Assembly (NCBI GenBank): GCA_963793425.1
Contig: CAWCAG010000007.1
Location: 416,001-480,000 of the forward strand
Direction: 5' to 3'
DNA length: 64,000 nucleotides
Source: an uncultured cyanobacterium
GTDB lineage: Bacteria; Cyanobacteriota; Cyanobacteriia; Cyanobacteriales; CAWCAG01
Position 1 is the stretch's first letter. Each line of letters starts with the position of its first letter. The notes under the pieces were generated by a model. It was not told the origin of the DNA. It did no database searches and saw only the letters and a list, made by a program, of their open reading frames with translations. Made by a program: the position numbers and the translations under genes. Shown here piece by piece: positions 1-64,000 of the stretch.

Positions 1-2
1 TT

Positions 3-800
3 CCTGGGTTATTAGGCAGCTTTTGGGGATTAATTCCCTGCGGTTTTTTGTATGCCGCCCAAATCAAAGCGGCACAAACGGGAAATCTGTGGTTAGGGGC
101 AGCCACAATGCTTTGTTTTGGTTTAGGAACAATGCCAGTAATGCTTGGGGTTGGTATATCAGCATCTCGCCTTAGCGCTTCCCATCGTAGTCAGTTATTT
201 CGTCTCGGCGGCTGGGTTACTCTCACTATCGGTATTTTAACCCTGTTACGTACTGATGCCATGGTAGATTATACAGGTCATATCTCCTTAGCCTTGTTAA
301 TCTTGACCCTAATCGCCCGCCCCCTTGGTAAACTTTGGAAACAACCTTTACATTATCGTAGAGCTATTGGTGTCGGGGCTTTTGTGCTGGCGATCGCCCA
401 TACATCCCACAGTCTCGATCATGCCTTAAACTGGCAATTACAAAACTTTTCTTTCCTGATCCTGCAACACCGTTTAGCTATGATAGCTGGAGTGATAGCT
501 TTATTCTTAATCATCCCTGCTGCCTGTACTAGTTTCAATTACTGGCAAAAAGTTTTAGGTAAACGTTGGCGACAAATCCATCTTTTAACCGTCCCTGCTT
601 TAATCTTCGCTACTCTCCACAGCATTTTCCTTGGTTCCCATTACCTAGGAGAATTAAACCTAACCTGGAACAATCAACTCCGCGTCATTGCCATCAGCTT
701 ACTAACCATCGGCACTTTAGCCTTGCGATCGCACTTTTTTTGGTCACTTTTTTGTCAAGGAAAGCTGTATGTATTTCCCAAAGGTATCAGCCAAAAGTAA
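3..800 (+). CDS. 5'-truncated membrane protein: DsbD_2/TauE-SafE-like region fused to a ferric-reductase-like (MsrQ-type) transmembrane domain
   Basis: Frame is open from position 3 (PGLLGSFWGLIPCGFLY, a GLxPCG motif; FGLGTMP). The C-terminal half has RRAIGV, a His in LAIAH, and WRQIHLL, as in heme-binding TM domains. Confidence 0.65.
   Translation, partial: PGLLGSFWGLIPCGFLYAAQIKAAQTGNLWLGAATMLCFGLGTMPVMLGVGISASRLSASHRSQLFRLGGWVTLTIGILTLLRTDAMVDYTGHISLALLILTLIARPLGKLWKQPLHYRRAIGVGAFVLAIAHTSHSLDHALNWQLQNFSFLILQHRLAMIAGVIALFLIIPAACTSFNYWQKVLGKRWRQIHLLTVPALIFATLHSIFLGSHYLGELNLTWNNQLRVIAISLLTIGTLALRSHFFWSLFCQGKLYVFPKGISQK
390..397. repeat. HIP1 octamer GCGATCGC (first of many copies, e.g. 725, 27273, 28409)
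   Basis: The palindromic octamer recurs throughout the window, a cyanobacterial genome signature. Confidence 0.9.
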
Positions 801-813
801 ATATACAGATAAA

Positions 814-1410
814 TCAAGATGACTTCATCTCTCTAGGATACCTTGCCTTACAAGGAGAACCCCAAGCTACTTGTTGTTGGGGAATGTCGCTGAAAACGCT
901 GCTACGAGCGCCCACAACAGCGTTTGCACCGATAGTTACTCCAGGCCCCACAAAACAATCTGCGGCTACCCACGCGCCATTACCGATGGCAATGGGAGAA
1001 ACCTGGAGGTTAAAGGCAGGGTCTTGTAAATCATGAGAGCCAGTGCAAAGGTAAGATTCTTGGGAAATAATGCAATGCTGACCGATGCGAATATCATCTA
1101 AGCTATACAAAACCACATCATCACCAATCCAACTATAATCCCCAATTTCTAGCTTCCAAGGATAGGTTATACGAGCCGTAGGGCGTATCGCTACCCCTTC
1201 ACCAATTTTGGCTCCAAACAAACGTAATAACCAGCAGCGAATGCCGTGGGAAGCATGGAGAGTTAAGGGAAAAATAATCCCTTGTACGAACCACCACAGA
1301 AGAATAAACCAACCAGGGCGACCCCGATCATACCAAGATTGATCGTATTTGCGTAGGTCAATTAAAGCTGGCTCATCTAATCGTGGTTTTTGTTTAGACT
1401 TTTGATTCAT
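814..1410 (-). CDS. hpsU: WcaF/HpsU-family polysaccharide acetyltransferase (hexapeptide repeat)
   Basis: DLRKYDQSWYDRGRPGW N-terminus, LRLFGAKIG, YPWKLEIGD, LCTGSHD, left-handed beta-helix repeats. Confidence 0.75.
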   Translation of the reverse strand: MNQKSKQKPRLDEPALIDLRKYDQSWYDRGRPGWFILLWWFVQGIIFPLTLHASHGIRCWLLRLFGAKIGEGVAIRPTARITYPWKLEIGDYSWIGDDVVLYSLDDIRIGQHCIISQESYLCTGSHDLQDPAFNLQVSPIAIGNGAWVAADCFVGPGVTIGANAVVGARSSVFSDIPQQQVAWGSPCKARYPREMKSS

Positions 1411-2356
1411 CTTTCACCAGTTGTTTAGGCTGGGAAACAGCAGGGGCTGACTTTTTGGCTTTAATTTCTTTAGGGTTCAAGGAGCCGCTAAACTTCATTA
1501 ATTCATACAATTTAACTCCAATTTGGTATTCGTACTGGGCTAAAAGACGACCATAAATATATCCTGGTTTACCATCCAAAAATCCCAAAAAGACGAAATA
1601 GAAGAGAATAAATCTAATTAAGGGTTTGAAAGGAACGTAGCGCACCCACATTTTTTTGAAAAAGCGTTTTCTCTCAGGGCCTTTACCAAAAGCCTTAGCT
1701 TCAATACTGTTACTATCTTGGCCATTAAGAATATTGAAGTAAACCCTTGCTTCCCAGTTAGAATAACGGTTGTGTCGGGCTAACCATTGATAAATATCTC
1801 GAAAATCTTCGTGGAGCATATCTTCATTTAGATAGCCCGTCCTTTCTAAAATTACGTGTTCGTGAACTTCGTTATCTCCGGTGTTACGAATATCTTCGGT
1901 TTTCAGATTCTCATAACGCCCTTTTGCGTGTTTGAATAAACGTAGATTCCAGTCAGGATATTTACCTCCCCAACGAATCCACTTACCCAAGAAAAACACC
2001 CTCCGGTTAAGATAATAACCGTCGAAGTCAGGATTTTTAATTGCTACAGCAATCTCATCCCAAAGTTCAGGAGTAATTCTTTCATCGCAATCAACAATTA
2101 AAATCCATTCGTTGCGAAAAGGTAAATTTTCTAATGACCAATTCTTTTTTTTCGGCCAACTACCGTTGAAATGGAATTGTACAACTTTAGCGCCATAAGC
2201 TTCAGAAATTTCTATAGAACGATCCTCGCTTTGAGAATCGACAACAAAAATTTCATCTGCCCTAACAACGCTTTCTAGACAAGCTGGAAGATTAAGCTCT
2301 TCATTTTTAGCAGGAATTAAAACTGATACTGGAACTGGTGCAGACTTAGAGGTCAT
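1394..2356 (-). CDS. Glycosyltransferase family 2
   Basis: VSVLIPAKNEE, VVDSQSED, IVDCDE (DxD), EVHEH. Overlaps the acetyltransferase start. Confidence 0.9.
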   Translation of the reverse strand: MTSKSAPVPVSVLIPAKNEELNLPACLESVVRADEIFVVDSQSEDRSIEISEAYGAKVVQFHFNGSWPKKKNWSLENLPFRNEWILIVDCDERITPELWDEIAVAIKNPDFDGYYLNRRVFFLGKWIRWGGKYPDWNLRLFKHAKGRYENLKTEDIRNTGDNEVHEHVILERTGYLNEDMLHEDFRDIYQWLARHNRYSNWEARVYFNILNGQDSNSIEAKAFGKGPERKRFFKKMWVRYVPFKPLIRFILFYFVFLGFLDGKPGYIYGRLLAQYEYQIGVKLYELMKFSGSLNPKEIKAKKSAPAVSQPKQLVKDESKV

Positions 2357-2400
2357 GGTTTTTCGGTAAGAGGCAGGAAGGGCAAGGGAAAAATCTCTTT

Positions 2401-3066
2401 TTACTCGCTTAATTTGCTGTGCATGATTACAAGGGTTTCTGATAGATCACTAAGGCGAGTTTCTAGCTCCTTTTTGCGACTCAATAACAGCCGGAGTTTT
2501 TGATAACGGGCGATCGCGACGCTAACATTGGGAACTTCATCAGGGGGACAAAGTTTCGACCATGATTGACCACTTTCGTCTAAGCCGCAGAGTCGATATC
2601 CGGGACGAGGGGTTTCATAAGTAATATTGGCATCAAATAGTTCTTCGACATAATCCATTAATCTATCTGTTTCGGCTTTCCGAACTGAAGAAGAGCCTTC
2701 TTCAGCACGACGACTATGGGATTCTAGCCAACCATCAACAATAGGCCCTTCCAAGTAAATATCTTGAATTTGCCTGACAACTCCCTGAAGTTCTTTTTGC
2801 CAACCTTCCACAATGGCTTCAATATCTTTTAACAATGAACTTGCTAAAGCGGGATTGGTGCTGTGGTTATGGCTACTAATCTTAGCGGGCTTGACTTTAG
2901 GCAAAGCAGGCATTTTTAAATCTTGCCTACTTTGAGTATCCCTAAGATCATCTACTGTAATGGTAAAAGATGGTGTTTTCGATGTATCAGAGTTTCCTTT
3001 TGTCGTAAGATTGTTTTGCTCTAACTTATCGAGGGTTGTTTCTATTTGTTTCAATTCTGGTTTCAT
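2401..3066 (-). CDS. Conserved cyanobacterial hypothetical protein (coiled-coil)
   Basis: 221-aa ORF co-oriented with GT2; IYLEGPIVDGWLES motif. Confidence 0.65.
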   Translation of the reverse strand: MKPELKQIETTLDKLEQNNLTTKGNSDTSKTPSFTITVDDLRDTQSRQDLKMPALPKVKPAKISSHNHSTNPALASSLLKDIEAIVEGWQKELQGVVRQIQDIYLEGPIVDGWLESHSRRAEEGSSSVRKAETDRLMDYVEELFDANITYETPRPGYRLCGLDESGQSWSKLCPPDEVPNVSVAIARYQKLRLLLSRKKELETRLSDLSETLVIMHSKLSE

Positions 3067-3238
3067 AAACTCTTCTGTGCCAAGAGCGCTCAGTTGACAA
3101 CTGGTGTTTTTCTACTTTACTAAATATATTTGTTATTGATAACTACTGAACAAACTAAGAAAAATAAAAGTTCTCTTATAACTGTTCATGAAAACTGTAG
3201 TGCTATGCCTTTATCCCTAGACATCACTGTTTTAACTT

Positions 3239-3811
3239 GTGAATCTAAAAGAAGCAACAGCAAAAGAAATAATTTTAATTACTGGTCCAGCAAGTTCTGG
3301 TAAAAGTGAGTGGGCAGAAAAACTGGCCCAGCAGAAGAAGCAACCTGTTATCTATGTTGCCACAGGAAGAATAGATTCTAATGATGAAGAATGGCGATTA
3401 CGTATTGCCAAACACGCTTCCCGTCGTCCTCCAGAATGGGAAACAGCTTTAGTTCCCAGAGAATTAGCAGCAAAAATTCGCTCTACATCCCATTCTCAAT
3501 GCTTGTTGGTCGATTCTTTAGGTACTTGGCTAGCTAATATTCTTTCTCAAGAAGAAGAGGTTTGGCAAGAAACAAAAAAAGATTTACTTGAAAGTTTGCA
3601 CCAAACTCCTAGTAACCTAATTTTGGTTGGTGAGGAAACAGGCTGGGGAATTGTTCCTGCTTATCCTCTGGGCAGAACTTTTCGGGATCGTTTAGGTAAT
3701 TTAATTAGAGAAATTGGTGCGATCGCCAATGTGGTTTATCTGGTAACAGGAGGTCATGCTTTGAATCTAACTACTTTAGGTACTCCTTTAGGAGCTAGGG
3801 AGCTAGGGTAA
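3239..3811 (+). CDS. cobU: Adenosylcobinamide kinase / adenosylcobinamide-phosphate guanylyltransferase
   Basis: GPASSGKSEWAE P-loop, YVATG, RIAKH, LVDSLGTW, EETGWGIVP, R.FRDRLG. Confidence 0.93.
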   Translation: MNLKEATAKEIILITGPASSGKSEWAEKLAQQKKQPVIYVATGRIDSNDEEWRLRIAKHASRRPPEWETALVPRELAAKIRSTSHSQCLLVDSLGTWLANILSQEEEVWQETKKDLLESLHQTPSNLILVGEETGWGIVPAYPLGRTFRDRLGNLIREIGAIANVVYLVTGGHALNLTTLGTPLGARELG

Positions 3812-3912
3812 TTGGGGATTGGGTGATGATCTATAACTGCACAGCTTTGCTGTTGTCGTGGGTATCATTGATAAACTAAAGTTAGGTCTATTAAATAAGG
3901 CAATTTTGAGCT

Positions 3913-4329
3913 ATGGCATCGGAAGCAGAAGTTAAACAGTATCTTGCTCATTGGTTTCAATTGGGTAAGAAAGTAATCCTCAATAACGCCCAAGAGAAGC
4001 TTTTACCAAATCCTGTCATCATTGGCGATCACTACTCCCAGGCTTTTGAAGATTGTTGGCGCAAAATTTTGGCTGCCAATCAAAATGATTCTTACCTAGA
4101 AGGTACTGAAGAAACCATCGCTGATTTGCTATCTTTTGGTTGGGAAATATCCTCTTGTGCTAATTGTGAAATGCCTGTCCCAACTAAAAGCTTAGGGGTT
4201 TCATCTTTACCCTGTCCTTGTCAAGATATCCCCAACTGGCCCAGTACAGAAATTCCCCAACCCAGATTACCAGTCAACAGTCAGAAAAGTTTAAGCGGTA
4301 TTAGCCAGCGCCTGAGTAAAATGAAGTAA
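3913..4329 (+). CDS. Conserved cyanobacterial hypothetical protein with Cys motifs
   Basis: YLAHWFQLGKK N-terminus; CxxC and CPC motifs. Confidence 0.7.
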   Translation: MASEAEVKQYLAHWFQLGKKVILNNAQEKLLPNPVIIGDHYSQAFEDCWRKILAANQNDSYLEGTEETIADLLSFGWEISSCANCEMPVPTKSLGVSSLPCPCQDIPNWPSTEIPQPRLPVNSQKSLSGISQRLSKMK

Positions 4330-4334
4330 CTGAT

Positions 4335-6254
4335 TTAATTATCTACCCAAGGATCAACATCTAAAGGAAGATCCCGATTCGCTTCTGCTACAGAAGCATA
4401 TTGAGGCTTGTCCCACTTGGCTGTAGGAATGGAGGCGATGAGCTTGCGGGTGTATTCCTTTTCTGGGGCGCGGTAAATTTGTTCTGCGGGGGCAATTTCT
4501 TCGATTTGACCTTTGTTCATCACCATGATGCGATCGCTCATGAATTTAACAACGCTTAAGTCATGGGAGATGAAAATATAAGTTAAACGGAATTCTGCTT
4601 GTAGTTCTTTCAATAAGTTCAAGACTTGAGCTTGAATAGAAACATCAAGGGCAGAAACGGATTCGTCACAAATGATAAACTTAGGGTTAAGGGCCAAAGC
4701 CCGGGCGATACAAACCCTTTGGCGTTGTCCTCCAGAAAATTCGTGGGGATAGCGATTAGTCCAAGCGGGGTTTAAACCTACCCTGTCTAATAGGTAAGCG
4801 ACTCTTTCTTGACGCTGACGCTTATTTTGACCCCAATTATGTATAGTCAGGGGTTCTAAAATGGTTTTACCAATATTGCGACGAGGATTCAAGGAGTTAT
4901 AGGGATTTTGAAAAACAATTTGTAGATCACTTCTTAAACGGCGCAAACTTTTTCCTTTTAAATTGGTTATATCTCGCCCTTCAAAAATAATCTGCCCTTG
5001 CATTTCTTTATTTAAACGTAGCAGGGTACGAGCTAAAGTAGATTTGCCGCAACCAGATTCTCCTACTAATCCCAAGGTTTCACCAGGGTAGACAGCAAAA
5101 GAAACTCCGTTAACAGCTATGAAATAGCGTTTTGTTTGCCCTAAAACTCCTTTCAAAGGGAAACCTACATGGAGATTTTTTACTTCTAATAAAGGAGGAG
5201 AGGAAGAAGAAGACGAGTCGGCAATTCCTTGACTACCATTGTTAACTAGCTTCGGTTCAACCGGAAGAGCTGTCGTTTTTTCAATAATGAGCAATTCCCC
5301 GTTGCTATCTTGAGATACATCCATAAAATCGGAGACGGTGGGTAATTGTTCTGCTTGACTATCTAAACTGGGGCGACAAGCCAATAAACCTTTAGTGTAG
5401 GGATGGTTAGGGCGGACAAAAATATTTTCTACTGTTCCTTCTTCCACAATCTTCCCTTGGTACATCACTGCTACATGATCAGCAATTTCAGCGATAACTC
5501 CTAAGTCATGGGTAATGAAAATCATTGACATACCACGGGCGGAACATAATTCTCGCAACAAATCTAGGATAGTTGCTTGTACAGTAACATCTAGGGCGGT
5601 GGTAGGTTCGTCAGCAATTAATAAGGTAGGATTGCAAGCAATAGCCATAGCAATCATCACCCTTTGTAATTGCCCTCCTGAGAGTTCGTGGGGATAGCGT
5701 TTGAGGATAGCCCGTTTGCGTTCGTTAATATACTCATTAATGGCGCGTTCACTATTTGTGGGGCCATATTCTGCCAGATAACTTTCCCGAAACTTTTCGT
5801 CACGGGGAAGTAATTTAACCTCTTGAAGGCTGGCGATCGCTTGTCGTCTTGCTTCAACAGGAGAAACATTTTGATGTAAGAGAATAGCTTCTGTGATTTG
5901 AAAACCGATGTTATATACTGGATTTAGAGAACTCATGGGTTCTTGGAAAATCATCGCTATTTCCTTGCCCCGGTAATTCCTTCTTTGTTCCTCTTTCAAT
6001 GTTTCCAGGTTAACAGCAGGAGTATCTGCCGAGGAAGTAAACCAAATTTCTCCCCCTGCAATAATTCCCGGCTTAGGAACCAAACCCATAACCCCTAAAG
6101 ATGTAACAGATTTACCTGAACCAGATTCTCCGACAATACCTAAAGTTTTTCCCCTAGTTAGCTGAAAATCAATGCCATCTACTGCCGAAACAACTCTACC
6201 TTGACTAATAAATTGAACTTTTAGGTTGCGAACATCTAAAACAGTATCAGTCAT
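4335..6254 (-). CDS. Peptide/nickel-type ABC transporter ATP-binding protein with two fused ATPase domains
   Basis: Two Walker A motifs (GESGSGKS, GESGCGKS), two SGGQ signatures, HPYTKGLL. Confidence 0.93.
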   Translation of the reverse strand: MTDTVLDVRNLKVQFISQGRVVSAVDGIDFQLTRGKTLGIVGESGSGKSVTSLGVMGLVPKPGIIAGGEIWFTSSADTPAVNLETLKEEQRRNYRGKEIAMIFQEPMSSLNPVYNIGFQITEAILLHQNVSPVEARRQAIASLQEVKLLPRDEKFRESYLAEYGPTNSERAINEYINERKRAILKRYPHELSGGQLQRVMIAMAIACNPTLLIADEPTTALDVTVQATILDLLRELCSARGMSMIFITHDLGVIAEIADHVAVMYQGKIVEEGTVENIFVRPNHPYTKGLLACRPSLDSQAEQLPTVSDFMDVSQDSNGELLIIEKTTALPVEPKLVNNGSQGIADSSSSSSPPLLEVKNLHVGFPLKGVLGQTKRYFIAVNGVSFAVYPGETLGLVGESGCGKSTLARTLLRLNKEMQGQIIFEGRDITNLKGKSLRRLRSDLQIVFQNPYNSLNPRRNIGKTILEPLTIHNWGQNKRQRQERVAYLLDRVGLNPAWTNRYPHEFSGGQRQRVCIARALALNPKFIICDESVSALDVSIQAQVLNLLKELQAEFRLTYIFISHDLSVVKFMSDRIMVMNKGQIEEIAPAEQIYRAPEKEYTRKLIASIPTAKWDKPQYASVAEANRDLPLDVDPWVDN

Positions 6255-6321
6255 AGCTTTGGCAGTTAGTAGGTTATTAAGTTTAGTTTAAGAGAAGTAG
6301 CCGATAATTTCGCATTTTCTC

Positions 6322-7227
6322 TTACTTTTGCTGTATTAAAGCAGAACCAACAGGACAAATAATTTTTCCTTCAGTATCGAGGGTATCTAAATCTATAACA
6401 GGGGGAGTAAGGGAAGGTTCGTCTGTCCGACAGATTCCCATGACAATCGCTTCTTCTTCAGTAACAAAAATAGCGCCAGTATAGCTAGGAAGCTCTGCTT
6501 CAGTAGGTGTAGCGGTTATGAAAACTTTTTTAGCCTCATCTGTGGGAGAGTTAATATCATAGCGATAGAACTGACTTTCTAAGGTTGCCACAATACCCAT
6601 TTCTTCCAGGTTGGTGGCAAACTTACCTTTTTCTTTAAAATAACTCTGTTGGGCTAATCCTAAAATATTGATGTATTGTACAGCAATGCTAGGTTGAGTT
6701 GCACTCTCAAACTCTTCTGGGGCAATAAGTTCAATATTTTCCGGTAATTCAATGCGAGTAGAAATCTTCTCAAATAAAAGTGCTTCTGAGGTGAATTTTT
6801 CGGGGCGATTTTCTCCAGGAGAAGTGTTTTCAATGCGTAATTGCTTTTCACCTGCCAACTCAAATATTGTGAAACTTGTATCTTGCTCACTAAAAGAAAT
6901 ATCTAATTGGTAAGGTTTTGTGTTTCCATTAATTCGATAACTGGCTTCAAGAGCAACATTCTTCTCTCCTTCTGCAAAAATCAGGAATAATTTGCCTCTA
7001 GGGGCAAAAATCATGATTAGGGTTTCGTCAGTATCTAAATCTTGAGTTTGCCATTCTCCCAATAATTCTTGTATTACAGCCTTTGTTTCTTTCGCTTCCG
7101 CCTCAGCTTGATTTTGGCGAAAAGGAGGTTGGGCAACAACGGGGGAAATATTACTAATCCCTAATACTAAACAACCCACTAAAGTTAATTTTCGAGATAA
7201 TTCCAGCATTCTTATACTATTGAGCAT
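6322..7227 (-). CDS. Secreted protein with a C-terminal type IV pilin-like G/H (Pilin_GH) domain
   Basis: Signal peptide (VVAQ). C-terminal AQQSYFKEKGKFA...YRYDI...LPSYTGAIF...GICRT...CPVGS is typical of Pilin_GH. Confidence 0.7.
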   Translation of the reverse strand: MLNSIRMLELSRKLTLVGCLVLGISNISPVVAQPPFRQNQAEAEAKETKAVIQELLGEWQTQDLDTDETLIMIFAPRGKLFLIFAEGEKNVALEASYRINGNTKPYQLDISFSEQDTSFTIFELAGEKQLRIENTSPGENRPEKFTSEALLFEKISTRIELPENIELIAPEEFESATQPSIAVQYINILGLAQQSYFKEKGKFATNLEEMGIVATLESQFYRYDINSPTDEAKKVFITATPTEAELPSYTGAIFVTEEEAIVMGICRTDEPSLTPPVIDLDTLDTEGKIICPVGSALIQQK

Positions 7228-7277
7228 TTATTTATTAAATATTAAACATTGGTTATTAATAATTAAGCAATTAGCCA

Positions 7278-7835
7278 TTAATAAATAGCTGTTAGCAATT
7301 TTTCCTCCGTACATACAGCATCTAACTTCCCATCCCAAGGTTCAATTGGTAAGCAAGATACATAAGCAAAATCAAAAACAATTCCTACAGTAGGTTTCAA
7401 TTGCCATTCAACTTGACTGAACATTCGGTCATAGAAACCACCACCATAGCCTAAACGGTAGCCTCGCCTATCACAAGCAACTCCAGGAACCAAGATCAAA
7501 TCCACTTCTGCCGGTTTGAGAACCGGTGAATATGGCTCAGGCTCTTGAATGCCATAAATCCCTTGTATTAACCTTTGTTGAGGCTTCCAGAGATGCCAGG
7601 AAAGAGATTTAGCAACACATCTAGGGAATCCCCATCTTTGTTTGTTGTTGAATAACGAACTCAAATCTGGTTCTTGACGAAAGCTAAAATAAGCCAGAAT
7701 AGTTCTCGCTTGCTTAAACTGAGGCCAAGCTTGGAGATGAACACATAAACTATCACTGTTTTTTCGCCAAACATCTTTAGGCAGCGATCGCCTCTTAGCA
7801 ATTAATTCCCGTCGTAGGACAGCTTTTTCTTTCAT
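7278..7835 (-). CDS. 5-formyltetrahydrofolate cyclo-ligase
   Basis: K..LRR N-terminus; DLILVPGVACDRRGYRLGYGGGFYDR. Confidence 0.95.
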   Translation of the reverse strand: MKEKAVLRRELIAKRRSLPKDVWRKNSDSLCVHLQAWPQFKQARTILAYFSFRQEPDLSSLFNNKQRWGFPRCVAKSLSWHLWKPQQRLIQGIYGIQEPEPYSPVLKPAEVDLILVPGVACDRRGYRLGYGGGFYDRMFSQVEWQLKPTVGIVFDFAYVSCLPIEPWDGKLDAVCTEEKLLTAIY

Positions 7836-8770
7836 TTGCCTTGTTGGTTGGCCAAATTTTCCTGTTCAATTCTCTCCAAAGCCAGCAACTCTTCTCTTCT
7901 CCTTCTTTTTTCTCTCATTTCTTCTCCTACAGTAGCGTTTAACTGATCACCAATCAGCATAATCAAAGCGCTCAAATAAAGCCATAACATCAAAATAATC
8001 ACTGCCCCCACCGCACCATAAATTTTGTTGTAGTTACCAAAATTAGTCACATACAAGCGAAATAAACTAGAAACTCCAGCCCAAGAAAAAGCTGCTAGAA
8101 TCGCGCCGGGAAAAATAGGAGTACCTTTGATCCAACGACTGGGGCCAAAACGATAAATAAAAGCAAAGGCGATCGCTACAATCATTAAACCAAGGGGTTG
8201 GTTCAAATACCCCCAAAAAATTAATAATAAAGAAGCTCCCGTTGTCTTCACCGCTAAGTCGATAATCGTATCGCTAATTAAAACTAGAAAAGAGGCAATT
8301 AGCAACAAAAAAATTGTCCCAACAGTAAGTAAAAGGGAAATAATTTTTGCTTTCCAAAAAGGCCTTCTTTGCTTAGAAGGGACTTGGTGAATCAGATCCA
8401 GAGCATTCATAGCTGCACTTAAAGCACCGGAAGAAATCCAAATAGCAGCAGCAAAACTAACCGAAAACCAACTTCTACCCTTGTCTAATTTAACTCCTTC
8501 AACAAAATCATTGAGCAATTGCCAGACTTGGTAAGGAGCCATGATTTCTAGCTGATTGGTGAGATTATAAAGAGTTGATTGTAAAGACTCTTCAAACATC
8601 CCTAAAGCTGTCAGCATTGCCAAGATTGCCGGAAATAAAGCTAACATTGCACCATAGGCAATTTCAGCAGACAACCCCGTCAAACGCCTTTTGAAGGCGC
8701 GAACAATGGTTTTTCGTAAGGTTGCCCAAGTAAGATGACGAAAAAAGCTGAAGAAACGGGAGACTCCCAT
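7832..8770 (-). CDS. YihY/virulence factor BrkB family membrane protein
   Basis: LSAEIAY..MLALFP, YRFGP, PGA, YNKIYGAVGAVIILMLWLY. Confidence 0.92.
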   Translation of the reverse strand: MGVSRFFSFFRHLTWATLRKTIVRAFKRRLTGLSAEIAYGAMLALFPAILAMLTALGMFEESLQSTLYNLTNQLEIMAPYQVWQLLNDFVEGVKLDKGRSWFSVSFAAAIWISSGALSAAMNALDLIHQVPSKQRRPFWKAKIISLLLTVGTIFLLLIASFLVLISDTIIDLAVKTTGASLLLIFWGYLNQPLGLMIVAIAFAFIYRFGPSRWIKGTPIFPGAILAAFSWAGVSSLFRLYVTNFGNYNKIYGAVGAVIILMLWLYLSALIMLIGDQLNATVGEEMREKRRRREELLALERIEQENLANQQGK

Positions 8771-8832
8771 ATTGTCAGATTTTGGCGATAATGTTCATAT
8801 GCTAATTTGCCCTATGTCAGAAAGAATGACAC

Positions 8833-8970
8833 TTGATATCCTCCCACCGATAAATCGGGGGATTCCCAACAGCCATCAAGCTACTGGGGTGGTACTCACT
8901 TCACAGACAGTAGCTTCAGAGTTTTTCTGAAGTCTGACACCATCTCCATGAGGGCTGTTGTGTCCCAGCC
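8833..8970 (-). ncRNA. Putative TnpB omegaRNA/reRNA scaffold
   Basis: Overlaps the tnpB 3' end and the right end. Minus-strand hairpins GGGCTG..CAGCCC, CTTCAGA..TCTGAAG and the end hairpin. Position inferred from known IS605 biology. Confidence 0.5.
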
Positions 8971-9196
8971 CAATGATTCTCATTCCTTCTTGTCTAATAT
9001 TCTTCGCAGCATTTTCGTCTCTCAAAAGCTTTGTTTGACAAGACTCGCAAGTCCATTCTCTTTCTTTTAGCTGCAACTGTTCATACTGCAAACTCAATGC
9101 TTTATTCCACCAGGATCTAGCACAGCCAAATTGCCTAGCCAGTGACTGTTTTTGCTCTGTTGTGGGGTAAATTCTTACCTTGATTGCTCGTCTCAT
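8876..9196 (-). pseudogene. tnpB: tnpB with a large in-frame internal deletion (106 aa)
   Basis: N-terminal HTH_OrfB (AIKVRIYPT..Q...LARQFGCAR..WN) is joined directly to the C-terminal REWTCESC...RDENAAKNI. RuvC-I/II and the first zinc-finger CxxC are missing. Confidence 0.88.
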
Positions 9197-9238
9197 GGCT
9201 ATAATTATAACATCTCATTGCTATGTATAACTATCTTC

Positions 9239-9670
9239 ATGAAAATCAGATATAACAGAGCTTATAGAGGGGTGTACAATCTCACCGCTCACTTTGTTTT
9301 TGTCACTAAATACCGTAAATCTATATTTAATGACAGCTTCGTCAAGGAACTTGAAGAAATATTTCAATCTGTTTTGAAAACTAGAGAGTGCGAATTATTA
9401 GAGTTTAATGGCGAATCAGACCATGTTCATTGCCTGATTAGTTACAAACCCAGTCTTTCTGTATCTAATCTAGTTGCCAATCTCAAGGCAACATCTAGTA
9501 AGACTTTGTGGCGCAATCATCCAGAATATCTTGAGAAACAATATTGGGGAAAAAGAGTTTTGTGGACTGGCAGCTATTTCGTGGCTTCTTGCGGCGGTGT
9601 TACCATTGAGCAACTACGCAAATACGTCGAACAGCAAGACAGACCCTTACCCCATAATCTCTGTCCGTAA
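9239..9670 (+). CDS. tnpA: IS200/IS605 HUH (Y1) transposase
   Basis: HFVFVTKYR, DHVH (HUH), LKATSS, LWTGSYF, catalytic Y in YVEQQ. ATG at 9239. Confidence 0.95.
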   Translation: MKIRYNRAYRGVYNLTAHFVFVTKYRKSIFNDSFVKELEEIFQSVLKTRECELLEFNGESDHVHCLISYKPSLSVSNLVANLKATSSKTLWRNHPEYLEKQYWGKRVLWTGSYFVASCGGVTIEQLRKYVEQQDRPLPHNLCP

Positions 9671-9755
9671 TTCATCCCACCAGTAAACTGGGGGACTTCT
9701 TACAGAAGATAGTCAAATAATAGTGTCAATTGCTTGAAATCAGGAGTATCAGTTC

Positions 9756-10208
9756 ATGAGCCAAGAGGTAGTACAGTGGTTAGAAGAAATTCGTGTTTTA
9801 CGACAGCAACTAGCAGAGGCAGAAACCTTTAAAGATGAAGCTAATCAAGGATCTGCTAATTGGCGCAAGTTGTATTCCCAAGAAGCCCGGCAACGCCGTA
9901 TGGAAGCCAAGTTAGCTCAGCAAACTATTAAAGAGCTTCAAGCAGAAATTCGTCATACTAAGGCTGGGAGGGCTTTTAAACCAGATAGCCCTGAAGCTGC
10001 GGCGGCTATTGAGGAGGAAGTAGCCGAACTTACTTCTTTTAAGGAGTTGAGAGCAAGATTGACAGAAGCAATTAAGGAGCGTGATGGTTTGACAGAAGCT
10101 TTGAAATTAGAGAAAGAAGAACATGAAAAAACTCGTAAAAGCTTGACTGCTGTCATTGGCGATACAATTGATCAATTAGCTAAGAGTAAGAAAGAAAGTA
10201 GGGACTAG
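9756..10208 (+). CDS. Hypothetical coiled-coil protein
   Basis: 150-aa ORF with an AGGAG RBS; heptad-rich. Confidence 0.7.
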   Translation: MSQEVVQWLEEIRVLRQQLAEAETFKDEANQGSANWRKLYSQEARQRRMEAKLAQQTIKELQAEIRHTKAGRAFKPDSPEAAAAIEEEVAELTSFKELRARLTEAIKERDGLTEALKLEKEEHEKTRKSLTAVIGDTIDQLAKSKKESRD

Positions 10209-10226
10209 GGAATCGTAAAAAGTTCG

Positions 10227-11330
10227 CTAAAACCCCATAACTGTAGCAACTGCTTCTAATTCTGGCTGAACCCCAGCTTTGACTTGATTGTGGCTGTGTT
10301 TGATGGCGCTGTCAGGATCTTTTAAACCATTGCCTGTCAGGACACAAACTACTGTAGCATTACGGGGGACTTGCTTTTGAACTTTTAGTAAACCAGCCAC
10401 CGAAGCCGCACTAGCTGGCTCACAGAAAACCCCTTCACTACCCAAAAGACGGTAAGCTGCCATAATTTCTTCATCGGTTACTTCGTTGAATTCTCCTTGA
10501 CTGGCTTCTTTAACCGCAATAGCCCGTTCCCAATTGGCTGGATGGCCGATACGAATTGCTGTTGCTAAGGTTTGGGGATTAGCAATGGGTTCGCCACGAA
10601 TTAAAGGGGCAGATCCAGATGCTTGGAATCCCATCATTCTTGGCAAACGTTCACAAAGATTGTGTTGATGGTATTGACAAAAACCCATCCAATATGCAGT
10701 TATATTACCCGCATTTCCTACTGGGATACATAACCAGTCCGGGGCATTTCCTAGTGCATCTACTACCTCAAAGGCTGCCGTTTTCTGCCCTTCCAAACGA
10801 TAAGGATTAACTGAATTAACTAAGGTGACAGGATAATTTTCTGCCATTTCCCGTACTACCTGCAAAGCAGCATCAAAATTTCCCTTAACAGCAATAACCT
10901 CAGCACCATAAAGTAGGGCTTGAGCTAATTTCCCTAAAGCTACATAACCGTCGGGGATCACAACAAAAGCTCTCAAACCAGCACGACTAGCATAGGCTGC
11001 CGCAGCAGCCGAAGTGTTACCTGTGCTAGCACAAATTACTGCCTTAGCACCTGCTTCAGTAGCTTTGGAGATAGCCATGGTCATACCCCGATCTTTAAAA
11101 CTTCCTGTGGGATTCAAGCCATCATATTTAACGAAAACTTCCACACCCCGACCAATCTCTTTGGCAATTGTCGGTACAGGAATTAAAGGGGTATTCCCTT
11201 CCCTGAGAGTGATGACTGGAGTTGCTTCGCTTACTGGTAAAAAATTACGATAAGCCTCAATTAAACCAGGCCAGTTACGATATTTGGATATATCTTCTAA
11301 ATGAGATGATTTGGTAGAAGAAAGCTTCAC
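10227..11330 (-). CDS. thrC: Threonine synthase
   Basis: [10 protein letters not shown] (PLP lysine), [30 protein letters not shown]. Confidence 0.96.
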
Positions 11331-11457
11331 GGGGGACTACATTTTAGTTATCAAAGGATTGTAGAAAGTATGAAGTATAAAGTCAATTCTAAGCATTCTT
11401 GAACCTTAACCTATAACCTTTATACTTCACCTTTACACCTTCACAATTTTACCGCGA

Positions 11458-12870
11458 CTAGTTCGATGTTACAGACTTAGAAGGTTTAGAGTTAGCTGTA
11501 TTTTTAGATTTGTTGTTGTACTTACGCTTAAGCTTAGGACGCTCAGCTTTAGGTACATTCCAATCTGTTTTCATCCAGTTAGGACAGCTTTGGTCATAAA
11601 CCATTTGTAAAGCAGCCGCAGCTATAGCTTGGGGATCGTATTCAGCGCTCAATTCCCGGACAATGGGTAAAAATGAAGCCATACGCTCTCCTGCCAAAGC
11701 TACTTTAACTTCGCTTTGCAACCTTTCTAAACGCCTTCCTTCTACCTCAGTACGACTAGGAATATTACTAATTTCCAAGCGTTGGCGAATTCTACGTTCA
11801 ATTTGACGTAGCATCCGTCGGTCTATAGGTTGAACAAGAGAGATTGCTGTTCCAGTTTTCCCGGCGCGACCAGTACGACCAATACGGTGGATGTAAGTTT
11901 CACTATTATCGGGAAGATCGAAGTTGATGACGTGGCTCAAGTTTTCTACATCTAAGCCCCGCGCAGCAATATCTGTTGCCACAACCACTTTGACCTGACC
12001 TTTACGAAAACGCTGTACTAAACGCTCTCTTTGGTTTTGGTTTAAGTCACCATGATACTCATCAGCACTATGTCCTGTACCCTGCAACTGCTGAGTAAGC
12101 TCTGCTGCTGTACGCCGTGTACGAACAAAAATGATGGCAGATTCAGGAGCTTCTATATCTAAGATTGGTTGCAGGGCCTTTAATTTTGTCCAGCCTTTGG
12201 GAACCGTGTAAACTTTTTGGTCAATTTGAGCTGGAGCTGCTTTGGGTTGGCTAACCTTGATAAAAGCGGGGGAGTGAAGAAAATTGTTGATTAAGTCGTG
12301 AATAGCCCTAGGCATGGTTGCTGAAAAACAGGCTGTTTGACGATCTGGAGGAGTCTGTTTGAGGATCTTTTTCACATCATCAATAAAGCCCATACTTAGC
12401 ATTTCATCGGCTTCATCTAAGACTACCCAGCTTAACTTCTCTAGTTTGAGTTCGCGACGTTCTAAGAGATCAATTACTCTTCCTGGAGTCCCGACGACAA
12501 TTTGTACTCCCCTATGCAAACTGCGGATTTGCCGATCCATAGATTGACCACCACAGACTGTGAGGATTTTCATGTGTCGGTCTTGGGTAAACTCTTGGAT
12601 AGCTTTGGCTACTTGTTGAGCAAGTTCCCTGGTTGGGGTCAAAACTAAGGCTTGGACTCCTTTGGTTTGAATGTCAATTTTCTCTAACATAGGTAAGGCA
12701 AAAGCAGCGGTTTTGCCTGTACCCGTTTGGGATTGACCTACCATATCCTTTCCTGCTAGAAGTTCAGGAATGGCTTGAGTTTGAATAACAGTGGGTTCAG
12801 TGAAACCCATACTTTCTAAATGTTCTACCCTAGCTTCAGATAAACCTAAACTGTTGAAAGATGTTGTCAT
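11458..12870 (-). CDS. crhR: DEAD-box RNA helicase CrhR
   Basis: Q motif, QTGTGKT, PTRELA, DEAD, SAT, HRIGRTGR. Lies downstream of rimO, as in other cyanobacteria. Confidence 0.9.
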   Translation of the reverse strand: MTTSFNSLGLSEARVEHLESMGFTEPTVIQTQAIPELLAGKDMVGQSQTGTGKTAAFALPMLEKIDIQTKGVQALVLTPTRELAQQVAKAIQEFTQDRHMKILTVCGGQSMDRQIRSLHRGVQIVVGTPGRVIDLLERRELKLEKLSWVVLDEADEMLSMGFIDDVKKILKQTPPDRQTACFSATMPRAIHDLINNFLHSPAFIKVSQPKAAPAQIDQKVYTVPKGWTKLKALQPILDIEAPESAIIFVRTRRTAAELTQQLQGTGHSADEYHGDLNQNQRERLVQRFRKGQVKVVVATDIAARGLDVENLSHVINFDLPDNSETYIHRIGRTGRAGKTGTAISLVQPIDRRMLRQIERRIRQRLEISNIPSRTEVEGRRLERLQSEVKVALAGERMASFLPIVRELSAEYDPQAIAAAALQMVYDQSCPNWMKTDWNVPKAERPKLKRKYNNKSKNTANSKPSKSVTSN

Positions 12871-13001
12871 AACGAATTGTTGCTTTTTGTTTAGTTTTTA
12901 GTAGTTTAAGATACTTGTCGAGTTTCTGCTTACACAAAAAAAGTTATCCCTTGATAAAAAGCTTCTGAAAGAAGCGGCAAGAAGTGAATATATTTGTGCA
13001 G

Positions 13002-14330
13002 CTAGAAATCTTGTTGTGATGCAGCTTGACCGTAAAGATCGTAAGTATCAGCATCAGTAATTTTGACATTGATGATAGAGCCTAAAGCCCCTTGTCCTTG
13101 AACATAAACAAGTCCATCTACTTCAGGAGCGAAACGTGCTGAACGTCCAATTAGCTCCCCTGTTGCAGGGTTTTCTTGTTCTAATAAAACAGGGATAGTT
13201 TGACCAATACAGTTTTGGTTTTTTCGCCATGCTATTGGCTGTTGTAGCGCCATCAAAATATCCTTGCGTTCGTCCATGACTGATTGAGGAATTTGGTTAG
13301 GGAGATCCCCAGCTTTGGTTCCTTCTTCAGCAGAAAAAGTAAACGCGCCCATATGGTCAAATTCGTGACGTTTGACAAAATCTGTTAAGTGAGCAAAATG
13401 TTCTTCGGTTTCTTCAGGGAAACCAACAATAAAAGTTGTCCGCAGTACAGACTCAGGTAATTTTGTTTTAATTCTGTCAATAATTTCGTCATTAACCAAC
13501 CCTTGCCAGGGTCGATTCATTGCTCTGAGTATCTCAGGATGGGAATGTTGCAAGGGTAAATCTAAATAGGGAAGAATATTAGGAGTTTCCTTAATGGCGT
13601 TGATAACCTGTGGGGTTAGCCCTGTCGGATAAGCATAGTGCATTCGCACCCACGGAACGCTAACTTTACCTAACTCCTTTAAGAGTTGGTCTAGTTTTGG
13701 CTCTCCATATAAATCCAAACCATAGTTAGTGGTTATTTGGGAGATCAAAACTATCTCTTGAACCCCTTGAGCCGCTAACTGTTGAGCTTCAGTAACAATG
13801 GATTCAATGGAGCGCGATCGCTGTTTACCTCGTAACTTGGGAATAATGCAAAAAGAGCAATGGTAATCACATCCTTCTGCTACCCTCAAGTAGGCTACAC
13901 CTTCTGTAGTAGTGCGGTAGCGGGGGGTAGCTTCATCAGCGATATAGGTTGGTTCTAAAGAAACTTCTTTGACCCGCTTTCCTGTTTCTACTTCTTCAAT
14001 GACTTTAACTATCTTATTATAATCTCCGCTGCCAACTAAAGCTACTGCTTCTGGTAATTCATCTAATAATTGGTCTTGGAAGTGCTGGGCCATACAACCA
14101 GCGATGACGATTTTTTTGTTGGCTTCTGCTAACTCTACCAAGGTGCGTACTGATTCTTCTCTGGCTGCTTGGATGAAACTACAGGTATTAACAATTACAT
14201 AGTCAGCTAACTCTTCATTACTATCTACTCCGTAGCCAGCTTCTGCTAGCATACCGAGCATATGTTCTGAATCTATCCGATTTTTCTCGCACCCTAAATG
14301 GGAAATTGCAATAGTTGGCTTATTGCCCAT
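13002..14330 (-). CDS. rimO: Ribosomal protein S12 methylthiotransferase
   Basis: LGCEKN, NTCSFI, radical SAM motif C.YHCSFC, C-terminal TRAM domain (APEVDG). Confidence 0.95.
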
Positions 14331-14569
14331 ATATTTTAATATTTTTGTATTTATTTAAACTTTTACTAGATATTGCTTGTTGTAGATGGCATTGTACAGG
14401 ATTAGCCTCAATAGTCAAACTCTAGCCTCTTAGTTTTCCTTTAATTGTAGTTAACGTTGAGTAAGTGTACTACTCGAAAAGACTTTGCCACCGCTATGGG
14501 ACAATAATCAGCATAATCAAATTTTGTATTTGTATAGCAGAAAAATTAGTGCGGCATTAGGTAAATTAA

Positions 14570-15385
14570 GTGGACTTAGATCAGATTTTTCAAACTCACA
14601 ATCCTATTATTGGTGTTGTTCATCTTTTACCTTTACCGAGTTCTCCTCGCTGGGGAGGTAATCTGAGGGCTGTTATCGATAGGGCAGAACAAGAAGCTAC
14701 AGCTTTGGCGGCAGGAGGTGTTGATGGCATTATTGTCGAAAACTTTTTTGATGCCCCTTTTGCTAAAAACAGGGTAGATCCAGCAGTGGTTAGCGCCATG
14801 ACTTTAATTGTGCAGCGCTTGATGAATTTAGTCACTCTTCCTATTGGGATCAATGTTTTACGAAACGATGCCCGAAGTGGACTGGCGATCGCCACTTGTG
14901 TTGAGGCCCAATTTATTCGCGTTAATATTTTAACTGGAGCAATGGCCACAGACCAAGGAATAATTGAGGGTCAAGCAAGGGAAATTATGCGCTACCGTCG
15001 AGAATTAGATAGCGATGTTTACATATTAGCCGATGTTTTGGTTAAACACGCCCAGCCATTAGGAGCGCCCCATCTAACTACCGCAGTGAAAGATACTATC
15101 GAGAGAGGTTTAGCAGATGGAGTTATTTTATCTGGTTGGGCTACAGGTAGTCCCCCTACCCTAGAAGACTTAAAAGTAGCCTCAGAAGCTGCGGGCAATA
15201 CCCCATTATTCATTGGTAGCGGTGCTAATTGGCAAAATATCTCCCAACTCTTACCGGAAACGGATGGAGTAATTGTTTCTACTTCCTTAAAACGCCATGG
15301 CAAAATTGAAGAACCCATCGATCCCAACAGAGTTAGCCAGTTTATTGAAGCAGCCCAAGAAAGTTTGTTGCCAAAGAAGGAATAA
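14570..15385 (+). CDS. btpA: Photosystem I biogenesis protein BtpA
   Basis: IGVVHLLPLP, VENFFDAPF, GINVLRND, ADVLVKH. Confidence 0.93.
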   Translation: MDLDQIFQTHNPIIGVVHLLPLPSSPRWGGNLRAVIDRAEQEATALAAGGVDGIIVENFFDAPFAKNRVDPAVVSAMTLIVQRLMNLVTLPIGINVLRNDARSGLAIATCVEAQFIRVNILTGAMATDQGIIEGQAREIMRYRRELDSDVYILADVLVKHAQPLGAPHLTTAVKDTIERGLADGVILSGWATGSPPTLEDLKVASEAAGNTPLFIGSGANWQNISQLLPETDGVIVSTSLKRHGKIEEPIDPNRVSQFIEAAQESLLPKKE

Positions 15386-15427
15386 GGATGGGAGGGGATG
15401 GAGTGACTGGGTGACGAAGAGAAAACT

Positions 15428-15455
15428 ATTAGCCATTAGCCATTAGCCATTAGCC
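15428..15455. repeat. Heptamer tandem repeat (ATTAGCC)x4, STRR type
   Basis: Read directly: attagcc attagcc attagcc attagcc. Confidence 0.9.
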
Positions 15456-15509
15456 GTTGCTAAAATCGAAAGCAAAACTCAAACTTATTAATTGTTATCA
15501 ACAAATTCT

Positions 15510-16490
15510 ATGAATACGAGTCGCCGACGTTCTACTCCCTGGATTCATCGTTGGTCGCGACCTATTATTGGTGCGATCGCTATTTTAGGTGCAACATTAA
15601 CAGCTTATTTAACTGTAATTGCTTTTCAAGGTGGTGACGTAGCCTGTAGCACAGATGCTGCTGCTGCTGCCGGGGGGTGTAATGATGTCCTCTCTAGCGA
15701 TTATGCCAAAGTGTTTGGTTTGCCTTTACCTTTATTTGGCTTGATGGCATATATTAGTATGGCTATTTTTGCCCTTGTTCCCTTAACTATTAACGCCGAT
15801 GTAAAAAGGCAATTAAGGAAACAAATAGAGAACTGGACTTGGTTGTTTCTCTTAATCGGGGCAACTTCTATGGCCGTCTTTAGCGGTTATTTGATGTATG
15901 TACTAGCTTTTAAGCTACAAATCCCTTGTCTTTACTGTATCAGTTCAGCAATTTTCGCCCTAACTTTGTTTACCTTGACTGTACTTGGTCGCGAATGGGA
16001 CGATGTTGGTCAAATTCTCTTTACTGGTTTGATTGCTGGGATGGTAACTATCGTTGCTACTTTAGGGGTCTATGCTAATGTGAATGGCTCTGTTACTGCT
16101 TCGGCTGAAGCAGGGCCAATACCCCAAGTTACTACCAGTCCAGTTCCCCCTGATGGTTGGAAGATTACTACTAAATCTGGCCCTTCGGAGATTGAATTAG
16201 CTAAGCATTTAACAGAAGTTGGGGCTGTGAAATATGGTGCTTTTTGGTGTCCCCACTGTTATGAACAAAAGCAACTATTTGGTGCAGAAGCTTTCAAATC
16301 AATTAAGTATGTTGAATGTGCTGAAGGAGGCAAAAATCCTCAACCGCAAAAATGCTCTGCTGTCGGATTGAAATCTTTCCCTACTTGGGAAATTGATGGG
16401 GAAATTTATCCAGGAGTCCAAAGCTTAGACGAGTTAGCTGAAATATCTGGCTATAAGGGGTCAAAGGATTTTAAATACACTTTACGTTAG
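15510..16490 (+). CDS. VKOR-thioredoxin fusion (disulfide bond formation, DsbAB/LTO1-like)
   Basis: VKOR loop cysteines, CLYC, C-terminal Trx-like WCPHC and FPTW. Confidence 0.92.
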   Translation: MNTSRRRSTPWIHRWSRPIIGAIAILGATLTAYLTVIAFQGGDVACSTDAAAAAGGCNDVLSSDYAKVFGLPLPLFGLMAYISMAIFALVPLTINADVKRQLRKQIENWTWLFLLIGATSMAVFSGYLMYVLAFKLQIPCLYCISSAIFALTLFTLTVLGREWDDVGQILFTGLIAGMVTIVATLGVYANVNGSVTASAEAGPIPQVTTSPVPPDGWKITTKSGPSEIELAKHLTEVGAVKYGAFWCPHCYEQKQLFGAEAFKSIKYVECAEGGKNPQPQKCSAVGLKSFPTWEIDGEIYPGVQSLDELAEISGYKGSKDFKYTLR

Positions 16491-16567
16491 CAGGGCAACC
16501 CAATTATGCAGATTTATGGGTGAAATAAATTCCTCACCCATCCCTGGCTCCCTGCTCCCCTTGAGCA

Positions 16568-17746
16568 TCATAACTTAGAAGAACGCATTAACAACAATCC
16601 TCCTACTCCCAACCCAAAGAAATTAGGCAACCAAGCAGATAAAAAAGGAGAAACTGCTCCTACTATCCCCATTGCTCCGGTGATGAAACTGATTAGGTAA
16701 TAAGAGAAAATGATCACAATACTCATACCAAAACTTGTAGCCTTAGAAGCTCTTTGAGGCCTAGTTCCTAATGCTGCCCCTACTAAACCAAAAACTAAAC
16801 AAACGAAAGGAAAAGCCATTTTTTGTTGCACCCGGACTCTGAGTTTACGCAATTTCTTGGTATCGCCGCTTTGTTCGAGAATCTTCATTTGCTCGAATCC
16901 TTGAGCGATATTCATCTCCCCATAATCTCGGCCTTTTTGGGCTAGATCAAAGGGAGCTTTGGGTAATTTTAGTTTTTGGTGAACAAAGCGAACAATTTTT
17001 TTGTAGGAGCCATCGCCATCAATAAGGTAGATTGTACCGTTAAAAAAGTTCCAGGTATTGTCCTTGAGATCCCAAGTGGCAGATTCAGAGGTGACAATCT
17101 GCTCAACTCCCTCTTGAGAGCGATCTAGTAAGGTTAAACCTTCCATGGTTGTACCATCAAACTTTTCAGCGTAAAATAAGCGAGTTAAGACCTCTTGTTC
17201 CCCTTCAGGACGCTGGACATTGCTGTATTCAGGGTAAAGAATATTTTTTTCTTGAAAGGAGGGTTTTTCTTCCCCTAGGGCGCGATCTAAAGTTAAAGTT
17301 GCTTGGTAGTTGGCATTAGGAACGATAACTTCGTTGAAAACAAAGGTTAAGCCCGTGACAGCTAGGCTAAAAATAATTGCTGGTAAAACAATTCTATAAA
17401 CACTGATGCCAACGCTACGTAGAGCAGTTAATTCGCTATCACTAGAAAAACGGCCATAAGCCATCATTGTCGCTAACAGAGCGGACATAGGAAAAGCATA
17501 GACAATAAATTCTGGCATTTTCAAGAGCAGAACTTTAAGGGCTAAACTCATTAATAACCCTGACTCAGCAACTTTCCGCACTAACTCAAATAAACTGCCA
17601 ATAGCAACACCAATTGAAGAGAAAGCCCCAACCCCAAACAGGAAGGGTAAAGTTAGCTCCGTTAGTATGTAGCGATCCATAATAGAAAAGCCGGAAAATA
17701 ACGGAAACCAAGAAAAGTTAGCTTGGAAAGATTTGCTCAGGGGCAT
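16568..17746 (-). CDS. LptF/LptG family LPS export permease
   Basis: MDRYI, SELTALRSVG, SAWLPN; adjacent to lptB and lptA. Confidence 0.9.
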   Translation of the reverse strand: MPLSKSFQANFSWFPLFSGFSIMDRYILTELTLPFLFGVGAFSSIGVAIGSLFELVRKVAESGLLMSLALKVLLLKMPEFIVYAFPMSALLATMMAYGRFSSDSELTALRSVGISVYRIVLPAIIFSLAVTGLTFVFNEVIVPNANYQATLTLDRALGEEKPSFQEKNILYPEYSNVQRPEGEQEVLTRLFYAEKFDGTTMEGLTLLDRSQEGVEQIVTSESATWDLKDNTWNFFNGTIYLIDGDGSYKKIVRFVHQKLKLPKAPFDLAQKGRDYGEMNIAQGFEQMKILEQSGDTKKLRKLRVRVQQKMAFPFVCLVFGLVGAALGTRPQRASKATSFGMSIVIIFSYYLISFITGAMGIVGAVSPFLSAWLPNFFGLGVGGLLLMRSSKL

Positions 17747-17850
17747 AAAGTTCAAGGTTCAGATTAGACCATTTTGATAAAGTTGTGACAAAAACACTTT
17801 TGCTTAAAAGCTTATTATTGCTACTTTTGAGTTACACAAAGGAGAATAGT

Positions 17851-18579
17851 TTAGGCTTGAAACTTGTCTCCTAGATAATATTTGCGGACTAATGGGTTAT
17901 TGTAAAGTTCTTCCGCAGCACCAGAGGCCAGAATTTCTCCATCTCGCATAATATAAGCGCGGTCAGTAATTTCTAAGGTTTCGCGCACGTTATGGTCAGT
18001 GATTAATATTCCCATATGGTGAGCGCGCAATTGGGCAATAATTTGTTGAATCTCAGAAACAGCAATGGGATCAACTCCGGCAAAAGGTTCGTCCAAAAGC
18101 AAAAATTTTGGTCCTTCTTTCCCTGCTGCTAAGGATCTAGCAATTTCTGTACGTCGCCTCTCTCCCCCAGAAATTTGACTGCCTTGGGTTTGAGCTACTT
18201 TTTCTAAACGGAACTCTTTGAGTAGTGAGAGTAAGCGTTTGCGCCTGTCTCTAGCTGGTACGTCAGTTTGTTGTAGGACAAGGGTAATATTATCTTGAAC
18301 GCTGAGGTTACGGAATATACTAGCTTGTTGGGTTAAATAACCAATGCCGAGATGGGCGCGTTTGTCAATAGGTAGGGGAGTGATTTCTCTGTCATTGAGC
18401 CAAACCGAACCTTTATTGGGCTTGACTAAACCAGTGGCAATATAAAATGTGGTGGTTTTTCCTGCACCATTAGGCCCTAGTAAACCGACAATTTCCCCTT
18501 GAGAAACTGTTAAATTTACTCTGTTAACGACTACTCGCTTGCCATAGGATTTGTGAACGTTTTTAAGAATTATTTTCAC
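17851..18579 (-). CDS. lptB: LPS export ABC transporter ATPase
   Basis: GPNGAGKTT, SGGERRR, LDEPFAGVDP, ITDHNVRETL. Confidence 0.95.
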   Translation of the reverse strand: MKIILKNVHKSYGKRVVVNRVNLTVSQGEIVGLLGPNGAGKTTTFYIATGLVKPNKGSVWLNDREITPLPIDKRAHLGIGYLTQQASIFRNLSVQDNITLVLQQTDVPARDRRKRLLSLLKEFRLEKVAQTQGSQISGGERRRTEIARSLAAGKEGPKFLLLDEPFAGVDPIAVSEIQQIIAQLRAHHMGILITDHNVRETLEITDRAYIMRDGEILASGAAEELYNNPLVRKYYLGDKFQA

Positions 18580-18605
18580 GCTATTTCTGGGGAGCAACAG
18601 GATGA

Positions 18606-19112
18606 TTAAGGATTGCTTTCTGGCTCTTTGAAAACAGGCTTAGGATTGTAAGGGGGGGCAGGTTTAACTGTTGGAGTTGTTGGTGCTTCTGGGTCAGAGA
18701 TGATGTAAATTGATTCTACTTGGCGTTCTGTTTTTGGTGTGGCAACAAAACGTTCTTCATCCATCAGGTAGGTAATTTCTTCCCCTCTAATGCTGTTACC
18801 ATTGCTTTGGAGGACGTAAACATTACCTCTTAAGACAATAATACGTTCGCTACTAAAATACTGCGCTTGGGCAGCTGTGGCTTGTATTTGCCTAGCTGGA
18901 TAATTAATTTGTACGTTGCCACTGGCGGTAATTACCCCGGTTTTGGAGTTGGCTTCTTGGAGATCAGAACGAATAGTAATTGCTCGCCCTGGTTGTGCTT
19001 CGGCATTTTTAAGGGTTCCAGGAATTGCGATCGCCCCTATTAAAGCAGCAGGAATAACAAAGATTACTCCTAAGCGGCGCATCAAGCAAGTAGAGGAGTG
19101 AACAGAGAACAT
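18606..19112 (-). CDS. lptA: LptA/OstA family protein
   Basis: Signal peptide; ITIRSD.QEANSKTG..TASGNV beta-jellyroll; upstream of lptB. Confidence 0.82.
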   Translation of the reverse strand: MFSVHSSTCLMRRLGVIFVIPAALIGAIAIPGTLKNAEAQPGRAITIRSDLQEANSKTGVITASGNVQINYPARQIQATAAQAQYFSSERIIVLRGNVYVLQSNGNSIRGEEITYLMDEERFVATPKTERQVESIYIISDPEAPTTPTVKPAPPYNPKPVFKEPESNP

Positions 19113-19261
19113 AATAATAAAATAATTAACTTAACAATGAATATACAGAAAATAATACCGTGGATAGCTAACCAAATCAGGTTAATACTCTACTATTCCC
19201 CGTAAATTATCTAATTTTGCTGATATATAAATTTGACGCTTAAGTGGCTTCTGAAGTTTCA

Positions 19262-19666
19262 CTACTTGATCGTTCTTGGTTCTGCTGTAATTATTTTAGG
19301 TAAATAGATATTGGAGTTGTTGGTTTTAAGTTCCTCGACAAAATTGCTGATTTCTTCTGGCTGAATTTTTTGTAATGCTTCTAAAAGTTGTAAACTTTGG
19401 TCTAATAAGTTGCTTGTATCAATACCTTCATATAAGGGCTGATAATCACTAATTCGCCTTACTCCCTCTCCTAACAAAATAACTGCACCTCGCCAGTTAT
19501 GATTGCTCAAATGATAACAAGCTACGGCAATTTGTAGTATACCTTGATAAAACTTTTTCAAAGGCTCTGAAGAGTCCATCCACAAAGCCTCTAAAGTATC
19601 ATGACAAGCATAAAATTCTTGACCATTAAACTGGTCAATTCCTTGCCAAAATTCTTGAGACGACAT
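19262..19666 (-). CDS. DUF309 family protein
   Basis: FN..EFYACHD.LE.LW and QG.LQ.AV motifs. Confidence 0.88.
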   Translation of the reverse strand: MSSQEFWQGIDQFNGQEFYACHDTLEALWMDSSEPLKKFYQGILQIAVACYHLSNHNWRGAVILLGEGVRRISDYQPLYEGIDTSNLLDQSLQLLEALQKIQPEEISNFVEELKTNNSNIYLPKIITAEPRTIK

Positions 19667-19678
19667 AACTGAATAACC

Positions 19679-20047
19679 TTAAGATGCCATGCTTTCTCGC
19701 ACTTTCTGAATCTCTTCTAGAGAAATTTCTTGAGCTTCTCCGGCAAATTCGTTATCAGGGGTGATGAATAACATACAATGGCATTCGGAACGCTCACGCA
19801 TGGGGACACATGGACAATTCCAGAAAGTTGCTTTAACCTCTGCTTCTTTGTCTTCATAGTGGCGACAAGGACACAAAGGAGCGCCTAGTTCATCTTTGTT
19901 TTTAGCTAATCCTTCAATTACCACAGCAGTTACAGAAGGATCGCTACAGAAGTATGTGTCAGTGCGCTTAGCATACTGCTCTGCGAACTTCTTCATCGAC
20001 TCAAGGGTTTTATTTTCTTGTTGCTTATCGATTGCTTCGGAACTCAT
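19679..20047 (-). CDS. ftrC: Ferredoxin-thioredoxin reductase catalytic subunit
   Basis: CPCRH, CPC and CHC Fe-S/disulfide motifs. Confidence 0.96.
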   Translation of the reverse strand: MSSEAIDKQQENKTLESMKKFAEQYAKRTDTYFCSDPSVTAVVIEGLAKNKDELGAPLCPCRHYEDKEAEVKATFWNCPCVPMRERSECHCMLFITPDNEFAGEAQEISLEEIQKVRESMAS

Positions 20048-20183
20048 GAATATTAAAGTTGGTACAATACTTGTTTGTTTATTTGTTTAGCATTGTATCT
20101 TACTTTGTAGTAGGAATAGGGAGTAGGACGTAGAGAGCAGCAATTCTTGTTCTCACTTTATTTCTAATTTTTGAAGAGCCAAA

Positions 20184-20867
20184 ATGATGAATTGGACAAA
20201 CCGAGTATTTAAAGGACTTCTTTCCTTTTTTCTTGAATCTAATTGTTGCCTTTGCGATCGCTCTACTGAAGAGGTTATTTGTGTTTATTGCCAAGAACAA
20301 TTACAAAAGTGTCGCTTGGATAATCCCTGCCAGTTTTGGCAGCAAGAATCACCTTTATTTGCTTGGGGTTCCTACGATAGTACTCTGAGTCGAGCGATTA
20401 AGACTTTGAAATATCAAAATCAACCCCAGTTAGCGAAGCCAATGGGACAATGGTTAGGACAAGCTTGGTTAGATTCTGACCTAGGGCGTAAAAGCGGTAA
20501 AGTCATAGTTATTCCTATACCCAGTCATCCTCGCAAATTAGCAGAAAGAGGATTTAATCAAGCAGAATTAATTGGGCGCAGTTTTTGTCAGTTTACAGGT
20601 TTTTCTTTGCAAACATCTGGTTTAGTAAGAGTTAAAGAAACTGAAGCGATGTTTAGTTTAAATGCCAAACAAAGGGAGGAAAATATTGCTGATGCTTTTG
20701 ATTTAGGTAAAAGCTTTCAAAGACAAACCCCCCGCTTGCCAGTACTTTTATTGGATGATATTTATACTACTGGTGCTACTATTAAAGCTGCCACTCAAAC
20801 TTTACATAGCAATGGCGTTAGAGTATTAGGGGCGATAGCTTTGGCTGCTACAGCTTCGGGAAAATAG
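20184..20867 (+). CDS. comF: ComF family protein (zinc ribbon plus phosphoribosyltransferase)
   Basis: CxxC..CxxC, RGFNQ, LLDDIYTTGAT. Confidence 0.9.
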   Translation: MMNWTNRVFKGLLSFFLESNCCLCDRSTEEVICVYCQEQLQKCRLDNPCQFWQQESPLFAWGSYDSTLSRAIKTLKYQNQPQLAKPMGQWLGQAWLDSDLGRKSGKVIVIPIPSHPRKLAERGFNQAELIGRSFCQFTGFSLQTSGLVRVKETEAMFSLNAKQREENIADAFDLGKSFQRQTPRLPVLLLDDIYTTGATIKAATQTLHSNGVRVLGAIALAATASGK

Positions 20868-21024
20868 TTTTTTCACCCAAAACTAAGCAAATTTATTCAT
20901 ATCTCAAGTAGAGTATTTGTAAATATCTATTTTAGCTGTTTCAGTCCTGGGAACGATTGTAAAGCGACTGTTTATTCGTTAGAAAATATAATTGTTAAAG
21001 CAAGTTTACGAGTTACAAAAAATA

Positions 21025-21369
21025 ATGAATAATTTCTTCTCTAAAATAGCTAATTTGCGTCCAATGCGTTTTTTAATAGCTGCTGTTTTCTGCACATTAC
21101 TATTTGTTGGTAATGCTTTACCTGCTGCCGCTGCGACTAGTAGCACTGATAAAGGCATAACCCCCTTACAAGGTATTGAGCAAAAATCTAAAGATATTCT
21201 TAAAGAAGGGCCTCGTGATCTAGAAGAAACCACCTCAGAAGCACAGAAAGGCCTTAATGCAGTACAAGGAGGCGCTGATTATAGTAAGCTTAATCGTCCT
21301 GAAAATACCAAGTCTACTTCAGTAGAAGAGCAAATCAAAGAAGGATTGAGAGACTTGACTTCTAAATAG
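21025..21369 (+). CDS. Small secreted hydrophilic protein (low-temperature/stress-induced type)
   Basis: Signal peptide (PAAA), GLNAVQGGAD motif, hydrophilic tail. Confidence 0.6.
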   Translation: MNNFFSKIANLRPMRFLIAAVFCTLLFVGNALPAAAATSSTDKGITPLQGIEQKSKDILKEGPRDLEETTSEAQKGLNAVQGGADYSKLNRPENTKSTSVEEQIKEGLRDLTSK

Positions 21370-21451
21370 GTTTTACTGTTTAAGTTGCCAATAAAGTGAG
21401 CAAAGTTAATTGCTTTCCTTTAATTAGATTTCTTAAAGGTAATAATTAATG

Positions 21452-21499
21452 AGCGACCGAAGCGGTAATATGAATTAGCGCTTCGGCGCTTCTTTTTTT
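21452..21499 (+). terminator. Rho-independent terminator
   Basis: agcg-a-ccgaagcg / cgcttcgg-cgct stem followed by a T run. Confidence 0.7.
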
Positions 21500-21534
21500 G
21501 AGATTGGCTAGGGATAATTTAATTAAAAATTGAT

Positions 21535-22857
21535 GTGAAAAAAAAATCAAGTAAGCTAGACAAGCTAAAGCTTTACCCTGGGACGATTATGCTAATTACA
21601 ATTAGTATTTTCTCTTTCTCAGCCAAGACTGTTTTAACCCAAGAAGCTATTATAGCCCCCTCCCCCCAAAAAGAAGAGGAAACTAGTTCTTCAGAGCAAG
21701 GACTTTATTTTGCTGATATTGTAGTTAGGGGAAGACCAATCTTTCAAATAGGTAGTCTTGCTGAAGTTAGTGCCGCTGAAAGGGCAGAAATTATTAACAG
21801 ACGTATTGCTAGCGTTTTAGCTCAAAGCGATACAGTAGAGCAAGTTGCTATCAACCCAGATAATCCTCGCAAAATCGCCACTTTGCGGCTTAAAAATCGG
21901 GTCTTAATGACCATAACGGAGCAAGATGCCCAAGATTTTGGTTTAGAGGTGGAAGAATTAGCCCAAAAGTGGGCTGACAGCCTTGACGAAGCTATTGATA
22001 AACAACCTTTAGCCATAGATGTAGGGCAACGTCTTTATGGGACAGTGCAACAATTAGCACGGGATGCTATTGCCAACCTTCCTGCTTTGCTTGGTGCATT
22101 CATTGTTCTAATTATCACTTGGATATTTGCTAAACTGGTACGCTATCTGGCTTTTACCTGGGCGCAAAAAACAGAAGGCGATCGCAGTACAGAAATACTT
22201 ATTGGTCGTCTTGGTTATGGTGGTGTTTGGGTTTTAGGAGCGGTGGTAGCATTGGGAGTCTTAGGTTTAGATTTTGGTGCTTTATTAGGGGCGTTGGGGT
22301 TAACTAGCGTTGCTATTGGTTTTAGTCTCAAAGATGTTTTAAGCAACTATATTTCTGGGGTTATTTTACTAGCTGCTCGTCCTTTTGCTATCAATGACCA
22401 AGTGGTAATTGAAGATTATGAAGGTACGATTACCCAAATTCAACTCCGGGCTACTACCATGAAAACCTATGACGGGCGGTTAGTTTATATTCCTAACCAA
22501 GAAGTTTTTCAAGCTAGTATTATTAACAACACCGCTTCTCCTCGCCGTCGTAGTTCAGTTATGGTAGGCATTGATTATGGGGAAAATATTGCCCAGGCAA
22601 AAGAAGTGATTGGTCGAGTTTTAGAAAGAATGGTTGAAGTGGAAACTTCTCCTGCCCCGGATGTTTTGGTACAAGAATTAGCAGCAAGTACCGTAAACTT
22701 AGAAGTCCGTTTTTGGGTGGATTCCCGTCGTTCAGGATTTTTGGCTACGACATCAGAGGTAGCCCAAGCTATTAAAGAGGCTTTAGAAAAAGCAGATATT
22801 GATATGCCCACAGATATTTATACTTTGCTGTTTCGAGATATTCCTAACTTTGCCTGA
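21535..22857 (+). CDS. MscS-family mechanosensitive channel with a periplasmic N-terminal domain
   Basis: GALGLTSVAIGFSLKDVLSNYISG, RPF..ND, YIPN, VGIDY. Confidence 0.92.
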   Translation: MKKKSSKLDKLKLYPGTIMLITISIFSFSAKTVLTQEAIIAPSPQKEEETSSSEQGLYFADIVVRGRPIFQIGSLAEVSAAERAEIINRRIASVLAQSDTVEQVAINPDNPRKIATLRLKNRVLMTITEQDAQDFGLEVEELAQKWADSLDEAIDKQPLAIDVGQRLYGTVQQLARDAIANLPALLGAFIVLIITWIFAKLVRYLAFTWAQKTEGDRSTEILIGRLGYGGVWVLGAVVALGVLGLDFGALLGALGLTSVAIGFSLKDVLSNYISGVILLAARPFAINDQVVIEDYEGTITQIQLRATTMKTYDGRLVYIPNQEVFQASIINNTASPRRRSSVMVGIDYGENIAQAKEVIGRVLERMVEVETSPAPDVLVQELAASTVNLEVRFWVDSRRSGFLATTSEVAQAIKEALEKADIDMPTDIYTLLFRDIPNFA

Positions 22858-23231
22858 AGGAGTGGGGCAGATTAAGGAAGTTAAGGAAGAATAATTATTT
22901 TTATTAATTGAGTTGCTTTATGAAGATATTGTTTTCAGGATTCAAATTAACTATGTTCGAGAGGATAATAAATTTTGCAGTAGCTTAGATGACTGTTCAG
23001 GTTACAGGATTTTTTAAACACGGCATGGAAAGCTTAGTGAGGGTATAAAGCTGGTCAGTTTTTCTTTTTGATTCCTTTCCCACAAGTGATATTTCCATTT
23101 TTACTTTACATCATATGAATGACATATTCCCTTTTTCATGCAATAATTCAGCTAGTATTTTACTGCTTCTTTCAGTAAAGTTAACTTAGGGTAATTTTCC
23201 TAAATGATGTTCCTCCGTATTTTGATGAGAA

Positions 23232-23714
23232 ATGGTGATTTTGCGCCGGGTATTTACTTCTGTAGCCAGTTTCCTGAGTATTTTGGCAATTAAACCTGAA
23301 GTTTTAGCCCAAACTGTTAATATTCCTTTTAGCGCCAATGTAGCCAATCAGGTTACCTTAGACATTGTCGAACCTGGAGTTGCAAGCCCTTCGGCAGTTG
23401 TGACCTCAGATGGATTGCAAACCTCTTTCCAATCCACAAACCCTGCAAGGATTTCAATTCAGGCTAACGAGGGTGCAAGCATTATCATTTCTGAACCATT
23501 CTTAACTTCTGGCCCTAATCCAGACCCTCCGGGGACGGAAAGGATTGGTGTGCTTCGGTTTGATAATGTGGAAGTAAGAAGCAACGTAGGTGCAGGTGTT
23601 GCACCTCTTCCTTCAGGAGAAACAGAGTTAGAAGTTGAACTTTATGTAGAAAGACCAGAACCCTTTCCAGCAGGAACTTATAACTACGTAGTTAATTTAA
23701 CTATCACACCTTAA
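23232..23714 (+). CDS. Chaperone-usher-type pilin-like subunit 1 (Cys-less)
   Basis: Signal peptide (VLAQ), N-terminal TVNIPFSANV strand, C-terminal FPAGTYNYVVNLTITP; paralog of the next two genes. Confidence 0.7.
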   Translation: MVILRRVFTSVASFLSILAIKPEVLAQTVNIPFSANVANQVTLDIVEPGVASPSAVVTSDGLQTSFQSTNPARISIQANEGASIIISEPFLTSGPNPDPPGTERIGVLRFDNVEVRSNVGAGVAPLPSGETELEVELYVERPEPFPAGTYNYVVNLTITP

Positions 23715-23774
23715 ATTGTTAATTAGAGCTGGAAAACGTTTGTAAACTAATTTTACCATCAGGAGATTTGAATA

Positions 23775-24251
23775 ATGATTCGTAATTCTTTACTTGCTGC
23801 AACCTTATCAATAGCTGGCACTACGGCCCTTGTTACTCAAGCAACGGCTCAAAGTATTGATGTTCCTTTCACTGGAGTAGTACAAGGAAGGTGTAGCTTC
23901 AATAATTTAATACCTGGAGTTATGGTATCTGATTTTCCAGGCCCCGGTAGCAATAAATTAGATACTCGCGCCCCTGGTGGTAGTTCCGGTGCAGTTACTG
24001 TTGTTTGTAACCAACCAGCAGACCTAATAGTGGGATCTCCTATACAAACCGCAGGACCAGGTACTGCAGGTTTTGTTGAGGTAGATGTTCAATCTTCTAA
24101 TGGTGGTGGTTCATCCCCTGGACTTGGAGGTCAGTCTCTATTTTTACCACCTGGTCAAAGTCAACTCTCTGTGGATATGCGCGTTGATAGTCCCGCCCCA
24201 CTTCCTGCTGGCAATTATGGATACAATGTTTCTTTAACTGTAGTGCCATAA
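23775..24251 (+). CDS. Chaperone-usher-type pilin-like subunit 2
   Basis: Signal peptide (ATAQ), SIDVPFTGVV..C, second Cys in VTVVCN, C-terminal LPAGNYGYNVSLTVVP; AGGAG RBS. Confidence 0.75.
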   Translation: MIRNSLLAATLSIAGTTALVTQATAQSIDVPFTGVVQGRCSFNNLIPGVMVSDFPGPGSNKLDTRAPGGSSGAVTVVCNQPADLIVGSPIQTAGPGTAGFVEVDVQSSNGGGSSPGLGGQSLFLPPGQSQLSVDMRVDSPAPLPAGNYGYNVSLTVVP

Positions 24252-24383
24252 CGTTAGTGTTGCTGGAAAGTAATGATTTATGCAGAGTGATACAATTAGC
24301 AAATATTTTCTTACTGTCGTCAAAAATTAGAGATTTCATTACAAATCAGCAACGCACATATTTTCAACCAGGATATTTTAATA

Positions 24384-24842
24384 ATGATTCACAACTCTCT
24401 AATTGCTGCAACCTTAGCGTTGGCAGGTACTACAACTATTACTGCCCAAGCAATGGCTCAAAGTATTGATGTTCCTTTCACTGGAGTCGTACGAGGAACT
24501 TGCAGTTTCAATAATTTAGTACCTGGGGTCATGGTATCTTCAGGTTCTAATATTTTAGATACCAAAGCCCCTGGGGGTAGCTCTGGTGCAGTCACCGTCA
24601 TTTGCAATCAACCAGCAGACTTACTAGTTAGTGATGCTGTACAAACAGCAGGGCCATCCTTTGTTGCTGGCAAGATTATGGCAGAAGCAGCCTCTTCTAA
24701 TGGTGGTACTACTAACGGAAGCCAATCTCTTTTCTTGCAACCTGGCCAAAGCCAAGTTTCTGTAGATATTTGGATTGATAGCCCTGCCCCGCTTCCCTCT
24801 GGCAATTATGGGTACAATGTTTCTTTAACTGTAGTGCCTTAG
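24384..24842 (+). CDS. Chaperone-usher-type pilin-like subunit 3
   Basis: Close paralog of subunit 2 with the same Cys pair and C-terminal GNYGYNVSLTVVP. Confidence 0.75.
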   Translation: MIHNSLIAATLALAGTTTITAQAMAQSIDVPFTGVVRGTCSFNNLVPGVMVSSGSNILDTKAPGGSSGAVTVICNQPADLLVSDAVQTAGPSFVAGKIMAEAASSNGGTTNGSQSLFLQPGQSQVSVDIWIDSPAPLPSGNYGYNVSLTVVP

Positions 24843-24852
24843 TATTTATTGA

Positions 24853-24878
24853 TAGGAGTGAGGAACTCCTTGCTCCTA
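24853..24878 (+). terminator. Intercistronic stem-loop after the pilin genes
   Basis: TAGGAGTGAGG-aact-CCTTGCTCCTA, 11-bp stem with two G-U pairs and no strong U tail. Confidence 0.45.
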
Positions 24879-25165
24879 CAAACTACAATCAAACTATATT
24901 TATATGAGTTTTAATAATTGGTGCAACGCCCTAGTTTTACCAGTGAGTAGCTGCTTGGTTGCCACTGTCTTACTGGGGAATTTGCCAGCAAAAGCGCAAG
25001 TTAGTCTTTCTCCTCTGATTATCGAACAAAGCGCAGAACGAGGTCAATCCCAGAGTGTAATTACTATTAATAATACCAGCGATCAACCCTTTCGGGCTAG
25101 GGTTTATGCTGAACCTTTTACCTACAGTCGGGATGATGGTTTCCAAGTTTTAGAAACTACCCCTA

Positions 25166-26381
25166 GTAGTCTGTCAATTATGAATATGTGGATAAAGACT
25201 CTTGAGGCGGATACGGGCATCTTCGGTGCTAAATTGCCAATCCACCGATTTTTGCAATCGATTGCGCTCCACACACCAAGCTTGAGTTTCACTCTTTAAT
25301 ATTTCGCGCTCTCCAATCCGTCTATCCAAGCATTGTCTAGTTAATGCAGATAACTCAATCTCGGCAATATTCAGCCAACTTCCATGCTTGGGTGTATGGT
25401 GAATCTCTAGCTTTTCTACTAAACGACGGGCTGTTGGTGCTTCAAAGGCTTTGTAGAGAGAAGCTTGGTTGTGAGTGTTTAACTGGTCGCACACAAGAGT
25501 TACTGTTTCACTTTCGGGGTAGTCTTCATCGAGCAAGCATTGTATTTGTTTTGCCCAATCTACCGCAGTTCTTTGCTCTGTAACTATAACTTTGCGCCAG
25601 CCTGAAAGAGGCTCTGTAAAGATGAAAATGTTGGCAGTTCCATTACGTTCATATTCGTAATCGAATGATTCTGGACATCCTGGTTGGGCTGGTAGCGCAG
25701 TTCGAGTTTCTTTGATAAGTTGCACCGGTTGTTCGTCCATACATATCATGGGATGTTTAGGGTCGTAGGGTCGGTGATAAACTTCCAGTACATCTTCCAT
25801 GTGGGCCACAAATTCAGCATTTGCTTTGGGTGGAATTACATATTGCCTACGCAGATGCGGCTTTAACTGGTTTTTTTCAGCTCTTGTCTTACTGTTTCAT
25901 AGCTAATCTCTGGCACAATCTCTAGCTCTACTAGTTTGTCTGCCAGGAGTCTTAATGTCCAACGTGCTTGTCCCTTTGGTGGCTCTCCACACCTTAAGGC
26001 TATCAGCTTTGCCTGTGCTTCTCCGTCACATATTCTTGGTCGCGATGGACTTTTGGGTTTCTTTCTCTCCAATGCTCTTTCTATACCTTCTTCAACTAGT
26101 CTTTGTCGCAGATTCGCTACTGTGTTTCGGTGACAACCAAACGCTTTAGCTGCTTCGATGTCTGTCCATCCTTGTCCATTTATATCTATGTTTAGCAGTA
26201 TATTCGCGTGTTTGATTTTGTAGGCTGCTGCTTTTCCCTTCGATACTAATTCTTGGAGTTGTTGTCTTTCTTCTTGTTTTAATCTCACTATGTAACGTTT
26301 CTGCATTTTTCCTTTGAGCTTCCAGTAGACTTCCTTTTCTATTCTCTCATATTGTTCACAAAATTGATTATGACAGACTAC
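25166..26381 (-). mobile_element. IS630-family insertion sequence (1216 bp)
   Basis: Terminal inverted repeats GTAGTCTGTCA (25166-25176) and TGACAGACTAC (26371-26381). Duplicated TA at 25164-65 and 26382-83, within a CTAG target. Confidence 0.93.
25174..26306 (-). CDS. IS630 transposase, two ORFs joined by a -1 frameshift
   Basis: HTH ORF 26306-25863 (RWTLRLLA, ISYETVR) and DDE ORF (CMDE, CDQLNTH, SWLNIAEIE). An A7C slippery site at ~25870-25877 gives LKKNQLKPHLRRQYVIPP. Confidence 0.9.
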
Positions 26382-26949
26382 TAGTGATTTAACTCCCTAC
26401 TTACAATTTTCTCCCCGTGAACTTAACGTGGAACCAGGGCAAGCCCGTAAAGTACGTATCATCACACGCTTTCCTCCCAGTTTACCTACCGGGGAATATC
26501 GGGCAGTAATTTTTACAGAAAACTTACGGGAAACAATAGATGATAGCGGCAACAACGTTACTATTGAAACCCGCATTGGTACAACTATTTATGTGAGGCA
26601 AGGTAATGTTTCTCCTCAGCTTGAAGCAGTTGCAGCTAGCTGGGACAAAGAACAACAGCAATTGCAAATCTTGATCAATAACTCTGGAGATGCTTCTGCC
26701 CGTACTGGTGTTAACTGGACTTTGCAGCAAGGGGAAAAGATGATTGCTGAAGGAATTTTACTTCCGGTGGGAATTGTGGCCACTAGTGAACGCAATTTAT
26801 CATTATCTAGTGAAACAGATAAGCAACTTCAACTAACTTCTGGTACATATCAGTTAACTGGTGACTTGCTTTGGGGGAATCAAGAAAATCCTGAGAGTAA
26901 GTCTTTTAGTTTAGATTTAATAGTACCCTAGTGGGGAAAATAGGGAGAT

Positions 26950-29580
26950 TTGAGCGAGAAACAAAAAATCAAACTGATTACTTATTGCTTATTGCTTATT
27001 ACTTCTTCAGTCTCTGTTTTGCGTGTAGCAAATGCTCAAACTTTGCCTAGTGATGATGTTACCCCAGTAGTGAATGGAGAACAACAGGAATTTGTAATTA
27101 TCCCTGTAGGCATTAATCTCGGTAAACGCAACGTGCTTCCTAGTGCCTTGATAAGGGGCTTAGAAGATGGTACTCAAGCTATTAATTTTGCGAATTGGTT
27201 AATTCCTTTTGATACCGTTGTCGAAAGTTTGCGCCTCGATATTACTTCTCTCGAAGATGGACAATTGGAAGTGCGATCGCCGGGTTTGGTTACTCGAATT
27301 AATCCTGATGAGTTGCAAACTGACCCTGAATTGGGTTTAGTTCTTTCTGTAGAAGAGATAATTACCCTTTTAAATGTACCAACTAAGTTTGATCTTAATG
27401 AGTATGCCATCGCCTTCAATCCTCCCTGGTTAAATGCAAGGGGTCAAGCTAAGTCTCCAGGGAAGTTGCCTGTGATTTTATCAGGATTACCACTGTTGGA
27501 GGCAGAAAGTTTTACTTTCACTAATTTAGGGCAGAGGGTTAATCTTACCAACAATGATGATGGTGGGATTAATTCTCAAGGAGAGTTGACTGCCTTGGGG
27601 ACTGTGGCGGGGAGTAGTTGGTTTGTGAAGCTTAACCAAAGTGATTTAAGGGATGGCCGGAGTTGGCGTATTGGTGAGGTACAACTTTTGCGGCAAACTC
27701 CCACAGCAGATTATGTGTTGGGTTCACAACCGACTTTTTGGCGTAGTCAGGAAGGAGGGGAATATTGGGGACTAACAACTATTCAACGTTGGGGGTTCAC
27801 GCCTGCGGTAGCTTTCAAGGGCGGAGGATTTAGCCCTAGCCAACGGTTGCAAGCAACTCAAGTAGGGCGTACTATTGTAGGAGAGGCGGAACCAGGAACT
27901 TTGGTACAGTTAACCACTGGGTTCGCAACTAGTGTGGTGGCAGAAGTGCTGGTAGATTCTTCTGGGGTTTATCGCTTTGAAGATATACCAGCTAAAAGGG
28001 CTACCTATCGGATCTTGCTTTTTGCCAATGGGCAGTTAACCGATGAACCAGAAATTCAGGAAGCAAATTTTTCTACCTTACCGACTCAATTACCCGCAGG
28101 GGCATCGGCTTTAACGGTTTCTGGGGGAGGAAGACGGGAATTTAGGGGAGAAAATGAGCTGTGGGGCAGTTTTACAGATTGGCGTGGTGGTGTTGCCTAT
28201 CGTCGCGGGATGACAGAAGATTTAACTTTGGGTTTAGGTTTAGTTTATGATCACCAATGGTTAGGGTTAGGGGAATTCTTTTATCAACCCCAGAAACTAC
28301 CTTTACAAGCAACAGTGTCGGCTTTAGTTGATGTCGAAGAAGGAGATGGCGACATTAATGCTAACTTGCGTTTCCAACCAAGTAGGAATTTCAGCTTAAA
28401 TCTCGATAGCGATCGCCTCTCCAATCGTTTCAACCTCAACTGGCAAATCTTTCCTGGTTTAACTTTAACTGGCAATGGCAATAGTCGTGATGCCACTTTA
28501 GCCGGAGGATTAAGAGTTGCCCATAGCAGTCGCTACTTTTCTCTTTTTGCCACCGCCAGTCTGGATATAGACAATAATTTGCGTTGGAGTTTGAACCAAA
28601 GACTGGGCAATTTGCGTTTAACGCACCAAGGTAATGAAATCACCAATATTTCCGAACTCACCTACGGGCTATCAGGGACTAATTCTTTACTTTCAGGACA
28701 TAGTTTGTTTATAGGTTATGATAGTCGCAACCTCAACCAGATTAACAACAACCTTCTCTCTCTTGGTTGGCGCTATCGTTCTACTTCTCTTACCGTAGAA
28801 GGGAGAAATCTTTGGGAATTTGACTTGGGCTATGGTTGGAGTAATGAAGGTAGGGGGATTATTGCTTCTGTGGGGGCGGCTTTACCAGGATTATCTTTAA
28901 GGTTGCGTTACCAAGAAGTTTCTGTTAGCGATAATTCCCCCAGTTTTCGTATTGAGTTGCTACCTAGTTTTAACCTCCAAAGAGGAGAAGTATTACCTGG
29001 AGAACAAGATTTTGAACGACTACGAAGTCAGGGAGGATTATGGATTCAACCTTTTTTTGATCGTAACAACAATGGTATTAGGGATGGGGGAGAGAAACTC
29101 TATTTAGAAGCACCGGAATTATTATTGATCCTTAATAATCAATCCCTTCAATTTTGGCGTAATGCTGTGTATGCCCACGGCATTTTTGTTTTTTTGCCCC
29201 CTGGTATCTATCGTCTTGATTTAGATGTAGCCGGGTTTCCTTTAGATTGGCAAGGGGCAGCCAAAGCTTATGCTACAGAGGTGATAAGTGGTAGTTATAC
29301 CCCGGTGTTAGTTCCTCTACATCTTGCCTATACTGTGACAGGAGTAGTGACGGATCTTGCTGGTAATACTGTGGGTGGTGCTAGGATTGAAGCTATTCCC
29401 CAAGCTGGGGGGCAAAGGATTTTTTCGATTACTAATGATGCAGGAGTTTTTTATTTAGAAGGTTTGCCACAAGGTAAGTATGATTTACTTATCAATGAAC
29501 AACCAGCCCAGCCTGGGTTTCTAGAGTTTGAGGAAAAATCAGAACCTTTTCAAGAGTTGAACTTGATTAATAGCAATTGA
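26950..29580 (+). CDS. Usher-like outer-membrane protein with carboxypeptidase-regulatory-like Ig domains
   Basis: Signal peptide; many amphipathic beta strands with aromatic ends; YRRGMTEDLTLG usher-like motif; internal GEAEPGTLV..DSSGVYRF Ig domain; C-terminal FFDRNNNG.RD and VTGVVTD..G..TNDAGVFYLEGL domains. Follows the chaperone. Confidence 0.7.
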   Translation: MSEKQKIKLITYCLLLITSSVSVLRVANAQTLPSDDVTPVVNGEQQEFVIIPVGINLGKRNVLPSALIRGLEDGTQAINFANWLIPFDTVVESLRLDITSLEDGQLEVRSPGLVTRINPDELQTDPELGLVLSVEEIITLLNVPTKFDLNEYAIAFNPPWLNARGQAKSPGKLPVILSGLPLLEAESFTFTNLGQRVNLTNNDDGGINSQGELTALGTVAGSSWFVKLNQSDLRDGRSWRIGEVQLLRQTPTADYVLGSQPTFWRSQEGGEYWGLTTIQRWGFTPAVAFKGGGFSPSQRLQATQVGRTIVGEAEPGTLVQLTTGFATSVVAEVLVDSSGVYRFEDIPAKRATYRILLFANGQLTDEPEIQEANFSTLPTQLPAGASALTVSGGGRREFRGENELWGSFTDWRGGVAYRRGMTEDLTLGLGLVYDHQWLGLGEFFYQPQKLPLQATVSALVDVEEGDGDINANLRFQPSRNFSLNLDSDRLSNRFNLNWQIFPGLTLTGNGNSRDATLAGGLRVAHSSRYFSLFATASLDIDNNLRWSLNQRLGNLRLTHQGNEITNISELTYGLSGTNSLLSGHSLFIGYDSRNLNQINNNLLSLGWRYRSTSLTVEGRNLWEFDLGYGWSNEGRGIIASVGAALPGLSLRLRYQEVSVSDNSPSFRIELLPSFNLQRGEVLPGEQDFERLRSQGGLWIQPFFDRNNNGIRDGGEKLYLEAPELLLILNNQSLQFWRNAVYAHGIFVFLPPGIYRLDLDVAGFPLDWQGAAKAYATEVISGSYTPVLVPLHLAYTVTGVVTDLAGNTVGGARIEAIPQAGGQRIFSITNDAGVFYLEGLPQGKYDLLINEQPAQPGFLEFEEKSEPFQELNLINSN

Positions 29581-29597
29581 GCAATGAGTTGAAAGTC

Positions 29598-29627
29598 TTG
29601 CCTTTCTCTTCCTTAAAGTGATATTAT
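29598..29627 (+). promoter_or_regulatory. Putative sigma70-type promoter of metH
   Basis: TTGCCT-18 nt-TATTAT with an extended -10 TG. Confidence 0.45.
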
Positions 29628-29795
29628 GTATATGGTAGAACAGGTGCGCTCTTAAAAGCCGTTCTCCAAAGTATTTTTGCTCTTCTTTCGGTAACTCCTC
29701 TTGTAGCGTCTCTATAAAGAGAAAGCTAAACTAATAATTGGTAAACTTTAGCCTACTGTAACTATCAGCCTGTTCCCCAAATCAAAGAAACATCA

Positions 29796-32700
29796 ATGAA
29801 AAGTGCATTCCTCAACCACCTTAATAGCCCCAAACTGCCGGTAATTGTCTTTGATGGGGCGATGGGAACTTCCCTACAAACCCAAAACCTCACCGCAGCA
29901 GATTTTGGTGGGGCGGAATATGAAGGTTGCAATGAGTATTTGGTGCATACGAAACCCGAAGCAGTGAAAAAGGTGCATCGCGGTTTCTTGGAGGTGGGTA
30001 CAGATGTAATTGAAACGGATACCTTTGGTGCTACTTCTGTGGTTTTGGCAGAGTATGACTTAGGTGACCAAGCTTATTACTTGAATAAACGGGCAGCAGA
30101 ATTAGCAAAGGAAGTAGCCACAGAATACTCAACCCCAGAAAAACCTCGCTTTGTGGCCGGTTCTATAGGACCAGGGACTAAATTACCCACCTTGGGACAT
30201 ATTGATTTTGATACCCTCAAAGATGCTTATGTAGAACAGGTTGAGGGGTTATATGATGGCGGGGTTGATTTGTTGTTGGTGGAGACTTGTCAGGATGTGT
30301 TGCAAATTAAAGCTGCTTTAAATGCTATTGAAGAAGTGTTCGTTAAAAAAAAGGAACGCTTACCTATTATGGTTTCTATCACAATGGAACAGAAGGGGAC
30401 AATGTTAGTTGGTTCAGAAATTAGTGCCGCATTAGCTATTCTTGAACCCTATAAGATTAATATTCTCGGTCTAAATTGTGCAACGGGACCGGATTTAATG
30501 AAGGAACATATTAAATATTTATCGGAACATTCTCCTTTTGTTGTTTCCTGCATTCCCAATGCTGGTTTGCCAGAAAATGTTGGAGGGGAAGCACATTATC
30601 GCTTAACACCAATGGAATTGCGTATGTCTTTGATGCACTTTGTCGAAGATTTGGGAGTGCAAATTATTGGTGGTTGTTGTGGCACTCGTCCAGATCATAT
30701 CCAACAATTGGCAGAAGTGGCTAAGGAGTTAACCCCAAAAGTAAGGCAGCCCCAATATGAATCTGCAGCAGCTTCTATTTATAGTACCCAAACGTTACCA
30801 ACAGGAAAACTCTTTCTTAATTGTGGGGGAAAGATTAAATGCCAGTGGTTCAAAGAAATGTCGCACTCTTTTAAATAATGAAGACTGGGACGGTTTAATT
30901 TCTTTGGCAAAGTCTCAAGTTAAGGAAGGGGCGCAAATTCTGGATGTGAACGTTGATTATGTGGGTAGGGATGGGGTGCAGGATATGCACGAGTTGGTAT
31001 CCCGTTTGGTTAACAATGTTAATTTGCCTCTGATGTTGGATTCTACGGAATGGGAGAAAATGGAAGCGGGGTTAAAGGTTGCTGGGGGTAAATGTATCCT
31101 CAACTCCACCAACTATGAAGACGGGGAAGAGAGGTTTTATCAGGTTTTAGAATTAGGGAAAAAGTACGGTGCAGGTATTGTAGTGGGAACCATTGATGAA
31201 GAGGGAATGGGGCGTACTGCTGATAAGAAGTTTGCTATTGCTAAACGTGCTTATAATGCTGCCATAGAGTATGGCATTCCCCCCCAAGAAATCTTTTTTG
31301 ATCCTTTAGCTTTACCGGCTTCTACGGGTATTGAAGAAGATCGAGAAAATGCTAAAGCAACGGTGGAAGCAATTAAACGTATTAGGGAAGAGTTGCCCGG
31401 TTGCCATATAATTTTGGGAGTTTCTAATGTTTCTTTTGGTTTGAATCCTGCTGCTCGTCAGGTATTGAATTCTGTGTTTTTGCATGAAGCTATGGCGGTG
31501 GGTTTAGATGCAGCTATTGTTAGTGCGAGTAAGATTTTACCTCTAGCGAAAATTGAAGCAGAACATCAACAAATTTCTCAAGATTTAATCAGTGATCGCC
31601 GTCAGTTTGAGGGGGATATTTGTACCTATGATCCCTTAATGAAATTAACAGAATTATTCCAAGGCAAAACCACGAAACGCGAACAAAAGGTAGATGAGAA
31701 TTTACCAGTGGAAGAGAGGTTAAAAAATCATATTATTGATGGGGAAAGAATTGGTTTAGAAGAACAATTGGAAAAAGCCTTAACTCAGTATCCTCCTTTG
31801 CAGATCATTAATACTTTCCTGCTTGATGGCATGAAAGTTGTAGGAGAATTATTTGGTTCGGGGCAAATGCAATTACCTTTTGTACTTCAATCTGCCCAAA
31901 CTATGAAAGCAGCGGTGGCATATTTAGAAACCTATATGGACAAGGATGAAAGTAGTAGTAATGCTAAAGGGACAGTGGTTATTGCTACGGTGAAAGGAGA
32001 TGTTCACGATATTGGTAAAAACCTGGTTGATATTATCCTTTCTAACAATGGTTATAAGGTGGTTAATTTAGGGATTAAACAACCTGTGGATAATATTATT
32101 CAGGCATATGAAGAACATCAGGCTGATTGTATTGCTATGAGTGGTTTGTTGGTTAAGTCCACAGCGTTTATGAAAGATAACTTAGCCACTTTTAACGAAA
32201 AAGGTATTAATGTCCCGGTTATTTTAGGGGGTGCAGCTTTAACCCCTAAATTTGTTTATGGAGACTGTCAGGACACTTATCAAGGGAAGGTTATTTACGG
32301 AAAAGATGCTTTTGCTGATTTACACTTTATGGAAAAATTAATGCCTGCTAAAGCTGCTAATAACTGGCATGATTTACAAGGCTTTTTAGATGAAGTAACC
32401 GAAGAAAGTAAGGCAGTAAGTAATGGTAAAGCTAAAGTTAAAAAAGAAAAGCTTAAAGTTGAACCCCAACCCATAGATACCCGTCGTTCTGAAGCTGTAA
32501 CCTTAGATTTAGAACGTCCTCAGCCACCATTTTGGGGTACAAAAATATTAACCCCGGAAGATATTCCTTTAGAAGAATTATTTTGGTATTTAGACTTACA
32601 AGCTTTAATCGCCGGGCAATGGCAATTCCGCAAACCTCGTAACCAATCCAGGGAAGAATACGATACTTTCTTAGCTGAGAAAGTTTACCCAATATTATCT

Positions 32701-33318
32701 AAATGGAAAGAAAAAGTATTAGCTGAAAATCTCTTACATCCTACAGTAGTTTATGGTTACTTCCCTTGCCAAGCCGAAGGTAATTCTCTTTATCTTTATG
32801 ACACCAAAAATCAAGATAAACAAGTAGCCAAGTTTGACTTTCCTCGGCAAAAATCGGGCCGTCGTCTTTGCATTGCTGACTTCTTCGCCTCCAAAGAATC
32901 TGGCATTATGGATGTATTCCCCATGCAAGCCGTCACTGTCGGGGAGATTGCCACAGAATACGCCAAAAAACTCTTTGTTGCTGATGACTACACCAACTAC
33001 CTTTATTATCATGGTTTAGCAGTTCAAGTAGCAGAAGCCCTAGCAGAATGGACTCACGCCCGTATTCGCCTTGAGTTGGGCTACGCAGATCAAGAACCCG
33101 ATAACGTGCGAGATGTCCTCGCCCAACGTCATCAAGGTTCCCGTTTCAGCTTCGGTTATCCTGCTTGTCCTAATATTCCCGATCAATACAAACAAATAGA
33201 GTTGCTGGGTTGCGATCGCATTAATTTATATATGGATGAAAGCGAACAATTATACCCAGAACAATCTACAACCGCTTTTATTACTTATCATCCCGTTTCC
33301 AAGTATTTTAGTGCTTAA
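29796..33318 (+). CDS. metH: Cobalamin-dependent methionine synthase (apparent +1 frameshift at ~30790)
   Basis: FDGAMGT, GLNC, GGCCG (Hcy domain); GERLNASGS (pterin domain); DVHDIGKN (cobalamin); [10 protein letters not shown]. Removing one A from CAAACGT joins the two ORFs as [13 protein letters not shown]. Confidence 0.93.
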
Positions 33319-33438
33319 AGAACAAGCAACAGGACTTCAAGTTGGTAATCTTTCGTTGCTGTTTAGATATAGAAGTACCATCAATCAATCATTATTCAAT
33401 TTCAATTGTTGAAATAAAGTATCCTACTACTTACTCTC

Positions 33439-33915
33439 ATGTTTAACACTATTGTCGTAGCTACAGAAAACTCAGAAACAGACAATCTTGTCTTTGAAAA
33501 AGCACTTTCCCTGGCTCAGATGGTGGGGGCGAAATTAATTATGCTTCATGTTCTTTCTGAAGAAGAAGAAGAAGCCCCGATGCCGATTCCTAGTAATTTG
33601 CAAGAGCTTTATCCAGCAGTGGGGAATGATAAAACCCTGAATATATGGCGAGAAGAATGGGAAGAGTTTAAAAAACAAGGTATTGAACTTCTGCGATCGC
33701 GACAAAAAAAAGCTCTTCAAGTCGGAGTAAGGGCAGATTATCACCAAGTTACAGGTAGTCCGGGTAAAACTATTTGTGACTTAGCTGGGGAAGAAGAAGC
33801 TGATTTAATTGTGGTAGGACATCGAGGACGTAGTGGTTTAACAGAGATGATTTTAGGTAGTGTCAGCAGTTATGTTTTGCACCACGCTTCTTGTTCAGTA
33901 CTGATGGTACAGTGA
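33439..33915 (+). CDS. Universal stress protein
   Basis: GSPGKTIC, ADLIVVGHRGRSGL..MILGSVSSYVLHHA.CSV. Confidence 0.93.
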   Translation: MFNTIVVATENSETDNLVFEKALSLAQMVGAKLIMLHVLSEEEEEAPMPIPSNLQELYPAVGNDKTLNIWREEWEEFKKQGIELLRSRQKKALQVGVRADYHQVTGSPGKTICDLAGEEEADLIVVGHRGRSGLTEMILGSVSSYVLHHASCSVLMVQ

Positions 33916-34076
33916 GTTTTGAAAATAATCCTCTCCCCATCTCCCCAATTCCCCAAAACCTATGCCTTTAGTTATAAAAACATTCTTCTTTAGATTACTT
34001 CATAAAACAGATGTATTGAACTGGTCAAATCTGTTGTAATGACAGAGAACATTCAGAAACAATATAAATAAACATA

Positions 34077-34619
34077 ATGCCTGAGATAAATATCGGTCTT
34101 ACTAAAGAACAACGCCACGGAGTTATCGAACTCCTGAATCGTGACTTAGCCAACTTGTACTTGCTGTTAATCAAAACCAAAAAGTACCACTGGGACGTGG
34201 TTGGGCCACAATTCCGTAGCTTACATGAACTTTGGCAAGAACATTACGAAGCTTTAACCATCAGCATTGATGAAACCGCCGAAAGAGTGAGAAAATTAGG
34301 GGGCTATCCCATCGGTACGGCTGAAGACTTTGTTAAGTATAGTTCCATTAAAGAACATCCTAATGATCTTCCTTCTGCCACAGAAATGGTGGCCCGATTG
34401 GTTAATGATCATGAACAAGTTATCCGTGATTTAAGGGGACATATTGACCAATGTGGTGATGAGTTCCATGATGAAGGAACCGCTGATTTCTTGACTGGAA
34501 TGATGGAAGCACACGAAGAGATGGCATGGATGCTGCGTTCTTTCATTGAAGGACAAGCACTAGATCCTAGCGGTGAGCGCCCCGGAGCGAATATGAAATC
34601 TCCTGTAGGTGCTAAGTAA
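34077..34619 (+). CDS. dps: Dps family DNA-binding ferritin-like protein
   Basis: KYHWDVVGPQFRSLHEL, DETAER, HEEMAWML. Confidence 0.93.
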   Translation: MPEINIGLTKEQRHGVIELLNRDLANLYLLLIKTKKYHWDVVGPQFRSLHELWQEHYEALTISIDETAERVRKLGGYPIGTAEDFVKYSSIKEHPNDLPSATEMVARLVNDHEQVIRDLRGHIDQCGDEFHDEGTADFLTGMMEAHEEMAWMLRSFIEGQALDPSGERPGANMKSPVGAK

Positions 34620-34646
34620 TCTTTAAAGAAAGATCAAAATGCAATG

Positions 34647-34685
34647 AGGAGATTTCTTGATTGAATGATCAGAAATCTCCTTTTC
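34647..34685 (+). terminator. Terminator after dps
   Basis: AGGAGATTTCT...AGAAATCTCCT followed by TTT. Confidence 0.75.
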
Positions 34686-34739
34686 TTAATAATCAAAGGT
34701 TTATGTTGAAAAAAAATAAAAAGCAAAAAACTTATTACT

Positions 34740-34931
34740 ATGAATTACAAACTTTGGGACAAACTAATTAATTTCCTGCAAGACGAACTAGCTATTGGTA
34801 AAGCAGAAATCGAGGTGGCCTCACGCTACGGAGAACAAACCACTGATTCTTTACCGATGAGTCTGTGGCAATATGGGTTAGTTAGCTTAGAACAATTAGA
34901 TAAGATTTTCGATTGGTTAGAAACAGCGTAA
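34740..34931 (+). CDS. DUF2949 family small protein
   Basis: LI.FLQ.EL, LPM.LWQYGLVSLEQL.KIFDWL. Confidence 0.85.
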   Translation: MNYKLWDKLINFLQDELAIGKAEIEVASRYGEQTTDSLPMSLWQYGLVSLEQLDKIFDWLETA

Positions 34932-34943
34932 AATCATTCATCA

Positions 34944-36044
34944 TTAGTTAGCCAAATTAGATTCGCTGCTATCTTGAGGAGTTGCTAGTAATGGTAAATC
35001 GACAGTAAAAGTAGTTCCTTCACTAAGCTGAGATTCTACTGTAATGTTGCCTTGGTGAGTTTCAATGATTTGCTGACATAAATGTAAGCCTAAACCATGG
35101 CCAGAACGTTTATGAGCGCCTTGACGAAAACGCTCAAAAATGCTTTCTTGATCTTCAGAAGTAATACCAATACCTGTATCCTTAACAGCAATAGTGATTT
35201 TTTGGGGAAGCTTCTTCACAATTACTTGGACGCAACCTTCATCAGTAAACTTAAGCCCGTTACTAATTAAGTTAGTAAATACTCGACGCATTTCTAAACG
35301 ATCGCCACTAATTTCTAGTTGCTCTTCAGGTAAATTCAACTGAATGGTTAAATCCCTTTCCTGTGCTAAAGGGTTCAACTCTTCTACAACCTCTTTTAAT
35401 AATTCCTGCAAATCAAAATTAATAAAACTAAGAACTTTTTGTCCTGTTTCATAACAATGTACTTCTAGTAAATTATTCAACATTTGTAGCAGGTTGTGGT
35501 TGCTGCTGATAATACTAGAAATTGCCCGGTGCATATTAGTGGGAATATCCCCATAAATGCCCTTTTGAATTAACTCTAACATCCGATCCACCGCCACCAA
35601 AGGAGTGCGTAAATCATGGGTCAGGCAAGAAATGAAGTTTTCCCTAGCATCAATACTATGTTTGAGGCGAAGTAGTGATCGCACCCTAGCTTGTAATTCG
35701 TCAATTTTAACAGGTTTGCGAATAAATTCATCTGCCCCTAGATCCAAACCTTCAACCACACTAGATTGCTGGTGTGCCGTGATTAACAGAATAGGAATAA
35801 AGGGTAAATTAGGATTTTGACGAATCTTTTCGGTTACTTCATAACCGCTCATTCCTGGCATCATCACATCAAGAATCACCAACTCTGGGGGGTAATGCTC
35901 AATTTGTGCCAAAGCAGTTAACCCATCATGTGCCAGCACAAGCTTATGCCCCTCTTTTTCTAGGGCTAACTGAATTAAAAAAAGGTTATCAGGGGTGTCA
36001 TCAACGGCTAAGATATAGTTTTTAGAAATTTGGGAAACAGACAT
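34944..36044 (-). CDS. Hybrid receiver-histidine kinase
   Basis: N-terminal REC (VDD, LDVMMP, KP), H-box THDLRTP, N/G1/G2 boxes. Confidence 0.92.
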   Translation of the reverse strand: MSVSQISKNYILAVDDTPDNLFLIQLALEKEGHKLVLAHDGLTALAQIEHYPPELVILDVMMPGMSGYEVTEKIRQNPNLPFIPILLITAHQQSSVVEGLDLGADEFIRKPVKIDELQARVRSLLRLKHSIDARENFISCLTHDLRTPLVAVDRMLELIQKGIYGDIPTNMHRAISSIISSNHNLLQMLNNLLEVHCYETGQKVLSFINFDLQELLKEVVEELNPLAQERDLTIQLNLPEEQLEISGDRLEMRRVFTNLISNGLKFTDEGCVQVIVKKLPQKITIAVKDTGIGITSEDQESIFERFRQGAHKRSGHGLGLHLCQQIIETHQGNITVESQLSEGTTFTVDLPLLATPQDSSESNLAN

Positions 36045-36093
36045 AAAAATAAAGAGATTTTAAAGTAGTTATAATATAAAAAGGAATTTTTGC

Positions 36094-37296
36094 TCATTCA
36101 ACTCGACGCGGCAACTCAACCTGAAAAAGTGAACCTTTACCTAACTCACTTTCAACCCGAATTTGACCCTTCATCATTCTTACTAACGAATCTGCGATCG
36201 CCAGCCCCAATCCAGTGCCAGAGTGTTTGCGGGTAAGGACTTGATCCACTTGCCGAAAGGCCTCAAAAATGATTTTAATATTTTCAGGAGAGATCCCCAC
36301 TCCAGTATCTTCAACCGCGATCGCCACTTGATCTTCTTTTGGCTCCCAAACTTTGACCCAAACTTGACCCGCTTTAGTAAATTTAATCGCGTTAGAAAGT
36401 AAGTTAATAAGTATGCGCCGCAAACAACCTCTGTCGGCATAAACAAGAGGATTTTTCAAATCTGTTTTCACTTGCAAAATAAGTTCCTTGCCCAACGCTA
36501 AAGAACGAATTTCCTCTGTGGTTACCTGGACTAACTCCATTAAATCAAAGCTTTCTAACTTAAGCTCTAAATGCCCAGCTTCAATTTTAGAAAAGTCCAA
36601 TAACTCATCAATTAGCAGTAAAAGATTTTGACCATTGTTGAAGATACGCTCAATCATATCCTGCTGTTGCTCATCTAACGAGCCATGGCTTTGGAGCAAC
36701 AACATCTGGGAAAATCCCATAACAGCATTCATGGGGGTACGCAACTCGTGGGACATGGTAGCCAAAAATTGAGACTTGAGGTGAGAAGCTTCCTGTAGCT
36801 TTTGATTTTGCAATTCAATTTGCCGACGTTGCTGTTCTAATTTTTGGTTTTTACGAGTTAATAATTCATTACTCTCCCGAAGCTTCCGATTAGCTAGAGA
36901 AGCCCTCATTTCGGCTCGATGAACTCGCAGAGCATTACTTAAACGCTGCCAGAGATTTTCAGGAGAAACATGAGACTTAGATAAATAATCCGATGCTCCA
37001 GCTTTCATTAACTCTACGGCAATATGCTCATCCCCTTGCCCTGTAAGAACAATCAAAGGTACTTTAACACCTAGCGATCGCACATCCTTAACTAGCTCTA
37101 GTCCATCTTGGTCGGGTAAACCATAGTCGAGAAAAATACAATCAAAAGATTGGTGTTTTAAGCGAGTAATTGCCCCAGTGCAGTCAGAAGCTTCAGTAAA
37201 TTCCATATTCACTCCTACCTTGGTAAGTGCGCGGCGTACAGCCATCCTGTCTATTTCGTCATCATCTACAACCAAAATGTTTAATGTGTTTTCCAT
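36094..37296 (-). CDS. Hybrid receiver-histidine kinase
   Basis: REC (VDDD, LDYGLP), coiled coil, SHELRTP, NAIKFT, DTGVGI, GTGLGL. Confidence 0.92.
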   Translation of the reverse strand: MENTLNILVVDDDEIDRMAVRRALTKVGVNMEFTEASDCTGAITRLKHQSFDCIFLDYGLPDQDGLELVKDVRSLGVKVPLIVLTGQGDEHIAVELMKAGASDYLSKSHVSPENLWQRLSNALRVHRAEMRASLANRKLRESNELLTRKNQKLEQQRRQIELQNQKLQEASHLKSQFLATMSHELRTPMNAVMGFSQMLLLQSHGSLDEQQQDMIERIFNNGQNLLLLIDELLDFSKIEAGHLELKLESFDLMELVQVTTEEIRSLALGKELILQVKTDLKNPLVYADRGCLRRILINLLSNAIKFTKAGQVWVKVWEPKEDQVAIAVEDTGVGISPENIKIIFEAFRQVDQVLTRKHSGTGLGLAIADSLVRMMKGQIRVESELGKGSLFQVELPRRVE

Positions 37297-37394
37297 AGGA
37301 GTCAAATTTCAGTTTTATGACTGAGGGAAATAGGAGAAAGAAACCAGTTATTTATAAACTTTTTTGTCTACTCTATTACCTGAGCCTATTGTCA

Positions 37395-37826
37395 CTAAGG
37401 CATTTCACACAAAGCCCAATACTTATTCAAGGTTGCCATCACTTCAGCAAACTTAGAAAAAGTTACGGGTTTGAGAATATAGCCTGCTACATTTAAGTTG
37501 TAAGCTTCAACTCTGTCTCTATCTTCGTCAGAAGTAGTCAAGACAATCACAGGAATCAATTTTAATTTAGGGTCTTCCCTAAGTATGTGCAGGAACTCCA
37601 AGCCGTTCATTTTTGGCATATTCAAATCAAGTAGAACTAATCGGCGATTTTCAGGGACTTTTGCTGGTTGACTTTCTTGAGGACGCAACATTTTAAGAGC
37701 GTCTAAACCATTGCCGGCAATATAGAGAGGATTAGAGATGTTGCTTTTTTTAAACGCTCGTTTAATATTCATCACATCCACTTCATCGTCTTCTACAAGC
37801 AGGAAGTTAATAATCCGGTCTTCCAT
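37395..37826 (-). CDS. Single-domain response regulator (Rcp1-like)
   Basis: LLVEDD, LLDLNMP, VLTTS, YILKP. Confidence 0.92.
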   Translation of the reverse strand: MEDRIINFLLVEDDEVDVMNIKRAFKKSNISNPLYIAGNGLDALKMLRPQESQPAKVPENRRLVLLDLNMPKMNGLEFLHILREDPKLKLIPVIVLTTSDEDRDRVEAYNLNVAGYILKPVTFSKFAEVMATLNKYWALCEMP

Positions 37827-38030
37827 AAGTCTAATCAACCAAGTTTACTTGACCATTTTCAGCAAAAATGAGCAGCATTTTATACCCTGTTCAATTATTA
37901 TGAATAAACAAGGTGCAAATTTCCTCATCTCTTGGTTAGGAATTACTAAATACCCCTTTCTCTTCCTTAAGTTATAAGAAATACTCGTTTTAAAATTAAA
38001 TCACTTTCGCTATACCGAACGAAAGCCTTG

Positions 38031-38786
38031 CTAGCCATGAATAAATTGGTTTAAGGATAGCAAATTGATTTGAGGATTATCCTGAATGGATTGATGAGAA
38101 AGTTCAGTGTTATATCCCCAATCAGCTAGAAAAAGTTGTATTCCTTTTAAATCTGGTTGCTTCGCTACAGAATGGAGGGTTTTCAAACGATCTTCAACAA
38201 AACCCACTTGTTGATTATTAACAGAAAACTTAGTAATTAATTCCCGTAAGCTTTGATGTTTAGGACGCTTAACTTCTTTACCAAAAATGTTTTCCCCCGG
38301 TAAAGCAACTCCTGCCCCTTGTAGCAATTTTTGAGCGAAGCGCCCTTCTTTCGTCGTAATAATAAATAGCTGAGTAGAAGAAGCCAGAATTCGTTTAACT
38401 TGGTCTATTACCCCTGGATAGAAGCTATGCAAACCTAACCAGCCTTCTAAATCAGTTTTAATCCACTCATCCCTAACTGCATCTAGCTGTCGAGCTATTA
38501 TTGTACTATCTAACTTCTCTGAAACAACAATTTTTGCCACTACAGCAGGCCAATTAGTTGAAATTTCTGCTTCAGTAACCCCTAAAACCAATGCTCGCAA
38601 AAGCACAGGCATTTCCCAACCTGTTTCAATAACTGGCCGTAGACGATAAAAAACAGTTGCTAAATCAGTATTAGGTTGGCTTTGCCAAATCTGAGCGTAG
38701 GTTTTGCAGGTTGTTTGGAAATACTCAACTAACCCGTCACAAAGAACGCCATCAAAATCAAGAGCAAGAACTTTTACATTGATCAT
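38031..38786 (-). CDS. HAD-superfamily hydrolase
   Basis: ALDFDGV motif I, ITTK, FVEDR, LADWGYN. Confidence 0.88.
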   Translation of the reverse strand: MINVKVLALDFDGVLCDGLVEYFQTTCKTYAQIWQSQPNTDLATVFYRLRPVIETGWEMPVLLRALVLGVTEAEISTNWPAVVAKIVVSEKLDSTIIARQLDAVRDEWIKTDLEGWLGLHSFYPGVIDQVKRILASSTQLFIITTKEGRFAQKLLQGAGVALPGENIFGKEVKRPKHQSLRELITKFSVNNQQVGFVEDRLKTLHSVAKQPDLKGIQLFLADWGYNTELSHQSIQDNPQINLLSLNQFIHG

Positions 38787-38840
38787 TTATCGTTATTCGC
38801 GTAAGCGTTGCCGCAGGCTACATTGATCATTTTTACACAG

Positions 38841-38867
38841 CAAAGGCACAGCTAAGCTGTGCCTTTG
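38841..38867. terminator. Perfect 12-bp hairpin downstream of tRNA-Gln
   Basis: CAAAGGCACAGC-taa-GCTGTGCCTTTG. Confidence 0.7.
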
Positions 38868-38883
38868 TTTTTCGATATTTATG

Positions 38884-38955
38884 CTGGGGTGCTAGGGATC
38901 GAACCTAGGAATGGCGAGACCAAAACCCGCTGCCTTACCGCTTGGCGACACCCCA
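38884..38955 (-). tRNA. trnQ: tRNA-Gln(TTG)
   Basis: Minus strand TGGGGTG...GCGGG-TT-TTG-GT-CTCGC...CTAGG-TTCGATC-CCTAG-CACCCCA cloverleaf. Confidence 0.95.
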
Positions 38956-39032
38956 ATGAATGTACCTTTGTTATTGTAACAACTGTTGCCTAGAAATTGT
39001 CAAGTAGTTTTTGTCGGAAAACAAAAAATAGT

Positions 39033-39061
39033 AAACCCCCTTGCGATAACAAGGGAGGTTT
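39033..39061 (-). terminator. Hairpin downstream of hli
   Basis: AAACC-CCCTTG-cgataa-CAAGGG-a-GGTTT, with an A-rich run on the + strand side. Confidence 0.6.
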
Positions 39062-39093
39062 CACGTTCGCAATCTCTACTCTAAAGCTAGAAA

Positions 39094-39243
39094 TTACATG
39101 ATACCTAGCTGAGAGAGAATTCCTTGTCCGGTGAGAAGTTCGGTCAAAATACCAATAGTGAAACCCAGCATAGCTAGGCGGCCATTCCAGGTTTCAGCAA
39201 CGTTGGTAAAGCCAAATTTGTTGGTTACTTGTTGTTCTGTCAT
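39094..39243 (-). CDS. hli: High-light-inducible protein (Hli/Scp)
   Basis: GFT..AETWNGRLAMLGF chlorophyll-binding motif; 49 aa from the ATG at 39243. Confidence 0.95.
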   Translation of the reverse strand: MTEQQVTNKFGFTNVAETWNGRLAMLGFTIGILTELLTGQGILSQLGIM

Positions 39244-39287
39244 ATCTAAACCTTCGTTAGTTGCCTTAATGTTCTTTTCGTCAATCT

Positions 39288-39305
39288 TATGTAATTTAAT
39301 GTAAC
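39288..39305 (-). promoter_or_regulatory. HLR1 (RpaB-binding) direct repeat upstream of hli
   Basis: Minus strand GTTACATT-aa-ATTACATA fits the (G/T)TTACA(T/A)(T/A)-N2 repeat known at hli promoters (one mismatch). Confidence 0.75.
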
Positions 39306-39526
39306 GCAATTAAAAATATATTGCAACATTTCTTTATTATTTATAGGTCAGATTGTGATAAGTACTGGTAGACAGATAGTTTTTCTCGGTCAATTTACAA
39401 TTTCCGACCAACCTGCTAATCTTATTAACCCAAGAAACATAAATAACTCACCTGACGACTTGTAACTTGCTCGATAAATAAAGACTAAGTAGAACCCATA
39501 GATTTGAGATCAACGTTTAATTGTCA

Positions 39527-40798
39527 ATGAAAAAAATCAACCCTTCCAGTACAACTAGCTTAATCGCACTTTCTTGTGCTGTAGTCTCTTTGGCATTAGG
39601 AACATTACAGCCATCTTCAGCCCAAGTAGAAGATGCCCCAGAAATCCCCACCATAGAAATAGAAGTTCCGCTTCCTGAAATTACGCCCCCCTCAGATATT
39701 GCCTCTCCTAACACTAAAGAAGTTAACTTCAACCAACCAATCCCTTTGGATATTGACCAAACCAGTAATGTCTTGGATATTCGCGGAGTAGGGGATTCTG
39801 GCATGGCTCTCACCTACAAACAGCCCCTAAATTTGAATCAAACCTTACCAGGAAACAATGGTGGTGGTTTCGCTGATTTTGGTAAGCGTCTTGATGCTTT
39901 GGATTCTACAGGAAAATCTTATCGTGGGGACTTATCCTTCATTAATTGGGAAACCGTAGTTGGCACTCGCTGCAATAGCTTTCGGGGTCGTCCTAGCCGC
40001 AGTTCCTATGCTTTTATGTCTCACCCAGATAACTTAGTAGAAGCTTATAAGCGAGGTTTCAATCTCATTGGTTTAGCCAACAACCATAGTTGGGACTGTC
40101 CTTCTGCTGCTAATGGTAAAAACGGTGCTTTAGCATCCGCAGAAAGTATGCAACGTCTTACTCAAGAAATGGGAGCAAACTGGCTTTGGCACGGCGTTGG
40201 GCAACAGAAGAATGTTGCTAAGGTAACAACTATGATGGTTGATGAGCGTCCTGTCAAAGTTGCTTTCGCCAGCCTTTATATGGGAGGGGCTTGCACTTAT
40301 ATCACCTGCGTTAGTGATAAGAATGCTGTACTAAAATCCCTGCGAGATGCCAACGCAGACATTCGCATTTTGGCAATGCACAGTTGGAACTCTGCAACCC
40401 AAAGTCAACTGGTTGGTGTGGGTAAAGACTTTATCCGTAACTACAATGGAGATATTGTTTTTGGCCATGGGCCCCATGTTTGGGCCCCGGTACAAGTTGT
40501 TCCCAAAGCTAATGGCAAAAAAGGGGTGATGTTTGAAAGTTTAGGTAACTTCGTTCATCCCAACTTAGCAGCGAAAAGAAAAGATATCATCGGCAGGGTG
40601 TTGTTAGATTTAGATACCTTAGAGATACGCCAAGTACAGGTTATACCTTTAAAGGTTGATGCAGCTAACGCTTCTTTTAATGGCGCTCTTAGCCCCACTA
40701 GCGTACCAACCAGGGGTTTCAGTTGGACAACTATTAATAGTACGGAATGGAAAAGTGGTGTTTCTGGGGTGACAGGGGCTTTTTATAATCTTCAGTAG
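39527..40798 (+). CDS. Secreted CapA-family metallophosphoesterase-fold protein
   Basis: Signal peptide; VGD, INWET, LANNHSWD, MHSW, GHGPHV, SLGNF. Confidence 0.85.
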   Translation: MKKINPSSTTSLIALSCAVVSLALGTLQPSSAQVEDAPEIPTIEIEVPLPEITPPSDIASPNTKEVNFNQPIPLDIDQTSNVLDIRGVGDSGMALTYKQPLNLNQTLPGNNGGGFADFGKRLDALDSTGKSYRGDLSFINWETVVGTRCNSFRGRPSRSSYAFMSHPDNLVEAYKRGFNLIGLANNHSWDCPSAANGKNGALASAESMQRLTQEMGANWLWHGVGQQKNVAKVTTMMVDERPVKVAFASLYMGGACTYITCVSDKNAVLKSLRDANADIRILAMHSWNSATQSQLVGVGKDFIRNYNGDIVFGHGPHVWAPVQVVPKANGKKGVMFESLGNFVHPNLAAKRKDIIGRVLLDLDTLEIRQVQVIPLKVDAANASFNGALSPTSVPTRGFSWTTINSTEWKSGVSGVTGAFYNLQ

Positions 40799-40857
40799 TT
40801 GGATGAAAAACGCAAGATGGTTTGGGACGAAGGCATAACTCCTATCCTCTTTAGAAG

Positions 40858-41916
40858 CTAGCATTCTGTTAAGATAGCATCATCTAATTCTTGAGAACGA
40901 GCAGATTTTGCCCCAGAAGCAATTTCATGCCAAGTCCAGCCATCGTTTTGCACAAATGCTAACAACAAGCGGCGGCGTTTGATAAGTTGTTGCATGGCGA
41001 CAGCAAACTCTCGTTCACTTACTACAGGTATACCATTGCTTTTTAATGGTTCTAAGGCAGGAAATTCTGGTAATTCTGATGCAGGCTCAATGTATGCTGA
41101 ATCAAGGACTTTTAAAAAAGCTGCATTGGCACGACGGGCGGTTTCTAGGGCAATAGGATCTGGTCTGGAAGATTTGGCAACCCCATATTGCAACAAAGTT
41201 AGAGCTTCATCAAGAGAAGCAAGACTCAAAGCCATAGAGCGAGAACTTTCTACACTGTGGAAATAGTGTAACACCGGGAAAGTTAAATACTTAACCCCTA
41301 AAGAAGTAATTATAGAACTTAGGGCAATAAGGTGTTGGTCAAACTGACCGAAATCTTTTCCATTCCAAGCACGGGCAATAATTTCTTCCGCACTTCCTCC
41401 CAAAGAGCTAATATACATAGCCGTAGAGTATTTTTGTGCTACAGCAGCAACCACAGAGAGGACATAGGCTAAAGCAAGGGTGACCAGGAAAAAGCCGTTA
41501 GCTGAAGCAATGGCAGCCGCCATTTGCCAAGTAAAGCCCAGGGGCTTGAAGTTACCCATGCCAAGGGTAGAAAGGGTATAACCGACAAAGTAAATTCTAT
41601 CTTGATTATTGGCTGGTATTTCAGTCGCTGCATTAACTACGGCTTTGTCAACAGCACAAAATATTAAACTCCACCCTACCCAAGTAGCTACAAACCAAAG
41701 CATGACAATAGCAACTGAAATAAGAGAGCCTGTCAGGGCAAGTAAGCGATGCCGGGAACGATTACCACCGTGGAAACGTAGCGCTAAGTGCCAGACCCCA
41801 CTAGACAACCTACTGGTTAAGGGGCCGCCACCACCTACGGTTAAAATTGTGACCAAAACATCTACAGTAATGTAAGTAAGAATTAATAAGCCTGCAATAG
41901 TTAGAAATACTGCCAT
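40858..41916 (-). CDS. Ion_trans_2 / potassium-channel-like membrane protein
   Basis: TM helices flanking the pore helix YFVGYTLSTLGMGNF; FPVLHYF. Confidence 0.8.
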   Translation of the reverse strand: MAVFLTIAGLLILTYITVDVLVTILTVGGGGPLTSRLSSGVWHLALRFHGGNRSRHRLLALTGSLISVAIVMLWFVATWVGWSLIFCAVDKAVVNAATEIPANNQDRIYFVGYTLSTLGMGNFKPLGFTWQMAAAIASANGFFLVTLALAYVLSVVAAVAQKYSTAMYISSLGGSAEEIIARAWNGKDFGQFDQHLIALSSIITSLGVKYLTFPVLHYFHSVESSRSMALSLASLDEALTLLQYGVAKSSRPDPIALETARRANAAFLKVLDSAYIEPASELPEFPALEPLKSNGIPVVSEREFAVAMQQLIKRRRLLLAFVQNDGWTWHEIASGAKSARSQELDDAILTEC

Positions 41917-41954
41917 AGGAAACTAGTAGTTTGTTAATTTCTAGAGGGTAAAAC

Positions 41955-41984
41955 AAAAAAGGGATACAAACTCGTTGTATCCCT
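41955..41984 (-). terminator. Terminator of the BON-domain gene
   Basis: GGGATACAA / TTGTATCCC stem with an A6 run (U-tail on the minus strand). Confidence 0.75.
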
Positions 41985-42009
41985 ATGGCAAATAGATGAT
42001 TGTTTTTAG

Positions 42010-42462
42010 TTATTCTTCTGTAGGTGGAACAACATCAACATCTACAGTGACAGTTTTGACACCTTTGATTTCTTTAGCTAAAGATTCAATGGTTTCAGAT
42101 TCTTTTTGGTCGGGGACTGTCCCTGCGACAGTAACTGCCCCTTCTTCTGCTGCGACAGTTAGTTTACCTCTAGGAATATTGGCTTCTAATTTAGCTCTGA
42201 CTTCGCTTTCAAGATCGGAGTCCGCTCTTTCAAGCTCGTCCCCAGCTAAGTTATTTCTTTCTTCCCTAGCTTTGATATCTGCATTGAGCTGATCTTGCCG
42301 AATTTCGCTTGCTGCGTCTTCGTTTGTCTCTTCAACGTCTTGAGGATCTTCTGCCTCTTCGGTTACTGTGTCAGGAGCATCAGCACTAGTCCTAGCATTA
42401 GTACAAGCAACTCCACCTATTAAGAGTAAGCTGCTGAGTAAAAGCAGAGTTAGTTTTTGCAT
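42010..42462 (-). CDS. BON-domain lipoprotein
   Basis: Lipobox GVAC; C-terminal BON domain (VTVAGTV, IKGVKTV). Confidence 0.88.
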   Translation of the reverse strand: MQKLTLLLLSSLLLIGGVACTNARTSADAPDTVTEEAEDPQDVEETNEDAASEIRQDQLNADIKAREERNNLAGDELERADSDLESEVRAKLEANIPRGKLTVAAEEGAVTVAGTVPDQKESETIESLAKEIKGVKTVTVDVDVVPPTEE

Positions 42463-42503
42463 AGTTTGTGATTCCTTTAAATTTAATATAGATGTTTACC
42501 AAA

Positions 42504-43220
42504 TTAGCGTCTAGAAGTGTCATCTCTGCGATCAACAATTACTACTTCTGGGTCGGCATCGGTAGAAGCAATAGTCTCAGCAGTAGTGGTAGTTGGAGTG
42601 GTAGTTGGAGTGGTAGTCCGAGCCGTTGTGGTAGTAGCAGTTCCTTTTTCGGCTAAATCTGGTGCATCGTATATACCCCACTCTTGGATACCACCGTCGC
42701 TTAGGGTTTTCTCTGCTAAACGTACTGATGCTAAAGGTCCACTAACCATCACTAAATAATGACCTTGGGATACGCGATCGCTATAAACTTTTGCTCTCTC
42801 TTCAGGGATGCCTAAACCAATCAAGCCTCCTAGTAAGCCTCCAGCCGCAGCACCAATAGCTGTTCCAGCCAAAGTTGTGGCGATTGCTGTTGCTTCAGCA
42901 CCAGCTAAAAGAATAGGACCAACCAGAGGTATAGTCAAAGCCCCTAAACCAACAAGTAAACCTGCTGCTGTTCCTAAAGCACCTCCCGTTAATGCCCCAG
43001 CAGTGGCCCCTTCATCTGCTTTGTTGCCAACTGCTTTTTCATGGACATCAGCCCCAGCGATGCTATCACCTGATTCTGAGTCTCTCACAATTACAGAAAC
43101 TCGGTTCATATCAAAGCCTGCATCTTTGAGGGCATGAAGCGCTCTTTCTGTCTCTGCGCGAGTATTAAAGATGCCTACAGCACGCTTATAATCTTGAGAA
43201 TGAAGGGTTCCGCTAGTCAT
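42504..43220 (-). CDS. General stress protein (YflT/17M-like) with glycine-zipper hairpin and Thr-rich tail
   Basis: RAVGIF..R..E.AL..L...GF, GA.AG..GG, LGIPEERAK.Y, G.YLV.V. Confidence 0.82.
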   Translation of the reverse strand: MTSGTLHSQDYKRAVGIFNTRAETERALHALKDAGFDMNRVSVIVRDSESGDSIAGADVHEKAVGNKADEGATAGALTGGALGTAAGLLVGLGALTIPLVGPILLAGAEATAIATTLAGTAIGAAAGGLLGGLIGLGIPEERAKVYSDRVSQGHYLVMVSGPLASVRLAEKTLSDGGIQEWGIYDAPDLAEKGTATTTTARTTTPTTTPTTTTAETIASTDADPEVVIVDRRDDTSRR

Positions 43221-43649
43221 AAATTTATATCTCCTTATTGCCGAAATTTAGCTAAATCCGGCATTGCTGAATCAATCTCCTTGAAACTAAGCAATGCCCC
43301 TTGTCTTACATTGTGCTGGGTTTATGCTCATCTTTCCTCTATCCCAGAACAAGTCTTTCTACTGTACCAAAAGAGATAATTACTATTACCAACAACGGGG
43401 CTATCTACTACTTATGTATTAAAGTACCTTTTCCTTTCTACCTATTAAGTCTTAATTGTTGTATTTATAGCCGATTTTTAACTTTAGTTTTTAAATACAT
43501 TCAAACACAATTTCATGAAGGCTAAATAAAAGTTTTTGCTCCTAAAGAAGTAGTTACTTATTTAGCAGTGATATTTCGTTAGATGGACAAATAAAAAGCC
43601 TAACTTCGCTAATATAATAATGTAGCTAGCGAAGAAGAAGAAAAACAAA

Positions 43650-44474
43650 ATGGCTCTTAGAAAATTAGCAGATTTTTACCCTAACTATAAAAAAGATATC
43701 TTTGCAGGAAGAGATATCAAAGGATACGATGTTTATGCTGGTACAACTAACGATAAGCTCGGTACAATCCATGATGCCTTAGTTGATGAATCTGGCAACT
43801 TCCGTTACATGGTTATTGATACCGGATTCTGGATTTTCGGCAAGAAAGTTCTATTACCAGTTGGTCAAGCTCGTTTCGATTATGATAATAATAAGCTTTA
43901 TGCTTTGGGTTTGACTAGTAAAGACCAAGCAGAATCTTTACCAGCTTACGATGATGATATGGTGGTTGATGCAGATTATGAAGAAACCGTAAGAAACGTT
44001 TACCGTTCTCCTAAAACCCGCAACACTACTTTCGACCGTGATAATTATAGTTATGATCGTGATGCAGAACTATATAATACTACTCCAGAAAACCACGGTA
44101 GCATTAAACTTTACGAAGAGAGATTACTAGCTGATAAAACCAGACAAAAAACTGGAGAAGTTGCTGTTGGTAAAAGAGTAGAAACAGAGACAGCAACAGC
44201 TTCAGTTCCGGTGGAAAACGAGCGAGTCGTTATAGAACGTACAACACCTAGCAACCAAACGGCTGTAACTCCTGGAGAAGCTAACTTCCAAGCCGGAGAA
44301 GTAGCGCGTATGGAAGTGTATGAAGAGAAAGCTAAGATTGGTAAAGAAGCTGTAGTTAGGGAAGAAGTTAGCGTTAGAAAAGAAGTTGATCGCGAAACCG
44401 TTACAGCAGAAGAAACTCTTCGACGGGAAGAGTTAGATGTAGATGTTGATGGTAAGCCAATTGTTAATAAATAA
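43650..44474 (+). CDS. PRC-barrel plus DUF2382 (YsnF/AvaK-like) protein
   Basis: N-terminal PRC barrel (RYMVIDTGFWIFGKKVLLPVG); LYEERL..K...TGEV.VGKRV and VREEV DUF2382 motifs. Confidence 0.88.
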   Translation: MALRKLADFYPNYKKDIFAGRDIKGYDVYAGTTNDKLGTIHDALVDESGNFRYMVIDTGFWIFGKKVLLPVGQARFDYDNNKLYALGLTSKDQAESLPAYDDDMVVDADYEETVRNVYRSPKTRNTTFDRDNYSYDRDAELYNTTPENHGSIKLYEERLLADKTRQKTGEVAVGKRVETETATASVPVENERVVIERTTPSNQTAVTPGEANFQAGEVARMEVYEEKAKIGKEAVVREEVSVRKEVDRETVTAEETLRREELDVDVDGKPIVNK

Positions 44475-44512
44475 AACCTTGGCTTTGACCTCATTGTAAA
44501 TAAGGTTTATTG

Positions 44513-44557
44513 AGTACAGGTTAAGCATTATTTTTAAAATGCTCAACCTGTACTTTT
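44513..44557 (+). terminator. Terminator between the two DUF2382 genes
   Basis: AGTACAGGTTAAGCATT...AATGCTCAACCTGTACT followed by TTT. Confidence 0.75.
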
Positions 44558-44588
44558 CAGGATCTAAATAAAATCAACTAAAATAAAT

Positions 44589-45317
44589 ATGAATAGTCAA
44601 AACTATCTCAAAACTACAGCAAAGGATAAAACCCTAGCTAAGTTAAAGGGGTTGCTTAAGGATTTTGATCTTCAAGATATCGAAGGTAATATCGTTGGTA
44701 AAGTACGAGATGTAGAAAGGAATGCTAAGGGAAGCTTGAATTTAGTTATTTCTCAGCTTCACGACCAACAAACTAGCGAAGATAATCTATTTATTTTAAA
44801 TAGCAAATACGTTAAAAAAATTCAGCTTGCTAGCGAATCTCTTTTAATCGAAACTAATCCTCAACTAGAGCCTTACCAACTTAATGGTGGTAGTGCAGAA
44901 GAGATTAATGAAGAAGGTAAAGAAGTCGTTGACGAAGCCATTATTCGCTTGCTTGAAGAAAGATTAGTTGTCGAGCGTACTAAACATAAAGTTGGCGAAG
45001 TGGTCATGCGTAAAGAAATCGGTACTCGCATGATACAAGTCCCAGTACGCTGGGAAAAACTAATTGTTGAGCAAGTTGAACCAAGTTATAAACAATTAGC
45101 CGAAATAGATTTAGCCGAAGGAGAAGTTACTGAAGAAATAGCTTCAGTTGCTACAGTAGAAGGGAAGTTTCTTTCTCCCCAAGCAGCTAGTGATCTTTTA
45201 GAAACTATAGCAATGCAAACACCTCATGGTTGTGCCAGCATTAAAGTCGAAATTATCTTAGATAATCCTCAACTCCAAGAGAAATATCAGACTATGTTTA
45301 ATCTTTGTACTAAGTAA
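44589..45317 (+). CDS. DUF2382 (YsnF/AvaK) domain protein
   Basis: IRLLEERLVV.R.K.KVGEVV.RKEI, VPVRWEKLIVE. Confidence 0.82.
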   Translation: MNSQNYLKTTAKDKTLAKLKGLLKDFDLQDIEGNIVGKVRDVERNAKGSLNLVISQLHDQQTSEDNLFILNSKYVKKIQLASESLLIETNPQLEPYQLNGGSAEEINEEGKEVVDEAIIRLLEERLVVERTKHKVGEVVMRKEIGTRMIQVPVRWEKLIVEQVEPSYKQLAEIDLAEGEVTEEIASVATVEGKFLSPQAASDLLETIAMQTPHGCASIKVEIILDNPQLQEKYQTMFNLCTK

Positions 45318-45328
45318 AGGTAAAGTCA

Positions 45329-46117
45329 ATGTGGGTAGAAAAGTTAGCTCGACTTGGTTATATAGTTAAGGGGGGTGTTTATGGCTTAATTGGTATTTTA
45401 GCCGTACAAGCTGCCCTTTCTTCCGGAGGCAAAACTACTGACTCTAAAGGTGCTATCCGTACCATCGCAGCTCAACCCTTTGGTAAAATACTGTTAATCG
45501 CAGTGGCGATCGGTTTATTTGGTTACGCCCTTTGGCGGCTAGTGGAAGCGATTGAAGACCCAGAAAATTCGGGAAAACCAGAAGCAAAAGATATTATTAA
45601 ACGTATTGGCTATTTTATTAGCAGTTTAATTTATGGGGCTTTAGCTTTTGATGCAGGGCGTATTGCTTTGAGTGCAGGAGGAGGCGGCGGTGGCAAGTCA
45701 AAGGCAGAATGGACAGCCATCGTTATGCAAAAGCCTTTTGGTCGTTGGTTGATAGGAACAATTGGTGCAATTATTATTGGGGTAGGTGTTTATCGGTTGT
45801 ACCATGCTTTTAAGGTTAAATTTCGCAAACGCCTTGATTTAAGTGAATTGAGTTCCACTGAAGAATCTTGGGTAATTAATATTAGCCGTTTTGGTATTGC
45901 AGCTAGAGGCGTGGTGTTTTTACTTATTGGCGGTTTCCTCATTCGCGCTGCTAAGCAATTCGATCCTAATGAAGTTAAAGGACTCGACGGTATTCTACAA
46001 ACTATTGCTCAACAACCTTTTGGTAAATTTCTCTTGCTGCTGGTAGCCCTTGGTTTAGTTGCTTATGGCGCTTATCTTTGGGTACAAGCGAGATATCGCC
46101 GTATCAAAACAAGTTAA
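45329..46117 (+). CDS. DUF1206 membrane protein
   Basis: LARLGY..KG.VY, three repeats each containing QPFG/KPFG. Confidence 0.88.
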   Translation: MWVEKLARLGYIVKGGVYGLIGILAVQAALSSGGKTTDSKGAIRTIAAQPFGKILLIAVAIGLFGYALWRLVEAIEDPENSGKPEAKDIIKRIGYFISSLIYGALAFDAGRIALSAGGGGGGKSKAEWTAIVMQKPFGRWLIGTIGAIIIGVGVYRLYHAFKVKFRKRLDLSELSSTEESWVINISRFGIAARGVVFLLIGGFLIRAAKQFDPNEVKGLDGILQTIAQQPFGKFLLLLVALGLVAYGAYLWVQARYRRIKTS

Positions 46118-46201
46118 ATAGGCAAGAAGCAAGAGATAAGAAAAATTTCTTTGCAAACAAAGTAACAACTTATGATATATTAAATATTCGTGGAACAAAA
46201 T

Positions 46202-46286
46202 GGGTCGATGCCCGAGTGGTTAATGGGGGCGGACTGTAAATCCGCTGGCTACGCCTACGCTGGTTCAAATCCTGCTCGGCCCACCA
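46202..46286 (+). tRNA. trnY: tRNA-Tyr(GTA), CCA encoded
   Basis: GGGTCGA acceptor stem, GCGGA-CT-GTA-AA-TCCGC anticodon arm, long variable arm, TTCAAAT loop. Confidence 0.95.
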
Positions 46287-46291
46287 CAACT

Positions 46292-46363
46292 GCCCGTATA
46301 GCTCAGTGGTAGAGCACACCCTTGGTAAGGGTGAGGTCATGAGTTCAAGTCTCATTACGGGCT
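46292..46363 (+). tRNA. trnT: tRNA-Thr(GGT)
   Basis: GCCCGTA/TACGGGC acceptor stem, CACCC-TT-GGT-AA-GGGTG; typical trnY-trnT pair. Confidence 0.95.
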
Positions 46364-46442
46364 TAGATAAGTTCTTTTAACTAGAAAAACGATAATTGAT
46401 CCCTCCGTAGTAACATCTAGATCAAAGAACTTCTAGCAAATT

Positions 46443-47084
46443 ATGGCTATCTACTACTCTATTCATCCGGATAATCCACAAAAACATCGAATAGAGGAAA
46501 TAAGGAAGGCTTTGCAAGATGGTGCGGTTATGATTTATCCCACCGATACTGTTTATGCCATTGGGTGCGACTTGAACGCCAAGTCAGCCATCAAACGGGT
46601 TAGGCATCTCAAGCAACTATCTAATGATAAGCCCCTGACGTTCTTATGTTCGTCATTATCTAATATCTCCCAATATGCTTGGGTGAGTGATCGAGCCTAC
46701 CGAATTATGAAACATTTGATTCCTGGCCCCTATACTTTCGTTTTACCAGCAACTAAGTTGGTTCCGCGTTTAGTCATGAACCCCAAACGTAAAACCACGG
46801 GAATTAGAGTTCCTAACCAAACAATTTGTCAAACTCTCTTACAAGCTTTAGGAAATCCCATTATTTCTACTTCAGCACACCTACCTGACACAGAAGGAGA
46901 CTTTCCTACCCTCGGACTCGAACAAGCTGAGTTATTCGATACCCTCGATAAGTTAGTGGATATTGTCATTGATGATGGTTCACAAACAGGTTCTCAGGTT
47001 TCTACTATTTTAGATTTAACAGATGAGGAACCCATAATAGTTCGCCAAGGTCTTGGCTGGGAAAAGATTATGAAATGGATTTGA
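46443..47084 (+). CDS. Sua5/YciO/YrdC family (L-threonylcarbamoyladenylate synthase-like)
   Basis: YPTDTVYAIGC, PGPYTF, GIRVP, STSA, STILD. Confidence 0.9.
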   Translation: MAIYYSIHPDNPQKHRIEEIRKALQDGAVMIYPTDTVYAIGCDLNAKSAIKRVRHLKQLSNDKPLTFLCSSLSNISQYAWVSDRAYRIMKHLIPGPYTFVLPATKLVPRLVMNPKRKTTGIRVPNQTICQTLLQALGNPIISTSAHLPDTEGDFPTLGLEQAELFDTLDKLVDIVIDDGSQTGSQVSTILDLTDEEPIIVRQGLGWEKIMKWI

Positions 47085-47476
47085 AATTTTGTTAGTTGTT
47101 TCCCATTCAATCTGGCTTTTAAAACTAGTTTTCCTCTCTCTACAAAAGCGAAGAGGATGACTTCGTACAGCCTGGTTGAAATTTGACCAGTTCGTCAATT
47201 GTCTCCTTAAACTGCTTTTTCACTAGTGTTCATACCAAAAGAATACTGAAAGCTCTTTTGTGAGTGTAATGCTTATTCTCTGTAGTTTACAGCTCCTGTA
47301 GCTAAGGGGCAATTTGTCATGTTCAATTCCAGACTTAACTGCCAAGTATGTGTTGTGACACAACTTACCACCAACAAATAGATATTGCGTTTTACATTCA
47401 ATGTATAGACATCAGTTGAGAACCAACCCCAACTGATAAACCAAAACTAAAACCTTGATATTTAGGGACAGATACC

Positions 47477-48682
47477 ATGAAAGTGCAAACTGCTGAGGTT
47501 AACCAGTTTACCGACAATAACCAATTCTATCCGGAAGTAAAGCCAAGTAACGACCAAGAATCTTTGAACCAGCTTATACAAGAAGAGTTACTTTCCCAAG
47601 TGAAGTCTAGTTCTTCTGTTCAAGAAGTTGCTACCCGCATTACCCTTGAAGTTACAAGGGTTTGCAACAAAAGTAAGCGCATTCAAAAGTCTGGTGAAGT
47701 TCGTAGCTGGCAACTATCTTTAGGTCGCCACCGCATTGGTAAGTGTATGACTTACTATCAATTGGGTTCTAAGCAAGGAAGGGCTGAACTTCACAGTAAT
47801 TTAAGTGTAATGGTCTATCGCCATATTGCCCCTGCTAAGGCTCAATTAGGCTTCTCCGGTCGCTACACTTTAATTGAGGACTTTTTACAAGATTTCTATG
47901 CTGAGTCCCTCAAGGCATTCCGACGGGAGAATGAGGTTACTGAAGATTATCAACCTCGTACCAAGCTGCAATTAGCAGAGTATATGGCCTTCACAGAGCA
48001 ATATGCAAAACGTCGCATTACTTTGCCCAATGGTTACAGCCAACAATTAATTATCTTAAGGGCGCAAAGCTTCGCTCGTCGTCAGCCTTCAGAAACATCG
48101 GTAGATATTGAACAAGCTATTGAGTTTCCTAAAGGTGAAGATGCCCAGGGCAGACATTCTTCCCACGTAGTACACGAGGTACGGGCGAAAATGGTTTCAG
48201 AAAATCCTGATCCCTGGAAATCAGCAACCCGCGATCGCTTAGTTAATGCTTTGTTTGAGTACCTTGAATCTAACGGTCATTCTGACTGTGCTAATTATTT
48301 AGCTTTAAAACTCCAAGACCTTCCTGCTTCAGAAATTGATGAAATCCTTGGTCTTTCTCCCCGCGAAAGGGACTATTTACAACAGCGTTTTAAGTATCAT
48401 GTTGAGAAGTTCTCTCGTTCTTCTCACTGGGAATTAGTTCACCAATGGTTAGAAGCTGATTTAGAGCAAAAGCTGGGTTTAACTAACAAAGAGTGGCAGT
48501 TATTCTGTGGCAAGCTATCTTCTGAACAACGCTTTCTTCTAGAACTTAAGGAACTAAAAAAAGATGATGAAGAGATCGCTATAGCTTTAGGATGTACCCT
48601 GAAAAAAGCTCAGAAGCGCTGGACTAAGGTACTAGAACTTGCTTGGAAAATCCGTAATAGCAGTGAGGCAAATGGTAATTAG
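47477..48682 (+). CDS. HetZ-related protein
   Basis: YYQLGS.QGR.ELHS, IEDFLQ.FY, LAEYMAFTE.Y.KRRI, QQLIILRAQ, RERDYLQQRFKYH match the HetZ family. Confidence 0.8.
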   Translation: MKVQTAEVNQFTDNNQFYPEVKPSNDQESLNQLIQEELLSQVKSSSSVQEVATRITLEVTRVCNKSKRIQKSGEVRSWQLSLGRHRIGKCMTYYQLGSKQGRAELHSNLSVMVYRHIAPAKAQLGFSGRYTLIEDFLQDFYAESLKAFRRENEVTEDYQPRTKLQLAEYMAFTEQYAKRRITLPNGYSQQLIILRAQSFARRQPSETSVDIEQAIEFPKGEDAQGRHSSHVVHEVRAKMVSENPDPWKSATRDRLVNALFEYLESNGHSDCANYLALKLQDLPASEIDEILGLSPRERDYLQQRFKYHVEKFSRSSHWELVHQWLEADLEQKLGLTNKEWQLFCGKLSSEQRFLLELKELKKDDEEIAIALGCTLKKAQKRWTKVLELAWKIRNSSEANGN

Positions 48683-48984
48683 TGATTGAGATGGTTACAG
48701 GTTGAATAAAAGTGAAGTTAAAGGTTATTGACTATTTCCTAAGCAAAGAATAACCCCTAAGCTATTAAGACTGCAACTTGTAACCCTCCTGATTATTTTT
48801 AGTGAAGTAAAAATAAATTATCTAAGCAATTAGAAATTCCAGCTTAAAAATATGTTTATTTAGTTATCCCTAATTATTGATTATTATCTTCCCAACCACA
48901 CTTAAAAAATATTATTTTGTTAAGGTGAAGAGAGGCGACGCGAAAATACCCTTTTGTTGATCTGACATCAAGACTCAAAGAATT

Positions 48985-49692
48985 ATGGCAACTAGGACTT
49001 CAGCTTCTATTCCAAATCCCCTAAGCGAACAAAATACTAGTGCTTTAGCGAAAGTTTGGCAAAGCATTACAGCAGATAGTTGTCCTCATGCTTACAATTT
49101 TCATATGCACACTCTCTATTCTGATGGCAAATTAGAGCCTGAAAAGCTGATGGAACAAGTTTGCAGAATTGGGCTTAAGGGTATGGCTATTACTGATCAT
49201 CATGGGATTAAAGGTTATCAAATAGCTAAAAGTTGGTTGAATCAAGTTGAACAAAAGCAAGTTTATGATTCTCTACCTCACCTGTGGACAGGAGTTGAAA
49301 TTACCTCAGAATTATTGGGAACAGAAGTACATATTTTAGGCTATGGTTTTGATCCTCAAGATGCTCAATTAAGGCGCAATTATTTTCAAGGAAGCGCCCC
49401 TTCTGGTAAGTCTAAGTTGGCGAAAAAGGTAATTTCTGCTTTGCATAAAGCTGGAGGTTTGGCTGTATTAGCCCATCCTTTCCGCTACCAGGTTGGAGGT
49501 AAAGAATTAATTCCAGCAGCCGCTGATTTAGGTATCGATGGAGTAGAGACTTATTACGCTTATCGTTCAACAAATCCCTGGCAGTCTAGTCCTCAACAAA
49601 CAGCAGATACTGAACTTCTTACTGAACAATATAGTTTGTTGAGGACTTGCGGAACAGATACCCACGGTTATAATTTGATGTTGCGAATTTGA
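48985..49692 (+). CDS. PHP-domain protein
   Basis: FHMHT..SDG, ITDH, GVEI, VHILGY, LAHP, GTDTHG. Confidence 0.9.
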   Translation: MATRTSASIPNPLSEQNTSALAKVWQSITADSCPHAYNFHMHTLYSDGKLEPEKLMEQVCRIGLKGMAITDHHGIKGYQIAKSWLNQVEQKQVYDSLPHLWTGVEITSELLGTEVHILGYGFDPQDAQLRRNYFQGSAPSGKSKLAKKVISALHKAGGLAVLAHPFRYQVGGKELIPAAADLGIDGVETYYAYRSTNPWQSSPQQTADTELLTEQYSLLRTCGTDTHGYNLMLRI

Positions 49693-49919
49693 AGAAGATT
49701 AAAAGGCAAAATTCATTAAAACAATGACACCAAAACTCATGGCTAATAATAGTAAAGCCAGACTAATGGATTGACCTAAATGCCTTGGTGTTTGAACAGT
49801 TTTCATCTTTCTTCTCCTAATTGATATCAGTTTTTTTATATATCTTTAAAGATAGCAACGATAAGATAACAAAAATGAGAAAAAGATACGATTCTTAGTT
49901 TAACTTCGTTTAACGTAAT

Positions 49920-50630
49920 TTAGTTGGTTAAACCATGTTTCAGGGCATAGCGAACTAATTCAGTACGGCTATTAGTTCCGGTTTTGCCAAACAGACGACT
50001 AACATACTTTTCTACATTACGAACGCTAGTTTCTAGTCTGCGGGCAATTTCTTTATTCATTAATCCTTCTGCTACTAAGTCCAAAACGCTTTGTTCCCTT
50101 GGAGTTAGTTCAATTTTAATTAAAGGGGGTGTAGTCGTCAGACCAGGATTATTACCTAAAATACTCTTGATTTCTGCTAACTGCTGATTAATTTGTAGTA
50201 ATTCCGAACTGCCTTCTGCTTCTGAAGTTGCACTTTTTCTTTGTAACAAGTTTCTAACAATAGCTTCTAATTCTTCAGGATCGAAAGGTTTAGGTAAATA
50301 AGCATCACACCCAGCTTGATAGCCTTGAATTCGATCAGAAGTCATGCCTCTAGCCGTCAAAAAGATGACTGGCAAAGCGGCAAAACGAGGATCTTCTCTT
50401 AATTTTTGCAGGAATTGATAGCCATCAACTTTAGGCATCATAATATCAGAGATAACTAAATCGGGAGTTTCTTTTTCTAATAAATCCCAAGCTTCATCAG
50501 CATTGCTAGCCACTTTAACAGTAAATTCTTCACTATCTTCCAAATAAGCTTGCACTGACTCGCGAATGCCGGGTTCATCATCTACTAGCAGTAGTTTTTT
50601 TGGCTCTTGTTCTTGCTCTGTTGTAGACAT
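49920..50630 (-). CDS. ycf29: NarL/LuxR response regulator, Ycf29/Rre1/OrrA-like
   Basis: REC domain plus LTPREQSVLDLVAEGLMNKEIARRLETSVRNVEKYVSRLF.KTGTNSRTEL. Confidence 0.8.
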   Translation of the reverse strand: MSTTEQEQEPKKLLLVDDEPGIRESVQAYLEDSEEFTVKVASNADEAWDLLEKETPDLVISDIMMPKVDGYQFLQKLREDPRFAALPVIFLTARGMTSDRIQGYQAGCDAYLPKPFDPEELEAIVRNLLQRKSATSEAEGSSELLQINQQLAEIKSILGNNPGLTTTPPLIKIELTPREQSVLDLVAEGLMNKEIARRLETSVRNVEKYVSRLFGKTGTNSRTELVRYALKHGLTN

Positions 50631-50773
50631 TTGTAGTTGTTTGTTAACTTTGCTCTTTTAGCGAAGCTGGGCAGCAATAGTTAATTGTACAAGCAAAAGT
50701 TAACCAATTTCCTATACAGGTTTAGGCAAAAGGAAAAAGATTTTAGAACTAGGTTGTTTGTCAGATCCTAAAT

Positions 50774-51130
50774 TTAACAATAAGCGCTTATATCCTCGCC
50801 ACATTCGTCTGCTAAATAACAGAGGGCGCGGAAACGCAAGGCAACTACTTCCTCATATAGAGGATTAAGTTTACAGAGCGGAGGGATTCGCAGCCAAGTA
50901 TGGCCAAACATTTGGACTTCCCTAGCAAAAGGGCAATAAGCTGGTATGGCTTGGCAGAGACGATGAGCAAGACTCGATTCTTTGATTTCGATGCTATTTA
51001 ACCAGCTACGTACAGGACGTAGAGGCTCGAATTTATTCTGATTCGTAGAGAAGTTTAACCTTAACTTTACAAAATGTTTCCAGATGATCCCGTAGAAGTT
51101 TTGTGGTGTATGATTATTTACATTCATCAT
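50774..51130 (-). CDS. Mo-dependent nitrogenase C-terminal domain (Mo-nitro_C) protein
   Basis: LC..IP..CPF.R, IPPLCKLNPLY, LRFRALCYL.D.CGED. Start codon uncertain. Confidence 0.85.
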   Translation of the reverse strand: MMNVNNHTPQNFYGIIWKHFVKLRLNFSTNQNKFEPLRPVRSWLNSIEIKESSLAHRLCQAIPAYCPFAREVQMFGHTWLRIPPLCKLNPLYEEVVALRFRALCYLADECGEDISAYC

Positions 51131-51725
51131 TTTTCTGAAGCTGCTCTCCAATAGTGGGCAGGACTGTCTGGTATTTTTTTTAGCTACAGCCACTTAATTT
51201 AGTTTTCCCAAATTTAGGGAAGACATCTTATGAGGCTGACTATAAAAGTGAAGAGTAAAACGGCTAGAGTGCGAAAATATCTCTCAGCTTTAATTTTCTA
51301 GCCTACTCCTAAAGTCGGACTCATTTTTCTTCGACGCATCCCTAATAACATTAGTTTCGTACTCAATCAAAACAAAACAACTAAACAGTGTTAGCTATTC
51401 TAAGGGAAACTAATAAGTTTAGTTTATGACTTTCATTTAATTAAATTATATTCGTCTCAAACAGAAGCTATCGTAACATACGTAACAAAACAGGCTTTTT
51501 TATGCAAATGGCTGATGAAGTTGGTGCGTTGATGGGATGGAGGAGAATTTCTGAACCCAAGAATTTGTTTTTTTTTTAAACTGCTCAAAGCCCTAATATA
51601 TTTAGCTTTGAGGTGGATAGAAACAGCTAAATCAGTTATAATAGTTATATACACAATAACTCCAGAACAAGTAAGATAAATACGCCTCAATAGCGCTGCA
51701 AGTAAGCCTTTAACGAATAGCAAAT

Positions 51726-53444
51726 ATGTCCGAACGACCCCAACAGCAACCGCAAAGCACATCAACTTTAGAAGAAATTCGCACCACGCGCTTAGCCAAA
51801 GTTGAACAGCTTAAAGAGGCAGGATTAGTTCCCTATGCTTATCGATGGCGCTCTTCTGCTACTGCTGCCCAATTACAGGAAAAATATCAGGATTTGTCTA
51901 ATGGTGAAGAAGTAGAAGCCCAAGTAGCGATCGCTGGTAGAATTCTTGCCCGTCGGGTATTTGGTAAATTAGCCTTCTTTAACCTCCAAGATGAAACAGG
52001 TACTATTCAGCTTTACTTAGATAAAAAGCGTATTCAAGCTGAAATGTCTGATCTAGATAACCCCTTTAACCTCTTAAAAAAGCTCACTGACGTAGGGGAT
52101 ATTATTGGTGTTACAGGAACCATCAAACGTACCGAAAAAGGGGAACTCTCGGTATATGTAAGGGAGTATACTATGCTCACCAAATCTTTACTACCTTTAC
52201 CAGATAAGTGGCACGGGCTAACAGACACAGAAAAGCGCTATCGTCAGCGTTATGTAGATTTAATTGTGAACCCAGCCGTGCGAGAAACCTTCCGCCGCCG
52301 CGCCAAAATTACCGCTGCAATACGCCGTTATTTGGAAAAAGAAGGCTTCTTGGAAGTAGAAACTCCTGTATTGCAAGGAGAAGCAGGAGGGGCAGATGCC
52401 CGCCCCTTCGTTACTTACCACAACACCTTAGAAATGGAGTTGTACCTACGCATTGCTACAGAATTGCACCTCAAGCGGTTAATCGTGGGGGGGTTTGAGA
52501 AAGTTTTTGAAATGGGCAGAATTTTCCGTAATGAAGGAATTTCTACCCGTCACAACCCAGAATTCACTTCCATCGAACTTTATCAAGCTTACGCTGACTA
52601 CAACGATATGATGGAGTTAACAGAAGATTTAATTTGTACTGTCGCCCAAGAAGTTTTAGGAACTTTAGAAATTAGTTATCAAGGTACAACTGTTAATTTG
52701 CAAAAACCTTGGCAACGGGTAACCATGCAGGATTTGGTTAAGGAGAAAACAGGTTTAGATTTCAGTAAATTTGCAGATTTTGCTACAGCAAAAATAGCTG
52801 CCGAGTCATCTGGCATTGAAATTCCTCATGACTGTCAAACCTTGGGAAAATTGCTTAATGAAGCTTTTGAACAAAAGGTAGAATCAACTTTAGTTCAGCC
52901 AACTTTTGTAATGGACTTCCCTGTAGAAATTTCTCCTTTAGCTAAGCCCCACCGTTCCCAAACTGGTTTAGTAGAAAGGTTTGAACTCTATGCTACAGGT
53001 AGGGAATTAGCTAACAGCTTTTCTGAATTAACTGATCCTTTAGATCAGCGTCAAAGATTGGAAGCACAGGCTGCTAAAAAAGCGGCTGGAGATTTGGAGG
53101 CACAGGGTGTAGATGAGGATTTCCTTGCTGCCCTAGAATATGGAATGCCTCCTACAGGAGGATTAGGTATTGGTATTGATCGTTTAGTCATGCTGTTAAC
53201 TGATGCGGCGAGTATTCGGGATGTAATTGCTTTTCCTCTACTCAAAAATACCAGTGCGGTAATTAGTTCTTTTGACTACGATAGCGAAAAGAAACTCCTC
53301 AAAGTTGAGTTTAGCAATGACAGTAGTTATAAGTACCATGACGTACCGGAGGATATTTACCAAGGCTTAAAAAATACTCCTTCTTTAGGGGTGTATTTTA
53401 ATACTCATATCCGCGATAAATTTGGCTGCGATCGCTTGGTATAG
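51726..53444 (+). CDS. lysS: Lysine-tRNA ligase (class II) with a C-terminal KTSC domain
   Basis: OB fold, [34 protein letters not shown]; extra tail ISSFDYD...L.VEF....Y.Y.DVP...S.G.YFN..IR. Confidence 0.96.
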
Positions 53445-53462
53445 GTTAAAGTAAAAACAACG

Positions 53463-53501
53463 AAATCCCTTACTATGGATAGTTGATTTAGTAAGGGATT
53501 T
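53463..53501. terminator. Bidirectional terminator between convergent lysS and cdgR
   Basis: AAATCCCTTACTA...TAGTAAGGGATTT, 13-bp inverted repeat. Confidence 0.75.
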
Positions 53502-53549
53502 TATTCTTTTAAGTTGATGCTTGACAACTTATCACCTTGAGAGGATTTT

Positions 53550-54095
53550 TCAATCCTTATTCAAATCGGGCTGCTGTTCATAATTGGATGCCAAATTTTT
53601 CAGTAAACCATTCACTTGCTGAAGTAATTCTCCACCTGAACTTGTAGCAATAGGTTTTCCTAAACTAGGACGATTCATGCTTAAAGCGATCGCCTCACTT
53701 ACTTGCTGACTAATCAACCCTTGAAGCTCTTCTTTGGCGCGTTGGCGCTGATATTCGGCTCCTTCTTCAGTAGTAGCATAAAGGGGAACTAGACGATTTA
53801 AAGCATAAGCTGCAATATCTCCCACATCTAAAACCTGGTCGCTAGTAGCTTCAATTTCAGCAACGCGGGTTATGGCTTCGCTTAAAACCAATTCTTCCAT
53901 CACGTTAATAAATTGCTTGCGAGGCACTGCGACTACATCACCGGTTAACAGTGAACCCATGAGTCTGTCTAATGCCATGTATTCTTCAATGGACAGCGCA
54001 GATGCTGTATCGCAGATTCTGCCTACTTCTGCTTCCATAGTAGGCGTAAGATATCCATCTTTTAAGGCTTGCTCTACGATTTTTTCTATACTCAT
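53550..54095 (-). CDS. cdgR: ComFB-family protein, cyanobacterial c-di-GMP receptor CdgR-like
   Basis: MSIEKIVEQAL.DGYLTP, FINVMEELV, DIAAYALNRL.PLYATT. Confidence 0.75.
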   Translation of the reverse strand: MSIEKIVEQALKDGYLTPTMEAEVGRICDTASALSIEEYMALDRLMGSLLTGDVVAVPRKQFINVMEELVLSEAITRVAEIEATSDQVLDVGDIAAYALNRLVPLYATTEEGAEYQRQRAKEELQGLISQQVSEAIALSMNRPSLGKPIATSSGGELLQQVNGLLKNLASNYEQQPDLNKD

Positions 54096-54447
54096 AGTGT
54101 CACAGTGCTTGGCGGCGTCAATACTAGAAAGTTCTAGGATTTTATTTTTACAAAAAAACACGAACTCAGAAAATTTAACGGAAATTCAAGAAGCTTAACC
54201 AAGCTTGCTTGTGGGCAACTAAGTATATTTGCTACTGTTGCTACCTATTTTACCTTTTATCCTTCCTCTGAATTGTAACCTTTATAGATGTATCATACTG
54301 CTAACGAATGTTTTCATTAGAGTAGCTTGCTTTATTCTTTGAGTTATCCTCAGAATTTACTCAACACAAACAAATCGCCATGTTATAGGATCTACGGCTC
54401 AATAGTAAACAGATAAACTTATAGTATTCACATAAGATAACTGAAAA

Positions 54448-54660
54448 TTATCCTTTAGCCTGAAGATAAGCGATCGCTTGCCGCCAAACTATAGTAGATT
54501 GTTCACTTTCATCAGCTAAACAGAGACATTGATTATCTTGCCAAATAAGTTTGCCTATCATGACATCATTAGTAATAAGTTTGATTTCTACTTTTTGTTG
54601 CTCTTTGATGAAACCCTGAACATTACGGATGCTAGGCAAGCCAGTATCAAATTTTTCCAT
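54448..54660 (-). CDS. hfq: Cyanobacterial Hfq homolog
   Basis: FDTGLPSIR.VQ, G.L.WQD..C.CL, WRQAIAY; divergent from dapF. Confidence 0.9.
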   Translation of the reverse strand: MEKFDTGLPSIRNVQGFIKEQQKVEIKLITNDVMIGKLIWQDNQCLCLADESEQSTIVWRQAIAYLQAKG

Positions 54661-54743
54661 AACTTAAGAAATTCTAGTAACTAAAGACTGGTTGTAAAAA
54701 TCACCAAATTCAGCTTACCCTTTTTTGTTAAGGAGAGATTACC

Positions 54744-55619
54744 ATGAAAAAACAATTTACTAAATATCATGGCTTGGGGAATGATTTTATCTTAGTAGAT
54801 AACCGCCAAAATCCAGAGCCAGTTATCACCCCCCAACAAGCAATGCAGATGTGCGATCGCCATTTTGGTATTGGCGCAGATGGGGTGATTTTTGCCCTTC
54901 CAGGACAAGATACCACTGATTACACCATGCGAATTTATAATTCTGATGGTTCCGAGCCAGAAATGTGTGGTAACGGCATTCGCTGTTTGGCTAAATTCAT
55001 TGCTGCTTTAGAAGGCTGTGAAAAAGATGGGAGCGGAAAATCCTACCGTATCCACACCTTGGCAGGAGTAATGATCCCCACCATTGAAGAAAATGGTGAA
55101 GTTACCGTGGATATGGGATTACCCCAATTGATGGCAGCAGAAATTCCCACAACAATTTGTTCTGGAGAGCAAAAAGTGATCGACCACACCTTAGCTGTTG
55201 CTGGGGCTAACTGGTCAGTTACCTGTGTTAGTATGGGCAACCCCCACTGTATTACCTTTGTTGAAGATACCCAAGCCATTGCCTTAGAAAAGATTGGGCC
55301 TCAGTTTGAGCATCATGCTGCCTTCCCCCAGCGTACCAACACCGAATTCATCCAAATTGTACGACCAGACTACCTTAAAATGCGAGTTTGGGAAAGAGGG
55401 GCTGGGATCACCTTAGCTTGTGGTACAGGAGCTTGTGCTAGCGTAGTAGCTGGAGTTCTTAATCATAAATGCGCTCGCCGTTGTACAGTGGAACTTCCGG
55501 GGGGTTGTTTAAGAATTCATTGGTCAGAGTTAGACCAAAGAGTTTATATGAGCGGGGCAGCAACGAAAGTATTTACAGGTAATTATCTTCTCAACCAGCC
55601 AAACCATGAGAAACTATAA
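54744..55619 (+). CDS. dapF: Diaminopimelate epimerase
   Basis: [35 protein letters not shown]. Confidence 0.96.
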
Positions 55620-55665
55620 CCATGAGTGGCGATCAACTTTTAACCAGTAGCAAGGGAGAATGTGA

Positions 55666-56811
55666 ATGAGCGGAGGCGTATACCTCATTCAGGAGGAAGA
55701 CCAACTGGTTGAAATGGCTGAAAAACCCTATGACTCGGAAGCTTTGCTGCAAGAGTTACTAGAGAGTAACCCTAGTCTACTAGCTGTAGACCGCAAAGAA
55801 CAGGTAGCTTTGAAGCACTGGCTTTTGGTTAAACGTAGCGCCGCCAGTAACACGGAAGACACAATATCCGAACGCTGGTCACTCAACCATTTATTTCTTG
55901 ATCAGCAAGCTATTCCCACCTTGGTAGAAGTTAAGAGCAGTGATGACTCTAGCGTTCGTAGAGCAGCTATCGGCCAAATGCTTGATTATGCTGCTAATGC
56001 TTCAGTTTATTGGCCAGTTGAATCAATTTTGACCCAGTTTGAAGCTAACTGCCGGGATCAAAATCGTGACCCAGAAGATGTCTTTGAATCTTTTTTGGGG
56101 ATCAATGCTGATGAAGAGAAATTTTGGCAACAGGTTAAAACTAATTTTCAGGCGGGGAAAGTTCGCCTCATTTTCGTAGCTGATCATATTTCGGCTGAAT
56201 TGCAGCGAGTAGTAGAGTTTCTTAATAAACAAATGGACCCAGCGGAAATTCTCGCCCTGGAAATCAAGCAGTATGCTAGCCAAAATTATGAACTTAAAAC
56301 TTTAGTTTGTAAAGTTATTGGCCAAACAGCAGAAGCCCAACAGAGGAAGACTAGGACAACTCTTGATCGCAGACAGTGGGATGAAAATTCTTTCTTTGCT
56401 GAATACGAAATTAGGTACGGTAAGGATGAAGCAGATATTGCCAAGAAGATTTACCTGTGGGCCATTAACCAAGAGCCAAATATGGTCGTACAATGGGTAA
56501 CAGGAGATGCTTACGGAGGCTTTGCCGTAAAGCTTCCTAGCGAAGGGAAGAAAGAGAGTAAACTATTTTTTGTCGGCATTGATGGGGCCCTAGAAATTTC
56601 CTCTGATGCCTACGCAGATTTGCCGCCTTTTGATAATCAAAATGAGTGGTTAGAATTAAGAAACCAACTCAGTTCTATCGGTTTGGCGCTACCTACAGAA
56701 CCTAGTCAAAGAAGATTACCCAACTTTTTATTGTCCACATTGCCAGACGGAGAAAATCTTGCTCAGGTGTTGACAACATTTGATTGGGTGGTTAGCAAAG
56801 TTGATTTTTGA
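55666..56811 (+). CDS. NucS-like PD-(D/E)XK fold protein
   Basis: E..LQ.LL..NP, PTLVEVK, GQMLDYAA, RLIFVAD.I..EL..VVEFLN. Confidence 0.6.
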   Translation: MSGGVYLIQEEDQLVEMAEKPYDSEALLQELLESNPSLLAVDRKEQVALKHWLLVKRSAASNTEDTISERWSLNHLFLDQQAIPTLVEVKSSDDSSVRRAAIGQMLDYAANASVYWPVESILTQFEANCRDQNRDPEDVFESFLGINADEEKFWQQVKTNFQAGKVRLIFVADHISAELQRVVEFLNKQMDPAEILALEIKQYASQNYELKTLVCKVIGQTAEAQQRKTRTTLDRRQWDENSFFAEYEIRYGKDEADIAKKIYLWAINQEPNMVVQWVTGDAYGGFAVKLPSEGKKESKLFFVGIDGALEISSDAYADLPPFDNQNEWLELRNQLSSIGLALPTEPSQRRLPNFLLSTLPDGENLAQVLTTFDWVVSKVDF

Positions 56812-56941
56812 GTTGAAAAATGAGTAATGCCTTTAAACATTAAACATTTATTCAGATTATTCTTTACATTTAAGCTAAATCCAGCTAGAAAAATTAATCA
56901 CAACTAAATCTCTACTGATTTTTAAGAAATGGTATAAACTA

Positions 56942-58741
56942 ATGCTGCTTGATAATCATCATCAGTTCTCTTTTCGTGCAACTATTAGTCTTATCTTACT
57001 TTTTTGTAGCTTCACCTTAGTTACCTGTAAAAAGCAGCCTGAAGAAATGAAAGCATCAACGGAAACACTGCTTAGTGATCCTTTCTTGCAACTACCCCAA
57101 CAAGATTCTGTGCGAGTGGTTTGGTTTACTGAATTTGAGGGTTCCCGTCACTATGTCAGTTATGGAGAAGATACTCAAAAGCAAGTAGAGGCTACCACAA
57201 CAAAGCTAACTCATTTGCAAGAAGACCAAAAATCTTTGGTTGGGGAACAAACAGAAGAAGGTCAGATTTATCAAAAACCTCAAAAGCGAGATATTTGGCG
57301 ACATGAAGCAGAAGTTACAGGCTTGAAACCGAATACTTCTCAACCTTACTTCGTTAGTAGTGTAGATGCAGAAGGAGGGGTAGTTAGCAGCGAAACCTTT
57401 ACCCTTGCTTCCAAGCCTCAACCGGGAACTCCTCTCAAAATTCTCCTCACCTCAGACCATCAATCAAAACCAATGGTGGCTGCTAACTTAGAAAAAGTAG
57501 AAGAAACTATCGGCAAAGTCGATGGTATTTTTTTCGCGGGGGATTTAGTTAACATTCCTGATCGTGCTTCGGAATGGTTTGATGATAATCGTGGGGGAGC
57601 TTTTTTTCCTGCCCTTCAGGGACGTGCTAGTTATGAGTTAACTACCAGTGGTAGTCCCACCCCCTATCAAGGTGGGCAATTAATTCAAAATGCTCCTTTG
57701 TATACAGCTATTGGTAATCATGAGGTTATGGGGCGTAGGGATGGTGATTTAGACTTAAATCAGCAATTTGAGGCTACTTTACCCCGTTTCATCGCTGAAA
57801 AAACTTACTTACGGCAAAAAGTAAGAGTTAATCCTCAAAATGATTCTCAAATTAAAGAAGCCTGGATTAAAAGCAATTCTTTCAATACCGAAACTTATCA
57901 AGAACTTTTTACTTTACCTATTAGTAAATCAGGACAAGAAAAGTATTATGCTGTCACTTTTGGCGATGTCCGTTTAGTTGTTTTATATGCCACGAGAATT
58001 TGGAGAGTACCTGGTTTAAATCCGAAGAAAAAAGGCAAGTATCGAGAGACAGAAGAAGATGTGAATAGTCCTCAGCAATGGGGTTATGGACAACATATTT
58101 TTGAACCAATTCAAGAAGGTTCAAATCAGTATCAATGGTTGAAGTCGGAATTACAGAGTCCTGAATTTAATCAGGCCAAATATAAAATAGTTATGTTTCA
58201 TCATCCTCCCCATAGCTTAGGAGAAAATGTCATTCCTGCTTATACAGATCCTGTACAAATAGTTGAGCGCGATGAGGAGGAAGAAGTTACTGCGGTACGC
58301 TACGAGTATCCCCAAGATCAAGACCATTTGCTCCGAGATATTGTACCTTTATTAGAAAAAGCAGGGGTGCAGCTTGTTCATTATGGCCATTCCCATTTGT
58401 GGAATCGTTTTGTTGGCCCTAAAGGTATGCACTTTTTAGAAACTTCTAATGTGGGTAATAGCTACGGAGCTTATTTAGGTGATAAGAAGCGTAAAATACC
58501 TAAAGATTATCAAGAAAATTATGTAGCTACAGGTAATCCTGGTGGCTTGGAACCTGTAGTTCCTAATCTTGCTCCTTTAAAAGATGAGGCCGGAAAAGCT
58601 TTACCTTATATTGCTAGTAACGAAATTACGGTGTTTAGTATCTTGGATACAGGGAAAGGTACGGTGACTAGCTACTATTTTGATACTCGTAAACCGGAAT
58701 CAGAAGTTGTTGAGTTTGATCAGTTTTCTCTCTTAAAATAG
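56942..58741 (+). CDS. Purple-acid-phosphatase-like metallophosphoesterase with an FN3 domain (likely lipoprotein)
   Basis: TSDHQ, AGDLV, GNHE, HHPP, GHSH; N-terminal FN3-like region. Confidence 0.87.
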   Translation: MLLDNHHQFSFRATISLILLFCSFTLVTCKKQPEEMKASTETLLSDPFLQLPQQDSVRVVWFTEFEGSRHYVSYGEDTQKQVEATTTKLTHLQEDQKSLVGEQTEEGQIYQKPQKRDIWRHEAEVTGLKPNTSQPYFVSSVDAEGGVVSSETFTLASKPQPGTPLKILLTSDHQSKPMVAANLEKVEETIGKVDGIFFAGDLVNIPDRASEWFDDNRGGAFFPALQGRASYELTTSGSPTPYQGGQLIQNAPLYTAIGNHEVMGRRDGDLDLNQQFEATLPRFIAEKTYLRQKVRVNPQNDSQIKEAWIKSNSFNTETYQELFTLPISKSGQEKYYAVTFGDVRLVVLYATRIWRVPGLNPKKKGKYRETEEDVNSPQQWGYGQHIFEPIQEGSNQYQWLKSELQSPEFNQAKYKIVMFHHPPHSLGENVIPAYTDPVQIVERDEEEEVTAVRYEYPQDQDHLLRDIVPLLEKAGVQLVHYGHSHLWNRFVGPKGMHFLETSNVGNSYGAYLGDKKRKIPKDYQENYVATGNPGGLEPVVPNLAPLKDEAGKALPYIASNEITVFSILDTGKGTVTSYYFDTRKPESEVVEFDQFSLLK

Positions 58742-58824
58742 GAATATATTTCTGGCTGCATTTTCAATAATATGTCGTTTGAAAATGATAAATATTAAAT
58801 ATTAAATGTTAAATGGCATAAACC

Positions 58825-59907
58825 ATGGCTGCCGATCGTCTTCTTTCTAGTTATAATTACTTCTTACCAGAAGAACTTATTGCTCAAACACCTGCTGTTC
58901 CTAGAGATAGTTCTCGTTTACTGGTAGTTGAGTCTCCCACAACTCACCATCATAGCTGCTTCAAAGATTTAAGGGAGTGGTTACGTCCTGGGGATCTCTT
59001 AATTCTCAACAATACCCGCGTAATTCCTGCTCGTCTTTACGGTAACAAGTCTACAGGCGCTCCGGTGGAGGTTTTATTATTACAAGAAGAAGCAGATAAT
59101 ATTTGGCTGGCTTTGGTTAAACCAGGTAAGCGTTTCAAACTAGGAACGGAGATTATTTTTACTCCTCAACAAGAAAATGAAGAAAATCTCTTTTTAAAGG
59201 CTAAGGTAATTGAGCGCGATGTTGCTACAGGAGGAAGAAAGCTACAGTTTTATTTTCCTTCTCAATACAATTTTACAGAAATTCTTGCTAAATTTGGTCA
59301 TCTTCCTTTACCTCCTTATATAACCTCCGAAGCATCTCAACCAGGTCAATATCAAACGGTTTATGCTCAACAACCTGGGGCAGTAGCAGCCCCCACAGCA
59401 GGTTTACACTTCACTGAAGAGCTTTTGCAGAGCTTAACAGACGACGGTATTAAACAAGCTTATCTAACTTTGCACGTCGGAGTAGGGACATTTCGTCCTG
59501 TGGAAGTTGAAGACGTTACCACCCACAAAATGCATCAAGAATGGGTAGAAGTTCCCCCAGTTACTATAGAAGCTATCAAAGAAACGAAAACTCGTGGCGG
59601 TCGTATTATTGCTGTGGGGACAACGGTGGTACGAGCCTTAGAAGGTGCTGCTGCTGAGACTGAGACTAGCATTATAGAGCCTTTTTGCGGTCAAACAGAC
59701 TTATTTATTTATCCAGGTTATTCTTTCAAGGTAGTAGAGGGCATAATTACCAATTTTCACTTACCTGGTTCTAGTTTGCTAATGTTGGTAGCTGCTTTAA
59801 TAGGGCGCGATCGCTTATTTACTTTGTATGAGGAGGCGATCGCCGAGCAATATCGCTTCTACTCTTTTGGTGATGCGATGTTAATTTTACCTGAAGCAGT
59901 TATCTAA
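58825..59907 (+). CDS. queA: S-adenosylmethionine:tRNA ribosyltransferase-isomerase
   Basis: LPEELIAQ, N.TRVIPAR, PLPPYI, AAPTAGLHF, VGTT, TNFHLP, FYSFGDAM. Confidence 0.96.
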   Translation: MAADRLLSSYNYFLPEELIAQTPAVPRDSSRLLVVESPTTHHHSCFKDLREWLRPGDLLILNNTRVIPARLYGNKSTGAPVEVLLLQEEADNIWLALVKPGKRFKLGTEIIFTPQQENEENLFLKAKVIERDVATGGRKLQFYFPSQYNFTEILAKFGHLPLPPYITSEASQPGQYQTVYAQQPGAVAAPTAGLHFTEELLQSLTDDGIKQAYLTLHVGVGTFRPVEVEDVTTHKMHQEWVEVPPVTIEAIKETKTRGGRIIAVGTTVVRALEGAAAETETSIIEPFCGQTDLFIYPGYSFKVVEGIITNFHLPGSSLLMLVAALIGRDRLFTLYEEAIAEQYRFYSFGDAMLILPEAVI

Positions 59908-59940
59908 ATTATTCTTTATCAGTGTTTGGTATTGCGCTTT

Positions 59941-61623
59941 ATGTTATCAGGGAAAGCAAAAACTCTTTTTATCCAAGCTGGATTTTTTCTTCTTACTCTC
60001 TTGTTGGGAGGAATTCAAGCTTGGAATCACCGTTACAATTTATCTACTGGAGATGCTGTTTCTTACTTAGATATTGGTGATGCTTATTGGCGCGGTAATT
60101 TTTCAGCAGCGATTAATGATTATTTTAGTCCTCTTTATTGTTGGATTTTAGGCTTTTTTATTAAAGTAATTAGTCCGGGAATTTACTGGGAGTTTTTAAC
60201 TGTAAAAATTGCCAATTTATTTATTCTTTCCTGTGGCTTTTTGGCTTTTAGCTTTTTTCTAAAAGAATTTATTTATTACTACGAAGCCAAAGTTAACCAA
60301 GGAGAAACCAAAAAATATCTACAAATTCCTCAATGGATTTGGTTGATATTAGGATATAGCTTATTTATCTGGTCAAGCTTGCAATGGATTGGCGTTGACA
60401 ACGACACTCCTGATATGTGTGTCGCGACGATAACTTATTTAGCCGCAGGTCTAATTTTAAAAATCTATACTCGCTCCGATAGTTGGTACAATTTCCTCTT
60501 CCTTGGAGTAACTTTAGGAGTTGGCTATTTAGCAAAAGCAATCATGTTTCCTATGGCTTTGATTTTTCTGGGAACTTGCTTTTTCTGTATTGGTAGTTTG
60601 CGTCGTACCTGGGGAAGAATTATTTTGGCCACCCTGATTTTTATAGTTGTTGCTGGGCCTTTTATTTTTGCTATCTCCCAAAAATCAGGTAGTTTCACCT
60701 TTGGGAGTGCCGGGAAACTCAACTATGCTTGGAACATAAGTCATAATATCGGTGGTCATCATTGGCAAGGGAAGCCTTCTGGTAGTGGAACCCCACAACA
60801 TCCTACCAGGGTCATTTTTGCTGAGCCAACAGTTTATGAATTTGCTACACCAATCGCCGGGACTTATCCTCCTTGGCATGATCCCTCTTATTGGAATGCA
60901 GGATTACAACCCAAACCTAATCTCCCCCGCCAAATAGCTGAGGTAGTTAGTCATAGTTGGGAATACTATCAAATTTTTGGTAAATACTTACTTTTTGGCT
61001 ACTTAATCTTCATTATTGCTAGTGGCAACTTTTGGGTTCAAGGGCGAGAATTACTGAAAAACTGGCCATTATATATTCCTGCCTGTGCTGGCTTAGGAGC
61101 ATTACTTTTAGTTCATGTTAGACCAAGATTGATAGCTAGTTTTGTGGTACTTTTATTTGCTGCTGTTTTTGGTAGTTTACGCTTACCTAACAATCCCCAA
61201 GTAAAAAGATTTGTGATTGGCATTACTCTAGGAGTTTGCTTATTGACTCTTAGCAGCTTAAGTAATATCTCAGATATTGCTGGAGAACCTATTCATTGGA
61301 AAATAGCCCAAGGTTTAGAAAAATTAGGAGTTACAAATGGAGAACAAATTGCTATTTTAGGGAAATATGGAGATGGTAGTTCCTATTATTGGGCTAGATT
61401 AGCAAAGGTAAAGATAGTTGTGGAAATTCCAGAAATTGCTAGTTTTTGGGATGCAGACTCTACCACCCAGAAACAAATCTATCAAGAGGTAAAAGATGCA
61501 GGAGCAAAGCTAATTGTTCAAGAAGTTGGTACAAAACCTTCTGAAGATAGTAATTGGCAACAAATCAGTAATACTAACTGCTACCTCCATTTCTTAACCA
61601 AACCTCAAAACCTTGAATCATGA
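59941..61623 (+). CDS. Polytopic membrane protein, probable GT-C glycosyltransferase
   Basis: D..SYLD in the first external loop, SPLY, PD, GYLAK, multiple TM helices. Confidence 0.6.
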   Translation: MLSGKAKTLFIQAGFFLLTLLLGGIQAWNHRYNLSTGDAVSYLDIGDAYWRGNFSAAINDYFSPLYCWILGFFIKVISPGIYWEFLTVKIANLFILSCGFLAFSFFLKEFIYYYEAKVNQGETKKYLQIPQWIWLILGYSLFIWSSLQWIGVDNDTPDMCVATITYLAAGLILKIYTRSDSWYNFLFLGVTLGVGYLAKAIMFPMALIFLGTCFFCIGSLRRTWGRIILATLIFIVVAGPFIFAISQKSGSFTFGSAGKLNYAWNISHNIGGHHWQGKPSGSGTPQHPTRVIFAEPTVYEFATPIAGTYPPWHDPSYWNAGLQPKPNLPRQIAEVVSHSWEYYQIFGKYLLFGYLIFIIASGNFWVQGRELLKNWPLYIPACAGLGALLLVHVRPRLIASFVVLLFAAVFGSLRLPNNPQVKRFVIGITLGVCLLTLSSLSNISDIAGEPIHWKIAQGLEKLGVTNGEQIAILGKYGDGSSYYWARLAKVKIVVEIPEIASFWDADSTTQKQIYQEVKDAGAKLIVQEVGTKPSEDSNWQQISNTNCYLHFLTKPQNLES

Positions 61624-62582
61624 CCAAATTGATTATTCAAATTCCTTGCTATAACGAGGAAGCAACTCTGGGACTAACTCTTTCAGAATTACCTCGCCAA
61701 GTTCCAGGGGTGGATACTGTAGAGTGGTTAATTATCAATGATGGTAGCGTAGACCAGACTGTGGAGGTTGCTACAGATAATGGTGTAGACCATGTTGTTA
61801 GCTTCACCCATAACCAAGGTTTAGCCAAAGGCTTTATGGCAGGTATAGAAGCTTGTCTTAAAGAAGGGGCGGATATTATTGTTAATACCGATGCAGATAA
61901 TCAATACTGTGCTGCGGATATTCCTAGGTTAGTTGAACCAATCCTGAGAGGGGAAGCAGATATGGTGATTGGTGCAAGACCGATAAAAAGTATTAAACAT
62001 TTTTCCCCTATTAAAAAGTTCTTACAAAAATTAGGTAGTTGGGCAGTAAGGGTGGCGAGTAATACTAAAGTAGCCGATGCCCCTAGTGGTTTCCGCGCTA
62101 TTAGTCGCAAAGCAGCTTTGGAGTTGAATGTTTTTAATGAATATACCTACACCTTAGAAACCATTATTCAAGCTGGGCAAAAGGGCATGGCGGTGGTTTC
62201 AGTGCCGATTCGAACTAATGGTTTCTTGCGTCCTTCGCGCCTAGTTAAGAGCATTTTCGCCTATGTTAGGCGTTCTTTGTTCACTATTATTAGAATCTTT
62301 CTAACCTATCGACCCCTACAGTTTTTTACCCTCCTAGCTAGTGTTCCAGCTTTTTTAGGTTTTCTACTTTGTGTACGTTGGTTAATCCTGTTTATTTTTG
62401 TAGATGGGACTAGAGGTAGAGTCCCTAGCTTGCTATTAGCAGCAGTTTTAATTCTCGTTGCCTTTCAACTGCTGTTATTTGGTTTTATCGCCGACTTGAT
62501 GGCTGTTAATCGTAAGATGCTCGAAGATGTGCAGCTAAGGTTACGAAAAGCCGAAATAGAAAGAAGTCGAAAAAGAGGCTAG
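61620..62582 (+). CDS. GT2 glycosyltransferase (polyprenol-phosphate/DPM-like) with C-terminal TM helices
   Basis: IPCYNEE, INDGS.D, NTDADNQY, DAPSGFRA. Confidence 0.9.
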   Translation: MTKLIIQIPCYNEEATLGLTLSELPRQVPGVDTVEWLIINDGSVDQTVEVATDNGVDHVVSFTHNQGLAKGFMAGIEACLKEGADIIVNTDADNQYCAADIPRLVEPILRGEADMVIGARPIKSIKHFSPIKKFLQKLGSWAVRVASNTKVADAPSGFRAISRKAALELNVFNEYTYTLETIIQAGQKGMAVVSVPIRTNGFLRPSRLVKSIFAYVRRSLFTIIRIFLTYRPLQFFTLLASVPAFLGFLLCVRWLILFIFVDGTRGRVPSLLLAAVLILVAFQLLLFGFIADLMAVNRKMLEDVQLRLRKAEIERSRKRG

Positions 62583-62632
62583 TCTCTAGTTGCTGAAAAA
62601 ATTATAGCCCCATCATTTTTAGTAAACAACTA

Positions 62633-62672
62633 CTCCCTGCTCCCTGCTCCCTGCTCCCTGCTCCCTGCTCCC
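62633..62672. repeat. Heptamer tandem repeat (CTCCCTG)x5 plus a partial copy, STRR type
   Basis: Read directly; lies just upstream of the next ATG. Confidence 0.92.
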
Positions 62673-62682
62673 CCCAACTAAT

Positions 62683-64000
62683 ATGAACGAAACCAAAATC
62701 AGCAACCGAGACTTATCTAAAATGTTATTAACTCTCGGTATTGGTATAACTCTGATTTACTTAGCTTTCCTTAAACCAGGAATTTGGGGTCATGATGGTA
62801 ATGATATGCTCCAAGTTTCCATCTCCTTGATCACTAAAGGAAGTTTTGCTTTACCAGATGGCTTGGGGGTGCAGGGGGCCGACGGACAATATTATTCTGT
62901 CCGCTATCCTTTGCTTTCTATTGTCGCTATACCTTTTACGGCGGTTGGTTTGGTTTTGGCTTCTGTTTTAGGCTTACCTGTTAATTATGTTGCCGGGGTT
63001 TGCGTCCTTGTTTTATCGGTGTTGTTAACGGCGGGGTGTGCAGTCTTTGTTGCCTTAATTGCTTTGCGGTTAGGAAGCAAGCTTAAGTTAGCTTACCTGG
63101 CTGCATTAAGTTATGCTTTTGGCACTGTAGCTTTAGTTTATTCACGAGAATTTTTTGCTGAACCTCTGCTTAGCTTCTTAACAGCGGCTAGCCTCTACTT
63201 AATTCTTGGTCAAAGCAGGCGATCCCAAGTTAGCGCCAGTTTAATTGGTGGATTAGCGATTACTGCTAAACCTGCTGCGGTGGTTATCGGCCCAGCACTT
63301 GCTATTTATTTATTTGCGAAAAAACGCCCTTGGTATCTAATTCTTGCTCCTTTAATTAGTACAGCTATGGGCATGGGGTTGTATTTTAGCTACAACTATC
63401 TCCGCTTTGGGGATTGGTTTTCTTCTGGGCAAGATGGTGGTCGCTTTGGCCCTGCGGGCTTTGGGCCGCGCCTATTTGGTCAATTATTCGGTTTTGGGGC
63501 AGGAGGGGGTTTGATTTGGTACTGTCCCCCGGTAATTTTGGCTGTGGTAGGTTTTTATCAAGCAGTTAAGCACAAGAAAACCTTAGAAGCTTTGGTTGTA
63601 GTGGCTGTCTTCTGTGGCTTTTGGTTGCTTCATGGCTTCTGGCGCTTTGAAGGTTGGAGCTGGGGCCTCGTTTTATTGTTCCTACTTTACCTGGATTAAT
63701 GGCTTTAGCCGCCTTAGCGGGTTATCGTTGGAAAAAAACCTTGCTAGCCCTTACCCTAATTGGTTTTTTAGCCAGCGCCCCTAGTTTAGTTTCCTTTTAC
63801 CAACGTCATTATGCTGAGGCATCGGATGCGGGTGTGATTAAAGAAGCTCTGGAGTTGTGGATTCCTCCGGCACAATCTCCCCTAATTCAATCCTGGGGGG
63901 CTGGTTATCGTCAAGTACAAGCTGGATTAAATAGCGATGTTGCCAATGTTCTTAAGGATGCTGGTGCGCCCCCTGCACCGGGAAGTTTAGCCACCTCACA
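62683..64000 (+). CDS. Polytopic GT-C/PMT-like membrane protein (apparent -1 indel at ~63662; 3'-truncated)
   Basis: HDG, YS.YP, FFAEP, TAKP, TM helices. Adding one G to TGGGGCCT gives WSWGPRFIVP, and that frame stays open to the window end. Confidence 0.65.

Follow-up and report, generated by a model that had tools for sequence, protein, structure and literature searches.

A divergent chaperone-usher-type gene cluster in an uncultured cyanobacterium, probably from a deep clade nearest the archaic systems

The gene cluster at positions 23232–29580 of the window, by which we mean the whole 64,000-nt stretch of cyanobacterial DNA analyzed here, most likely encodes a divergent chaperone-usher (CU) secretion and assembly system of a deep, unnamed clade that, as judged from sequence profiles and structural models, lies nearest the archaic systems (sigma; SCPU/Csu/CccSP type). 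A sequence-only reading had proposed a divergent CU fimbrial system, and profile–profile comparison, fold searches, and the model of a complex bear this out: each of the three part types is a remote homolog of its CU counterpart, the gene order is conserved, and the chaperone–pilin complex is modeled confidently with the expected strand geometry. By homology with characterized systems, we infer donor-strand exchange, fiber formation, and a surface location for the product, the biological role of which is probably adhesion or aggregation. This type of system is common in cyanobacteria yet is missed by standard domain models.

Organization of the gene cluster

Three pilin-like paralogs, a chaperone-like gene, and a gene for an 876-aa protein are present where the sequence-only reading had placed them, all on the + strand. 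The A-type subunit (23232–23714, +; 160 aa) has no Cys; the B type (23775–24251, +; 158 aa), the paralog that we modeled, and the C type (24384–24842, +; 152 aa), which is 73% identical to it, each contain a Cys pair. All three ORFs are members of the pilin alignment, and relatives of the A type in related loci likewise lack Cys in 27 of 30 cases. By eye and in the alignments, each protein begins with a Sec-type hydrophobic leader ending in A-x-A followed by Q; in the A type, the leader ends in LAQ followed by T, the N-terminal segment is TVNIPFSANV, and the C-terminal strand is GTYNYVVNLTITP. The SIDVPFTGVV and TVNIPFSANV segments and the C-terminal G-x-Y-x-Y-x-V-x-L-T segment picked out by the earlier reading are found in the paralogs and recur in related loci, where the C-terminal form is present in 101 of 111 pilin-like ORFs and the alternating N-terminal motif of the V-x-F-x-G-x-V type in 80/114 (loose pattern) or 62/114 (strict pattern). 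Because of this recurrence, we take both motifs to be traits of the family rather than chance.

A chaperone-like gene does begin at 24904 but is not a single ORF. An IS630-family element (25166–26381; 1,216 bp, with 14-nt inverted repeats) cuts it cleanly between codons 87 and 88 into an N-terminal fragment (24904–25165, +; codons 1–87 plus the first base of codon 88) and a C-terminal fragment (26382–26931, +; 182 codons, in frame from 26383), with the TA target duplicated at 25164–25165 and 26382–26383 on either side. The transposase occupies two ORFs on the − strand, 25863–26306 (HTH part) and 25174–25809 (DDE part), that match NF033545 (E 7e-35 and 1.1e-20), DDE_3, and HTH_32. The N-terminal chaperone fragment, which stops at the TA target site, corresponds in alignment to the beginning of intact homologs; the second Ig-like domain lies in the C-terminal fragment, as does the predicted G1 donor strand, and the two halves abut exactly when aligned with those homologs. 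The description of the operon as self-contained needs qualifying, as the chaperone is disrupted in this assembly. The usher gene (26950–29580, +; 876 aa) follows, with a TTG start.

Relationship to known chaperone-usher families

No Pfam or NCBIfam CU model matches any component even at an E-value of 1, with intact chaperone homologs scanned to an E-value of 10, and the three pilin paralogs have no Pfam or NCBIfam match. In profile–profile comparisons with hhalign, the chaperone family matches nine PapD_N-positive cyanobacterial chaperones (99.5%, E 2.2e-23) and three chaperones of SCPU-type clusters from another class (97.4%, E 1.1e-11); the usher family of 25 members matches 11 PF00577-positive cyanobacterial ushers over 728 columns (97.3%, E 1.7e-11). 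The pilin family matches SCPU-type pilins at 97.8%, or at 90.3% and E 1.5e-6 once signal peptides are taken off, the E-values ranging from 1.5e-6 to 1.1e-12.

The archaic SCPU-type systems, which consist of the same three part types, are the only CU group reached by the new families in profile comparison; their pilins, like those described here, have a Cys pair and a C-terminal strand of the form G-x-Y-x-x-x-V-x-V/L-T. Acinetobacter Csu and Pseudomonas CupE are members of this archaic clade, and the csu and cupE order of small pilins, chaperone, and usher appears to be matched by the new cluster. Unlike archaic systems, the new cluster is missed by the Pfam SCPU, PapD_N, and Usher models, has no gene for a two-domain tip adhesin, and encodes an usher ending in a CarboxypepD_reg-like domain; moreover, the new ushers are about as distant from archaic ushers as the latter are from FimD (E 9.2e-10). 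In a quick tree with SCPU-type ushers and FimD, the 25 new ushers form a separate branch of length 3.56 with an SH-aLRT value of 100. Cyanobacterial examples of the archaic type are CccS (slr1667), CccP (slr1668), and Slr0019 of Synechocystis and clusters from Nodularia and Thermosynechococcus. According to PMC4390875, the Pfam SCPU, PapD_N, and Usher models detect the CccS/CccP/Slr0019-type system; the present cluster, which they miss, is not of that type.

Likeness to the classical CU pili (FimA/C/D, PapA/D/C; Caf1/Caf1M) is found in the fold and domain order of the usher, in the fold class of the pilins, and in an N-terminal V-x-F-x-G-x-V followed by Cys, laid out as in E. coli FimA, FimG, FimI, and FimF. 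The hhalign probabilities of the new families against FimD, FimC, FimA, and FimG are only 1–11%, with no detectable relationship (1.2% for the usher profile against E. coli FimD and 1.8% for the chaperone profile against FimC), and unlike classical systems the cluster has neither a PF00419 fimbrial domain nor a lectin-domain adhesin. As to the alternative CU group (EcpA/EcpB; CFA/I class), EcpB is the sole PDB chain matched in sequence by the chaperone profile, at a marginal E of 0.031 over the F1–G1 region, and the fold matches of the new pilins include CfaE, CfaB, and CS pilins. The chaperone is named "P pilus assembly chaperone PapD" in JGI and Atlas.

Structural model of the usher

The AlphaFold2 model of the usher (mean pLDDT 69.8; residues 695–748 below 50) comprises, in order, an N-terminal domain, six strands, a sandwich, about 20 strands, and C-terminal domains. 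The N-terminal periplasmic domain (27094–27417, +; residues 49–156, from model secondary structure) lies within the region that hhalign aligns to canonical ushers, beginning from profile column 70. The predicted translocation barrel (27511–28974, +) has six strands at residues 188–281 and about 20 at 386–675, around the sandwich; DSSP assigns about 26 strands to the barrel region rather than 24, and residues 190–677 align to the translocation domains of FimD and PapC. The inserted β-sandwich in the usher plug position (27847–28065, +; residues ~300–372, after the sixth barrel strand of the model) carries the most conserved peptide of the family, VDSSG[IV]YRF, shows weak matches to Big_6 and SdrD_B at residues 300–356, and is aligned by hhalign with the equivalent part of canonical ushers. 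The last of the C-terminal periplasmic domains (29185–29556, +; residues 746–869) is a CarboxypepD_reg-like sandwich (PF13620 at residues 795–848, E 1.3e-13), from which the public name of the 876-aa protein derives; this region is weakly similar to the C termini of four canonical cyanobacterial ushers (G019, E 9.2e-4; G027, G056, and G079).

The top Foldseek matches of this model, ranks 1–18, are exclusively FimD or PapC (E 2.6e-22 to 2e-9), the next being at 7.6e-7 or above. VIA gives Z scores of 15.8 for the PapC pore (339 residues aligned), 15.1 for the FimD pore, and 14.3 for full-length FimD (514 residues aligned); generic 18-stranded porins reach Z 12–13, not far below the ushers, but with only about 255 residues aligned.

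Pilins and the chaperone–pilin complex

In the AlphaFold2 model of the B-type pilin (mean pLDDT 85.9), residues 26–39 lie outside any strand. CU pilins make up most of its Foldseek and VIA matches, with Caf1, Fim, Pap, and Csu pilins as the best in the PDB, although the matches are weak: the best Foldseek E is 2.2e-3, with none at 0.001 or better, and the VIA Z scores are at most 7.6, in a range that the tool calls common.

The complex was modeled with the chaperone and pilin of an intact orthologous locus, L062, rather than with the broken chaperone of the window. The ipSAE of 0.86 (0.87, 0.86, and 0.86 in individual runs) compares with 0.02 for the best of three controls; 116 of 157 solved complexes attain this mark, as do 2 of 215 mismatched pairs. 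A score this high may, as the tool itself warns, reflect memory of solved CU complexes. The runs share at least 90% of contacts, and the pLDDT of the partner is at least 86. The chaperone G1 strand is placed against the C-terminal strand of the pilin, with chaperone residues 150–156 pairing with pilin residues 158–163 in register and in parallel, and chaperone residues 33–40 contact pilin residues 37–41, leaving pilin residues 26–36 outside the interface. In PapD-type complexes, the G1 strand is likewise parallel to the pilin F strand.

Homology suggests an assembly pathway in which the three pilins would cross the inner membrane via Sec, each to adopt in the periplasm an Ig-like fold without its last strand. 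The G1 strand of the two-domain chaperone would fill the resulting groove, parallel to the pilin C-terminal F strand, and the usher, with its N-terminal domain, barrel with plug-position sandwich, and C-terminal domains, would take chaperone–pilin complexes. The chaperone strand would then be displaced by the S-V-D-V-x-F-x-G-x-V segment, conserved and free, at the N terminus of the incoming pilin; this donor-strand exchange would thread a subunit fiber to the cell surface.

Distribution and state of the cluster

Of the 63 informative related loci, in which 3 kb or more precedes the usher, 57 have the chaperone upstream of it, and the pilin–chaperone–usher order, with at least one pilin, recurs in 52; nothing downstream of the usher is conserved. 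Of the 151 genomes sampled from the order, 31 give strong matches to the usher family, as against 15 for the Pfam Usher model, making the new type the commoner one in this sample, and in the genome that contains the window neither PF00577 nor PF00345 finds any match. Identity to the closest named homologs is no more than 55–57%.

The cluster was not found in a genome of the same genus (G001, 97% complete) or in one of the same family (G002); G001 has no DNA match to it while the flanks are 88–90% identical, and the usher matches in G018, G064, G087, and G097 contain internal stops. Together with the split chaperone, these observations raise the prospect, which we consider rather unlikely, of a relic in decay: a cluster that this organism has ceased to use after the IS inactivated it and that its close relatives have lost. 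Every other gene is an intact ORF, and the insertion is recent, since a second copy of the element elsewhere in the genome (G000:C2) matches it with 100% identity. It is also polymorphic, because contigs of the same metagenome study carry an uninterrupted chaperone allele: a 2,053-nt contig from run X1 joins 25162 to 26381, X2 and X3 give the IS-free allele short-sided support, and X4 shows a loose end, all four being from one study and three possibly the source of the window DNA. Because the chaperone of the assembled genome is knocked out, cells with that allele should not assemble the structure.

Nature of the exported product

The machine may instead build an amorphous or sheet-like surface polymer such as a capsule, sheath, or coat (cf. 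Caf1 and the Myxococcus spore-coat CU system), a reading to which we give a small share of the probability. The only PDB sequence matches of the pilin profile are to Caf1, a capsule-forming subunit (E ~0.08, on the C-terminal strand), and no two-domain adhesin gene is found in the window, in agreement with the sequence-only reading. Published CU-like systems include non-fimbrial products, according to PMC7005997 and PMC3610870. Fiber morphologies are, however, indistinguishable from sequences. The gene order and several pilin paralogs appear to resemble archaic pilus operons, and Caf1-type systems usually have one subunit; both points count against the polymer reading.

It seems improbable to us that the chaperone and usher export the small proteins to modify other appendages such as type IV pili. 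Such a role was put forward in a preprint (10.1101/130278) for the CU system of Synechocystis, which would export an adhesin together with minor pilins that alter the form of type IV pili, but this claim is unreviewed and deals with another family, one that is Pfam-positive. Within the window, the cluster has no type IV pilus genes as neighbors, and the pilins have a conserved free, donor-strand-like N-terminal segment that fits self-polymerization. Finally, a generic porin-like barrel beside unrelated periplasmic Ig-fold proteins would explain why curated domain models recognize none of the parts, with porins scoring well against the barrel and Ig-like folds being common, but it is very hard to reconcile with three independent profile–profile matches (full-length for the usher), the usher-specific fold ranking, the conserved three-gene order, and the donor-strand geometry of the L062 model.

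HIP1 sites

Both HIP1 sites, at 27273 and 28409, are confirmed and had been taken as a sign of long residence in cyanobacteria; this holds for the family, the homologs of which are nearly all cyanobacterial, but may not extend to the present lineage, as G001 is without the cluster and the closest named homologs are distant. The window contains 30 HIP1 sites against 0.23 expected, and their density at the cluster is near the window average.

Organization of the cluster and an interrupted chaperone gene

The forward-strand cluster at 23232–29580 of the window opens with three small pilin-like ORFs, A (23232–23714, 160 aa), B (23775–24251, 158 aa), and C (24384–24842, 152 aa), which are followed by a chaperone gene in two pieces and a candidate usher ORF (26950–29580, 876 aa); subunit, chaperone, and usher genes are thus adjacent and co-oriented, the gene arrangement of chaperone–usher (CU) systems. 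A sequence-only reading had proposed a divergent CU pilus here, and the features it named (donor-strand and C-terminal motifs in the pilins, a Cys pair in two of the three paralogs, and two HIP1 sites) were each recovered in the window. The CU interpretation itself is supported by homology of three parts, by conserved synteny, and by a donor-strand-type model of a chaperone–pilin complex. On these profile comparisons and predicted structures, the cluster is best described as a probable CU system from a deep clade that Pfam does not see and that is widely distributed among cyanobacteria.

The 5′ part of the chaperone ORF runs on the forward strand from 24904 into foreign sequence, and a second chaperone-side ORF is listed at 26428–26931 (+), with a frame readable from 26383. 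Between them, on the reverse strand, lie the DDE part (25174–25809) and the HTH part (25863–26306) of an IS630-family transposase, the two ORFs matching NF033545 (E 7e-35 and 1.1e-20), DDE_3, and HTH_32. Inverted repeats of 14 nt at the termini and TA flanks at 25164–65 and 26382–83 delimit the IS to 25166–26381 (1,216 bp), which combines the DDE transposase with N-terminal HTH, the short inverted repeats, and the TA target duplication typical of the family. The chaperone frame resumes at 26383, 3′ of the IS, and alignment with 33 intact homologs reveals that the two pieces, ...FQVLETTP and SDLTPYLQFSPRE..., abut with nothing lost or overlapping; clean excision would yield a chaperone gene of 269 codons. 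A promoter and terminator scan of 22800–29900 gave counts no higher than those of shuffled sequence (14 vs 13.4; 6 vs 7.2), and its candidate site at 23119–23147 is only a lead.

Curated domain models and known cyanobacterial CU systems

In a Pfam/NCBIfam scan, the pilins and both chaperone halves match no family up to E 1, and none of the window proteins reaches the gathering threshold of Usher (PF00577), PapD_N (PF00345), SCPU (PF05229), or Fimbrial (PF00419). PapD_N is likewise absent from four intact chaperone homologs in a Pfam scan up to E 10, and the genome from which the window derives (98.6% complete) has no match to PF00577 or PF00345. The Pfam matches of the usher are confined to CarboxypepD_reg (residues 795–848, E 1.3e-13) and weak Ig-like matches at residues 300–356, and its profile retrieves from the PDB sequences irrelevant matches alone (E 1.6 or weaker). 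Public names follow suit: relatives of the usher are called “carboxypeptidase regulatory-like domain-containing protein” or “hypothetical,” the pilins (among 17 word-index matches) “hypothetical protein” with no Pfam domain, and the chaperone “P pilus assembly chaperone PapD” in four of eight cases, a name also found among Atlas cluster names.

In the accessible text of the sources, the CU systems of Synechocystis (CccS, CccP, and Slr0019; PMC4390875; preprint 10.1101/130278), Nodularia (PMC5853447, PMC3610870), and Thermosynechococcus (PMC7005997) are all defined by Pfam SCPU, PapD_N, and Usher domains, and cyanobacterial reviews and genome papers, to the same extent of text, score CU systems solely by the presence of SCPU, PapD_N, or Usher (PMC4390875, PMC5853447, PMC7005997). 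Because these domains are missing here, the window cluster is not that system. The Microcystis CT pilus cluster, which according to the available portion of its description encodes a pilin, a pilin-like protein, and glycosyl- and methyltransferases, is of a different type (PMC12397347). No paper describing the new family, by which we mean the window's pilins, chaperone, and usher with their relatives, was found in the full-text literature, a corpus that leaves most subscription journals, figures, and supplements outside its reach.

The 876-residue protein has the predicted layout of an usher

To place the proteins, we compared family profiles with three reference sets, taken from same-order clusters that are positive for PF00577, PF00345, and SCPU (hereafter Pfam-positive). 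Over 728 columns, which run from the N-terminal domain through the C-terminus, the usher family can be aligned with 11 Pfam-positive ushers (hhalign, 97.3%, E 1.7e-11). An AlphaFold2 model (mean pLDDT 69.8, pTM 0.56) contains, in order, a mixed α/β N-terminal domain (residues 49–156), six long strands (188–281), a six-stranded sandwich (308–371), about 20 further long strands (386–675), and C-terminal sandwiches (746–869). The protein is therefore modeled with the layout of an usher, with a sandwich at the plug position after strand 6, and the order of parts in the model together with the profile match corresponds to the N-terminal domain, barrel with an insert after strand 6, and C-terminal domains of CU ushers.

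Fold searches with this model point the same way. The first 18 Foldseek ranks against the PDB are exclusively FimD or PapC (E 2.6e-22 to 2e-9), with unrelated proteins beyond them at E 7.6e-7 or weaker, and VIA aligns the model with the PapC pore (Z 15.8, 339 residues aligned, rmsd 4.4), the FimD pore (Z 15.1, 352 aligned), and, through residues 184–875, full-length FimD (Z 14.3, 514 aligned). Plain porins score Z 12–13 over about 255 residues, a modest margin, so the assignment as an usher is carried by the aligned length, by the order of the Foldseek ranks, and by the profile alignment. Structure prediction and fold search, the check attached to the earlier proposal, thus returned an usher order with FimD and PapC at the top of the fold lists.

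A PapD-like chaperone modeled in donor-strand complementation

The chaperone family aligns with nine PapD_N-positive cyanobacterial chaperones over 203 columns (hhalign, 99.5%, E 2.2e-23) and, at 97.4% and E 1.1e-11, with three chaperones that belong to SCPU-type clusters of another class. The two reference sets match each other at E 3.8e-21, and these similar values place the new chaperone family about as distant from the reference sets as those are from each other. Against the PDB, the profile finds a single match, EcpB (E 0.031), in the F1–G1 region. Profile match, EcpB, and a pLDDT of 88 in the complex model agree with a PapD-like chaperone of two Ig domains.

Because the window's chaperone is broken, we modeled the complex with the chaperone and pilin of a related locus that carries an intact cluster (L062), using a separate alignment for each chain and with signal peptides removed. 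The pair reached an ipSAE complex score of 0.86 (runs 0.87, 0.86, and 0.86), whereas the highest of three controls stayed at 0.02. Of 157 solved complexes, 116 attain this level, and of 215 mismatched pairs, 2 do; such a high score may reflect memory of solved complexes and hence speaks for likeness, not for binding. The runs share 90% or more of their contacts, and the partner has a pLDDT of 86 or above. The closest pairs lie between chaperone residues 150–156, the strand that follows a conserved E-Y-R-A-V block in the G1 position, and residues 158–163 of the pilin, its C-terminal strand, with the two parallel and in register. The first strand of the chaperone (33–40) packs against pilin residues 37–41, and pilin residues 26–36 stay outside the interface. 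The predicted geometry is that of donor-strand complementation in which the N-terminal extension stays free, with an incomplete Ig subunit whose groove is filled in this ortholog pair by the chaperone G1 strand, and the multimer modeling suggested at the outset thereby favors pairing of the G1 type.

Pilin subunits and their N-terminal segment

The pilin profile aligns with 12 pilin ORFs of Pfam-positive cyanobacterial clusters (hhalign, 97.8%, E 1.1e-12), and the match persists over 122 columns when signal peptides are cut from both alignments (90.3%, E 1.5e-6). With four SCPU pilins of another class, it aligns in the last 28 columns only (46%), and its match in the PDB is Caf1 (E ∼0.08), on the C-terminal strand. 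In a monomer model of the B-type pilin (23775–24251; mean pLDDT 85.9), mature residues 26–39 belong to no strand. The fold check bears out the expected CU pilin fold in part: CU pilins (Caf1, Fim, Pap, Csu, and CS20) fill 15 of the first 18 rows listed by Foldseek, and archaeal donor-strand fibers together with many CU pilin domains head the VIA list, but scores are weak, with no Foldseek match at E 0.001 or better and no VIA Z of 8 or more (best 7.6, in a range that the tool rates as common).

Across the related loci, 101 of 111 pilin-like ORFs end in a motif of the G-x-Y/F-x-Y/F-x-V-x-L-T type; exactly two Cys occur in 69 of 81 pilins of B or C type, and 27 of 30 A-type pilins have none. The segment [ST]-[VA]-[DN]-[VI]-x-F-x-[GA]-x-[VI] is present in 97 of 114 pilin ORFs, with the first Cys a few residues on. 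This N-terminal layout is the same as that of E. coli FimA (VHFKGEV...C), FimG (ITVNGKV...C), FimI, and FimF, whose corresponding segments are their donor strands. Its conservation, its place outside the chaperone interface, the lack of strand structure in the monomer model, and the Fim-like layout give indirect evidence that the segment may serve as an N-terminal extension for putative polymerization by donor-strand exchange.

In the remaining 17 of the 114 pilin-like ORFs (142–152 aa), the donor-strand-like segment is wholly missing. These ORFs come from loci L019, L020, L026, L027, L028, L032, L033, L034, L038, L049, L052, L060, L063, L066, L067, L068, and L069, never more than one per cluster, and adjoin segment-bearing pilins where the flanking DNA suffices; the window has no such gene. 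A subunit that accepts a strand and donates none would be what a fiber tip needs.

Related loci and gene neighborhood

At least 317 usher relatives were found among 8,000 candidates scored, the best 120 being 47–83% identical to the window's usher, and those with names are nearly all cyanobacterial. When each species was represented by a single genome, a relative was encoded in 234 out of 294 candidate stretches. Records titled Calothrix sp. PCC 7103, Fischerella sp. PCC 9431, Cylindrospermum sp. NIES-4074, and Scytonema hofmanni UTEX 2349 are among the sources of related loci. We surveyed the best 80 of these 234 stretches with their flanks, 63 of which include 3 kb or more of sequence before the usher. 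A chaperone lies upstream in 57 of the 63, and a chaperone with at least one pilin in 52, so that the gene order seen in the window is retained in most of these neighborhoods; upstream pilins detected with the window's proteins number 0 to 4 per locus.

No conserved gene lies 3′ of the usher in the related loci. In the window, metH follows, and in the related loci the usher is followed by gyrA, FBPase, a desaturase, TPS-CHAT proteins, and others, often on the opposite strand. Archaic (sigma) CU systems encode a two-domain tip adhesin of the CsuE or CupE6 type after the usher. The window cluster differs from them in this respect, with no such gene after the usher in the window or among the downstream genes of related loci, and the earlier remark that no two-domain tip adhesin is recognizable holds for both.

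Several features of these neighborhoods may be recorded here. The metH gene (29796–33318) appears in the window as two overlapping ORFs (29796–30878, 360 aa; 30757–33318, 853 aa), for which a frameshift, a misassembly, or a gene that is truly split could each account; in the same-genus genome, 29797–33317 is matched at 90% as one piece. Two diverged whole clusters are adjacent in Rivularia records (L019 and L020), with ushers tail to tail and additional pilin and chaperone genes on both sides. Only in L012–L015 and L018, which are Coleofasciculus records, a co-oriented ORF of ∼1,490 aa lies ∼200–400 bp after the usher and combines a two-partner-secretion (TPS) domain with a CHAT domain at its C-terminus.

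Position among CU clades

Neither the new usher nor the new chaperone is detectably related to its classical E. coli counterpart by hhalign (FimD, probability 1.2%; FimC, 1.8%), and FimD is matched by Pfam-positive cyanobacterial ushers at E 9.2e-10 and by SCPU-type ushers of another class at E 2.3e-27. By these values, the distance between the new usher and archaic ushers is comparable to that between archaic ushers and a classical usher. The other-class comparators came from 101 genomes of the class of a genome labeled Candidatus Parabeggiatoa, six of which have PF00577 matches; every neighboring pilin-sized ORF with a Pfam match in those six is SCPU, which leaves the E. coli K-12 Fim proteins as the sole classical comparators.

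A quick, unrooted maximum likelihood tree of 43 ushers (25 new, 11 cyanobacterial Pfam-positive, six SCPU-type of another class, and FimD) separates all 25 new ushers from the SCPU-type ushers and FimD by a branch with a length of 3.56 (SH-aLRT 100); the tree has long branches and FimD as its single classical sequence. A grouping with SCPU-associated ushers was not obtained in this tree, and the phylogeny agrees with the anticipated divergence. We read the new family as a probable deep clade nearest the archaic group but, by Pfam criteria, outside it.

Distribution and history

Of 151 genomes sampled from the order, 37 give a match to the usher profile at E ≤0.001, and in 31 of these the match is strong (E < 1e-50); the weak matches are mostly C-terminal-domain matches to canonical ushers. 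PF00577 is found in 15 of the same genomes and PF00345 in 11, so that strong matches to the new usher occur in about twice as many sampled genomes as matches to the Pfam Usher model. The profile matches only 4 of the 30 nearest relatives. A same-genus genome (G001, 97% complete) and a same-family genome have no usher match; in G001, the flanking genes, 88–90% identical in DNA sequence, are found on separate contigs, and there is no DNA match to the cluster.

HIP1 occurs twice in the 6.3 kb of the cluster, near the density of the window (30 in 64 kb), and this, together with the distribution, indicates that the family is old in cyanobacteria. The long cyanobacterial residence proposed from HIP1 therefore stands for the family and is only tentative for this lineage, given the same-genus genome that lacks the cluster; loss in relatives or transfer within the phylum may account for its history here. 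A locus labeled Candidatus Parabeggiatoa (L075) encodes pilin, chaperone, usher, and pilin at 1370–8623, with an usher 43% identical to the window's. No HIP1 occurs in its 10.6 kb, versus 6 and 18 in two 16.6-kb cyanobacterial loci, so L075 is probably truly noncyanobacterial, and the family would appear either to be present outside cyanobacteria as well or to have been transferred there.

Separately, one usher homolog (P0067) carries the name Candidatus Sericytochromatia. In genus g35 (G035, G064, G087, G107, G125, and G142), usher-like frames are only ∼450–500 aa long and match profile positions ∼376–691, the later part of the barrel, some with internal stops; they may be truncated variants or decaying copies.

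The IS insertion is polymorphic

A second IS copy, 100% identical, is present elsewhere in the genome. Four metagenome runs of one study (X1–X4) contain the stretch and are not independent, since three of the four may be the source of this DNA; no RNA run is among the public runs listed for it. A 2,053-nt contig of X1 joins 24458–25162 straight to 26381–27728, skipping 1,218 bases, at a depth (14.4) similar to that of the flanking contigs. The same joint is found in X2 and X3, where the shorter side is only 25 letters, and in X4 a contig end hangs loose at 25167, reading there the sequence that follows the IS. The intact-chaperone allele hence exists as DNA in that population, the contigs being evidence of its existence and not of its frequency, and the insertion in the chaperone gene is shown to be recent and polymorphic.

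Cyanobacterial appendage research has centered on type IV pili. A more far-reaching possibility, which we offer tentatively and consider somewhat improbable as a whole, is that the family represents a fourth major CU lineage, essentially cyanobacterial and commoner there than the recognized archaic type, that builds so-far-unobserved thin surface fibers out of pilins with a single domain; many clusters encode one segment-less pilin, which would form the tip there instead of a two-domain adhesin, and natural populations would switch the fiber on and off by insertion and loss of an IS in the chaperone gene. Recognition of the family would alter the list of adhesion and aggregation systems attributed to mat-forming and filamentous cyanobacteria, give the CU tree another deep branch, and point to concrete knockout genes in culturable strains with an intact cluster.

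Two further observations concern variation around the insertion. The version of the cluster in X4 comes from a slightly different strain: AAA is inserted in frame in the chaperone gene, behind 26734, and substitutions are scattered over 16 single-base sites from 23037 to 28176, at low contig depths (2–8). The same-genus genome G001 has two related IS630 copies, 85–87% identical to the IS in the chaperone gene, at C6:205515–206714 and C2:146936–148082.
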